From: Marsupella aquatica
Taxonomy: Eukaryota; Plantae; Marchantiophyta
NCBI GenBank assembly: GCA_973895155.1
Contig: OZ316891.1
Location: 22,519,168-22,583,167 of the forward strand
Direction: 5' to 3'
Length of the DNA stretch: 64,000 bases
The notes below the pieces were generated by a model. That model was not told the origin of the DNA. It saw only the letters and a program-made list of their open reading frames with translations, and ran no database searches. The position numbers and the translations under genes are program-made. Of this stretch, positions 1-64,000 are shown one piece after another. Each line of letters opens with the position of its first letter. The first letter of the stretch is position 1.

Positions 1-570
1 AAGCTTGGAAAGGATCTCAAATCCAAACTCTTGTTAACTCAGATGGCATACCAAAGTGTTGTTTAAATCAAATCAAAGTTTTCCACTCTAAATTTATCGG
101 GCAATTTATGTACTCTTAGAAATCCCACGTGAGCAAAACGTTTGAGATGAGGATCTAATCTAATCTCAGCTTATAGCTGAGTTTGCCACCGGCAGCCTTT
201 TTATTCAGTCTACATCCATATCACCCTAGTTGGAATGCATGTTTCAGTGGATCCCTTTCAAAAATATAGAAAACTAATGGAAGAAAACAGCTCGGAAAAC
301 TGTTTGGGATGGGGACCCTATCCAAGCTTATAGCTCTGCTTGCACATCAGCAAGAGCATCTCCGACCCTTACTGGAAAGCCTTGTTGTAACTGAGTGTTG
401 ACTCAGCAACAAAAATGCAAAAAATCATCATGTCCCTAACCTCTTCACTCTAATGCTATTGAATTTTCAGGCACTGGGTTTTTGGGTTACTAGATCTGTA
501 CATGGAAAAACCAATTATATAGTTTTGACTTTTTTTAGTTTCTGCTGGGTTAGTTGCTAGGTCTCAAGAT

Positions 571-1177
571 TGTAATCTAGGTGATGTGAAGCTCATTTCT
601 AGTGTGGAGTGATATTATACACCAAGGATTAGGGCTAGGTTTCATTTGACTATGACTAGTATTTGTAATCTAGGGTGATGTGAAGCTACTATCTAGTGTG
701 GAGTGAAACTATACACCAAGGGTTGGGGCTAAGTTGCATTTGACCATGACTAGTCCTTAGAGTAAACTAAGAAAAGGGGGTTGGCAGACTCGGTATTATT
801 CTACTTATAACCCTTGGACATGGTTGTAGAGCTCAGCTAGTGCATGAGGTCCACAGCACAGTCATCACCCAGCTGGGAAATGGGTGAGATAACTAGCTAG
901 TGCATCAACTGCTCCATAGCAAGGTCATCAGCCAGCTTCCATAACACAGTCATCACCCAACTGGGAGATAGGTGAGATAAAGAGCTAGCGCATCAACTGC
1001 TCCATAGCAAGGTCATCATCCAGCTTAATATTATTGTTTTACCTTGAAAGCCCAAAGCAGACCCATCCAACAGACCATAGTTGTTCTGCATGGTCCAGAG
1101 GATGCAATTATGTTTTCTAGCCACAAAGGGGGCAATACCCTGGTCCAGAGGATGCAATTATGTTTTCTAGCCACAAA
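571..1177. repeat. Cluster of short direct duplications (~90 bp x2, ~82 bp x2, 37 bp x2)
   Basis: tgtaatctag...tgactagt at ~571 and ~664; cacagtcatcaccc...ccagctt at ~857 and ~944; tggtccagaggatgcaattatgttttctagccacaaa at 1091 and 1141. Confidence 0.8.
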
Positions 1178-1463
1178 CTCGGGGGGTTGACTATCAAAAA
1201 TCTTGGGAACCACGTGCGATCCAAAATAGGTAATTTTGATAGAAATTAACTAAATTTTTAAAAAGCGTAGGAGGCAAAAGAAGGTATTATAAACTCATGT
1301 TTTTAGAATATTCTATAATATATACTTTTTATAAAGTAAAATAGATTATTAATATTAAAAATAAAGAATATTCTTGGAAAATTTTCTTTATAAAATAGGT
1401 CTATCTATATTAAGCTAGGATCACATGTGGTACCCCAAAATATACACTTAGTTAACCCCCCAG
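1178..1463. mobile_element. Non-autonomous hAT-like MITE (CTCGGGGG-TIR family, copy 1)
   Basis: Ends CTCGGGGGGTTGACTA ... TAGTTAACCCCCCAG; subterminal inverted ccacgtgcgatcc/ggatcacatgtgg; 8-bp TSD GCCACAAA (1170-1177, 1464-1471); AT-rich interior. Confidence 0.75.
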
Positions 1464-1570
1464 GCCACAAAGGGGGCAATACCCAGGGATCCAAAAGGGA
1501 CCAGCCAGGGGCTGAAGAGTACTCAATACTCCCACCACTACAGCCCACCCACATATACCCTCCACACCCC

Positions 1571-1571
<1 letters not shown>

Positions 1572-1600
<29 letters not shown>
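1572..1600. repeat. (TG)n microsatellite
   Basis: Run of about 14 TG units. Confidence 0.95.
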
Positions 1601-1601
<1 letters not shown>

Positions 1602-2176
1602 GGGGGAGGGGGGAATTGGAACTCAAAACTCTAGGTTAATCCAGGGGCCAACTGACCTCTGCCAGTTGCTTTCCAGCTTAAAGCGCCACTGTCCCTAAAC
1701 CTGGTGGACCAGGTTACTAAAGTAAACCAAAAATGGACTCAAAACAGTAAAAAAAAGTGTTCTATTTTGTACTTTTCCAACCTGGTGGAGAGTGGTGGCC
1801 ACAACTGCCCCTTCGTAAAGACTTTTATGACTTTTCTCTCTGTATATTTGAGTGCATTAATTTTCCATAATGCACCCTTTTTTTTGAGGAGGGGATTATA
1901 CAAAAACCATAAATATAATAAAAATAAAAATTAAATATAGTTTTACCACACAAAAAAATAATTAAATTTAGTCAAGATCTGAAGATGATAACCAAATCTT
2001 ATATGGTGATACTAATAAGATATATATGAATAGAATCTAATATACCTAAAGAATGTATATTTTTGGCCAATTTCATAGCAATCACTTCTTGGATGACCCT
2101 TTAATTTGAATTTACTATTTTAGGTATTCACTTTTCTTGTTTGTTATCGAAAAGTCACTCAAGTTTTTACGTACAT

Positions 2177-2283
2177 TAATGTCCTAATTACGGGCATTAT
2201 GAAAATATTGCCCTCAAAACTCGGGCTACTGCGCTCGTTTTTCAGGGCATTATATTCCACAATGTCCTCTAACCAGGACATTA
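2177..2283. repeat. Imperfect ~107-bp palindrome (small foldback/MITE-like)
   Basis: taatgtcct...aggacatta termini; internal arms tgccctcaaaactcg / cgtttttcagggca. Confidence 0.55.
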
Positions 2284-2380
2284 TCCTATTCAAAGAGCTA
2301 CGGGCAACTCTAGGATCCAAGTTTCACTATTAACACTAAATTTGCCCCAAACTAGTGTAGTATGTGGGCACCTTAAAGTA

Positions 2381-2520
2381 AACAAGTGAGCCAATTGTGA
2401 AAAAGGGAGAAGTCTTGGACACTTTCCCCCTATATATACGTGTGCACCTTATAGGAAAAACCTTATAGGAAACAAGTGAGCCAAATGTGAAAAAAGGGAG
2501 AAGTCTTGGACACTTCCCCC
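2381..2520. repeat. Direct duplication belonging to a dispersed repeat family
   Basis: aacaagtgagccaa..tgtgaaaaa..gggagaagtcttggacactt..cccc occurs twice; related motifs at ~29920-30010 and, inverted, at ~49520. Confidence 0.65.
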
Positions 2521-2975
2521 TAAATATGGGCACTTGTGCTTTAACATCTTCAAAGCAACGAGTCGTCGAGAATTGTGAAGCCAAAGCAAAGATGCTCAAA
2601 GCCTCTCATACTCAGCTTGGCCAAAAAGAATTTGGTTAGTGCACGAATTCAATACTTGGGCTTGTCCAGACATGCACTTGTGCTCCACGAATGGAGTGTA
2701 CGAGAGGACTGGAGTTGAATTCGTTGGCAATCTCCTCTTGACGGGACATTGTTGTGCAGAAAGCGAGCTCGGTGTAGATTTCATTGAATCCAAGGATTTG
2801 AGTTCTCAACTCCACAGCATTCCAAGCAAAATTATCGAAGTGCTGAACCGTGACTGACTTCTTTCTCCGTTCACGGCTGTTCTCATAGTCGTCGTTCCAC
2901 AGCTTCTGAATCCCTCAATTGCTGGTTCTAAAATCCATCTCTTCGACTCCGGGCTCTTCAGCGAAGGAAAGGAAA

Positions 2976-3851
2976 ATGTTCGAAGGTTTCTCGTCATTCG
3001 ACATTGAAGTCGAACTTGACATCTCCATCCACGGAATTCGGAGAGGGAACGGGCCTCCCCTGCTCCTGTTACATGGAGCTCCCCAAACGCACCACATCTG
3101 GCACCTTGTTGCTCCGCAATTGGCCTCCTCTTACGCAGTCATCGCTCTGGATCTTCGCGGTTATGGCGCCTCCTCCAAACCTCGTGGCTCAGCTTCACAT
3201 GTCGAGTACGCCAAGTCTACCATGGCGCGCGATTGCGTGGCTGTCATGAAGCAGCTAGGATATACAGAGTTCCTCGTATGTAGCCATGATCGAGGCGCCC
3301 GAGTGGCGCACAAACTTTGCATCGACTACCCGGCAGTGGTCAAGAAAGTGATGTTCCTTGATATCTGTCCCACGCTGGCGATGTACAGCAAGACGGATCA
3401 GGCTTTCGCTACGGCTTATTGGCATTGGTTCTTTCTCATCCAGGCATCCCCATTTCCGGAAGAGATGATTCTGGCTAATCCAAACTTGCTCGCTGACCAG
3501 TATTTCGGGAAGGGTCCGATGGGAACTTTTGATCAGGAGGCCGTGAAGGAGTATGTTAGGCAGATGGGAGATAGGGACAGTGTGCACGGCATGTGTGAGG
3601 ATTACAGGGCGGGGGCGACCGTGGATTTGGCTGAACAAAGAAACGACATCGAGCGAGGGAGGAAAATCAGGTGCCCGGTTAGGGTCCTATGGGGTGCAAA
3701 GGGAGTGGTGGGGAGGCTATTTGATGCGTTGACAGATTGGAGGGAGGTCTCAGACGGGAGCGTTGACGGCGAGGCCCTGGACTGTGGACACTATATTCCG
3801 GAGGAGAAGCCGGAGGACGTCGTCAGGCACGTTAGAGAGTTCTTTGTGTGA
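2976..3851 (+). CDS. Fluoroacetate/haloacetate dehalogenase-family alpha/beta hydrolase, intronless, 291 aa
   Basis: ATG at 2976 (MFEGFSSFD...). Motifs HGAPQT, DLRGYG, HDRGARV (nucleophile Asp plus two Arg), LDICPT, YWHWFF, CEDYRAGA, CGHYIPEE. Confidence 0.92.
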   Translation: MFEGFSSFDIEVELDISIHGIRRGNGPPLLLLHGAPQTHHIWHLVAPQLASSYAVIALDLRGYGASSKPRGSASHVEYAKSTMARDCVAVMKQLGYTEFLVCSHDRGARVAHKLCIDYPAVVKKVMFLDICPTLAMYSKTDQAFATAYWHWFFLIQASPFPEEMILANPNLLADQYFGKGPMGTFDQEAVKEYVRQMGDRDSVHGMCEDYRAGATVDLAEQRNDIERGRKIRCPVRVLWGAKGVVGRLFDALTDWREVSDGSVDGEALDCGHYIPEEKPEDVVRHVREFFV

Positions 3852-6396
3852 CTTGGGAATCCGTTGATCAGTCAATCCGTTGAGAAGTCGGAAATTCTGG
3901 ATTAGCTGTCACTAAATGAGGTCCGATCTGTGGTAAGTTTGGACCTCGAACACTTGATATGTATGCAGAAGGTTGAATCTCCTGTCTTGTTTTGCCTGGC
4001 GGCCTAGAATCGGGTTGGAAGAGCATCATAAATTATGTTTGCAGAAGTAGAGACGGAAAGTAGATTAACACGAAGGTGTATCTCGATCTGTGCTCCAGGC
4101 TGCCTTACATAAACCTGAAAGTGGATCATCACTTGATGGGACAGACCCAATCGCCTGAAACCGGTGCTGTTGGAGTGATATCGCCCGTGCTTGCTGCAGT
4201 CCAATTGTCATTGGAGAGTTGTCGTGTGGCTGGCCGCCATCATCTTCCTCCTTCAACAACCTCGCGTACGATGACTCTCAAACCCTCAGAAGACTCCGCA
4301 GGATGTCACGTACCTTTGCTTAGATAGGTTTCGTGGATTAGCTTTAGTTCTATAACTAGACAAATGACTTTCTGATATGCCAGATGAGCATGTACCTTGG
4401 TAGATATCCTGGAGATATACAACCATCAAAATGTCTATGTCCCACATGTGTAAATTGGAACAATTGTGACGTACTTATGACCACTCTTCGTACGACATAC
4501 GTGCTTGTAAGATTTCTCAATTTTTTCCGTTCTTCAGGATTCTTCAGGTACTTATTTCTCACATGATCTCGGGGAGTATTATGAAATTTCCCAAAAATGT
4601 TGAATGTTAAGTAGATCGAATTTTCTCTGCAGGGAACTATGAAAATCTCTTTCTTCTTCATATTCGTGATTTTTGACCAGTCATTGATTTAGGCATTCGA
4701 GTTCCAACAAGAAGCGGGGGGCAGTATCACAGTTACGCGTTTCGGCTTTGGCTAATCTACCGGTCAGACGACCAGGGCTTGAGACAAATTGAGGCTTAGT
4801 GGGTGCACGGCGCACTATACTTGTCCGCCAAATACAGAACGCAGTCTCTTACCTCGTTAGGAGGGAGTATGTACTTATTTCTATAGTTGTTGATATTTAC
4901 TTCTAGCTATGGGCTTCATGTGCTTTTTGGCAATCTTTGGCAATGTGAGATTACAACATTCGGAAATCGCTCGTTTGTCTGGAAGTTGTTCGCTGTCTTA
5001 TCCCTAGAGAAACCTGGAGAGGCACAATTCTGAACTTCAAATTTGGCCTAAGCCATCGATACCACCTTCTTGAATTTGATTCCTATGCAAGACTGCTTAA
5101 TGAATGGGCAGGGACTACATCGTTTGACGACCTTCTGATCTTGGATTTGCAAACGAAGTGCGTTAAAGTGTGAGGCTGATTGGTTGACACAGGCTCCCTC
5201 TCCTTGTATATTCTGTTTAAATTGTCAGTCCATCGAAAACTGACGTATTAAAAGTAAATCAAATCCAAAAAGAGCTGATTCTAATGTATAAACTAACCCA
5301 TTTGAGACGAATTACTGCAGTGTACAGCGCTTCTAGTATGCACACGAACATATAATCACTTCTCAGGGTCATTCATACGAAATTTTCATCTTCACATGGA
5401 AGCCACACTATCCAAAACCCTTTCGGAGAAAAGTCCGGACTGTCTGAAAGATGCAGTACTACTTTTGGAAGGGTGGAAAGTACTTGGCATCAATTGCTGG
5501 AATGGAGAGGAATGTCTTTTAATCTTACGAAGCTGGCAAACTGAGATTAAATGTTCGGAGCCAACTCGCCCTCGCCTGAAGGGTGTCGAGTGAGGGGCAC
5601 AGCAAGGAAATGTCTCCAGACAATATTGGAACCACTCTTGGTGCACTGATGGTAAGGGCGATCTTGCAAGTGCAGAGTCCTTGAGTTTCTGGCCCTCCAC
5701 TGAACCGGTGGCATTCCAGCATTGACCTCCTCTTTAGGCGTCCCTGATGGCATATGTGGTGGATCACCAAGGGCAAGGGCCGGAAACTTTCCAGCTCTTA
5801 GACGTCCCGAACCTTGTACATTGAATAAAACAAGAGAGGGTTCACGCTTAGCAAAGTGGCAGATTTCGGTGGACTGCTGACGGCCGTATTAGAAAGGGCT
5901 CTTGACATGCAAGACGGCCCTAAATGTTTTTGTGCAGCGTAGTACAAGTCAGGGTGCAGAGTGAAATCTAAAACCCCAATAAATGTCCATTCATTCAACG
6001 ACAGGCATCATCAAAACGTTTACACGAAGCAAGAGATACCAAGGTTGGGTCACGAGTAATCCAATTTAAGTAGGTAATTAGAGCCCTTGGAGCTACATCC
6101 GGAACTTCAGGCACTTCGGCTCGAGACATAAGTGCAAATTGTGAGCCAATGTAGCAGGGTACACGTCCAGAATTAGAAATGTGATTCGAAACTTTGCCAG
6201 AGCGCAATGTTCTCATGGAGGGTACAACATTCCACTCGATGTCTACATGACAAGGACCAGATTGCGAAGTCCCACATGAGGGAATACATTATCTCACAAG
6301 AGTTTCAACGGGGTCTTTACAGATTCACAGATGCTCTTCACAGTTCGTACTTTTACATGTCTAATGATACACCAGATGCACACGTCTCTGGAATTC

Positions 6397-9221
6397 TCAG
6401 TAATATACACCATATACAAGGTACACAATTGGGATGACCACCAAAATGATACTGGCTATCGATGGGAATATCTTTTCTTTCTCAAATGCTCCTTTGACGC
6501 TTCCACTGGTCTTGAAGTGTTCGTATCCCAAGTATGCCGCTAGGGCAAGAGTTGCGATAGCAGCTGGTGTGCTTCCTCTGCAATATTCCATCCAATTCCA
6601 GTTTTCTTCATTTAGAATACGACTGCTTTCTCGTGCCTCATTACATCACGTTTGACCTGAAGCTGTTACTACTTACTCACAAATGCCTTTAGGACGAGGA
6701 TAGAAATCAAACAACTATCACCAATCAAAGATTAGGGGCACAACGTTTCAATGAGAATCATGTACGGATTCTTGCCTGTACTGGGTAAGATGGCGTGGAG
6801 CAGTAATGACGAGAAGCAGGAGATACAGAGGTAACTCCAGCTCACCTGCATTTACCCACTCTTTGATTTGAGAAACCAAAACTAGAATAGCAACAACAGT
6901 GATGAACATTTTGGAGAGTGCGCAGCAAAAGAAAAATATTCTCAAGCACAAATGTCTAGTAAGAGAACCATGATATAGCCAGAAAGGCTCATTGAAGTCA
7001 AAGTGTTCCTTGTGGAGTTTCAAATGGAGATACACAGAAGAAAATGATCAAGCATTTTCATTTCGCAGATTTATGCACTTACCCATGGGTCGTCTTGCAC
7101 TTTACTTCAAATTCAACAACAATTGCAAATGTGATAATAGGGCTATACAAGGCTCAAGACACATCTAGGTACTGGATGGCTCGAAGATGTGCTTACGGGA
7201 GAGCAGGTTAGTATCCAACCCCGACCCGAAAAAACCGATCAGCGGTTTCAAAATTTCCCAGTTATTCATAGAAGATCTATTAGTATCTGGGTCCCCACCT
7301 CGTAAGTTCATACAAACAGCATAACTCACACTGGAGACCTGAGTCGGATGCGCGGAAAACGGCTTCAGGAGTCTTTCCAAAGGTGACAATTACGAACCTG
7401 GAATATGATAGAAAAGCTTGACGGCAAGTGCTACGAAAGCGGTCCACAAACCATAGTCTCCTCTGTTGATCCACAACAAGCTTAAAAGTAAGCCCAACAG
7501 TATTCTGACCCCTACTTTCATCAGGCAAGCAGAGCCTATAACAGACAAAAGGATACGCTGAGAAACATCCACGAAACAAGTGAAACAGTAGACAATGGTT
7601 TCTTACTTGATCCAGCTAAGGGCGTCACGGGGAATTTCCAATGCCAGCAAAGGTACCAAGAACTGCTTTGGAATGGAAACGTTCTTGATAAAAAGCAGAA
7701 CTCTGCACACATCCCGAACCAGAATCCTTGTCACCGATTGGTCCCTCCAACTAACTACTGCGTCAATTGTCACCGCACGTCTTATGTGGACATAACTCTT
7801 TTGTGCCAACAGTGCAAATGCGTTTTGGGCTAATAGACTAAGTAGCGCTTAGGGTGATAGGCAGGGCGTTCCAATCAAATGATGCGTGCTGGAAACAATG
7901 GTCAGTGCGACAAACACTTGATGGACAACTAACTACATTTCCCTTGCAGAAACGGTCACCTACGAGGCAGCAGCCACAAAGGCCCATCGAAGAGTTTCTG
8001 GTGAAACAGGAAGGGCGCAGACAGTTCCCAGAGCACCGCCTCCGCATCCTTTGCTCAGGTTCCAGACGCCAATTTGCTGTCCTTGGATGGACGACGATAC
8101 AAACCTGCAAGCCGTTCCAGCAGCAGGGTCTTGGTCAGCACTCACGTACCAACACAGAACACTCTAATTCAGCAAGGAAGTCTCTCCAGTACTTTATTGA
8201 GAGTACTTTTGAGATCAGATCTCTTTCAGCCCAGGTTAAACGTAACAAGAACGGGGAACATGAAAAGGACCATGTGACAGACACACCCATAGCAAATGTA
8301 ACCGTTCCCCTTTGAATGAGAGGCCAACGAGACAAACATGTGAACGTCTGTTAGCAAATTCCGTAACCCCACGAGCTGATATCCTAGATAGAGCGACATT
8401 GACATGCCATGACTGGCGTACCGGACTGCAAGCTCGTCTTTGTCCTGAGCTCAATCCCAGGTGAAATTCTAATTGGCTGCGTAGATCGATACAGAGAAGG
8501 AGATCGACTCAAGAAAAGATAAGCTTTCCCCACGAAGACTGCATCCCTCAGGCGTGTAAGTCTAGTATCCTCGAGATTTAGACTATCCGCGTAGCTGGAT
8601 ATAGCAACAACTTTGTCCTGATATCACTTGGAGCCTCAGTATGAGGAGCTTAGTCTAAATGGGTTTAGTCTTGTCTACAAGATGAGCATACCGACTTGGA
8701 CTCAAGCCAGTCTCGTCTAATTGAAGCTCAGACTTCAAGGAAATCTAAACCATTAAAGAATAACATGAACTATCCCAGGGCAGTTCTCATATATGTCACG
8801 ACGATAATTTAGTCTCGTGTGCTACTTGATGGCAATGAGGCTGCGATAACCAATGGCCAGCACCTCGATGAGAGGAGCTCAACTTCCCACTCTGCCCGCC
8901 ATGCAGCCTACTTGCCGAGCTTACACCACAACTACGGTCCACAATGACCAGTTCAGCGAGGCCCAACTAAAATCGGCGAACTTCTACTCAGCTGCAGCTT
9001 CCTGTCCTCGATGAGTATGATGGATAGATGGCTTACCCAAATGAAGTTGCTGGCGGCGACAGAGTTCTGACTTTCGATTGCATAATTCGAGAATTCCGAC
9101 CAGCTCCTCCACGGGGAACGCTTGCGCAGCATTGTGAAGCTCTAGGCCTGCTGGTACTGGCCGAGAGGGCGAAGGAGGAAAGGCCAACGCATGCAGGGGC
9201 TTGAAGTACTGATGTTGCCAT
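6397..9221 (-). CDS. COR413IM: Cold-regulated 413 plastid inner-membrane protein (WCOR413 family), 6 exons, 245 aa
   Basis: Exons 9221-9037, 8104-7964, 7702-7607, 7462-7398, 6845-6776, 6577-6397 splice in phase (738 nt). Ser/Ala/Arg-rich transit-peptide-like N-terminus, then ...VPLLALEIPRDALSWIKGDYGLWTAFVALAVKLFYHIPGELELPLYLLLLVITAP...YEHFKTSGSVKGAFEK, matching COR413-IM. Confidence 0.9.
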
Positions 9222-12200
9222 AATTGCTGGACAACCGAACTGATGGGAGGTTGCAGCAGCAAGAGAAGAAGAAGGACGACAAGACTGGAGCTGAATCGAA
9301 GAAAATAATGGGAAGCCCAGAGGCAGAGTGGCCGAAGCTATAAGAAGGAGGTGAACGCCACAGAAGTTCTATGAATCGATGTTCCTTTGGAGGAGAGCCA
9401 AATACGTGACTAACAACTCATCGAATACAAACTGCCGCCTCCCATTCACGTGGAAAAGTGTTTCCCGCTGTCCTTGCCCATCAACTCTGAACTCGGTGAA
9501 CGTGTGTGACGAGGTAAATCTCTGGGGAATCCGTGAATCGAGGACAGTTGCAAGAAGGAGTAAAATTTCGGGGAATCCAAAAAAGTTGTGAGAGAAGCAG
9601 TACAGTACATTTACATGTCCTGTTGATTGCACATCTCGAATGGATATTGGGTAACGTCATCTGAACCTGATCAGGGAGACATATCTGGACGGATACCAAG
9701 GCATTGCGAGCACCAAAAAACAGAACACAATAGGGTGCTGGACCTGGTGGTATATATGCGACAACAGGGGCTAGCTAAAAACCTGTCGAAACAAACCAAG
9801 CCAGCCCTCTATCCACTCTACAGTAGCGGTTTCTGGCACCTCGGATTTCTCGATCCTCCCTGGGAACAGTCGACCTCCAGCTTTCTGTAGATTTGTCATC
9901 TTCATTATAAATTTCATTTCCAAGGCAAGACGAACACAAAACGATAGAACCATAAACCATGAAATTGTCTGGTGCCACATCTCACTAGAAGCATAGGATT
10001 GGAATGCACATTGGCCGGGCTTTAACAATTTCTCATATGTTCTCCTGAATCACTTAGATTCATCAGTAAGTATTTTTAGTCACCTCCTGGAGAAAACCTA
10101 TGAACACCAGCCATTTTTTTGACTAAATTGCTTAGGCGGAAATTCGCTCTAAAGGCTTTATACAATACTCAACACTCCCCATAAACCAAGGAGCATACAA
10201 CAAGAATGGTAAGGGTAGATGTCTCCAAGGCACAAACAAACATATTAGGTACACATTGTGACCTGCCCCCAAAGTTATTCAAAATTACATAAATATTCTT
10301 AAAACCTTTGGAATGTGCATGAATGATTTGTCCAAAACCACAAAAACTTGGAAAGTACTTTTCTTGACGCCTCTAATTGGGATCCCAGTGTCTGAGGCTG
10401 TAAATTTGGAGGGGCACTTACACTGTATAATTTTTCCTACATTAATTTTCATTTTCTGAAGAATTCATGGTCGGCATGTGTTCAATCAGAGAGCATCAAC
10501 TCAACTGGCGGAATGCTTTCAAAACCAATTTACTAGAGTAAGACATAGAGGAAAGCGGAATTTCGTGTGTAGCGATAAAATGCAAAAATATACGAAGGAA
10601 CGCCAAAAGCGAAGGCAGCTTTCTTGTTCTTTAACCGACGCTGAAGTGCCGCCCTGGGAACGTGTCGGTGGTGCCGCCCATGAACCATATTCGAATTAGG
10701 GGTGTCGCCGGCCGGCAGGCGCTGCGCACTGCAAGTGAAAATTGGAAACCTATCGCAGGTTAACCATCTGCCCTGCGGGTTACTCGCTCCGCTGAAGTCA
10801 TCTCTACGAAGTGGAAGGAAAAACACTGAGAGAAACTTACTCAATTCTTGAACCAAATTCGTTTTATGTGTGTTTGGTTTACCTATTATCAACATCTTGC
10901 CCGTTGTATATTTCGAGGTCCGAGGGTCGAGACCTGCGGTAGTTTTGCGTACTCGAGATGACGAATTACAGGTTCAAGATCCCCGTACGCATTCCATTTT
11001 GAAAACAAATTTTTTTTGGACGTGACACTCAAATATCGTAAGGGGCGGCGAAGCACCTCAATTACGAACTATGAAAAAGTTGTCCCTTTTTTATGGAAAT
11101 TTACCAATAAGAAAGCGTCAAAGGGCTAAAACACGCACTTATATGGATTAAAAAAACATGTAGAACCCCCCCAGGCAATTGTTCCATTACAAAATCTCAT
11201 TTGCTGGTGAAGCATGCAGCTTAATACCCCAATTCCACCCAAGTCCAATTGACCTTTTTGGACTGCATTCTCCAAACCTTTTGGACAGAATGGAAAAGTC
11301 GTTTGAACTGGGCCGAGCTGATTTGAGCTGACCTGAGCTCTGCCCAAACCAGATAGAGGTCATAAATCAGCTGGAGCGAGTCTCGTCAGCACACCTCAGA
11401 ATAGTTATGTAAGGGTAAAGAAGGGAGGCGTAAAAAGTGGGGTTCTGCTGTATCGAGCATGTAACCAATAGAATTGAGAGCACAAGAGAACTGATAGACA
11501 TGACCCTTCTCATCCACACCGTGCCAATCAGAGAGCAGGAATCCCACCGTAAAACTGCTCACCAATCTCCTGAAACCCAATAAGAAGTGTCCGAAAGGCT
11601 TAGCTGACTCATTGGGCAGTCCGTTCACTCCATTATTATTCGATTCACCATCTTGCAGAGCAGGAAGAAATTGCTGCAGTCCATTATTCCCCTGTTCTAC
11701 AGTATGATTGTACGCCACAGCAACAGTAGCTTTGAGGTAAATTTATCGACTTTGTTAATTGGATGGTGGCGATGGTGTAATGGACTCATCGAACAGGTCA
11801 ATTGGAAAATCCATCGGTCATTATTGAATCGTTCGATAAATCCTTAGACCCGAAGGGACGAAGATGCGAGATAAGAATCTGGATCAAATGTCTCACTAAT
11901 CTATTCCATTGGATTTACGTGTGAGGGAACGATTGGTGTGTCCTCTGGACAAGATCCCATCAATTTGTCAACACGTGTTATACTCACCATAATCGGGTAA
12001 ATTGTATGACTAGCACTAATTCTAACTTCAGTGATCCAACAGATTCACAGAGAACACTGTTACTCTCCAACTACAATAGTTTACCATGCTGTAACAAAAA
12101 CAAGTTTTTCCCAAGATTGACCATTCTTCTTCAATGATAATCATAAATGCTGGTGTGAATTTAGGCAAACATTTTTTTAATTTTAGATTGCCACTAAGAA

Positions 12201-15017
12201 TGTTCGAATTAGCCATATTGCTGCTGTTTATTGGATTTACGAACATGCCACACTTTGTGTATGGACTACATCTAAGTTTATTAAAATACTGTGACGATAG
12301 CATTAGGGACAACAATCGCCCCTCAAAACTTAAACTCAAGCTCTTATGGCACTCAATGCCCTGTAAACAAGACTTTACTATATACACAAAATTTTCCAAA
12401 AATCAGGATGAGACAAATACAAACCATTTTTTGGGGGTCAAGCCTAATCCAAAAGTCCCCTTGTAAGTATTCCAGATAACCCACACTGATTTGACATAGA
12501 GTATAATCATGTACATTAAAGCGAGCATTAAAGAATATATAACTTTTTTAGTAATGTTGACTAGTAGTGTTATCTCATTAGTACATCATAGTGGACAACC
12601 TACCATTCAAAACTGCATCTAGAAATAAATTATAGTTTGAAAGAAATCACCATGCATCTAGAAATAATTCTTGTCCTGTAATAATCACAAAAAAGAGTGA
12701 GTCTAGACTGCATTGGTAGGTCTACTGGTCACCTAGAGTGGACAAATAAACTGTGGGAGAGCCCTTTCACACGGTTTAAAAATAACTGTAGAAACATTAG
12801 GGGGTCTCAAAGGTTCAAAGATACACATATGGCTTTAGGCCAGAAACAATGGGTCGTGCCTTTTTCATAGGATTATGTAGAAGTTTTTTTCTTCACTTTC
12901 TAGCCTCTACAGTGACATATGACTAAGCTTTATGGCAAAAAGTTATCTATTGAGAATTTGGTAGTATATATCACAGTGCCAAAGAACAAAAGCGTCAAAT
13001 GGGGAGACAGGACCCCCAAAAAGAAAGACCCAATAAAGGGAGGAAAAAGCAAGAAGGAAAGACCCCAAGAAGGCCAAATAGACTCAAGAAGCAGAGAGTC
13101 CCAACAACAGCAAAAGAACCCAAAAGCCTACCGAGGAACAAAGTAGAATAAGCCCTACTTTGCAGAAAGCTCAAAAGCTCAAAAGCCTGATAAAGCCTGA
13201 TTTTTTTGGCAGTCCCTTGGGTCCCCTCCCCCCTCTACTCTGTAAGTTACTTGCAGTAGTTGGATGAAGAAGTCCTTCTATGTCTCCGTCCCTGTTGGTT
13301 CCACTACCTGCCTAGGGATTGTGGACACTGGGTTGTTTGTTCTGGCAGGTTGTGATCATTCCTGATGCCCTCTTTTAGGGCTGTCTGTGCTTGTGGCCTG
13401 TCTAGCTTCCCCTCATCAGTGGGCTTAACAGTAAATTAATGCAATATGCCATGAAATTATCAGAAGGACAAAAAGGTCCTAATTATCCCAAAATTTGAAA
13501 AAACAATTGCTGCAAAGGCTCCCTTGCCAACTCGACGAGTTATGCCCAAAAACCTTCCCAGCCTTCGGATTTGGCATCAGGCCTTAGGCCATAACTTACA
13601 CCATCAAATTTTGAGGTTTGAGGCCCCTTATTATTGAAGCCAGAGTACAACAAGAGCACAATTCGGAAATCAGGATGCTACTTAACAAAGCTGTCCGCGA
13701 ATCCTCGTCGTCGACAGTCTTGTCCTTAGCGGACTGGTTTTACCAACCCGCAGGAAAGGGCCCAGACCCTCCTCCCGGTAATTACGGTCCGGCATCTGAT
13801 TTCTTCTAAGGTGCATGCATGTTAACAGCTACCGCTGACGCAGGTTCAAACCCCGTCACGGCACCATTCACTCTTTCCGGAGGAGTGGGTCCGAATTGTC
13901 TCTTCTCCCAACAACGTGCCACTTTGCGGCACGTGCTTGGATACTCCACTTCGGATTCCCTGACTTCCACATCAGCACTTGGAGGGGTGGTGGACCCTTC
14001 CTCGTCGGCCACGTGGCGAGACCTGTCACATGGGTCGGTTTATCGTACATCGGAAGTCCTCTGCATTACCGGAGTTTCAGATGATCGAATCCATGCTGTT
14101 TAGGGCTGTGTAGTTTCACCAATCAACTCGTGCGTAGTACTTTTGTTTTATTGACTTTGAAACGCACTTTGTTGACTCATTATTTCTTTTTATATGACCC
14201 ACCCATACTTCTTTTCGAATTAGAAAATTGTAGACAATTAATTCGTGTAGCTCTGCCCCTGTTAACTCGACTAGTGCTTTGTTGAATCGATCTGATTAGG
14301 GATAGCCCCCAAAAAGGGCATACAATTTAATTTAGACCCTCATGTTTTCCTCTTCATTTAATATTCATCAGGTGATTGCTTCAGAATACACAGACATCCA
14401 TGTCTTTTGGTGGGCCTTCAACTAGGTGCAGTCTTTTTTTGGCGTTCCAAGTGTGTTCTTGGCAGATCATGCACACTTTTCGATGGCGTGATTTTGTACA
14501 TAGTGTCCGAGAGGGAAAGTATATATTTCTGAGCGGTACAATATCCCTGCCGGTAATCACACATCAAAATATGATAATATACTATATGCACTCATTGATT
14601 TAAAGAAAATAACAAGGTTTATCATTGTCGCCCTGTACCTACAATCTGCCCACCATTAAAATTCCACAATTAATTAAGTTAAGATACATATCATTAAAGT
14701 GAAAATTTGAAAATCACTTGAAACTTCAAACTCAAAGTCCGGATGGACTGATACGTTGTCTATGAAGCCCCCATGGACAAACCAAACTTGAATGGACTTG
14801 ACTCACACACACATATATGTTTGGATACTATTTGTTACACTTGTGTCCAAAAATACCATGTCATCTGATCATCATTTTTGTTCACCTGTCCAAAAAGTCA
14901 CAGAACTCGACTACCTTAACACGTAGCTCCGGCATTGCTGACTCCGATGTCAAGCTCCACTATGGTCCAGGCCCGGGATGGCCATCCGGGGAGGACTTGG
15001 CATGATTGGGGAGACTT

Positions 15018-15312
15018 CTCGGGGGTTTCACTTTCACAAAAATGGCATATCACGTGCGACGAAATATAGGGTCATTTTATTGGTTTGAAAGAAAGACTTA
15101 AGAATTTTCTGAGAAGAACAATATGGTCTTTTAAATCTAATTTTGAGACTTATAAGAATATTAGGGTCCTTGTAACCAATTTTTTGGAATATTCCAAGAA
15201 TATTCCAACTTTATAGGGGTTGAAAAATATTTTTTTTCTTACATTTTAGGGGCTCCGAGGCCTTAAAATGTCGCAGGTGATGGGGAAGCATCCATAGAGT
15301 GAGACCCCCGAG
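15018..15312. mobile_element. Non-autonomous hAT-like MITE (CTCGGGGG-TIR family, copy 2)
   Basis: Ends CTCGGGGGT ... ACCCCCGAG; perfect 8-bp TSD GGAGACTT (15010-15017, 15313-15320); same subterminal cacgtgcga motif and similar size as the copy at 1178. Confidence 0.8.
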
Positions 15313-18300
15313 GGAGACTTGTGGGCGATGCGACGTGGCGCTGGCAAAGGCAAGGCTCCAAGCTGGTGACACACACTAAGAACTTAGACTAGCTAAGGGC
15401 TGATTGGGTCAAGGGTAAAGGGCCGGGCTCAAGGTTGACCGTCCAAACCCCTGGACAGACTTTGAGTTAAAGGGGCTTGAGTGAGAGCTCCTCTTGGGCC
15501 CAAAATAAATGGATTTTACTCTATGGGCAACGGACACTTGGGGCATGAGTTACTGCCCGATCGGAGGTCCTGGGCGACGATAGGATCTGAGGGCCTAGGC
15601 ATGAGCACTAGGTTAGCCTGATCAGAACGGGCTAAGGCACTCCACTTATGGACGCATAACTAGAAAGTTATGGGCATTGCTAGTTGGTGGCACGCCCAGA
15701 CATGCGGGTTGGGGTCTAGGTGGGGGGCCAAAATCTGGGGACCAAAGTAGGTCCAGGATGGTACATCTCCAGAAGCATATATGAGGGGAGTGGTGTCTCT
15801 CTGGGGGCTAAGGGCAAGTCAAAGTTGTGGACCGCGGTGGTCGCGACACTAAGGAAAAACGCCAAACGAAAATGACGATGACTTCTTGGGTGCGTTGGAA
15901 AGCTCTCGAGGAGGACTATATCCTCCTCAACTCAGCTGGGTCTTGGGGTGCCATGGATTCTCGGGGTTTGCGAGGGCTAGCTCGCTCGCTTGCCAAATCC
16001 TGCCAAAACAACAGCCAAGCCGAGTTCAGTCTCCCAAGGGAGCTTGCGTTGGGGAGGCAAGGCCAAGTAGGCATGGAGGATGAGTTCCAAGTGCACTTGG
16101 TCCCTAGGCTACTAGCGGGCAAGAACCAGGAGTTGGTTGCTAGAGTCCGGGCCATTCTGGTCCCGGCGTATTGGGACAAGCGTTAGGACAAGCTACACTA
16201 ATTGGGCCATGAGCATGTCCTGGGGGCAGGGCGGTCAGTTGGTGATGGATTGGTACGAGGTAGAACTCGGGCTTCACCCAAAGAAGGGACTATTTTGGAC
16301 GAACAGTGGGTGTCGGCTCTGGTTCCGGCTTATGGCATCAGGAGGACCTATCACTGACCTATTTACCAATGTCTATTGAGTTTGAGTTAGGATGCTAGAC
16401 TTGGGAGATCTAGATTCTAAGGGGTTACTTACTAGAGTGCTTGGTTGCTTGTGCAGACAGTGAGGACTGTTGAGTGACGATCGTACTAGAGAGCGAGTGT
16501 AGCTTCGTATGGGAGGGGTTGCAGGTGGTGTTGAGGGCACCAAGTTGCTTGCTCGAGGAGTTTCGTGGAGGGGTCCGGGCACCAAGGGCACTTAGGTGTG
16601 AGTGCTAGGATTGGTGAGGGCGAGGGGTGGCAAGGTTCACCACTCAAAAGTACCTTGTCAAAGCACCACCTCTGTCCATTTTTGTCCAAAGATACCCTCT
16701 ACCAACCAGATCAACATTGATTACAAGCCTCGTTGTATTTTCTTTATATCCATTTCCCTCAAGCTAGTCACTTTAACCATTTTTTAGAGTTCAATAAAAA
16801 ATAAAATGTAATTATGTTTAGGTATGTGTATGCCTTATCTGGCCTTTATGGTAATAAAATTATATAACTAAGCTCTTCACAATTTACTCTAGCGTCTCAA
16901 GTAGTTTGAGCAAAAGCAAAATTAATTCAATTTTTTTCTCAAGAATATTTTTATGTTTATAATAGATCGCAAACATCCCACAAAAGGGGGAAACAAGCAA
17001 CACAATCCCCGTGAACCAATATAACAATTTCCACTAGGAAAACTGAGTGCAAATCTTGATTTTCATAGAGCATTGCTCTTGAGACAGAATTGTATTTTCC
17101 ATAGAGTGTTACTCTTGTGTTTAGGAGGGGTTTGACTTATTTTGCTGCAACAAAGCTATCTCAGATTTTAATCTAAGAGGGTATTGTTGAGAAATCTTAT
17201 TTTTCAGAGAGCGTTGCTCGTTGTGCTTCAATTAAATTTCCCACTGCAGAGTTCCAAGAAATGATATTTTTCAAAGAACGTTGCAATAAGCGCTTCCAAT
17301 ACTTTGCTGTCGTGGAGGTCTCAAAATTTTTAAGTACAATACTAGATGTAAACCTTTGTTTCATTCAATACATATTTTCACTTCACTTTCAAGTGTACAG
17401 GCTCCTAACCTACTTGAAATGTAGGTGAACAGTTAATTAGAACATTGACTACCTAGATTTTCTCATCATTAGGTGTAAAATACTTAGTTTGTGTCACAGT
17501 CCATGGGGATGAAGGGAGACAACCTTCAAGTCCATCCAGGCTTTGATTTCCAAAACTTCATTTGAAATGTTGCATCTAAACAAGGATATCCTTCAAGTGG
17601 TCTAAAGTGGTATGATAGACTCAGTCTAATCCCTGTAATACTTTAGTTCTTTTGCAGTTGTAAGTGACAAGGCTTTTTGGTCCCCCCCTCGGGGTTTTCC
17701 CTTGTTCTCTCTCCTTCATTTATATTCCGCCAAGCAAACTGTACAACTTTTATAATTGACTTGTAAGTTCCTAGTGGCTAGCTCCAATACAACAGTAACT
17801 CCTCAGTCCACAGTTGAAACAATCGCTTGCTCCAAAATCTTGAAGACAAAATTATAAGATCCATCGTCAAGTCCATTTCCAACAAGAACCCATAACCTGT
17901 GCAACAAGTCTAAGCAACTTCCCAGCACTACACTCAAAGCTATAAACATAAGTCGTGTCAGGAAGAAAGGTACCGGTGTGTAACCTTTTCTACTATGTGC
18001 CACCATTTCCATAACCCTGTGCCCAGAAAGTCTTGCCCAATAATCTTTTTTCCGGGCAGGTATTACATATGATAATGACTGGCTGGGCTGGGGTTCTAGT
18101 CTGAAACCTGTTGCCACAAAGCTCAGAAAAACTCCCTGGCCACAGGTCAACATTTCCTCACTTTATAGACTAGTAACCCCAGACCACACCGTAGTTACCC
18201 TTATACTTAAGACACAAGGTGGGGGATATGTGCAGATCCGTAGATACGTACTTCGATTCTACCTGACTGAAACCCATAAAACTTGCACTCAATAAAACAG

Positions 18301-18746
18301 TAGAGCCTCCCATCATGTTAGAGGTGGCACACAATGTTGTCCTTGGGAATGTGCACAAGCAGAGGCACTTCAGAGCAAAATCTGAGAACAAAATACTCGC
18401 TTTTGAAGAGCAGTGAACAAGAGTGAAGAATAACCTCAGCAAGTAAGTAGATCAGATTCCACCAATAGTTTTGAGAAAGAGCAGACACTTAAACGAAGTT
18501 TTCATCACTTAAATCTACAAAAACACGGCTTTAGGCCGTTTATAATACAAGGTCAGCGACATACTGCTGCAGCTCTCACGGAGTTGACAGTGATGAAGAC
18601 GATTACAGCACCTGTGCTACCTACCGGACCTCCGAGACCGAATAGAAATAGACCTTCCGAGTGAATTAACCTTGCCTAACGACATATACAAATTCTATCC
18701 AGTAGAAATTAACTCAGGACTCAACATGCTCAATGGAACAGCAATC

Positions 18747-21700
18747 TTAGCGCGAGGCAGGAGAGTGAATGCCACATTCAGTCTTGAGGCTTCCATCCTT
18801 GTTCGTAAAACCCTGCATCAAATTATAGATATATATCAGATTCAAATGGTACCACGAGGACTTCATCTCCCTAAATTAGATGCGACAAAACTATGCGGTT
18901 GCCACATTGCATCTGTTTTTCAAAAACTCCGTCATGCTGTCCTTCCAAGCCTCAAGACAATTATCCCTTCGTGACTATGTGATCAAAACGTTCGAAATGT
19001 TACGTTTTCTCTTAGCGGTGTTCTTCCTCCTAACGAGAATGTAGATTACTATAGACACTTTCCAAAGCGGGACAGTCCCTTTTGCAAATCCCGTGTATAT
19101 CTAGCAGTCAAAATGTGCACGGTGAGTGTAGTTCACTTCTGAATGGTCGCTGACAAGTTCCAATGGCACACAATCTCTAGCATGGGTATATTGAGCGCAC
19201 TAGGGGCCAATAGTTACACTAGAATAAAACTATGATTTAAGTGCAAATATTCTCAACAGTATGTTTCAGCGAGTAAGAATAAATCTTAGGGCTTTTCTCA
19301 ATGATTTGCTCCAGTGAGTAAGAATACATCTTATGGAGTCAAGATTGAAGGCTCCTTCTTTCTTCTAGTTCATTTATCCTCAAGCTTTGGCCAAATGACT
19401 GAAGGCAAGTAACATCTTTATGCATTGGTAGGTCAACATTACCTGGAAGCGGCCAGATCGTTCTCCAGCATATTCAAACCATTTCTCCTTTGCAACCGGC
19501 AGTGTGCTGTGAATATCTCCAATGCTTGGATAGCCTTCATCATGGAGTGGGTGATAAGGAAGTTGATATTTTTCAATATAGTCCCAGCAATCTCTGCATG
19601 GATGACCGAAGAACTAAGTCAGGTCTCAGGATATGGAATGTCAAAGCTAGATCATCGCAGCAGGGCAACCGTTCCATCAGCATTTATTGAACAATATTTT
19701 AAGTTGAACACTCTACCTGAATTCCCAGTAGGCAAGTGGTTGGACTTTTGCCATTTTACCTCCTTCAAAAATCTGCACCAAAACATTAAATAACCTCAGA
19801 TGTTGTGTTCAAACAAAAAACCTATATGATCTTTGGACCACCATATTGTACAGGCAAAGGCCATTTCTAAACTGTTAGAAGAACGATAATACAGGAAGAT
19901 GCTAGTCATTATCATTGGGATGCTCCAGAGAAGAGCGCAGTCCAGAAATTTGTTGGACTTATTCTTAAGTATCAGTATTTTCACAGGGCTAATCATCACA
20001 TGTTCCAACTTACTCACCAATTCTGGAAGTTGGACCACTGACCGAAACTATGAGATTGCATGCTTTACTAAAACATTTGCCAGGCATTATATCTTGATTA
20101 TCCATATGTTTCAAAATCAAAGCGTTGATGAGAAGAGCACGACAGAGACCTCAAGGTGGGCTCTCTCTGCACCATGGTCTCGCCTCCTACCATTAATCAT
20201 AGCGTCAACCTGTACAGATTGAGCTCATGGTAAGTGCACAGTTAAACGTTGTAGTTACAGAGCTTTCACAGATACCAGAGGACAAGAGAGACTACAGCCA
20301 GCTAAGTAAGACCATCAACAAGTAATCGATTAGTCCGCACATGATGAGTTAACCGCTCCTTGCCCCACTGGGATATATTTGCTATCAAAGCCAAAAGAGG
20401 TGAGCAAGAAATTGAAGTCAGAATGGATGCACTAGCAATTCTTACCTGCAAAGTGCTTAGAGCACGATCAAAGGGTTCCACTTTGCAGATCTTGTCATAC
20501 TCATCAATATCCTGGACACATTAAAATGAAGGAAGATTCATGAATGCTCACTCTTGATGCACAGAAAGCTCTTTCAATTCTTTCCGTGCCAAACACAAGA
20601 GTCTTTGTGGTTTGAACAGAATTTGATGCAATTCAATGAGATTGAGCATAATATTTTTACACGCATTAATATCAACGTGACAGTAACATTGAGCTTGATA
20701 AATATGTTAAATCCAAGAGTGCGTAAACTGTCTACAGTGCTGTTGTACTTTCCACTTTTGAAACTCTATCCTATATTGGTACTGTCCAATGCTGGCCACT
20801 AACTCCCATACACGAGTAAGGCTTTCCATTCTTACCGTGAGGAATAGATCTGACCCAAACTTCTCGTCATACTCTTCCTTGTTGGCTACCCCAGCTGCCC
20901 GAAAGACCTGAGCTTTGAATCCATATTTTTTCTGCAACGGCAAGACATCGTCACTCACAAGATCCTCTCCTGAATGCAGGTCTTGAGCTTCAAATAGATA
21001 CTGAAAAGTGACGGAGTAGTCGCACAAACTTCATTCCCTTACTTACCTCTACTTTCGCCAGGAATTCGTACGTTTCAGGGAAAAGATGCAAGGTATCGAT
21101 GAACACAACTTCAACTGTTTTCTCCTTGAAGGCTCCGATTCTGTGTAGCAGGTCCAAAATCACCTGGCATATAAAAGTGAGAAACGGTTTGAAAAGTGTG
21201 ATTTGGAGTCTTCAAATTCAGTGACTTCTTTCATCCAATCGAAACACCAATTCATTCGTTGATCCTAATTTTTCCAGATGAAAAGATTGCAATTATAGCT
21301 TTCGGTGATGTACGATACCAATGAATTTCCTCGGAGAAATCGACAGCTTCCTCAGTGAAATCGACAAATATAGTCCTAACTGAAGATCGGTGCTTTCAAA
21401 CAAGAGTCTGCTTGTGCACTCGAAAGATGTGGCTAAGAGCTCTTGTAAGATTTTACGAGCATACCACGTCACCTGTGATCAATGCACATGGAAACGTTGG
21501 CCTCTGATAGTTCTCGATGGACGTCTTCAGGGCGTCAATCGCTTGGGCCTCCAGAAACTCCAGCCGAGCAGCCTTCACCCGCTCATTCCAGCCACCAACA
21601 TCCACAGCCCTCTCTTTTGCCACGCTGGTGCTTGCCTGCACCTGCCATCTGAATTTCAAACCGGTGCTACGTTCATATTGCTGGCCTAATGGGTAGGCAT

Positions 21701-22058
21701 GACGAGCAGGTCTGCAGAAAATAACCACAGAAGAAGAGTGAGTGTTAGCCCCATTCCGAGCTGTCGCAATCCAAACACCGAACTCGGAGTCCCCAATCCC
21801 AAGTACCAGCAAGTAGACAGCTCGGAGTACTTGCTGGTACTTGGGATCGCTGTTTACTTGCTGGTAATCTAGCAGCACACAAGATTCTAAAAATTTCAGC
21901 AAGTAAACACCAAACTCCTACAAGCTTTGCCGAGCAAGACAAGGAGGTGGAAATTGGCACCTGAAACCAAGCAACTGCTGACGAAGCAAAGTTGCAGAAC
22001 GTCCACAAGAAGCGGAAGAAGAAGCGAAGTGGGAAGGAGGAGCCAGCGCCATAGCCAT
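18747..22058 (-). CDS. APR-B: Adenosine 5'-phosphosulfate reductase, FeS-cluster-less APR-B type (PAPS-reductase-like), plastid-targeted, 9 exons, 318 aa
   Basis: Exons 22058-21961, 21711-21465, 21163-21047, 20931-20836, 20511-20446, 20209-20150, 19772-19717, 19593-19443, 18812-18747, all GT-AG and in phase (957 nt). Motifs VVFIDTLHLFPETY, KVEPF, INGRRRDHG, KVQPLAYW, YHPLHDEGYPSIGD, GERSGRF, TECGIH. No CC/CxxC FeS ligands and no thioredoxin domain. Confidence 0.92.
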
Positions 22059-22777
22059 AATGGCAAGAACAGTCTAGTCACGTCTCAGCTTTCTCGCCTA
22101 CTGAGCGAGTGGGTGGCACGAAACAATCTGAACTTGGTCCGATAGTCCACGAAATCTCTGCACTTTCTCTACAGACACTCCGTTGCTGCTCTGCTCCAGC
22201 TTCTTTGTGTCCATAATCTTTCTGGGATTTGCATGCTAGCTCACAAAGGAGCTCCTCCCGTAATTTATGGAGATCCTGTACAGCAGTGATCAATTCCAAA
22301 GGGGGAAAGGACGATAGAAATCTGGGAACGAAGGGCTAGTGGGAAATCTTGAGCTGGGTTGTCGTCTTCTAGACTGTCTACTCGATCACCTTTCCTGCAA
22401 AGACTGCAGAATGACGTCTAACAGCACATAATTTTGCCCAAGAAGATGTGTGGGCAGTGGTTTGTGACCTCACCTGGCGGCTCGTTATTGACCAGGGTGA
22501 TCTAGTGGTCAACGCGGTCAGAATCAAGCCTAGGACCGTATTGGCATCTTTCAATTTCTAATTTTTTTTAATATTGGTTCCCTATGAGTGTTGGTGACTC
22601 AAATTGGGAAGGGGTAGAAATCTATCATTGACAGACTAGTTCTCAGTTTGAGTATGGACAAGCTTGTTGCACTAGTAAAAAGACAACCAAGAAACAGCGA
22701 GGTAAATCACCCAACAATTGAAGGTCAGGTTTAAGGTTTGAATTGTTTTCTAGTTCTGGGACTGAGAAAAATGAGAC

Positions 22778-25700
22778 TGTTGATGAATGTTAGAAATGAG
22801 AATGAATCATATACTTTCACTGAATCGGTAGTATATGGATACATGGTATGGTTGGGGTTAAGATAACCCAAGTTTATATTACCCTAGTTATGGGTAGAGT
22901 CTAACACTCCCCCTTGACTATGTAGTGGTAACTATGTAGTCAACAGTGCTATAACTAGGTTTAATATATCATGTTTATAAATTACATGATATTGATACAT
23001 TGGAGGAAGAGTGCCTCGTTAAAACCTTTAACAACTTAATATAAAAACTCTATCGGCATAGTAGAGAAAAATCTATAGTTCTAAAGGAAAAAGAGTACAG
23101 TCTTATGATCTTCATTGACAAAATTAGTTTTTCAGAGGTTCAGTAGTAGTAAGAGTTCCAACTGTATCTATATCATCAGCAGCAGCTTCAATCAAGTCTC
23201 TGACATCATTTTGCGTAAGCTCCGAAGTCCAATCTTGTGACAGTGTCGTTGATGAACAGTTGGTGTCAACGATTTAGTGAAGAGGTCAGCACAATTGTTT
23301 TCACTTGCTATTTGCATCACGTTGATTTCTTTTCCATGTAATTCATGAGTGTAGAAGAACTTCGGCGCGATATGCTTCACACGATCACCTTTAATGAATC
23401 CTCGTGTGATCTGTTGAATACAAGCTGCATTGTCTTCAAATATATTAGTAGGTTGGGTTAGTTTGAAGCCGCTTTGTACTTGTATGTGGTTAATCAGTGA
23501 TTGTAACCATATGGCTTCTCGACTAGCTTCATGAAGAGCTAAAATTTCAGAGTGGTTAGAGGATGTAGCTGTTAAGGTTTGTTTAACGCTCTTCGAGGAA
23601 ATAGTTGTGCCTCCACTAAGGAAGACATATCCCGTTTGAGATTTTGCAGTGTCGGTATCTGAAAGATAACCGGCATCAGCATATCCTACAATCTCGTGTG
23701 TAGAGTTAAATGGAAAAAATAAACCCGTGTCTGTATGTCCACGTAAGTAACGGAATATATGTTTAATGTCGTTCCAATGGCGAGTAGTGGGGTTTGCGCT
23801 ATGTCTTGCTAAGAGATTTACTGCAAATGAAATGTTTGGTCGAGTTTGGTTAGCTAAGTACATGAGTGCACCTATAGCTGATAGGTAAGGGGTTTCAGGT
23901 CCTAAGTTGGTTCATGTTCTTCGCATTTGCGAAAAACATCACTACTATTTTCTAAGGATCTGACTACCATTGGTGATGTCAGTGGGTGAGCTAAATGCAT
24001 GTTAAACTGTTTAAGGATTTTCTCTGTATATGTGGTTTGATGTAATAACATGCCAGTGGGCAAGGTGTCGAGTTGTAGACCAAGGCAAAAGTTAGTTTTA
24101 CCAAGGTCTTTCATCTCGAAAGTGGACTTTAAGGTGTTGATGGTATATTCTGTAATTTTTGGAGTGCCAAAAATGTTTAAATCATCGACATAGATAGCAA
24201 TGATGACAAATTCATCATCAACATGCTTAATAAATAGGCATGGTGCAATAGCATCATGGGAGAATCCCATGGAAATCATCTTATCTGTAAATCTTTGATA
24301 CCATACTCTGCCACTTTGTTTAAGGCCATATAGAGCCTTCAACACGCGGATACTTAGTCCGCGGCGAGTATGTCGTACGGTGGACACAGTGGTGTCAGAA
24401 TGTGTATTAGACACATTAGTAGAAAGATGAGATGATGTTGTAATGAGCTTATGTAAATATGGAATATGGGATTTAGCTCCTTGAGTTAAAGCAAGTTTAC
24501 GTGTTTCTAATTTCGGTGGTGCACGCATATAAATACACGTGTCCAATGTCCCATAAAGGTATGCAGTAGCGACATCCATTTGTCGCATTTTTAGTTTATG
24601 AAAAATTGCAAAACTGATAAGGTATCGAAAAGTTATGGTATCCAATACTGGTGAGTAGGTCTCATTGTAATGGATGCCATGTTGTTGAGTAAAGCCTTTT
24701 CCGACTAAGCGGGCTTTATAACGGACAACTTGTCCTTTATCATTTCGTTTACGAACAAAGGTCCATTTATATCCAATTAAATGAACGTCCGGTGGTGTTA
24801 ATTCCACCGGTCCAAAGGTGTTTGGACTTAGTAGAGAATCAAGTTCTCCATTAATAGCTTCTTGCCACTTAGGCCAGTCAGGTCTGTTCTGGCATTCTAA
24901 AATGGTTAATGGTTCTGGTGTTTCATCCGTGATGGTTTTAGCAACCATGGATGCAAAACATTTGTTTGGAATGGTGGTTTGTCGATTCCAGATTTCACCA
25001 GAATGGGTGTAATGGATTGACATTTCATCATTACTTGGAGAAGAATCAACTGGGATTTGTATCCTCGCTGGTGCATTTGCCACAGGGATATGCGAATGAG
25101 TTATCTTTGTGGTATCCACAAAGGAATCAGGTAACTCCTCCACTATCTTGTGGAGTTGTAAGATGCGTTGTACTTCCTTCTCCCCCTGGTTTGTTCTAAT
25201 ATCCTCCCAAAATGGAGAAGTACATTCCCACTCCAAAAGTGGTGGTGGGTTCGTGTCAGGGTTATGTAGTTTGGGAAAGATATTTTCATCAAAGTGGCAA
25301 TCTGCAAATCTAGCCTTGAAAAGATCACCTGTGGTAGGTTCTAAATATCGGATAATGGACGGAGAGTCGTATCCAACATAGATCCCCAACTGTCATTGAG
25401 GTCCCATCTTTGTTCGTTTGGGTGGAGTTATGGGAACCATAACTTGGCATCCAAACGATCGAAGATGAGATAGGTCAGGTTGTCTACCGTTATTCAGGTG
25501 ATAAGGGCTATAGTCATTAAATGCAGATGGTCTATATTGGATTAAGGCATTAGCATGCAATATAGCATGGCCCCATGCAGTAACAGGGAGTTGAGTTTGC
25601 ATTAGTAAGGGGCGGGCAATAAGTTGTAAGCGCTTGATGATTGCTTCAGCCAATCCATTTTGAAAATGGACATGTGGGACTGGGTATTGAATATCAATAC

Positions 25701-28700
25701 CAAGTGATGCGCAAAAATCATCGAAAGTAGATGATGTAAACTCCCCCGCATTATCTACGCGCAAAGTCTTAATGGGTTGGTCTGGAAATTGTGCTTTAAG
25801 TCGCAGAATTTGTGTCAAAATTCGGGGAATGATTAAGTTGCGTGTGGAAAGGAGAGTCACATTTGACCATTTTGTTGATGCATCAATTATCCCCATAAAG
25901 TAGCGGAATGGTCCGCTAGGTGGGTTAATAGGGCCGCAAATGTCAACATGTAAAAAGGCTAGGAATTCAGGTATTTTGTTTGGCAATTTGGAAAATGAAG
26001 GTTTAGCAATTAGTTTGCCTTGTGAGCATGCTGAGCATGGCATGGTGATGGCAATGTGGCGAATATTGGTTGGAATGCCTTGAGTATGCTTCTTTATTTT
26101 GTTCAGCATAGATTGGCCAGGGTGGCCTAGGCGTGTATGCCATAGCTTGTTTAAAGGGTTGGATTGAAGTGTATTATATAAGCATTCAATGTGTGTTAGA
26201 TAAAAACCCACATGAGTACGAGAATAAAGTTTCTTTAATGATTTTTCCTAGAGGTGTATCTTCAACAATATGAAGAACCTCTTGGGAATTAGTATTTCCA
26301 GTTTGGACATGGAGTCCATTCGCTCGCAAATCTCTGAAACTTAAAAGGTTTCTAGTGGCTTGTGGTGCATATATGGCTGATTCTATATGTATTTTTGTTC
26401 CTTGAGGTAACCTCAAGGAGGCTGGATCGTAACCCTCTTCTATTTGGTTAGAACCATTTATAGTCATAATTGAATGACTAGAGGGTGTGATTCTATGAAA
26501 TAGTTTTCTATCCCGTAGGATAGAGTGTGTGGTACCGCTATCAATTATGCATGTGCTTAAGCCATCTAGCTCCATTGGTGTAGATGTGGATGCAACTAAG
26601 TGAGTTTCAGGGTTTGCTTCAAAATCCTGAAATGGATCGTGAGATTCCATGAAAGTACCATGGGTCTCGCGTGGTGTGACATCCGATTTTGTCTCCTTAA
26701 GGGAACGCTGATATAGTTCCCTAAGATGTTTCGGGATTCTACAGTTACGAGCAAGATGGTTGCTCATACCACATTGGTGGCATACCATTGGAGATGAGCG
26801 TTGAGATCTCCTAGGTTGGCTGTTTTGCCTATAGTTTCCGCCTTTGTGGTTTCTAGTTAATCTACCACCTCTGGGGTGCTGTTGGTTACGTCCATTGAAT
26901 GGACGGCGTTTAAAGTTTTGTTGTTGTCTATGGTTAAAATAACTCCCCCTATTGGAGTTATTGCTATGTTTTCTGCCTTTACTTTGTTTGGTGGATTTAC
27001 GGTTTGTCTGGCTTGAGGTTTTGTACGGTGTGTGCTTCTGTTAACTGTGTGGTTGCTAAGGTTCCTGCTGGGCGCTTCTTTGAGTTTATTAGCAGTAGTT
27101 GTTGCTGTTGTTCAGCAACCAGTAGGTGTGATAAGAGTTCAGAATATTGCGTAAACTTCATGTTGCGATATTGAGTCGCAAGCACTAGGTTTGTAGAATG
27201 AAAAGTGGATAAGGTCTTTTCTAATAGGTCATCATCGGATGTTGTCTCACCGCATAGGGTAAGGGTAGAGGTTATCCTAAATAGTTCATTATTGTAGGTT
27301 GAGACGGAAGTGAAGTCTTGAACCCTGAGGTTCATCCAGTCTTGTTTGGCTCGAGGTAGCGCCACGAGTTTCTGGTGGTCATACCTCATCTGGAGGGCTA
27401 ACCATAGCTCTCGTGGTGAGGTTAAGTGAAAATATTGCATTTATAGGAATTGGTGTAGGTGTCTTCGGATAAAGACTAATGCCTGAGCCTCTTCGACGTC
27501 TGGCATGTGGGTTTCTATGGCTCGCGAGAGGGATTTGGCTTTCAGATGGGTCTTTATGTCTAAAGACCAGGCAAGGTAGTTACTACCTTCTAATTCTAAA
27601 GCGGGAAATTGCAATTTTTCTAAGTTCGCCATCTCGGAGTGTCTTGAGTGCAGCAGTGATGTGCGTATATAGGTAGTATATATAGTCAAAAGGAAATGCA
27701 CATTTGCCGCATGTAATGGTAGGAGAGGGTTGAGTAAGTGTATGCAAATTAACCTAGGTCGTCGGCAAGTAAAGTGAGAATGATTAGGTTTTTGCGTGAT
27801 TTAGGGTTTGCACTTGATGTGTTGGATTTCTTTGTATTTGGATAAGTGCACACTATCCTTTGTATTTTGGATTTTATGTGTATTCATTGTGCAGTTATGT
27901 AGGTTTGCAGTTAACTCTTTAAGTGCACATAAATACACAGAAAGCAGGAAAGATTTGTTAAATGTTGCACTTAAGGAGGGTAGCGGTTAGGTAATGTATC
28001 TCGCGAGGCGATGGTGCCCCTCTCAATCTGGTTCGCCTCCACCTCCTTCAAGGTCGTGGCTATGGTGATTCAGGAGTTCTTGTGTTTTCTCATACAGGTG
28101 CTTGGCAGCCTCCGTCGTTTAATTCTTCCTCTTGTGCTAACAGCGGATAAGGCCATTGTGACTTCACTTCGGATTGCTTCAACCCGAGTGCTAACCGATA
28201 ATGCTTGACGGAGGTGAAATCTTGAGGTGTCCACTAGATGCTTGGTTCTCCTCAGCAATCGCAGAGAATTTCCTTATGGTTGAATCTTGCTTCCCAGAGT
28301 TTCAAGTTCCTTCAATCTCTTGCTCTTTTGTGTAGCAACACACGAATACTCGTACAGTCGATCCTTGAGCATGTCAGTACTTTCGTTTCAATATTCATCA
28401 CCATATATTTGCGTTGATTGATGATTGATCTTGTCTCAATCTATAAGCCAGGTTCTTTGAAATTATGGGTTCCCGTTCTGAATTTTCAAGTCGATTTTGC
28501 ACGGATTCATTTGAATCGGTTGTTGCTTTGCTCTTTTGTCTTTCTTTCCTGGACCTTCTTCTGCTTCGTGCGTCCTCCCGGTTACGAGGTCGCACTTCTG
28601 TTTCTAACCTTCAAAATCTCTAAGTCACAAATCCCTGAGGTTGGTCCCGCAAATTTCATAGTGTTTCTGGTAGAAATTCAATCCAAATTGTCTCATTCAA

Positions 28701-29080
28701 GTAATTCTGCTTGCAAATGTCACACAAACTTGAGCAACTAGGGAGGCTGGCAGTATAGCCAGTGTCAATTTCTTTGTTTGCCGTTTGGAGAAACGCAAAG
28801 CAACATTACGAGCAATAGCCATGACATAGAATCATGTTGATTTCTCATATCAATTCTTCAGGGCTCTTTTCTGCTCGTTCAAGTCATTTCTGTGGTGACA
28901 TTGCAATCTTCTCAGCCATTCTCAGCCGGATCAGCGTACGTGCTGATAACGTGTTGATGAATGTTAGAAATGAGAATGAATCGTATCCTTTCACTGAATT
29001 GGTAGTATATGGATACATGGTATGGTTGGGGTTAAGATAACCCAAGTTTATATTACCCTAGTTATGGGTAGAGTCTAACA
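22778..29080 (-). mobile_element. Full-length Ty1/copia LTR retrotransposon, Bianca-like, internally decayed
   Basis: 129-bp TG...CA LTRs at 22778-22906 and 28952-29080 (3 mismatches); 5-bp TSD GAGAC; PPT TCAAGGGGGAG next to the left LTR; PBS-position sequence CGTTATCAGCACG, as recalled for the Bianca lineage; domain order gag-PR-IN-RT-RH. Confidence 0.95.
23192..27632 (-). pseudogene. Disrupted copia gag-pol polyprotein
   Basis: Gag MANLEKLQFPALELEGSNYLAW, zinc knuckle CHQCGMSNHLARNC, protease IIDSGTT, integrase HVDICGP/RVDNAGEF, RT LYGLKQSGR/YVDD, RNase H GYADA/ADLFTK. Stops at ~27441 and ~25393; frameshifts at ~27010, ~26200 and ~23900. Confidence 0.9.
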
Positions 29081-29802
29081 GAGACTACAGTAGTTGAGTG
29101 TAACAATTTTGCAAACTTCGTATTGGCATTTCGCAATTTGAGAGAAACTCACATCTAATTTCTCCCTTTATTTTTATTTTTAAGTTTTAGTTTTTTTTGG
29201 TTTGAATAGAAATGTTAAGTTCAAACAACTGACGCCGAGTTAGAAAGGGGCCCTCTTTTGTTAGTTGGATCAGACAATGAAGAAAAGTTCTAGACATAAA
29301 ATTGACCATTAAGATCCATGAAAGCAAGTAATTGATGGACCAATTAAGATTCATGACCAAGGCCACTTCATTGATGAAAGGTGCAGAAATGGGGCAAGAG
29401 CTTACAACAGTTTAAAATAATTTGATACAGTCATTGTAGTTTACTCTCTAAGCCTAACCTTTTAAGCCAAACATCCTAAATCATATTGTCTCCTTTCACC
29501 AACCAGTGAAAATTAAGACTCACTAATATGATTACTTGGTATTCGTTGACCACTAGGTTGGAAAGGTGGGGAAGTTGATTGACCTTGGTGGGTGTGTCCA
29601 CTTACATTCTGGGGCCAAGGGCGTCGAATGCTGGCCTTGGCAGTCGTAAATGGAGGGCCAGGGCATTGGGGTGTTGCAACCTGGACATGGTGGGGGTTCC
29701 AAAACTGGGTTGTACAGGCTGCTCCCAAAAAAGTATTTCAGGCCAGACCGGATTAGCTGTTGGGTGGACTGCTCTTACACTGGGCAGGACTGCTCTTACA
29801 TC

Positions 29803-30305
29803 TTAAAACACCACTAGCCATGACAAAACCTAGATCCACCAGGGTTTCACCATTCATTGTAATTTTTTACCTGAAACAAATTGGCACGGGAGAGGAATGC
29901 ATGAGTGGAATGTGAGAAGAGGGGGCCACCTCGGACACTTCCTTTCAAATTGGCACAGGAGAGGAATGTAGTGAGTGCAATGTGGAAAGGGGGCAGTCTT
30001 GGACACTTCCTCTTATGCATGGTTAGTGGCAGTTTAAAACACATGCTCGAAGTAAAGTGCTCATAGCTGGTCCTGATAGCCACTGGGCTCTTACACCTTA
30101 AACCGCCACTAGCCATGCAATGTCCAAGATTTCCCCATTTTTCACTTTCCACTCATTCTTCTCCTCTCATCTTCCAAATTGCTTGACACATTCAAGAAAG
30201 GATACTATTTATGGTGATTATTTATGGTTACAAATTCAAGAATGGTGATTATTTATGGTGAAACCTGGTGTAACCCGTTTTTTGCCATGGCTAGTGGTGT
30301 TTTAA
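29803..30305. mobile_element. MITE-like element with ~50-bp imperfect TIRs
   Basis: ttaaaacaccactagccatgacaaaa versus ttttgccatggctagtggtgttttaa; inner arms ccagggtttcacca / tggtgaaacctgg; related fragment at ~49495-49670. Confidence 0.6.
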
Positions 30306-31087
30306 AACACACATAGGGGTCATGGTAGTACAAGGGCGACAGAAGTCGGAGGTGTTTTAAAACACACATAGGGGTCATGGTCCCACAAGGGCTACAGATT
30401 TGGGAAAAAGGGTGACGCAATTAGATGGGAGGAAAATCTTAGGCGAGGGCCATTTCTTTGCCAAACTTTTGTATAATTAGCCAACAGGAATCGAAGTAAG
30501 GGTTCGGTTGTGTGCATCACGAAGCGCTTCTTAAAATATTCATTTGTCAAAATGCCAAGAACAAATGGCAAGTCTGGGGATCCCCCATTTGTCGACATCT
30601 AGGGGGCTCACTAGGACTGGCTAGAACTCACTCCCAGCTCTTGTGCTGCATTGTTCTGCCAGTTTTCTCTCTTTGAGATGTGCTCGTAATTGATCACAAA
30701 AACACACCAATGTATAAGAAAAGGGATGGAATGAAAGAAGGAATGCAAGCATTTACAAGTAGATTGAATTAGAGAATGAAGGATTCTTTCTTCTGTGTCG
30801 TCTTAAGGATCAGCTTGACATTTCCCATTCAATTTGTAACATCAGCCATTGCGTTCTGGAAGAACAATTCCTCTTCTTCTTGGATTGATAGTTGGTAGAG
30901 ACACTGCAGGATATTTCTGCTGAGCAAAATGGGACGAGTGACAAAACGATGTAGGGGCATTGAGGAACCGATTCTTAACCTAAATAAGGTTCAGATGGGT
31001 TGCACAACCACTTGCTATCTGCAAAATGTGTCTCTTCTCGCGTTCATCTCTTCAACTCTACTGAGCTCTACTGAGGGAGAACTATTA

Positions 31088-32689
31088 CTAAAAACGACCT
31101 TGAGTGGCAACTTCTGGTATAGCCTGCCTGCCTCCAGGTGCTGCTGCATAGGGACCTTTCCTTGCTGCCGTTTCTAGCTTCGTCAGAACTTCTGCTGGGA
31201 ATTGATCTCCCCTTAGGCTTCCCGCAGCTAAAGCACTTGCAACAGCGACACAGCAGGAATGCCGCCACTCCATCCCTTCTTTTAGAGGCTCCGTCTTTGG
31301 ATCCACGAGAACATCGATCAAAGCTTTATGAGAGCAGATCTCCCATAAAATCCAAGATCTTGCAACCAAAGCCCCAATAAATCTGTAGGCCGCCACTCGT
31401 ATTTCCGGAGCTTGTTTCAGCAATGACCACAGTAAGTCTGCAGGTGTTCGACTGGCTATTCCACCAGTTACAGAATATATCAAATTCCGAAGTGAGGACT
31501 CAGCTGATTCGTTCAACAAAGGGGACATGTCCGTTCTTTCAGAACCACACAGTGATGCCAAAGCATGAAGAGCTGCCAGCTGTATACCACCTCCATGTTG
31601 TCTGAAAGCTGCCTCCACAACATGGCGTGCAACTGGGTCACTACTGCTAAGCAGAAGTTCTGCTCCTCGAGCAGATATTCCTATCTGCCCAAGAGCATCA
31701 AGAGCAACTTCTTGCTCATTCAGATTCACATCTGCTGAATCCTCATCACTCGATTTCAAATATTGAAGGTTCTTGTCAATAGCAATGACAATACCACTAG
31801 CATCTGAATCAGTTAGAGGTGACGCTATCAAATGAAACGATGACAAAAGTCGGGCTCCTACAATCATAGCACGTGAGCGCACCAGAGAGTCTATGGAGGG
31901 ATATTCTATTGTAGCAGCAAGATGTCCAATCAAGTTTCCTGTCAAGAGAAACCTTGCACCATTCGGGGTCTCTGAGACCTCCGCAAGAAGCTCCAAGGCA
32001 TTGATTTGCGAGAGTATATCATTGGAGTTACTTAATTCATCTTCTAGCGATTTCAAGATGCCTGCTTGTTGAATTGCAGCAGCAGCTGCGTCTGACAGAC
32101 CAAAGATCTTCGCAGCTATTGACAAAGCACGAATTCTGACCAAAGCAGACTCATGAGAAGCCATTTCTTTAAGCTGCACGGCTCCGGCTCCTCGGTCCAT
32201 GAAGATGAGTTCAAGTCCATTCGGGGCCTTTGCAAGGTCAGCCACTGCATTCCCTGCTGCGGCTGCGACACTCGCATCCCCATCAGCAACTGCGTAGATC
32301 AGGGGCGACACAGCATCCGACTGTGCAAGAATCTGAACTGCAGAGCCATCACCTTGATGACTCTCCAACAGCTTCGCTATCGCAAAGCAAGTAAGCCGTC
32401 GTACAAGCGGCGACGAAGCACTGAACCCTACCACTGCATATGGCAAAGCATACGGAAGAAGCGTCGATCCATAAGAATTGCTGAAAATCTTCTCAAGACA
32501 AGAGGTCACAGCGCTCTCCAGGCCCGGAACGTCCGACCCCCTGTCCAACGCACTGAAGATCACCTGCAGCGGAAACTGCTCCAGAAATTGCTGCGTCGCG
32601 TGGTCCGAAGGAATGCCCGGATACGCAGCGAAATGGGACGCCGCGGCAGCGAGAAGCGGAAAGTCGACGAGCGGACCCCCCTGCCCCAT
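31088..32689 (-). CDS. PSMD5: 26S proteasome non-ATPase regulatory subunit 5 (S5b/Hsm3-like ARM-repeat chaperone), intronless, 533 aa
   Basis: Single 1602-nt ORF. N-terminus LLAAAASHFAAYPG..SD...QFLEQFPL, VRIRAL, DIL..NALELL, C-terminus EGMEWRHSCC...AARKGPY...IPEVAT, all typical of plant PSMD5 homologues; helical-repeat composition. Confidence 0.82.
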   Translation of the reverse strand: MGQGGPLVDFPLLAAAASHFAAYPGIPSDHATQQFLEQFPLQVIFSALDRGSDVPGLESAVTSCLEKIFSNSYGSTLLPYALPYAVVGFSASSPLVRRLTCFAIAKLLESHQGDGSAVQILAQSDAVSPLIYAVADGDASVAAAAGNAVADLAKAPNGLELIFMDRGAGAVQLKEMASHESALVRIRALSIAAKIFGLSDAAAAAIQQAGILKSLEDELSNSNDILSQINALELLAEVSETPNGARFLLTGNLIGHLAATIEYPSIDSLVRSRAMIVGARLLSSFHLIASPLTDSDASGIVIAIDKNLQYLKSSDEDSADVNLNEQEVALDALGQIGISARGAELLLSSSDPVARHVVEAAFRQHGGGIQLAALHALASLCGSERTDMSPLLNESAESSLRNLIYSVTGGIASRTPADLLWSLLKQAPEIRVAAYRFIGALVARSWILWEICSHKALIDVLVDPKTEPLKEGMEWRHSCCVAVASALAAGSLRGDQFPAEVLTKLETAARKGPYAAAPGGRQAIPEVATQGRF

Positions 32690-33319
32690 TAATAGAAGGC
32701 AGTGACCTCGTTTGCAGGATCAGCTCGTCGATTTCTTGGCCAAATTGGATATAGCAAAAGCTCTGTTCCGTCGAAGGATGCGTCGCGAGGAAAGCCCCAA
32801 CTCCTTTCGGGACACAACGAACACAGAGTCCTTCGAACGCAGAGTTTCGACAAAGACACGAGCTTATTACTTCTTCTTCTTCTTCTTCTAGGGATTCCGT
32901 AGAGCATTATTTACGAGACAAGTAACAACTTACTGCACCGTACTCACTCTACCTCGGGTCAGGTTAGCAGAGGGGGCTTACTCTTCCTCGGGTCACCGTA
33001 CTCCACAGTTTAGGTTTTTCCCAAACTTTCTACTCGCGTCCTTCAAATCAAAACTGACAATTTGATGTACTTTAAATCCCTGGTTAGGGGTTATGGCCGC
33101 AAAAGTTAAATTCATAGTCCGTAACTTTTTGCCATGCATGAGTATTGGTTGTATGCCATTACCATTAGTCACTGTAGAGGCTGGTGACAGAATGTTTTTT
33201 ACACAACCTTGTGAAAAAGTTATGACCATTCTTTTACAGCCAAATGCCATCATCCAAACTTTCTAACCTTTGAGAGGCCCACCTGTAGTTTTTGCTCTCT
33301 TCTTTTGAGTTTTGTGTTG

Positions 33320-34030
33320 ACTCCTATCTGGACCTCTTTTTGTCTTATTTCTATTGTACCTTGTTTGGCACATAGTTTCGGGCTTACACTTGTCCTCTTC
33401 TTCTTTTGAGTTTCGTGTTTGTCTTCCTCTCTGGACCTCTTTTGTATTTATTCTATTGGACCTCGTTTGGCACATAGTTTGGGGCATACACTTGTCCTCT
33501 TCTTCTTTTGAGTTTCGTGTTTGTCTTCCTATCTGGACCTCTTTTGTATTTAATCTATGGGGACTTGTTTGGCACTTGGTTTGGGGTTTACATTTGCCCT
33601 CTTCTTTATACATATCTCTATCTATATATATATATATATATGTCTTTCGTCTTTTGAGTTTAGTGTTTGTATTCTGTGGACCTCGTTTGCTTCTATTCTA
33701 GTGTACTCTGCTTGGCACTTTTTGGGGGTTCACATGTGCCCTCGTCTTTTTAGTTGAGTGTTTGTCTTATCTGGACCTCGTTTGGTTTTATTCTAGTGTG
33801 ATTTGTTTGGCACTTTTGGGGGTTTACACGTGCCCTATTCTTTTGAGTTGAGTGTTTGCCTTATGTGAACCTCTTTCCTTGGAATTTTTTTTTTTCCTTG
33901 GAATTATGTGAACCTCTTTAGCTTTTATTAGTGTACTTTGTTTGACACTTTTGGGGGGGGTTACATTAGAGTTTGGTGTTTGTCCTGTCTAGATCTCTTT
34001 TGTACTGTCGTTGTTTGGCCCTTTGTCCAC
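33320..34030. repeat. Degenerate ~102-bp tandem repeat array interrupted by a (TA)n tract
   Basis: Unit ctggacctcttttgt...gtttggcac...tttgagtt recurs every ~100 bp (seen as a 34-aa periodicity in ORF 33263..33613); TA run at ~33623-33641. Confidence 0.8.
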
Positions 34031-34403
34031 CTAACTGTCTTTTGAGGGTGGTCTTGGTCACTTTTGTTCTCTTTTGTGCTTTGTTTGGCCCTTTCCCCAC
34101 CTAACTCTACGCCACTGTAATAGTTGGGCCTTTCTCTACCCTTCTTTCCAGACATTTGGTCTACCGCCTTTTCATGTAGAGGTGGCAAAAAGAGCTGTTT
34201 TAGATTCACCCCTCCCCTCTCTACATTTCACCCCGTACAGATTCACACAGTAGGAGATTAGGGTAGAGATTTTTAGTTTTTTCTTTTGACTTTTGTTTTG
34301 TTCTGTTTGAAGACGGTGGGCTTTGAAGGAAGGAGAGGTAAATGCCTGGATTTCAGTAGAGATTCTCAAAATCTCCAGGAATTTCGAGGATAAAAACAAA
34401 CTG

Positions 34404-35264
34404 ATTAGTAGCTCCCATTGTCTCCCACATCAGTTTTTACCGCCTCCCTAGTGTATGACCGCAACAGCACTATATGTTCACTACAGTTAGAAGGTGTAGT
34501 TGATGATAGGGGAGCAAATAAATATATATAAAAGTCTACATATCTTTGTGTGAGCTCTAGGTTGCATGGGTTTAAATAAATAAATAAATCTGACTGGTTG
34601 AGTTTGGCCTTGGTTTGTTTAGATGTTGCCTGGGTATAGGGTTATCATTCAAAGAGGTACACTAGTTAGGTGCCAAGTATATGTCAGTACTTAGCTCAGC
34701 ACCTGTTTAGGTCAGCTGGAGTGCAACTTAACTAGGATTAATGGTTGCTATGGTTAGACTAGTGGAGAGAGCCTATACCGTGGAGGAGCAATTCATTACT
34801 TAATTAGTGATCATTCTTCAAGAGTTGAAGCCTGGAGGGAAAGAAGAGGATTGGGTCATAGATAGCTTGTGGATTGCCAAGCTTTGGCGGATGCATAGTG
34901 TGAGTGCATAGTGAATTTTGTTTCTTGGTCATGGACCAGGTCTAGGCTGGGTGAAAGAAGTCTGTGTCACAGATTGATTGTATGTTGTACACTAGTTCCA
35001 TGTGACATTGTGCTGTCTGATTTTATCTCAACAATCTGAACATCTTTGTGTGCCTGGGTTAAAGATCTCCTCTCACTATTGGGGTAGTACACACCTCTTG
35101 CCTGTGGCCTAAGAATCCAAAATGGTTTTCCCTTTCTGCCAACTTTGGTTTCCTTTTTTGATGCAGGTTCTTTGCGCCTCCAATCCCTCAAGACAAAGAA
35201 AGAAACCTATGGGGAAACCGATTCAATGGAGTGACTGATGTGGGAGACAATGGGAGCTACTAAT
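34404..35264. mobile_element. Non-autonomous DNA transposon (861 bp) with perfect 31-bp TIRs and 3-bp TSD (PIF/Harbinger-like)
   Basis: ATTAGTAGCTCCCATTGTCTCCCACATCAGT ... ACTGATGTGGGAGACAATGGGAGCTACTAAT, flanked by CTG on both sides; no transposase ORF. Confidence 0.82.
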
Positions 35265-36981
35265 CTGCAAGCAAATATACTGTAGTTCTCTTGGCTAAAT
35301 GGTCTGTGATTTGCTGAGAAGGCTTTCATTTAAGGCGTACACGACCTGCATCTCAAGATGAATAGAATTATTAGTAAAACTCATCTGTGAAACACAAAAC
35401 TGGACATAATTTACCAAAAGGGCCAAACAAAGCACAATGAAGGGAACGCAACAGAGATCCAAAAGAGAAACACCAAACACCAATGAAGAGGCATATGCAA
35501 CCCCCCCAATCTCGAAACATCTCTTCTTATTATTTGTCTTATATAGAGAGGGATTTGTTACCTGGACAACGATCTTTCACACGAGTAACGGAGTGAATGT
35601 TTAGGGTTTACAAATGAAATTTAGGGACATATCTATTTTATGAATAGCTCTATCTAAGTAATCGTTTGTCCTTTTTTTCTGTGATGTGAGGGATCTTTTA
35701 TGCCTCATTGTCTCAATTTTAATTACTCTTCGATTTACTTTGGTTCTGAGGTCAGAGAGACAGGATCACTCTCTTGGTGCACAGTTATTCAATGATACGA
35801 GAGACTGCATAGTTGTTCAATGATGCGAGAGACTCAAACACAGATTAGAGAAAGCGATTACGCTAGATGACCAACATCAGGTGCAGACGCCTACATTATA
35901 AACAATTTCATTGCAGACATTTTTTGTTCTCTTATGTCCCACTGACAGTCCCTGGCCTCCTTGAATTCATTCATAATTAAGTCCGACAATTTGCGACTTA
36001 AACTACCAGCACTTTATAAGGGGCAGTGTCCAACCTTTTATTAACATCAGTTCCTGTGCGTGGGTGTTACTCCAGACTGTGTAGGCCAGATCTTACGCGA
36101 TGGAGCTTCCCTGGCATTCATCCTCAACAAAACTGGGTATGGTTAAGGAAGATTACCTTTAAGTTTTCAAAAGAGAGCTTTGCTCGGCAAGAAAACGACC
36201 CACGACTGCCCCAAATGTGCTATGGACTACACAGTCTAACGGGTGGCAAGCATGAATGGTCTACCACGTGCTGACACTTGAGAACATAAAAGCGATAGCC
36301 TGCACCACACACCTTAAGAAACAACACTACTATCGGAAACAAACCTGGGTTCCTCGTAGATTTTATTTCATTACCCATGTCCAATGTTAGAACATTGTGT
36401 TATCAACCCCAACAATAGAGGCTTCCGTCGTTGTTGACATCACTAAGACTATGTTTGCCTCAAATTCAGCAGAATAGACAAAAACAAGAAGAAAATTGCG
36501 TACACAGGCAAAGGAGGTGACTTTCGCTGTATCCTTGAGCTAGGAAAACCTACTACAGCTTAGGATGTACCACATTTCCTGCTCTTGCACAACAGTAATC
36601 ATTCGTCCACATTTGAATTGAATCCTCCAAAGGCGGAAACGCAACAGAATTTATTGAACTTCACGAATTTCCTTCAAGAGGGCATCCTTCAATCCGCCAG
36701 AATGCGTACATAATCTCAAGCACTTATTTTGCCTAAGACAGTGGAGATTCAAAGTTGGTACTTTGACTGATCAGAAACAATGATAAGCTCAACAACTGCA
36801 GACCAGAACTGATGAGCTGCACGACCTATAAAAACATTCAGCTCTACAAATGAGGAACCATCAGCTTCCTCACTCTTGGAGGCTGATTTGTGCGAAAAAC
36901 CAACAATAACTTGTTGTTGGACTACACAGGAACTGAAACCTGTACATTATCAGAGACGACAGTTGCTATTGTGGAACTGAA

Positions 36982-39900
36982 TTACATAGAACCACATGAT
37001 CCAATAAGAAGATCGTAAATGTCACTAGAAGTAATCAAAGTTGTTCCCCCTAGCAGTAACTCAATGCCTTCTGCACCAGGCATAGCGGCTTGAGCTTCCC
37101 TTGCTTCTCTGACCTGAAAATCACAAGAACCAGCACTGATTTAGAGCAAGAGCTGAGAAGTTCCGTTACTGATAGTACTTTCAAATATACTACATTGTCC
37201 ATAACTTAGCTAGCAAGGACTAGTATAATTAAGAAATCCATTCCCACAAAGGCCATCGCCCCCACAAAGGGAATAGGATCAGTCCAAAGCAACGTTACCT
37301 CTACGAAGTTAAGTCCTCCAATGATAAAAACCAAAATTACTTTTTGGTCGCTTATCTTTGGCTTAGCCTGCACAGGACCAGAATCGTGTCAAACTGACAA
37401 AGTCATTGCAGAAATAAAAAGTCATAGCAAACACTGGTAATTGAAAATCAATAAACAGAAATTGCATACAATCCGGCAATAGTTTTAACCTGTCGTAGAC
37501 CGAATCTGCCCAAGCCACCTTTGAAGAAACGCCCCATGCCAGAGGCGTGATGCTCTAAGCCTGGAATGTCCGCTTTTGAAAATATAAGAGAGAGTAATTT
37601 GTTCAACAACCCCGTATGTGCTCCCCCATTGTTAAATTGATTCTCTACAGGGAGAAGCAGCTCTCGAAAAGGACTTTTAGAACTTGCAGCAGAAACTTTA
37701 TGCAAAACATTGAAGACTTCTCCAAGTTTATCACGCAGTTCTAATTTCAGTTGCACTTCTCCATACTCTTCAATTTCTTCCTCATCTTGCGCGGCAGGGT
37801 CTACGCCTTCCCATCTGTCCCAATCATCATCCATTGATGCAGCTTGCTGGGAAACAGCATCATCGCTTGGCTTTAGGGTTTTCTTCATTTTTGTCCCCTG
37901 CAGATGCGCAGCAAGTGCACTTTCAAGGTTTTTTAAGAACCCCAGTGATGCTCCAGGTGAACCTTGCAAAATAGCCTCCACAATGGATTCTTTCAAACCT
38001 TGTTCCTCTTCCCAGAGAAAAGGGCCTCCTTGGCCTTCAACATGCATATCCTCTCCAGCAAGTCCATACCCCACAATGGCAAGAGACAAAGCATCTCTCA
38101 GTGACAGGAGGTCAGCAGAGGAGGCACTTCCTGAAGGTCTCCGCATGCTTTGGGCATACTGGTCCACAATGTCTTGGACCTGCAGGGCAATACTTTGAGT
38201 GCTGTCTCCAGCACTAAGCATTAAAATTCTCTCTGCTCCAGCAAATGTATCCCAACGAGAACCCGACCCCGGCCCTAGTGCTTCTTCTGCTGCTCGTGCT
38301 ATTTGTATCAGAGCCATATGCCGTAAAGCCATTCCTGAATTGTCACTTAATGCTCTCCTCAATGAACGCAATTCCTTGATACTCACAGCCCCTAACCGAC
38401 CCTTTCCTGGAACATTAACCTTCTCTTGCCGAAGCGCTTCCTGAAGCCACTTCCGAATTAGCAATATTGAATCTTTAGTTCGTTTCTCAAGTAAAGTCTC
38501 CATGTATTCAGAGCCTTTTCGATCCCAAGAAGTGCTTAAAGAACCCCCCAACAAGTCAGCCGTTCCTGCAGCTGTATGTGTTGATGAGGGGACAAGATTG
38601 TCAACTCCCTTGGTACTTATTAAAGGAAAGAATGGAAAACACATCCTTGATATGATAGGATGCCCAATATTGTCATCATCGGGATTGACAGGTACTCTCA
38701 GATCCATTGGAGGGCGAGCAATTGTCGATGACAGCACTGAATGAGGAGGCACTGATCTTCTAGGCAGTGAGAAAAATATTCTATCGAGCAAAGAATCACC
38801 ATGGCAACTAGGTGTGATTAGATCTTGACTACGATCAACCAGGACCAGTCCTGCCGGACGCCGAGGGTGTCCTATTCCTTCATGAGGGCTTGAAAGTCCC
38901 GACATAATTTTTCCAACAACATGCGCCAGAGGTCCAAGAGTGAATACTTCACATTTTAAGTCCATCTGCAGAGAACAACAAACCATGCGATTAATTTCGT
39001 CAGTTGTACTCACCATAGATAGTGACGTGTGTAGAGTTTAACTTCCTTGGTTCGGTCATTCACTCGACTAAATAACTTGTAATTTCGATGTGTCCTAACT
39101 AAACGAATCTTTACCAATAAATTTCTAGGTGCCTTAGGAGAGTGGTTCCTCCCTAAATATAGACTTGGTAGAGATATTTCTGTACTGCAAGATTAATATC
39201 TACCGCTAGGACTGTCCAAGAGGAGGCGGGGCATGATTCGTAATCACACTGAAAGAGATGTGTAAATCAGCCTTCCGAATACATTAGGAGATGGAAGACG
39301 GCTAACGAGACTCCTCAGAGTGAAGAAATAGACCTGGGCAATGATATGCTGCAGACAATGTGCAATAAGTGTCGCACCGGCTGGAATATGTTGATCTCCA
39401 GCTGCTTGGGACGCAAGATCTATTCCTGGAATACCTTGCCCTACTGCATGAGTGTCCCGATGATCGGCAAGTGGGGCCTCTGCAACTGACCCCCTAGATG
39501 GGAGCACAAATACTGATTTTGTGAAGGAGCAAACCATCATTGGGATGTGCTTCACTTGTATCTCCGGGACTTCCCATTCAGGCGAACTCTGCTGCTTGGG
39601 AACTTCCACACCATCTTTTCGTTTACCTTCGTCTTCTCTACCCCAATCAATACCTTTTAATACCTTCGATGTCGGAGCTCTTGACGATGGATTTTCTGTC
39701 CCACCCGCCTGGGAGGGTGGTGTCAAATCTCGAATGAGTGAATTTTTGTAATCATGGAAAGCATCGAGACCAAAGGCAGTGTCTGGATGGGCTGAATGTG
39801 CTTCCTGCGACATATACAAACATTGAATCAACTAGTGGATTCCAGGAAATGAAACATATCATAAACTTGAAAATCCTCGGTGACCCACGGAGATTCTTAC

Positions 39901-41160
39901 GACTCCGGCCAGGATTTTCATGCAAACTAGTGTTTGAAGGTAAGTGTACAGGATACGGAAACACTACATTCCCTCGTTCGCTTGTTGGCTATAATACTCA
40001 GTATGTTCTCAACGGAGCAATGACGCAGAAATAGGACCAGCACAAAACGCACGACCTAAATCTCCATTTATATTAGTTATTAATGAGCTTATTACCTCGG
40101 AAATGGAAGTCCAGATCGTGCAATGCCTAACAGTGGGATGCATGCCCAGGCATCGTATAACATCGTGATGCGATTCCGTTAATAGTACTGACGTCAAGAT
40201 CACAATCTTCTCAACCGGTTCCAGCTCTGTCCCTCTCCATGAAATAGCCTGCATTCCACTACATCCAGTAGGTCAAACCAGGTTCGAACGACAATATCTC
40301 GAAGTAAACATTCCAAACTCTGTTAGTGCATTCCAATACCCCCAGAACTCAGCCGTGAAGGCTTTATAATTGGAGTGACAGACATACGCTCTCGCACAAA
40401 GTCCTGCCACTACAACGCTTCCAGGGACCATTACTTAAACCATCAAACCCCCTTTGCAATTTCGGCACAGGGTCCGGACAATGTCAATATACAATCAGGC
40501 TTGGTGCAAGCTGAACATAGGTAAAGAAACATCTCAGGTGCTTCCTCTTGCCCATCATATCTGCAAACCACATTATCACATTGCAACCAGGAACCCTAAA
40601 CTCGTTAATTCTCTTCAAAAGCTCCATCACAAGAAGGTAGAAGAAACCTACACCATCAAAAGGCGAAGCTTGCTCCAGGCTGCAAATTGACCTAGCTCCA
40701 AGCTCGAGCATAGGAGCTAACCCTCCATTAAAATGAAACGCCTCCCCAGCTCCGGCGTCCATGTATAAAATTCCATCCTCCACACCCTCTTGCACCTACA
40801 CGACCACAACCACAGTGGCATGCCAGTCATTAGAAAGAAAGCATAATTACAGCATTTGTTACGCTAGAGAATTTGACCACCTCCGATGCACAGCATCAGT
40901 ATTGGATCAACCAGAGATCTTCCGCATAGAATCTCATCAGGCCGTATACTGCTGGTGGGTCGTTAGACCATCTATTCTAACTGCAGGGATCATCTCATCG
41001 AAATCCTAGTGAGGGTGAGGAAATTGTGCGTAATTGTGCAATTCACTTCCGAAATTTAAGAACAAATCAGAGAGATGGCAACCAGCTGAGAGACAGACAG
41101 ATGCAGCGGACTCACCAGGGCGAGACATCTCTGGCACTCTTGAATCAGATCCAAGCCCAT
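36982..41160 (-). CDS. MIP3: Sec1 family domain-containing protein (MAG2-interacting protein 3 / SCFD2), 7 exons, 829 aa
   Basis: Exons 41160-41116, 40795-40652, 40248-40096, 39804-39334, 38965-37490, 37367-37299, 37113-36982 (2490 nt, all phase 0). Motifs ILYMDAG..EAF...LELGARSICSLE, LVLVDRSQDLITPSCHGDSLLDRIF, GLGRFGLRQAKP, VFIIGGLN, LLLGGTTL. Confidence 0.9.
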
Positions 41161-42123
41161 TTTGGGGGACTCAGGCTGCTCGGCTTTGCTCCGTGTAGCC
41201 CTTCAGCAGTTCATTATTACCGCACTAGCCAGCTCGATCCATGTCCGCAGCTGCCGCCTGCACAATCCTGCCTCATGCGATCAAATGAGGGGGCTGAGAG
41301 AGTACTCCTTTCGATTGAAAGACTGACGAGAAAATTCATATTTGGGGCAATCGACCTCCTTGCCTGACGGTGTGAGAAGTAAAATTGTTTTGTCCTAAGA
41401 GCATCTTCACCCTACTACACCATTACAGTTGTTCCCTATTGCTCTAGTTTTGTTATTACTAGAGTGTTTCCCTATTGCTCTATATTTGACTGCAAGTTAA
41501 ATCTACACCGCGTTAATGCTCCCTGATCGTCCTGGTGCCCCGTACACTGCCCGTCCCAGTCCCCGATGTTGTTGTTGAGCATAGACAACATTCGCAACGG
41601 CAAGCCCATGAACCATCCAACGCACAATAGTCGACACAAAGAGATACGTGGTTCACCTCCATATGAGGCTACGTCCACGGGAACATACAAGAGCTTTACT
41701 GCACCCTAGGCCGATCGGCCATACCAAGCATCCACAGCACAAGCTCTTCCTATCTCTCAACTAGCTCCGTAATAATGAGCCTAAGTTCCACCAGGGTCTG
41801 GCATCAGCCCTGGCTATATGCACAATAGCACTACCGCTAACATTAGCTAAGTTCTAACCCGAGTTAGCCTAATTGTAGTTAGCTCATGAGTCACAAGACT
41901 AAAGCAATATCTAACAAACTCCCCCTTGACTCTTGTCTTGGGGACTGGACTAAATGCTACCATATGGAATCCTCAGCGGGAAGTTCTAGACAATCACCAA
42001 ACCAGGTCTCCCCCTAAAAACCACAAGGGTTAACTAAGGGTTAACTAGAACTAAGCCGTAGCCTAACAGGAATGAGTAATCCATATACAAATAGTCACAC
42101 ATTGCTAAATAACTCTACTTGCA

Positions 42124-45100
42124 CTACAACTGCAAAACCTGCAAAGTAACACGGTGTTTTGAGAAACTCTCCAAAGGAATCACTTTGGTAAAGGCATCAG
42201 CGGGATTGAGTTTTCCATCAATCTTGACTAGCTCAAAAGTTTTATCAGACACTGCTTGCCTGATAAAATGGTACCTGATATCAATGTGCTTCACCCTGCT
42301 ATCCATCACCTGGTTAGCAGCCAAGTGAAGAGCACTCTGACTATCACAGTTTAGAGTCATTTTTCCATGCTCTAAACCCATCTTCGCGATCAACTTATCC
42401 AACCAAATTGCTTCCTTTGCAGCTTCTGCTGCTGCAACATACTCTGCTTCTGTAGTAGACTGAGATATGCACTTCTGCAAGGTAGATTTCCAACTGATAC
42501 ATCCTCCTCCAAGAGTGTATACAAACCCAGTTGTAGATCTCCTTGTATCCAGACAGCCTCCATAGTCAGAATCTACATAGCCAACTAACGTTCTATTTGA
42601 TCTGTTATCAAATAGTAATCCATAGTCCTGTGTTCCCATCATATACCTGAGAATCCATTTCACAGCTTCCCAATGTACCTTCCCTGGATTTGACATGAAT
42701 CTGCTAACCTTGCCCATCGCTAGGGCCAAGTCAGGCCTAGTACAAGTCATCAAATACATCAGACTGCCTACTGCCTTCTCATAAGGAATCTTAGTCATCA
42801 GACCTTTCTCCACAACATCCGTAGGAGAGAAAGCCGATGATAACTTGAAATGTGAAGCTAAAGGAATACTCACTGGCTTACAGTTCTCCATGTTGAATCT
42901 TGCAAGTACTTTCCTTGCATACTGGCCTTGACTCAAGCACAACTGTCCAGTCTCAGAGTTCCTAAAAATCTCCATCCCTAAGATCCTCTTAGCCTTACCA
43001 AGATCCTTCATCTTGAATTCAGCGCTCAATTTCGCCTTGAGACTGTCAACCTCAAATTGGTCTTTAGCCACAATTAGCATGTCATCCACATAGATCACCA
43101 GAATGATGAAACCAAATACATCATTCTTGATTGATTTCGTATACACACAAGGATCATACACCATCCTTGTAAAATCTTGAGCAAGCATGAAATCATCAAA
43201 CCGCTTGTTCCACTGTCTAGGAGACTGCTTCAATCCATACAAGGACTTGAGTAATCTACAAACTAAGTTCTCTTGGCCTTTCTTCATAAAGCCTAGCGGC
43301 TGTCTCATGAAGATCATCTCTTCCAAGTTGCCATAGAGAAAAGCAGTAACAACATCCATCTGATCCATCACCAGATTAAAAAACACAACAAGCTGACACA
43401 AGATCCGAATTGTGGAATACTTAGCCACCGGTGAAAAGACCTCATTGTAGTCCACTCCTTTCTCCGGAGTGAATCCCTTGGCAACAAGCCTTGCCTTGTA
43501 GATCTTATCTCCACCCTCTGAAGGACTGTCCTTCAACTTGTAAATCCACTTGTTGTCCACCACTTGCTGACCTCTTGGAAGCTCCACCAGCTCCCATGTC
43601 TTGTTGTCACTCAAAGATTGCAACTCCCTCTGCATTGCTGCATTCCACTCATGCTTCTGCTCTGAAGCACAAGCCTCACTGTACGAAGCAGACTCTCCTT
43701 CTTCCAAGATCAAAGCCATGTCATCATCATCAAGTGCAATGTCAATACCATCTAGCTTAGATGAGTCTGCCCATTGACCATACTTGGTAGGAGCTCTAGT
43801 AGAACGACTGGAAGTTCTTCTAGTAGATGACTCAGGCTGATCTGCTGTTGTTGCTGGTTGAATTTGAGGTACCCTAGCAACAATCTGCTCCTCTTGTTCC
43901 ATCACAGGAACCAGTTCCAAGCCCGGAGCTTCTCCATCTCTCCTGTCATGAACAGCATCATGACTAATCTCCCCCTCAACCGGGTCCGGGATGGGAGATT
44001 TCCCCTTTTCAGTATGGGAGTCCTGAGAACTCTCCCCCTCCTTTGATGATTTGGACTCATTAAAGGACACATCTCTACTGACAATTAGTTTACAGGTTAC
44101 TGGATCCCATAACCTATAACCCTTCACACCTTTCTGATAGCCAAGAAAAAAACACTTCTTCGACTTGGACTCCAGTTTGGATCGAAGCTGGGAAGGTGTA
44201 AGCACATAAGCATCACATCCAAAAATCCTCAGATGTGAATAATCTGCTGGACGCTTGTACCTCATTTCATATGGCGTCTTGAATCCAATAGAACTGGATG
44301 GAGAAAAATTTACCAAATAAGCTGCAGTGTTGACAGCTTCAGCCCAAAACTCATGTGGTAAGCATGATTGACTCAACATACTCCTCGAGCGGTCCAATAG
44401 TGTTCGGTTGAGTCTCTCAGAAACACCATTTTGCTGAGGAGTATAATTTGTTGTGAGATGGCGGGTAATCCCTTGCTCCTTACAATACGTTCCAAATTCC
44501 TCGGAACTGTATTCACCGCCGTTATCCGATCGAAGATATCTCACCTTATTACCAGTCTGATTCTCAACTTGGGCTTTCCACTCCTTAAAAGTGGCAAAAA
44601 CATCAGACTTATTGTGTAGAAAGTATATCCACACATACCTTGAGTAATCGTCTATAAACGTGACATAGTATAACCGTCCAGAATGTGAGGGAGTAGGGGC
44701 TGGACCCCACACATCACTATGTACATACTCAAGTACCTCCTTGCTGGTGTGAGTTCCAACTCCGAAGGGTTTCCTGTGCTGCTTCCCTAGCACACAGTGC
44801 TCACAAAATTCCAACTTACAAGACTGCAAATTAGAAAGTAATCCTTTCTTCTGAAGAATAACCAAACCTTTTTCACTCATGTGGCCCAAACGGAAGTGCC
44901 ACAGCCGGGCCGTCTCCTCATGAGATAAGGTTGCATTGGCTTCATCACTGACTACACTACCCTCCAAAACGTATAGATTGCAATGTCTCTTTCCCTTCAA
45001 TACAACTTTAGTACCAGTTGAAACCTGAAGGACACCATTAGCAGAACTCCACTGATGGCCATTTGCTTCTAAAACTCCAAGTGAAATGAGATTTTTCATC

Positions 45101-45342
45101 ATGCTGGGAATATGTCTTACATTCTTCAACGTTCTCACAACACCATCAAACATCTGAAATCTTACAGATCCAAGTCCAACAACTTGACATGGGATTCCAT
45201 TTCCCATCAACACTGACCCGTTGGAAACTGTGTAAGAACTGAAAAAATCTCTCCTAGAGCAAATGTGAAAATTACATGCACTATCTAGAATCCAGTCATC
45301 ACTACCTGGATTTGACAGTACGTTGAGAGCATAGCCTTGACA
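42124..45342 (-). CDS. pol: Copia Pol (protease, integrase, RT, RNase H); uninterrupted and in frame with gag after a single TGA
   Basis: WILDSAC, LWHFRLGH, HSDVWGP, LRSDNGGEY, LYGLKQSPRQW, YVDDM, GYVDSD, ADAFTK; open from 45342 to 42124. Confidence 0.92.
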   Translation of the reverse strand, partial: CQGYALNVLSNPGSDDWILDSACNFHICSRRDFFSSYTVSNGSVLMGNGIPCQVVGLGSVRFQMFDGVVRTLKNVRHIPSMMKNLISLGVLEANGHQWSSANGVLQVSTGTKVVLKGKRHCNLYVLEGSVVSDEANATLSHEETARLWHFRLGHMSEKGLVILQKKGLLSNLQSCKLEFCEHCVLGKQHRKPFGVGTHTSKEVLEYVHSDVWGPAPTPSHSGRLYYVTFIDDYSRYVWIYFLHNKSDVFATFKEWKAQVENQTGNKVRYLRSDNGGEYSSEEFGTYCKEQGITRHLTTNYTPQQNGVSERLNRTLLDRSRSMLSQSCLPHEFWAEAVNTAAYLVNFSPSSSIGFKTPYEMRYKRPADYSHLRIFGCDAYVLTPSQLRSKLESKSKKCFFLGYQKGVKGYRLWDPVTCKLIVSRDVSFNESKSSKEGESSQDSHTEKGKSPIPDPVEGEISHDAVHDRRDGEAPGLELVPVMEQEEQIVARVPQIQPATTADQPESSTRRTSSRSTRAPTKYGQWADSSKLDGIDIALDDDDMALILEEGESASYSEACASEQKHEWNAAMQRELQSLSDNKTWELVELPRGQQVVDNKWIYKLKDSPSEGGDKIYKARLVAKGFTPEKGVDYNEVFSPVAKYSTIRILCQLVVFFNLVMDQMDVVTAFLYGNLEEMIFMRQPLGFMKKGQENLVCRLLKSLYGLKQSPRQWNKRFDDFMLAQDFTRMVYDPCVYTKSIKNDVFGFIILVIYVDDMLIVAKDQFEVDSLKAKLSAEFKMKDLGKAKRILGMEIFRNSETGQLCLSQGQYARKVLARFNMENCKPVSIPLASHFKLSSAFSPTDVVEKGLMTKIPYEKAVGSLMYLMTCTRPDLALAMGKVSRFMSNPGKVHWEAVKWILRYMMGTQDYGLLFDNRSNRTLVGYVDSDYGGCLDTRRSTTGFVYTLGGGCISWKSTLQKCISQSTTEAEYVAAAEAAKEAIWLDKLIAKMGLEHGKMTLNCDSQSALHLAANQVMDSRVKHIDIRYHFIRQAVSDKTFELVKIDGKLNPADAFTKVIPLESFSKHRVTLQVLQL

Positions 45343-46398
45343 TCACAATATGTCATCATCATCGAGTAAATCTACCTCATGCGAGCTTGATGCCGCGTTA
45401 GCAGAGGCAGTAGGGACCTTTACTCGACAATCCCTTTTCATGTGGCCAGGCTTGCCACAATTCCAACATGCAAGAGGCTTCCTCTCTTGCGATTTCCCTC
45501 TGGATTTAGATCTCCCCCGTGATGTAGATCTAAACCTGTTCTGTCCATTTGTGCGCTGCGCTGCTCTTCCCCTGTTCATATTGAGCGCAGTGCCAGAAGA
45601 AGATGTTGTCTGTGATTGACCCAACTTCTTCTGAGCATCATCAGACAATAATGAACTCACCACCTCATTATACGAAATGGACTTCAGATCTCTATACAAG
45701 AGCACTTGTTTCAAGCCCTGATATGACGGCGGTAAGGAGCTTAGCAGAAGCAAGGCCTTATCCTCATCTTCAACTCCTTTTCCCAGGTTTGACAGATCCA
45801 CCGCTAGACTATCAAATTCATCCAGGTGATCCTGCATCTTGCTCCCTTCCTTGAGCCTGAGGCTCATCAAGAGAGACTTCTTGTACAACCGGTCTGACGC
45901 ATCTTCCCGGTAGTACTTCTCTCTTAGAGCCTTGAACAGTGATGTGCAATCCGCATAATCATCCAGTTGCTTGATGATGTGCGGCTTGAGATATAGCATC
46001 ACTGCATTGACAGCAATCACCTGCTCCTGTCTCCATTGCCTCACTGAAATCTCCTCCTCTCCATCATACTGCTCTCGCGATGAAAGCAGATGAGCTAAGC
46101 CCATGGCCCGAAGAACACCCTTCACTTGCTTCTCCCATAGCAAGTAATCAGTACGACCATCGTACTTCTCCACCTCAAACTTTACTCCTCCGAATCTAGC
46201 CATCTCCCTCTTCTTCCCAACTACCAACAGCTCTGGTAGTAGTACAGCTTCCTCCACTGCACGCCGCACTGGTGATCGTACCGGTGTTACTTGTTCCTCC
46301 TCAAATGGTAGTAGCTCCTCCTCAGACTCACCGTCTGAACGTCGCGATCCTGAAGCTCCACCGACACCAATTCTTCCAGTATCCTCCGAGTCACTCAT
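45343..46398 (-). CDS. gag: Copia Gag
   Basis: KFEVEKYDGRTDYLLW, ALLLLSSLPPSY, zinc knuckle CWNCGKPGHMKRDC; ends DDDDIL-TGA. Start could be the ATG at 46398 or the internal MARFGG. Confidence 0.88.
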   Translation of the reverse strand: MSDSEDTGRIGVGGASGSRRSDGESEEELLPFEEEQVTPVRSPVRRAVEEAVLLPELLVVGKKREMARFGGVKFEVEKYDGRTDYLLWEKQVKGVLRAMGLAHLLSSREQYDGEEEISVRQWRQEQVIAVNAVMLYLKPHIIKQLDDYADCTSLFKALREKYYREDASDRLYKKSLLMSLRLKEGSKMQDHLDEFDSLAVDLSNLGKGVEDEDKALLLLSSLPPSYQGLKQVLLYRDLKSISYNEVVSSLLSDDAQKKLGQSQTTSSSGTALNMNRGRAAQRTNGQNRFRSTSRGRSKSRGKSQERKPLACWNCGKPGHMKRDCRVKVPTASANAASSSHEVDLLDDDDIL

Positions 46399-49300
46399 AT
46401 GAAACAATCATGAAAAAATATCTTTTTTCAAAACTTCTCGCAAAACTCAAAACTCAACACCGCCACGGCCCACGAAGCTAGGAGTCCAATACTGAAAACC
46501 GAAATCAAAATCGAAATTCGACAGAAAAGTTATTCAAATTTTGGTCGGGGTGGGTAAAACCTTGGGAAACTCCCCCGTTTTGACCACCTCGGAGAATAAC
46601 CAAAATACCAAGTACAACCCGTCGTCGGAATTGGGATGTGATTGGTGCGCCGCGTTGCTAACTCCAGTGGCAACGTCCTCACCGAAAAAGAACCAACAAA
46701 GTTACTGTTCGGCGGACGGATTCTTTGCCGGACGACCGAAAAATAGCTCTCTCTTTTTTGGGAATATTCCCGCACAGTCCGACAGGTCTCACAGGGGGCT
46801 GTTCCCCCTGTCGGAGCAGTTAAAACGGAGGGCGGCAGGTCCCGGCACAAGGAGAACAAGAGGAAGCGGAAAAAAGGTTAAAAATAGGCCTAAAGGGGGT
46901 GCTAAGGCCCTTTTTTGAAAAATACACTCTAAAACGCGCACACGCATTGCGCATACGCGTGTCGAGCGTACAGGGTGTACAGGGCATCGGGCCGGGTACG
47001 AGTCGTAGCCGTGGCCGGTTTACGAGGCGTATGGCCGGGGTGAGGTCAGCCGGATCACGGCTGCTAAGGCAGTCGCATATTCGCGACTACAGGGTCCCGT
47101 GAGGGGCCGGCCGGGGGTTCACTAAGGAAGGAGGGCAGGGACGGGGCCTAAAGGAGGTGCGACCGGCGGCAGCAGCCGGCCGGCGCAAGACAAGTAAATG
47201 GGGCCGGGGCGTGGGCGACGAGGAGCCCGAAAGGGGGGAGGGACAGGGTGCGCCCGGTCACGCGTATAGCGCCGGCCGGCGCTGCGTGAGGCGCCGTGCG
47301 CCTAATATCACGGGGTGCGGGGCGGTGGGGGCAATTCAATACGTGGCCGATACAAGGCCGATATGAGGTGTGTATACACCTCGTTAAAAGACGCCCTAAA
47401 ACCCCCTATAAATGCCAAAAATTGACTCCGCAAGTAACGTGACAAATGCACACCTTAATTGCCGCTGTTTCTCATGAGAAAGTGAACGCCGCCGACGGGA
47501 AAAGTTGCCGAATTGAATCGGCATAGTCTGCAGCTCCAGCAGAGTAAATAATTTCCGTCGCGTCGTCGTCACTCCGCGTCAAGTGCCAATCCCGGGCTCA
47601 AAATGACCGCCTCGCCGCGATCAAACCGTTGAGCCATGGCACTTCGCATCTCTTCCACCGAATCGGACGTCACGAAGAGAAACCCGGTTTAGATGAGAAT
47701 AAGCTCCATAGCTTGTGAAAAAACCTGAACGCCTTCGTCACTCGTCACGTCGCACTCGGTAACAACTCGGCAGCAACTCAGCTACCGAAACGACCAGCTC
47801 GTTTCAACCTTCAACTTGAGCAATAATGTGCGATCCCCCGAACACCGCACAGCTCACTCCGTTGAAAAACACGAACTCTGGTCTCTCCCCCAAAAAATAC
47901 CGTCGAACACGAATAAACCTTGAACGACGCAAACTTCAATTCCTCCGCACCACGGATACCGATCAGCGAGTTCTAACCACCGTTAGAAAGCCCTCTCACT
48001 AACCTATCTGCTCAGCCACACACAATCAAGTTTCATGCGACGAAACTCTGAATGTACCATCGACAATGAACGCTGGAAAAACCTGTCACGAAAAAACCTC
48101 ATCACCTCCCAGGCATGCTCTGATACCACTTGTTGAGCATAGACGACATTCGCAATGGCAAGCCCATGAACCATCCAACGCACAATAGTCAACACAGAGA
48201 GATATGTGGTTCACCTCCACATGAGGCTACGTCCACGGGAACACACAAGAGCTTTACTGCACTCTAGGCCGACCGGCCATACCAAGCATCCACAGCACAA
48301 GCTCTTCCTATCTCTCAACTAGCTCCGTAACAATGAGCCTAAGTTCCACCAGGGTCTGGCATCAGCCCTGGCTATATGCACAATAGCACTACGGCTAACA
48401 TTAGCTAAGTCCTAACCCGAGTTAGCCTAACTGTAGTTAGCTCATGAGTCACAAGACTAGAGCAATATCTAACAGTTGTTTCCCGCTACGGCCCGAGTTT
48501 GCCAGAACGTAAACTAATACTCTATCATTTTTTCACCCGCTCCGGCCCGATCTAAACATTGTGCCATTGACTTTAGGTTTATGTTTTGGCACCCTTTACC
48601 TTTTGTGGCTCGCTCCAGGCCTATCAACTTTGTGCCATCAACTTCTTCCTTGTGGAGTTGTGGTTCATGTTCTGGCAACATTCTTGTCCAACAAAGTCAT
48701 GCCCCGCTAGGGAGTCGTGCTTGCTTCGTAACAAAGTATAGCCTAGTACTTTGGTTAGAAATCATGATTGATAGAGTCTTGGTCGCTGTTGTTCTGCCAA
48801 ATGTTTCTTCTCTATGGAGTTGTGGTTCATTTTTTGGCAACACTTCTTTCCAATGGAGTCATCTTTGTTTCATAATTGTTTCATAATAGAGTCTAAGTGT
48901 TCAGGCAGTACTTTGGATAAGAGTCATGATTAATGATAGAGTATTGGTTTATGTTATGGCAAACTTGGGCCAGAGCAACCAACAACAATGGGGACTTGGG
49001 CTGGAGCGGACGAAAGCAAGTGAAGGGTGCCAGAACATAAACTCAAAGTCGACGGCACAAAGTTGTTCGAGCCGGAGCAGGTGACAAAATGGTAGAGTGT
49101 AGTTTATGTTCTGGCAAACTCGGGCCGGAGCGGGCAGCAACATCGGGGACTGGGACGGGCAGTGTACGGGGTCCCAAGAAGATTGGGGAGCATTAATGCG
49201 GTGTAGATTTAACGCGGGGTTATATTTGTTACTATTGCTCTAGTTTTGTTTTTACTAGCCTGTTCCCTCTTGCTCTATATTTGTTAATGCAAGCCTGATT

Positions 49301-52300
49301 AGGGTGTGTCAAAGCACAATTGTACCCTAGTTACGGCTCAGGGCATACAATGCACTTAAGGTCAGGACAGAATCATTATGGGTTACCAAAATATGTACCC
49401 CATAAGGGTGGTACGTCCAAAAAAATTAAACCGTAACACTTTGGTTACGAGAGAACTTTGACATGCCTATTACCCTTGTGGTAGTAGTTGGTTTACATCA
49501 CCACTAGCCATATAAAAGGGGGAGGTGTCCAAGACTTCTCTCTTTTTCACTTTACTCTCATTCTTCTCCTCTCCCCTTCCATTGTGCTCCACAAATTCAC
49601 AAAATGATACTTTATGTGGTAAGACCCAGGGTAACCAGGTTTTCATCATGGCCAATGGTGGTTTAAATCACAACTGCATGCCTATAAAGAGTGCCTATAG
49701 AGAGCGTATCAAAACAGCGCCATACATGAGATACGGCCAGGACATAAGGAGTTGCAGGCTACTTAAATACAAGCCCAATATGGATCTTAGGTCTAGAGAG
49801 TTTCAGCCCATAACACTCTGTGTAAACGAGAACTTTGACATGCCCTACTATAAAGTGCACAGGTTCAGGAATGGACTTGATCCCCAGGGAAGGTGATCAG
49901 TGCTCTGACTTTTATTGGCAAGTGCCTTTCATTACAAATGTATAGGTTCAAAACACCTTTCAATATAAAGTGCACAAGAATAGGCTTGCGCTCCACAAAA
50001 GGTGGTGAGTGCTCCACCTTTCATAGTGAGATCTTGTTCACCAGGACATGAGGAGTAGTGAGCGAGGGAATGGGGCTGTTGTATGGGCAGGTGTGGTTTA
50101 ACAAAAACCTTGAACGAGTATAGACAAGACAAAAAAAAACTTGGAGAAAAAAGTATTGTCCCTTATTTCCCTGCTTATTTCCCGTTCATCTTTGCCCCGT
50201 CCCTCTGTACCCTCTTTCAATTATGTCCTCACTGAGAATTACTATCTAGAGGCATCACTAGGACGTCTCAAAGCCCGGGTTTAACAAGATATGGCCCTCC
50301 CGTAACTCAAGTATTATGGAAACTCCCGTTTGGGAATTCTGGGAGCTAATCTTCCGCTACTACAAGGAAGTCTCTCGGCTCAACACTTAACCCATAAATT
50401 TTCCTGAAATTTCAGGGGCAAATCCAGAAATCCAGGACTCCGTAACTTGGGAAAGCCATGATTAAAGGCCATTGGGCTTTGCGCCTGACGTGATGATGGC
50501 TCCTGCATTTTTAGGTGATGTGATCTAGAATGAATGAAAAATGATATGTGCTATGAGACAGAAGTGAGGCCGTAACTTCTGCCTTATGGGGCGGGTCAAT
50601 GCTACCTCCCCCATTTTAAATTCCTTAATTGGGTCCCATATCCAGAGTTATATCATGGAACACAAATCCGTAACTTTTCACCAACAACCCAGCTTTGAGA
50701 CGCCCTATTGTAGACACCAGGCCCAGGAAGTAGCTTTTGATCACATTTTATTAGTTAGATAAGGAGTTATTAATTAAACACCACTGACCAGTTCCAAGGG
50801 GCAGTGTACAAGAACTCCCCATGTTTCCACATTCCATTCACTTTTCTCCTCTAGGGTGTGGGTTTGCTCCAAAATTTTGGGGAAAGGTTATTTTTGATTA
50901 TTTTTGATTGTAGCTATGGGTAACACATAGCTTTTGAAGGACATATGTGGTTTCCAAACCCACTGAAGAAATGCAAAAAGGCTGGTCCAATCCACTCACT
51001 TGCACTATTGGGTTTTCAGGATTTAATTTCAATCTATGGTTGTTACCTGTTGTTTGGGGAAATTACCCTGTCAAGAGGGATTGGCACTGCTTTTCAATTG
51101 GGCATGACAGCTATGTACAATAAACAAAAAAAAGGGGCATTGTTAGACTGGGTGTTTAATGTATCCAATAAACAAAGCCCCCTTAGGTTGGAGATGCTCT
51201 AAGCATGCATAAAACATCATTGTATTGCATGGGAGAACTTGCCATATTTTAGCAACACTAGCCTCAGCACCCTTTCTTTGAAGAAGAATGCACAATCATG
51301 ATCCGGATTGACTTATTATGAGATTTCTCCTTATTTTACAAAATCAATAAAATGAGAAAAATCATTTTTGGTTTTCACTAGGTCTTGCCAAGTTTAACAT
51401 CTAGAAAAACATATTGGAAAAAGAAGGATAACCAAGACTTAAACTAACTTTTGGCTCCCAAATTGAGAGCCCCTTTTCACCCAGCTTTGCCTACAGTAGT
51501 TTAACACCTAGAGAGAATTACAGGAGACAGGGTTACATCCCAGAAGTAATGTGAAGGAAACTAAATTGTGGCTCTCAATTCAAACTCAGTTATATGGACC
51601 CTGACCTATGGTATCCCAGCTTCAGAGTTCACAGCACTCTTACTCACTGACCAGAGACCAGACTATGTTAATATTTTAGTGCAGGGGCACTTGGTCAAAC
51701 TACAGTCAACCTTGTCAAATTGGAGCATGGATATGTGCATTCTGTGGTTAAGTGCAGGCCGACCTTGTTGTCCCCCAATATTCCAGCATTTCGTTTGTAA
51801 ATGCACCAAAATGGTAATTTCCACAAGCAAAGGTCAACGCTCACTAAAAAACATATACATAAGTGTGTTTCAGTCTACAGTGCACACCTGCATTTATCAG
51901 TAACTGCAACCCACACATAAAATAGATTTATTGATAAGTGCAGCAAATAACAACAGAAAGTAGTTTTGTGCACTTATCCAGGTTAGGGTAGTATTTCTAT
52001 TTGAAATCATGCAATATAAGGGCTTTGGGTATGAGTCCAAATTGTGTGGTCCTACAACACAATGGAGAAGTGCATAAGCCATTTCCCATGTACTTACTAG
52101 CAAAGACCATACACATATAGAAGTGCATTTCTAACATAGTGCATTCACTGGATAAGTGCTGGCTGGTGGTGTCGTCCCATTGGGTGCTTGCACTTAGACA
52201 GGGTTGACTGTAGTTTGAGTCATTGCACTTAGACGCAACGTAGTTTGAGTCATTACAGACAGAGTACAGGTTGGCGACGACGTGCACACCATAAATGCGA

Positions 52301-52593
52301 TTCCTACGCCCCCAGCCCTGGTGAATGCCCATACTTCACAGCTACGCAACGACAGATCTGATCTGGTTTCTTCAATTTGGTTGCATTTCAATCAGACCCA
52401 CTTGCACAAGCATTCTGCTTTGAGTGAGTTTCGTCAGAATTGTTGAAGAGATATTCCTCGACTTCATGACCGATTGGGCTACTGTGGATTGGGAATTGGG
52501 CACTTGCATCACGGCGGAGAAGGAGCTCTCGAGGAGGTGAACTGTGGAAGAGTTGGATTGAAGATCGGAGAGTTGCAATATCGAGGGGGAGAA

Positions 52594-53697
52594 ATGGCGA
52601 CGGCAGTGGAGGAAGTCGCTCCCCAGGCAATTGCGGAGTTGAAGTTGGAGGACCCCAAGCCAGCAGCGTTTGATCGGCATCTGGAGCTGTTTGATGCAAG
52701 GCAAGTGCAGATCCCTCCATTCAAGGCTCCCAAGATCTACAACAGTGTGGTCGACCTGATTGGGTGGACCCCTCTTGTGGAGATCAATCACATTACGAAG
52801 AAAGAGGGCGCAGTTGCAAGGATTGTGGCCAAGGTTGAAGGACTCAACCCCGGTGGTTCTGTCAAAGACAGAATAGCTCTCACCATGATTGAAGATGCCG
52901 AAGCAAAGGGCTTGATTACACCTGGAGTGAGTACTCTCGTGGAGCCCACAAGCGGCAACACTGGTATTGGTCTGGCCCTGGTGGGCGTCCAAAGGGGTTA
53001 CAAGGTAGTGTTCGTTATGCCCCACACCTATTCTCTTGAGCGACGAATCGTCATGCGAGCTCTTGGTGCAGAAATCCATGTCACAGATGCAATGAAAGGG
53101 TTGGATGGATTATTCGGAAAATGTAACCAACTGCTCGCAGATATTCCTAATTCTCATATGCTCGCCCAATTTGATAATGTATATAATCCTCTAGCCCATT
53201 TCAAGACGACGGGGCCTGAAGTATGGGCAGCTACCGAAGGAAAGGTGGACATATTCGTGGGAGTCGCTGGAACTGGTGGAACTATTACAGGAGTGGGTCG
53301 TTATCTGCACAGCATGAATCCAAACATAAAAATTGTTGCTCTGGAACCAGAAGAAAGTCCAGTTATGCAAGGGGGCCAACCAGGTCCTCATCCAATACAA
53401 GGCACTGGGCCCGGCATCATTCCAAGCAACACCGATGTATCAGTTTTTGATGAAATATTCAGTGTCTCCGGTCCTGAAGCCTTAACCATGGCAAGGAGAC
53501 TGTCAGCCGAGGAAGGGCTGTTTGTGGGGATATCGTCGGGTGCTGCAATTGCTGGAGCTTTGAAGGTAGCCAAAAGACCAGAGAATGCTGGCAAGCTCAT
53601 TGTAACTCTGTTACCAAGCATGGGTGAGAGATATCTTAGCACTGCTCTCTTTGCGTCAATCAAGGAAGAAATGGAAAATTTGAAATTTGATGATTAA
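52594..53697 (+). CDS. OASTL: Cysteine synthase-like / O-acetylserine(thiol)lyase family (BSAS) PLP enzyme, intronless, 367 aa
   Basis: LIGWTPLV, PGGSVKDRIA (PLP Lys), EPTSGNTGIGLA, QFDN, GTGGT, GISSGAA, PSMGERYLST. Confidence 0.92.
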   Translation: MATAVEEVAPQAIAELKLEDPKPAAFDRHLELFDARQVQIPPFKAPKIYNSVVDLIGWTPLVEINHITKKEGAVARIVAKVEGLNPGGSVKDRIALTMIEDAEAKGLITPGVSTLVEPTSGNTGIGLALVGVQRGYKVVFVMPHTYSLERRIVMRALGAEIHVTDAMKGLDGLFGKCNQLLADIPNSHMLAQFDNVYNPLAHFKTTGPEVWAATEGKVDIFVGVAGTGGTITGVGRYLHSMNPNIKIVALEPEESPVMQGGQPGPHPIQGTGPGIIPSNTDVSVFDEIFSVSGPEALTMARRLSAEEGLFVGISSGAAIAGALKVAKRPENAGKLIVTLLPSMGERYLSTALFASIKEEMENLKFDD

Positions 53698-55519
53698 GTG
53701 CAATATGGACAATATCCATCTTCTCTGTTCAAGTATCGTAAGCCATTCTCAAAAGCCCTAGAGGACTGAACTGTAGAGCTCCCTGAAGTTTCTAATGGAG
53801 ACAATTGAGGCTCTGTAGATATTGCCAAGTATACAGCGTGCTATTTGCGAAGAAACGCTCGACTGGGTGCAAACTTATGGTTGAGCATCGGAGAAAGATG
53901 TAAGGCAGCTTGGGCGACTCCCCATCTTGTTTACTTTGTGTTTGGATGTTCACTTTTCATTCCGTTTTATGGCTCTCGGGATATTAGACTTCAACTGTAA
54001 GGCGTGTGTTACAACGTGAGAAGTCTCATAGTCAGCAGACTCGGTTTAAGGATGACAGCGACAAGTTGCATCAACCAGACGAGGATTCGCTCCACTATCC
54101 TACATAAACGACATTCAGTCGATCAATGATCTTTTCACCAAGCATTTGGAAAGAGATCTCTTGAGGATTCTTGAATGCCCATTCTTAGAGAATAGATAGG
54201 GTGATCTTGGACAGTCCAACAGGACATATTCTGCCGTCACTGCAATGCTGGGTTTATCGACGATGACTGGTACTAGCTGCTCACTTCTAGCAAGGACTCA
54301 CTCGTAGCCTCTTCCACTGCCTTAACTTAGTTGTCTATATGTATAGAAGATTTCATCTCACAAGGACCAGGCTTCCGTTGCTAAACTTATTAGGGCAATG
54401 CCAAGAGAGACAGCAAATAGAAAGCTCTCATGTATATCACAGTCCGAATGCCTTGCATTTCTTTCAAGGTGGTTCTACTTCAGACTTCATCATAATGTCA
54501 GGGGAAAGAGGGGACTCTTCTTACTGTTTGACCCAATTTCTTGCGTGTCTGACTTGTCAGCAATATTTGTTCTTTTGTACCGTGACGAATAGAAGATGCC
54601 ATGGCCACTCCTTCCCGGTGTCCACTTGGAATACACACTGCCTGCATATGAATAAGGTTGTTCTGTAAAAGCAGCAAGGTTTCTGACAGGATTTTCAGCT
54701 GTGGGGATTGTTGCAACTCCAGCTGTTTGGAACAATGCACAGTTATAAATTTTAATGCAATGAATCTTGAGCCCTTCTGCTTTGTTATTTTGCTGGTTAC
54801 TGTACTTTTGATGAATAGAGTGTAGGGATTTTCCCGTTGCTCCAAAATTATTTACGCGAATAAAGGTAATGGATATCAAGCTTGTGAATATGTTTTATGG
54901 GAAGGATGTCACTCTTTGGAAAACACGATTGAAGATCAACTGACTATCAACTGTTGGGTTCAAAGAAAAACATGAGCGTCCTGGCACTCAGCCCTCCTGA
55001 CTGATGTGGTGCTGTAAAAGCTATCTGTGAAAGGCAATTGGGGAGGATGCTCCCAACCTTTGAGACACGTATCGAAGCTTGGATACTGAATTGCACTGTC
55101 GTTGTTGCGATTCAGTTTCTATTGAAGATGCATTCCGATACATTTGTTTTCATCCATCATGTGATATCATTCATTCTTTTCCGGTGTTTGTATTTGTTGT
55201 CGTATTTTAAATTCCGTAATGTGGGGTAAACTTTGGAATTTGGAAATGTGCGTCAACGATTTACAGTGCACCTACCCAGTTCTGTTTCGAGGTTACCTCA
55301 AGGGAGGAATGCTCAAGAATGTCACTCAGTCTAAGAATTTCGATGAAGACTGAGGTATGCCCACTCTAGTCAACTGAATCTCTTATAACAGTTGGACGCT
55401 AACCCTGTTTCCATTAGTCTGGACTGGTCTCGAAGTGATGGCCTGATTGGAACCTTATCCGGTAAGTTGCTTAAAGCCACCTGATTAGCCCAAAAGTCGA
55501 CCAGATGCTGCCAATCAGC

Positions 55520-58500
55520 TTTTTTTTTTTGCCTCGAAAAGACTCAATGAAATCCATTCAAAAAGCCAGAATACAGAAAGGGGGCCAAAAGCAACCACCC
55601 GGAAGGACCAGAGGTCAAGGTGCCGGGGCCGGTGAAGCCGGAACCGAGTAAGAAGCCACGCCTCAAAAAAGGCAGCCAAACTAGAAATTTGGAAACTACT
55701 ACAGGAGCAGCACACCCCCAAAGACCGGTCAGTGAACAGGGACCGGCGAGGTACTGAACAGTAGGTCCGTGAAAGAAAAACAATCAGTCTACCAGTAGTG
55801 CAGCTTCAAAACCCAAAGGATCCGTTGAATCATGGAGGACGCGGAGGAACAGGTTGAACCTGAAGTGTGTCTTCATGAATCTGCCATAAGCCATCCCACG
55901 CTCCAAATGCCCGGGCCAGGTCCCGTCGTGCATCAGCGAAGGTGGTCTTCCCTGACCGAATCCTGGCCCTATGTCTGGCCCAGTCACGTTTGAGGTAAAT
56001 GCCAAGGCGTTGCCAGGCCTTCCTGATGACTCCGTGAGGATTTGGTCGTGTATGCTCAATAAAGTGTGTGCATCGGTCCTTCCAGATATTCCAGCAAATA
56101 ATAGCCCCGAGAAGATGCCAGAGCTTTGCTGGAATGTCCCACGTTTCTGGAAGTTCAGCCCCGACAAAAATGTGGACTGGTAGGAGGAGGATCGGTCCTG
56201 CTCCGTGAGAGAACGCGCATTGTTGAAGAATGACTTGCACCCAGGTCCATATCCCCTGAGACACAGCACACTCCCAAATGCAATGAACGATGTCTTCGTG
56301 TTGGCTCAAACCGCATCTAGTGCACCATGTACTAGGATCAGTGGGTGGGAGACGAGGAAACCTCCAGTGCTGTGTCGCCGGGATGCGGTAAAGCAGTTGC
56401 CACAGGTAACAGCTTTCCCGAGCAGCACAAAAGGGGAGCCAGGTGCGTGTCCATAGTGTTCCAGGGTCAGGGGTCCAGTTCAGTCGAAGTGCCCATTTGT
56501 GCAAGGCCTTGTGGAGGATTCTGGGGGATCTCCCCTGGATTACCCGTAAATGAGCAGTGGACGTATCCAGGAAAGGAAGGCCATCCTTCCACTCGTGCTG
56601 GAGCAAGGGTGCCAAAAGGCCGATGGGCCTCCCGATGCGAAGCATGAGGGCTGCAGCAGCACTCGACTTCCTAACCAAAACCCTGTGCAGGAGTGCCTCC
56701 GGTGGTGGTGCAAAAGTGGCCATCTTGTGTAGACAGTTGTTGATGACTTGGAAGGTCCGTTTTGGTGCTGAGGTAGCCTGGGCGAATTGCCATTGGGTCG
56801 TAATGAGTTGCCTCATGGTAGAGAACTCCCAGATGTACAGGTTGCCATTCGGAAGCCATGCTTCCATGAAAATTGGGAGTACTCCTCTAGGCTCATGGTG
56901 CAGTTCCGGAACACTCTTGAGATTGGCTATCATCTTCTGGTAAGCGCAAGCACAATTCCGGGGTAAAAGTGCACTAGGCCCGTCCTCCCACCTCAGGAAG
57001 TGCCCCTGTGCATCCAGGACATCCTGCATCAAATGAAAACCTGCCCTCCTGATTTTACGTTGTGGATTGCTGTGGCACTTCGCCCCACTGGAGTTGATAT
57101 GGTTGAGATGAGGTCGCCAGAGAGGGAGGTGCCTCCACCCTTCTAAGTGTCCCGGAGGTGTGGGCCTCAAATGTTTCTTGACAACATTCCATGCAGTGCA
57201 GACATTGATCCAGACCTGTGAGCCATCCCGAGGGAGAGTATGGCAGTGAGAGAATGCCCACGTAAACTCGTCAGCTCCCCATTTTTGCAAAGAGAGTTTC
57301 CTAATTTCAAATTGAAGGAGTCATCACAGGGGGTGATCTCCTTCCGCCAAAGCCCAAATTATGAAACTCCCAGCCAAAGCTCGGAATTGTGTCACCAAGG
57401 AGATCAATCCGAGTCCCCCGTGACTCTTAGGCTTGGTGATAGTTGCAAAATCAACCCTGGCCCGAGCCTTAGTGTTCTGCCCCGCCCACCCAAAGGCGGT
57501 AATCTTCTTTTGCAAGTTGTCTAGCGTGCTAAGCTGCCCCGCCCATATGGTAAGAGAGAACCACAGAGTGCTCAGAACCAAGTGATTGGCCACAATGACC
57601 CGGGCGATCAGCGAGCCAGAGGTCTTACGGACTTTATCCAATCTAGACTCCAGCTTTTCAGATAGATAATGGACCATCTGATGTTCCGAAATGTGCTGCG
57701 CGATAGGAATCCCAAGGAGCTTAGTGGCGCTGTGTTCATCTTCCCACCCCCAGGGTAGCCGCCTGAATTCAATTGGGATCCTCCGTGGAGAAATGTATGC
57801 GGCCTTGGTTTTTTCCCAGGCACAGAAAAGGCCGGAAGCCTTGCCGAAGAGGTCTAGAACCAGCTTGCTTCTATCGAGAAATTGCGTCACGGCCTGAATC
57901 AGTAGGGCTAAGTCGTCAGCAAACAAATTATGAATATTGTGTACCCCCAGGTGTGGGATGTCGACCCCCTGAATGGAGCCCCTGCTGACTTCTCTGCTTA
58001 AGATGTTGCTAAGGGAGTCGATCGCAATAAGAAAAAGTAGAGGAGACAATGGACACCCCTGTCTCACCGAGCGGGCAAGGTTAAAAGGTGAGGCCATCTT
58101 CCCATTAAGAAGCACTGCCGAAAATGCAGAGGCATGGGTGGCACTCAGAAATCGCGTGAGCAGGCCGTTGAACCCCGTCTTCTCCAAGATTGACAGCAGG
58201 AAATGCCATTCAAGCTTGTCGAAGGCCTTGATGATGTCTAGCTTCAGTAGTATGTAATCCAAGCCAGATGTCTTAGCATGGTGCAGCGTTTCGTTTAGAA
58301 GCATAAGAGAATGGTGGATGTTGCGCCCCGGGAGGAAGGCAAATTGCTGAGGCGAGATGAAACGCTGTAAAATCGGAATAAGCCGCATCTGGAAAGCTTT
58401 AGCTCCGATCTTATGGGCTACATTCAACAACGTAATGGGGCGCTTATTGGTGAGGGATCTTTGGTTGTCTTTCTTTGGGAGGAGGACAATGAGGCCCCGG

Positions 58501-58742
58501 GTGATCTCGGGAGAGAAGTCCTCCTCAGCCAGGCCAAGCAAAAGTGCTCTGTGAAGCGATGGGCCCACCGTGTGCCAATTTGCCACGAAGAATTCGACGG
58601 GGACCCCGTCTGGGCCAGGGCATCTATTGAATGCCAGCGCAGCTGCTGCTTTCCCAAGTTCTTCCACCGTGAGGGGTGCATTGAGCAGATTCTGATCCTC
58701 CAACGTGATGCGCCTAGATTGTAACTCGAGGACCTGAGACAC
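55520..58742 (-). mobile_element. 5'-truncated L1/Tx1-type LINE retrotransposon
   Basis: Poly(A) tail seen as T11 at 55520-55530; TSD TGCTGCCAATCAGC at 55506-55519 and 58743-58756; RT motifs CPGPDG, RPITLLN, KLDIIKAFD, RQGCPLSP, LFADD; zf-RVT CTRC...HCIWEC; endonuclease absent. Confidence 0.95.
55830..58742 (-). pseudogene. LINE ORF2 remnant (RT plus C-terminal zinc finger) broken by TGA-TGA at 57321-57326
   Basis: ORFs 57324..58751 and 55830..57290 are in the same frame, separated only by two adjacent TGA codons. Confidence 0.88.
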
Positions 58743-60381
58743 TGCTGCCAATCAGCTTTTGAATGTGTGGAAAGGTCGGACATTAAATGATTGAATTGGG
58801 CAATTGATACAGGACTATAGATACAGCTTTAGGTGGTTTTAATGGTCATCATCATCAAAATGCTTCTCAGACATGGCCAAATGAAAAGTATACCCTTGTT
58901 AATAATTTATTTGAACATTTTGCTTCACCATGCTGTCGCCCCTGTCACCTCTACATTTCCCCTATCACCCTCGGATCTTGCAGAGGGACCTCTCTTTTCA
59001 CCCTGCAGTTTCCCTGTCACCCTTTGTTTGTCCCTGTTCACCTGCAGTTTCCCCTATCACACTTTGTTCTCTTTGGAAATGGACAGACTTGTTTAGAGCC
59101 CTCACTTTGCCCCTATCACACTTTATTTCTCAGTGGAGAGAGCTCAATGGAGCTCTAACTGAGCTTTATTTGGAAGCTCAGTATGATTTTGATTTGAAAA
59201 TAATACAATCTTACTGCAAGGAATTTTCTGCATTTCATTGTCCTCTCTCAAGTATAAAGCATGGCTCGGTTGCAGCTATTATGAAGTGGAACTCACATCA
59301 TACTTTTTGAAATACTCAAAATACAACCTATTAGAAAGTTATGGAACTTGTGGTGGACAATGTTACAGTCCATTTGGGCTATTTAAATCTACATTTAGGG
59401 CTTACTCTTGTTATCCATGGCCACTGGGGAGTCATGGCTGTAGCCCCCTAGGGCTCACTCCACTAGGGATCACCCGCCTTGGGGATTACATCCCGTAACC
59501 CCCTTGCAGCAATGGGTTACCCTACACCACTTAACTGATCTTCTCAATCCCTGACCACTTGGGGTCATGGCTACCCCCTTAGGTTCACCACCTGGAGCAT
59601 TACTTCCCAAAACCGCCTTGCAGCCATGGGTTACCCTGCACCTCTTAATTGATCATACCCAATTTCCCTGGTTGTACTTGGGGATCTTGAACTTACTTCT
59701 TGCTGATGATTCACCACAAAGACTCACTTCTAGGAGTAACATGTTTAACATTTAATGGTGTCCTGCAGTTCATTGAACATTGACTCGAAACAGCAACAGC
59801 CGGCCCCCCTGCTGGAATAAAAAAAATTCTAAGTACTACTAGCTGCATGTGAAACCCATCTTTGGGGGAGGATGTAGTCTGAGTTGGTGGTCATTGTCTG
59901 CCTTATAGATTTGCTTGAAGATGCAATTTATTATGTAATTGCATTTCCAAGTATCGTAGGTAAATGAACCCCATCTTTAAACCCCATCTTTGAGAGTATT
60001 AGAATGAATGAACCCCACCTTTAGGATGAGATAAATGCTAAAAGAGGACACTCCCCTAGGATACATCCCACACAGCCCCCTTCCCACCATGGGTTACCCT
60101 ATACCACTTAAGTCACCCAACGCCATTTATTTGATCCTATATTCCCAACTTAATTGATTGTAGTCGGGGTTCTTGAACTTAGTTCTTGCTGACGATTGTG
60201 CGTCATAATGGGCATAGTTCACGCCTCCACCGCCGTCTTTCTCTAGGACAGAGCTCCCACACTTGGTTCTCTCTCGACTCTTGTAGAGTTGTAGTATTCC
60301 TTGTTGCTTCTCCCTCCATCATTCCGGCCAAGGAATTTCTTGCGGGTTCTCACTCCAGCATTGCCCCTTGCAGCTGCCCAA

Positions 60382-60745
60382 TTTCTTGGGTAGGTTCTCA
60401 CTGCAGCTGTGATTGAGCTGAGTGAGCAATTCCTGGTGTGTGGATTCTCAGTTCGCCAGCATTGCAGCACGGCATTTTCTTGGGTAGGTTCTCGCTGCAG
60501 CTGTGATTGAGCTGAGTGAGCAATTCCTTGTGTGTGGATTCTCAGTTCGTCAGCATTGCAGCACGGCATTTTCTTGGGTTGGTTCTCCACTGCAGCACTG
60601 ACTGATTGAGCTGAGTGAGCAATTCCTTGTGTGTGGATTCTCAGTCCGTCAGCATTGCAGCTGGCCATTTTCTCTGGGTAGGTTCTCACTGCAGCACTGA
60701 GTAAGCTGAGTGAGCAATTTCTTGTTTGTAGATTCAGCATTGCAG
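60382..60745. repeat. Tandem repeat of ~95-bp units (about 4 copies) immediately upstream of the NRPE7-like ATG
   Basis: Unit tttcttgggtaggttctc..ctgcagc...gagctgagtgagcaattcct.gtgtgtggattctcagt.cg.cagcattgcag at ~60382, ~60477, ~60571 and ~60670. Confidence 0.88.
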
Positions 60746-60863
60746 CAGAAAGATATTCCTGGTAGAGCTGCATTGGAGACTTTGGAGCCTTCTTTTCTTC
60801 GAGAGCGAGTGAGAGTATTTGGAGCCCTCTTTCTTCGAGACCGATTTGTGAGGGAGTGGCCAG

Positions 60864-62783
60864 ATGTTTGCTGAAGTGGAGTTTGAGTGGACGGTTCTGG
60901 TGCAGCCCGATGCCATGAGAAGCAGCGCCCACATTCACAAAGCGGTGGTAAGCTTTCTCTGCTTTTGCCTCCTGATTTATTCGCTCTTTGCCCAACGTCT
61001 GACCCACAACAGAAGAAAGAAAGAAAGGAAGAAAGAAAATCCTTCATTCTAGCGAAAGAATCTATATCTGAATATTGGTAAATTGATTCATGTGGAAGCC
61101 TTCTAAAGTACCCTCTGTTTTCAAGAAGACCAAGACAGGGAATCTTGAAATATGTGCTACATTGTGCGAGCATTTCAAACTCGTGTATGTACAGTAGCTG
61201 AAGGGGACGCCCTCTACACTGTAGAGATTGATTTATAACTCTGCTCAGTTTGCAACATCTAAATCCGTGCCGGGGTGGCGACAATCTTGTCCATTGGGTG
61301 ACGGTGAGCTTCAGTCTTACAATGAGGAAAAACGAAGACACAGACGAAACCTTTGAAGAAAACTTTGGACTGGAGACCAGGACTTTTCCCCTCCTCTTTC
61401 CCGCCTTGGTACTAGCAGGGGCCAAATCGAAGGAACCAAATGGAAGGAACCATTTCTTTCAGTGGGAGCCGAGCGGGTCACCTAGACCCCGTTGTCTGAT
61501 TAGTATTCCCCTTGTTTTGGTACAGATTGTGGCATTGCTCAAGGATTTCCAGGACGTGAAGTGCACGGCACAGCATGGATATCATGTTGCCGTCACTACC
61601 CTTGAGAGCATCGGCGAGGGAAGGATTTGGGAGCGGCGGGCATGCGCTGCGTTTCCCGTCCGTTTTCGATGTATCGTGTTCAACGTCTTCAAGTCCGAGC
61701 ACGTCTTCTCTGTCGTCACGGAGGTGTAATTTTTCTCTACTCGAATCCCATTATCATCCCTTTTACTTTCTAATACTGGATTTCAAAGACCGCGAGTCTG
61801 TTTTCTTCCCCTAACGGATGCATGTGAGAGATTGTGAGATTGGTCGTCCTGGCCTTCAGAACGGGAAGAGAGAAGGTTGGTATGGACTCTTCCAAGCAGT
61901 AGAATCACTAAGGTAGAAAGCCAGAAATCGAATGGACTTCACATTGGACTTTCGCCCTCCACACAAAAAAATCTCGACCTCGGCGTCAACTGTCTGAAAT
62001 TCGTTACCGAATTCTGAAGGCATCTGACATCCTTGGGTTGGTGAGGACCAGATAGCTATAGTGGAAAATGCCGAAATATTTCATGAAGGACCTTGTAATC
62101 AAGCGACTGGAGTATTGCCTTGACACTAGAGTAAGAGAAACTGATGCATATATTGTGGAGCAAGAGAAATTAAAGCGTAAGGTGCAGGGGAATTGAAATT
62201 GAGGGAGAAGTATCATGGAGTTATTGTATCAGAAGAAGGTGTACCATAGAATCACAAACTGAAGCATTCAGTAATTATACAGTCTCAGAAACTGAATTAG
62301 GAAAACTGTGCACTAATGTATCGCAAGGTACAAAACCTGAACTGCAATGTACATTCTGTGTGGCAGGCAGCGTCGTCTGGAATTTCGTCGAGATGTGGAT
62401 GCTTCGAAAATCTTTTCATCTCACCAAAATTCTTGGCAGAGTACGAGGTTTTGAGCACGGAGATCGATGGTCTAGAAGTAACCAAGTGGCGGCATTGCAT
62501 AAACGGAAGCACGATAAAGAAAGGCGATGTGATTCGAGTGCAAATCTTGGGCACCAAGTGGGACCCTTCTGAACGAGGATTGTCTGCGGTGGGCACTCTC
62601 TCTGGCGTCGATGAGAGGTGGCAGAAAGCAACGCCCAAAGCCAATTTTGAATCAGAGAGCTCACGGAAAGTGGCTGGTGATAGCTCGTGGGGAGACCCAC
62701 TGCCACAGGAGGATGATATCGAGGCTTCGGGATGGGGAGACCCAATCACCAATGAGGAGGGTGATCATGGCGGATGGGCCTGA
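60864..62783 (+). CDS. NRPE7: RNA polymerase IV/V subunit 7 (NRPD7/NRPE7-like, Rpb7 family) with a C-terminal WG/GW-repeat extension, 3 exons, 232 aa
   Basis: Exons 60864-60947, 61526-61723, 62367-62783 (GT-AG, phase 0, 699 nt). MFAEVEFEWTVLV...LLKDFQDVKCTAQHGYHVAVTTLESIGEGRI...FPVRFRCIVFNVFKSE...RCGCFENLFIS...IRVQILGTKW...SAVGTL aligns by eye with NRPE7 (GYYVAVTTLDKIGEGKI, RCGPIENVYLS, IGIKW) better than with NRPB7. Confidence 0.85.
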
Positions 62784-64000
62784 CATGTCTGTCATACACT
62801 TAGCTGATTAATGAACAAAAGCAGGCCGCATCGGAGTTGCCTCTCAGGGACAGGAAGGCCGCCTCTGGTGCAATTCAATCCCGAGAGGCTCAGACTTTTT
62901 GCGCATTTCTGCTCTCCGAGAAGGTTGGATCTAGTTTATGAAATCAATCCTTGTGCCACCCCATTACGCCTCCCTCTCAAGGCCCTCCAGTGTATTCTGA
63001 TGACGATCATTTCTCTTACCTCCTTGAAAAAGGATTGGTGGGAGATGGCAGCCGATGGAGGGATCCGCTCAATTTGGCTACAAATGTGTACCTGATATCT
63101 CAGATATCTAGGTACTGTTGTTCGCACCGAGAATCTCTGCAAAGGTGCTGTAGCAGGCCACCAAGCTGTTCATAGTGCAACCTTCGGACAACACCTTCTG
63201 TCATAAGCTGAAATCGAGTCGGGAATATGCAGTTTGTTCTATGGAGGGTGCTTCGGTTTTACGAGGCACCATTTCAAGAGAGATATGCGCTACCTACTCC
63301 TTACTTCCTTATCACATCTTTTTGTCAAGATTACTCGCATTGCAACACCAGGCACGGTGTTTAGGATAGGGAGTGGCAAATATGCCAATGGACTGTTTTG
63401 GGAGGCTTGGCAGATTTTGGAGACCATATCACCAATTGAGATCTGGTAGAGTAGGGGCCTCTATTTCTAGTCAACGACCGGATGTTAGAACTGCTAGATC
63501 CTGATGAGACTGTATTGTCCCCTAAGAAATCAATGACCTGCTTTCCTCGTGCTGTTGTGAGGAAAGTAAATACCCTTTGGATGCTATACCTGGACACCAT
63601 GAGTTTGTAAGACAAAAAGATGAAGGGTACTCGTCAGGGAACAAATCAAGTCTGGAGTTTAGGGATCTGGAAGTCTGTAAATTTTCTGGTCAGCTCCTTC
63701 AATGGCCAACCGTGCCCTCTGTACCAGACTATTCAAGGTCTTCATCTGGGTACTCCGTCTGCAATGTCAGTGTAATGTATTTCTAAATTCGCGTTTAAGC
63801 TTGGGGGTTGATTTCATTACCCCCGAGCCTGTCGAGGTAGGACACTGCTGGCAGACAGGGGAGGTTTTTTGTCAGGAAGGCCCAATAGTTTGTAGCTTTT
63901 AGGTAAGGCATGGTTGTTTTGATGATCTTGGAGCCTGTCAATGTTTCCCATCGATCACTCTTGTCAGTACACGTTCATTTTTCATCCATCGTGGAGACTG

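What the first reader, a model, noticed from the sequence alone, without database searches (positions are those of the whole stretch)
62606..62783. Pol IV/V subunit 7 carrying an Argonaute-hook-like WG/GW repeat tail
Seen: after the Rpb7 OB-fold ends (SAVGTLSG), the reading frame continues ~58 aa as an acidic, Gly/Ser-rich, disorder-like tail: ...GDSSWGDPLPQEDDIEASGWGDPITNEEGDHGGWA*. The Trp codons lie at 62688, 62733 and 62775 (15 and 14 aa apart), and the DNA shows an internal duplication (tggggagaccca twice, 45 nt apart). Known: Rpb7-family subunits are ~170-180 aa with no such tail. In RNA-directed DNA methylation, WG/GW Ago hooks are carried by the NRPE1 CTD and SPT5L/KTF1. Rpb4/7 forms the stalk beside the RNA exit channel. 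Inference: this lineage may have placed an AGO-recruiting platform on the polymerase stalk, right where scaffold RNA emerges. I do not know of this RdDM architecture being described.
Basis: partly seen in the sequence, partly recalled or inferred. Interest (0 to 1): 0.88.

Follow-up and report, generated by a model that had tools for sequence, protein, structure and literature searches.

The report
Liverwort polymerase stalk bears Argonaute hooks
In liverworts, a small subunit of the plant gene-silencing RNA polymerases (Pol IV/V subunit 7) has an extra tail of repeated tryptophan-glycine motifs, not seen in the other plants sampled, that likely tethers Argonaute to the polymerase and would be a new attachment point in RNA-directed DNA methylation.

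Summary
The window encodes a predicted three-exon, 232-aa NRPD7/E7 (Pol IV/V subunit 7) of a leafy liverwort. Its last 58 aa form an acidic, Gly-rich tail with three WG/GWG/GW motifs, 15 and 14 aa apart. The tail is not peculiar to this species. Calypogeia fissa has three paralogue clusters with 3-5 hooks, Marchantia polymorpha Mp2g19500 and M. paleacea have about 250-aa tails with 14, and Riccia sorocarpa has 11. The moss, lycophyte and angiosperm copies measured end within 2-22 aa of the domain; two gymnosperm tails are long but hookless. The core groups with NRPD7/E7 (100/99), and liverworts form one clade (100/97). Best reading (0.65): a liverwort-specific Argonaute-binding platform on the Pol V (perhaps also Pol IV) stalk, added to the NRPE1 hooks, in a lineage that probably lacks SPT5L. 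AGO binding, polymerase incorporation and transcripts are untested. This copy has the fewest hooks and lacks four residues of the conserved C-terminal motif, and some Riccia paralogues have lost their hooks. Ten literature searches found no description. It can be tested directly in Marchantia.

The parts
60864..60947 (+). Exon 1 (28 codons, from the ATG) of NRPD7/E7
   Evidence: aligns with C. fissa P0001 N-terminus
60948..61525 (+). Intron 1, 578 nt, GT-AG, phase 0 (predicted)
61526..61723 (+). Exon 2 (66 codons), SHS2/Rpb7-N region
   Evidence: PF03876 E=0.013, below cut-off; best PDB hit NRPE7 8hyj_G E=7.8e-12
61724..62366 (+). Intron 2, 643 nt, GT-AG, phase 0 (predicted)
   Evidence: homology of unnamed liverwort fragment P0008 begins at the same acceptor position
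62367..62606 (+). Exon 3, first part: OB/S1 domain of the Rpb7 fold; lacks 4 residues of the C-terminal G-D-Y-x-G motif
   Evidence: fold shown on orthologue P0001
62607..62678 (+). Tail linker (residues 175-198) with one Trp (62619) lacking an adjacent Gly
   Evidence: 12 of 24 identical to P0001
62679..62783 (+). Hook region (residues 199-232 and stop): WG, GWG and GW at 62688, 62733, 62775, on a degenerate 45-nt repeat
   Evidence: 23 of 34 identical to P0001 with all three Trp kept; no substitution listed in 62657-62766 in organism B

Best explanation
The gene encodes a liverwort NRPD7/E7 (Pol IV/V subunit 7) whose C-terminal tail of spaced WG/GW motifs, predicted to be disordered, likely binds AGO4-clade Argonaute and would hold AGO-siRNA complexes on the polymerase stalk near the emerging scaffold RNA. 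Shown: subunit identity, the open tail, conserved Trp-Gly motifs mostly 10-15 aa apart, and their presence in leafy and complex-thalloid liverworts but not in the other plants sampled. Inferred: (1) the tail is translated; (2) the subunit forms the stalk with subunit 4 on Pol V; (3) its Trp residues enter Argonaute's Trp pockets; (4) it acts as a second platform, partly redundant with the NRPE1 CTD, in the role SPT5L/KTF1 plays in angiosperms. The tail was probably gained once in a common ancestor of these two liverwort classes and then grew or shrank by repeat turnover. This copy's three hooks would hold about one Argonaute; the Marchantia copy would hold several.
For: Tree: window model inside NRPD7/E7 at 100/99, liverworts one clade at 100/97. 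PDB order for the orthologue: NRPE7 1.7e-27, NRPD7 2.2e-19, RPB7 4.6e-14; fold best matches 8hyj_G. Hooked Trp per tail: C. fissa 3 of 4, 4 of 6, 5 of 6; M. polymorpha 14 of 19 (expected 6.3, p=0.0003); M. paleacea 14 of 19; R. sorocarpa 11 of 14 (p=0.006). The six hooked tails counted have 4-19 Trp each but only 0-2 Phe plus Tyr, and Trp is 6.5-7.5% of each hooked tail. Of the 150 listed representatives, 5 have 3 or more hooks, and all 5 fall in the liverwort clade. The orthologue's model has pLDDT under 50 for residues 187-238. In organism B, exon 3 has no indel and pN/pS is about 0.30 (7 and 7 changes, p=0.024); none of the 14 changes falls in 62657-62766. Literature: hooks of NRPE1 and SPT5L are redundant and jointly essential (PMC5204349); KTF1/SPT5L reported as angiosperm-restricted (PMC4607528; 10.1101/2024.01.20.576478); two or three Trp suffice for one AGO, as cited in the latter.
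Against: No binding, proteomic or transcript data. This tail's own hook enrichment is only p=0.034, and P0003's is p=0.067. Riccia paralogues P0015 and P0017 have 121-141-aa tails with no hooked Trp, and the only R. fluitans copy seen is hookless. M. paleacea NRPE1 already has a WG/GW region (PMC4476159), so there is no evident need for another platform. The window copy lacks four residues of the C-terminal motif that C. fissa and Marchantia keep, and a paralogue exists in the same sample, so this copy may be under relaxed constraint. The absence of SPT5L was not checked in any liverwort: PMC4607528 sampled only a moss among bryophytes, and the preprint gives angiosperms in one passage and vascular plants in another. 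The substitution-free window was chosen after seeing the data (p=0.011; 0.031 with a codon-defined boundary). Low pLDDT on a 23-row alignment is weak evidence of disorder.
Confidence: 0.65

Rival explanations
1. The tail is a real, conserved Trp-motif platform, but it binds something other than Argonaute (for example a deadenylase or chromatin factor with Trp pockets) or drives condensate formation through evenly spaced aromatic residues.
For: Trp density is constant (6.5-7.5%) and spacing regular, and 11 of 39 Trp in M. polymorpha, R. sorocarpa and P0003 together have no adjacent Gly. The SPT6L preprint raises both alternatives for AGO-hook domains.
Against: Gly is the commonest neighbour at -2, -1 and +1 (30 of 53 each), and Trp is used almost to the exclusion of Tyr and Phe. 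The host protein belongs to the polymerases whose known WG/GW regions bind AGO4.
Confidence: 0.17
2. The tail binds Argonaute, but mainly on Pol IV or off the polymerase (free subunit 4/7 dimer), serving siRNA loading or feedback recruitment of Pol IV rather than Pol V scaffold scanning.
For: Huang et al. list one D7/E7 for M. paleacea (PMC4476159 Fig. S3 labels) and describe the subunit as shared by Pol IV and V, so a hooked copy would sit on both. The algal ancestor of NRPD1/E1 had hooks (PMC11194755).
Against: The orthologue is closer to Arabidopsis NRPE7 than NRPD7, although that split is a late duplication and says little. Hookless Riccia paralogues could be Pol IV-type copies. I did not verify that Marchantia has no second, tail-less copy.
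Confidence: 0.1
3. This particular copy is a decaying paralogue: the tail is an inherited remnant and no longer works, even if longer liverwort tails do.
For: Fewest hooks among the hooked copies, a four-residue deletion in the C-terminal motif, a second paralogue in the same sample, and 7 amino-acid changes in exon 3 against organism B.
Against: Intact frame and splice sites; pN/pS about 0.30; hook region 23 of 34 identical to C. fissa against 12 of 24 in the linker; the same four-residue gap occurs in the 11-hook R. sorocarpa copy.
Confidence: 0.06
4. The tail is an artefact of the gene model: read-through into 3' UTR or a missed splice.
For: No RNA evidence for this species; the C. fissa proteins are annotation models.
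Against: The same architecture appears in NCBI models of three genera. Trp positions and the stop are conserved with C. fissa. The GT at 62618 is lost synonymously in organism B.
Confidence: 0.02

Closest known systems
NRPD7/NRPE7 (Arabidopsis Pol IV/V subunit 7; PDB 8xmb_G, 8hyj_G)
   Same: Same fold and clade; residues 1-178 of the orthologue align at E=1.7e-27 and TM 0.86 over the target.
   Different: Solved subunits are 174-178 aa with no tail. Hooked liverwort copies add 58-254 aa of Trp-Gly repeats. This gene has two introns, whereas moss-like loci L001 and L002 have none in the coding region.
NRPE1 CTD AGO-binding platform
   Same: Disordered, repetitive region rich in WG/GW/GWG, with repeat turnover and little sequence identity between lineages (PMC4476159; PMC11194755).
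   Different: It sits on the largest subunit before a DeCL domain; here the array is on the stalk subunit with nothing after it. AGO4 binding is shown for NRPE1 and untested here.
SPT5L/KTF1
   Same: A second hook platform anchored near the Pol V RNA exit channel (10.1101/2023.04.30.538882), redundant with NRPE1 hooks (PMC5204349).
   Different: An associated elongation factor with usually 50 or more motifs, reported mainly from angiosperms; not homologous. The liverwort array is on a core subunit and has 3-14 hooks.
SPT6L, NERD, SDE3 (other plant AGO-hook proteins)
   Same: Independent additions of hook tails to existing proteins at different points of plant evolution.
   Different: None is a polymerase subunit; subunit 7 is not in the list given in the passages seen.

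Membership tests
NRPD7/E7 (Pol IV/V subunit 7) | Rpb7 fold (SHS2 plus OB/S1) | tested here: met
   Exon 2 hits Rpb7-family chains; the model of orthologue P0001 (76% identical core) matches 8hyj_G and RPB7 chains. The window's own spliced protein was not folded.
NRPD7/E7 (Pol IV/V subunit 7) | Groups with land-plant NRPD7/E7, apart from NRPB7 | tested here: met
   29-row D7/E7 clade at 100/99 in a 47-row tree of the core, tail excluded; 100/100 in a 28-row tree.
NRPD7/E7 (Pol IV/V subunit 7) | C-terminal G-D-Y/F-L-G motif, conserved in the family alignment but not shown to be defining | tested here: inconclusive
   Four residues are missing in the window copy and in three Riccia proteins, present in C. 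fissa and Marchantia; effect on stalk assembly unknown.
NRPD7/E7 (Pol IV/V subunit 7) | Assembles with subunit 4 into Pol IV and/or Pol V | not testable with these tools
   Needs IP-MS; no partner sequences were held.
NRPE7 as distinct from NRPD7 | Specific to Pol V | tested here: inconclusive
   Closer to NRPE7 by score, but liverworts branch outside the angiosperm copies.
AGO-hook (WG/GW) platform | Enriched in WG, GW, GWG peptides | tested here: met
   3 of 4 Trp hooked here (p=0.034); 14 of 19 in Marchantia (p=0.0003); 11 of 14 in R. sorocarpa (p=0.006).
AGO-hook (WG/GW) platform | Intrinsically disordered, low in hydrophobic residues | tested here: met
   Prediction only: pLDDT under 50 for 187-238 of P0001; C/F/H/M/Y/I/L/V 6-13% of hooked tails.
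AGO-hook (WG/GW) platform | Degenerate tandem repeats | tested here: met
   45-nt unit, 25 of 45 identical; Trp spacing mostly 10-15 aa.
AGO-hook (WG/GW) platform | Trp-dependent binding to Argonaute | not testable with these tools

The most novel reading that the evidence does not exclude
Liverworts independently built a second Argonaute platform into the polymerase core, the functional counterpart of angiosperm SPT5L. Where subunit 7 is single-copy and shared (as listed for Marchantia), it puts Argonaute hooks on Pol IV as well as Pol V, physically coupling siRNA production to Argonaute loading or to siRNA-guided feedback recruitment of Pol IV.
Probability: 0.3. Interest if true: 0.88.

Novelty: new variant of a known kind. 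Interest (0 to 1): 0.72.

Why it matters
Among Pol IV/V subunits, only NRPE1 is described as carrying Argonaute hooks in the papers seen. A hook array on subunit 7, kept across two liverwort classes, would show that RNA-directed DNA methylation gained its second Argonaute platform twice, on different proteins. It predicts that Marchantia NRPE1 hook mutants are buffered by subunit 7. It also asks whether Pol IV can carry Argonaute. All of this is testable by editing one gene, Mp2g19500, in a standard model plant.

Tried and rejected
No whole genome is held for this window, so this species' NRPE1, SPT5L, AGO4, NRPB7 and other paralogues could not be counted. No RNA holder was listed; the four runs laid are contigs of unrecorded kind, and those that cover the introns do so without a splice joint. 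X1 may be the window's own source. The three word-index searches found only Calypogeia, Riccia and one unnamed protein and missed Marchantia, which came from the representatives search. Pfam has no family for the tails. The Atlas gave no usable hit for the Marchantia tail and only Rpb7-type leads under 0.9 for the whole protein. The metagenome scan gave 14 loci: 12 moss-like, 1 archaeal-like, 1 fungal-like by my reading, and no liverwort. Rfam gave 0 hits in 60000-64000. Tandem Repeats Finder did not report the 45-nt unit. Earlier findings: none. No complex with Argonaute was predicted because no plant Argonaute sequence was held. P0156 carries the whole Marchantia protein as one ORF on a 2,247-nt public contig; this may be a transcript, but I could not establish that and do not count it. 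Rejected: NRPB7 identity; a splice donor at 62618; the idea that any long subunit-7 tail shows hooks (Pinus 0 Trp in 204 aa; Ephedra 0 of 2 hooked in 153 aa).

Full report
Observation. The frame after SAVGTLSG runs 58 more codons to TGA at 62781-62783. Trp codons sit at 62688, 62733 and 62775 as WG, GWG and GW, and a fourth Trp at 62619 has no Gly neighbour. The 12-mer repeat is at 62688 and 62733. The 45-nt units share 25 of 45 bases, and 22 of 5000 codon shuffles produced such a repeat. Three of four Trp touch a Gly, against 0.9 expected (p=0.034).

Gene model. Exons 60864-60947, 61526-61723 and 62367-62783, with phase-0 GT-AG introns, give 232 aa without an internal stop. The model aligns end to end with Calypogeia fissa P0001 and P0002 (131-132 of 173 core positions and 36-37 of 59 tail positions identical). 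The window is therefore probably from a leafy liverwort; the species was not determined. No RNA run was listed, so splicing and translation of the tail are inferred. A related organism (runs X3, X4) has no indel in exon 3 and 14 placed substitutions, 7 synonymous and 7 not (pN/pS about 0.30, p=0.024). None lies in 62657-62766; a 15th difference lies somewhere in 62767-62830 and was not placed.

Identity of the core. For the orthologue P0001 the PDB sequence hits rank NRPE7 (1.7e-27), NRPD7 (2.2e-19), RPB7 (4.6e-14). Its model is confident over the core, under pLDDT 50 for 187-238, and matches 8hyj_G best. A 47-row tree of the core, with tails excluded, places the window model in a D7/E7 clade at 100/99 and all 10 liverwort rows in one clade at 100/97; the window model is sister to P0001/P0002 at 98/92. 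The 46 other rows were hand-picked, mostly full-length proteins from the 150 listed representatives plus C. fissa and M. paleacea cluster members; obvious fragments were left out.

Distribution of the tail. The representatives search (best 150 of 280 at E up to 0.001) and cluster look-ups (20 of the 149 new representatives queried) gave the following. C. fissa has three clusters, 238, 258 and 270 aa, with 3, 4 and 5 hooked Trp. M. polymorpha Mp2g19500 (429 aa) and M. paleacea (431 aa) have 14 of 19 Trp hooked (p=0.0003, 0.0002). R. sorocarpa P0006 has 11 of 14 (p=0.006). Two unnamed fragments, P0008 and P0020, have 5 and 4 and group with the leafy-liverwort rows at 100/97. Trp spacing is mostly 10-15 aa and Gly is the commonest neighbour. 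Ceratodon, Selaginella, Diphasiastrum, two moss-like loci and the six angiosperm-type rows measured end 2-22 aa after the domain with no Trp there. Three angiosperm models with longer, probably mispredicted C-termini (P0014, P0016, P0019) have no hooks. Pinus and Ephedra have 204- and 153-aa acidic tails without hooks. Of all 150 listed representatives, 129 have no hook, 13 have one, 3 have two and 5 have three or more, those 5 all in the liverwort clade. Many rows are fragments, and no hornwort or fern was identified, so 'liverwort-specific' holds only for what was sampled.

Results against. Riccia paralogues P0015 and P0017 have long tails with no hooked Trp, and the only R. fluitans copy seen is hookless. 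The window copy has the minimum number of hooks and lacks four residues of the C-terminal G-D-Y-x-G motif, a gap shared with the Riccia proteins, including the 11-hook one. Contigs of the same sample show another paralogue (exon 1 with 14 differences in 102 bases). M. paleacea NRPE1 already has a WG/GW region (PMC4476159), so the tail adds to it rather than replacing it.

Mechanism. In Arabidopsis the hooks of NRPE1 and SPT5L are redundant and together essential for AGO4 recruitment (PMC5204349). KTF1/SPT5L binds near the Pol V RNA exit channel, and the NRPE7-NRP(D/E)4 stalk binds as in Pol II (10.1101/2023.04.30.538882). That the stalk lies beside the RNA exit path is recalled. SPT5L is reported as angiosperm-restricted (PMC4607528; 10.1101/2024.01.20.576478, which also says vascular plants in one passage); no liverwort was checked here. 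The most likely reading (0.65) is that liverworts placed a second AGO platform on subunit 7, raising the local AGO-siRNA concentration at the nascent scaffold RNA. Every step from translation to binding is inferred. Rivals: a non-AGO Trp platform or condensate driver (0.17), AGO binding mainly on Pol IV or off the polymerase (0.10), a decaying copy (0.06), a model artefact (0.02).

Comparison and novelty. The gene meets the testable features of NRPD7/E7 and the sequence features of an AGO-hook platform; binding was not testable. Ten searches found no description of hooks on subunit 7 and no paper naming Mp2g19500. The library lacks most subscription papers; Tucker 2010, Trujillo 2016 and the Marchantia genome paper were not read. 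What I saw: PMC4476159, passages and the whole text of its supplementary PDF but not its figures; it reports D7/E7 in M. paleacea and no tail in the passages seen. PMC11194755, passages and section 7. PMC10533338, PMC4607528, PMC5569507, PMC5204349 and the two preprints, passages only. The preprints' supplements, which list hook proteins by clade, were not seen and may bear on novelty. The class assignments of the liverwort genera are recalled.

Verdict. A real, conserved, apparently undescribed architecture: a new variant of a known kind. Interest 0.72. The best test object is Marchantia Mp2g19500 rather than this reduced copy.

Noticed in passing
window 60382-60735: 94-bp tandem repeat, 3.7 copies, 89% matches, ending about 130 nt before the ATG of the subunit-7 gene.
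   Followed up: no
window 60857-60958, 61605-61657, 61836-61969: Contigs in runs X1-X4 match exon 1 at about 86%, and one X1 contig matches part of exon 2 and a stretch of intron 2: at least one paralogue in the same organism, with a conserved intronic stretch. No Rfam hit.
   Followed up: partly
P0007 (Pinus canariensis), P0010 (Ephedra trifurca): Gymnosperm NRPD7/E7 proteins have 150-200-aa acidic C-terminal tails without WG/GW hooks.
   Followed up: partly
P0015, P0017, P0157, P0158 (Riccia): Duplicated, faster-evolving subunit-7 copies whose tails have lost the hooks; possibly a Pol IV versus Pol V split or decay.
   Followed up: partly
window 2910-3848 (+): Uninterrupted alpha/beta-hydrolase ORF (PF00561, E=4e-23). 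It resembles microbial haloacetate dehalogenases by recall; possible horizontal transfer, untested.
   Followed up: partly
window 52447-53694 (+): Uninterrupted PLP-dependent enzyme ORF (PF00291, E=6e-68), cysteine-synthase-like by recall.
   Followed up: partly
window 31091-32719 (-) and 37451-39831 (-): A proteasome assembly PSMD5-like ORF (PF10508, E=1e-22) and long coding exons without a Pfam hit for the piece tested.
   Followed up: partly
window 23195-27800 (-), 42127-46407 (-), 55833-58751 (-): Two Ty1/copia-like retroelements and a LINE-like element, judged from the translations only.
   Followed up: no
P0066: Unnamed fragment whose homology starts at the same position as exon 2 and which branches next to the liverwort clade (94/90, unstarred); may be a deeper liverwort or a hornwort copy with the same intron 1. 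Its tail is not in the record.
   Followed up: partly
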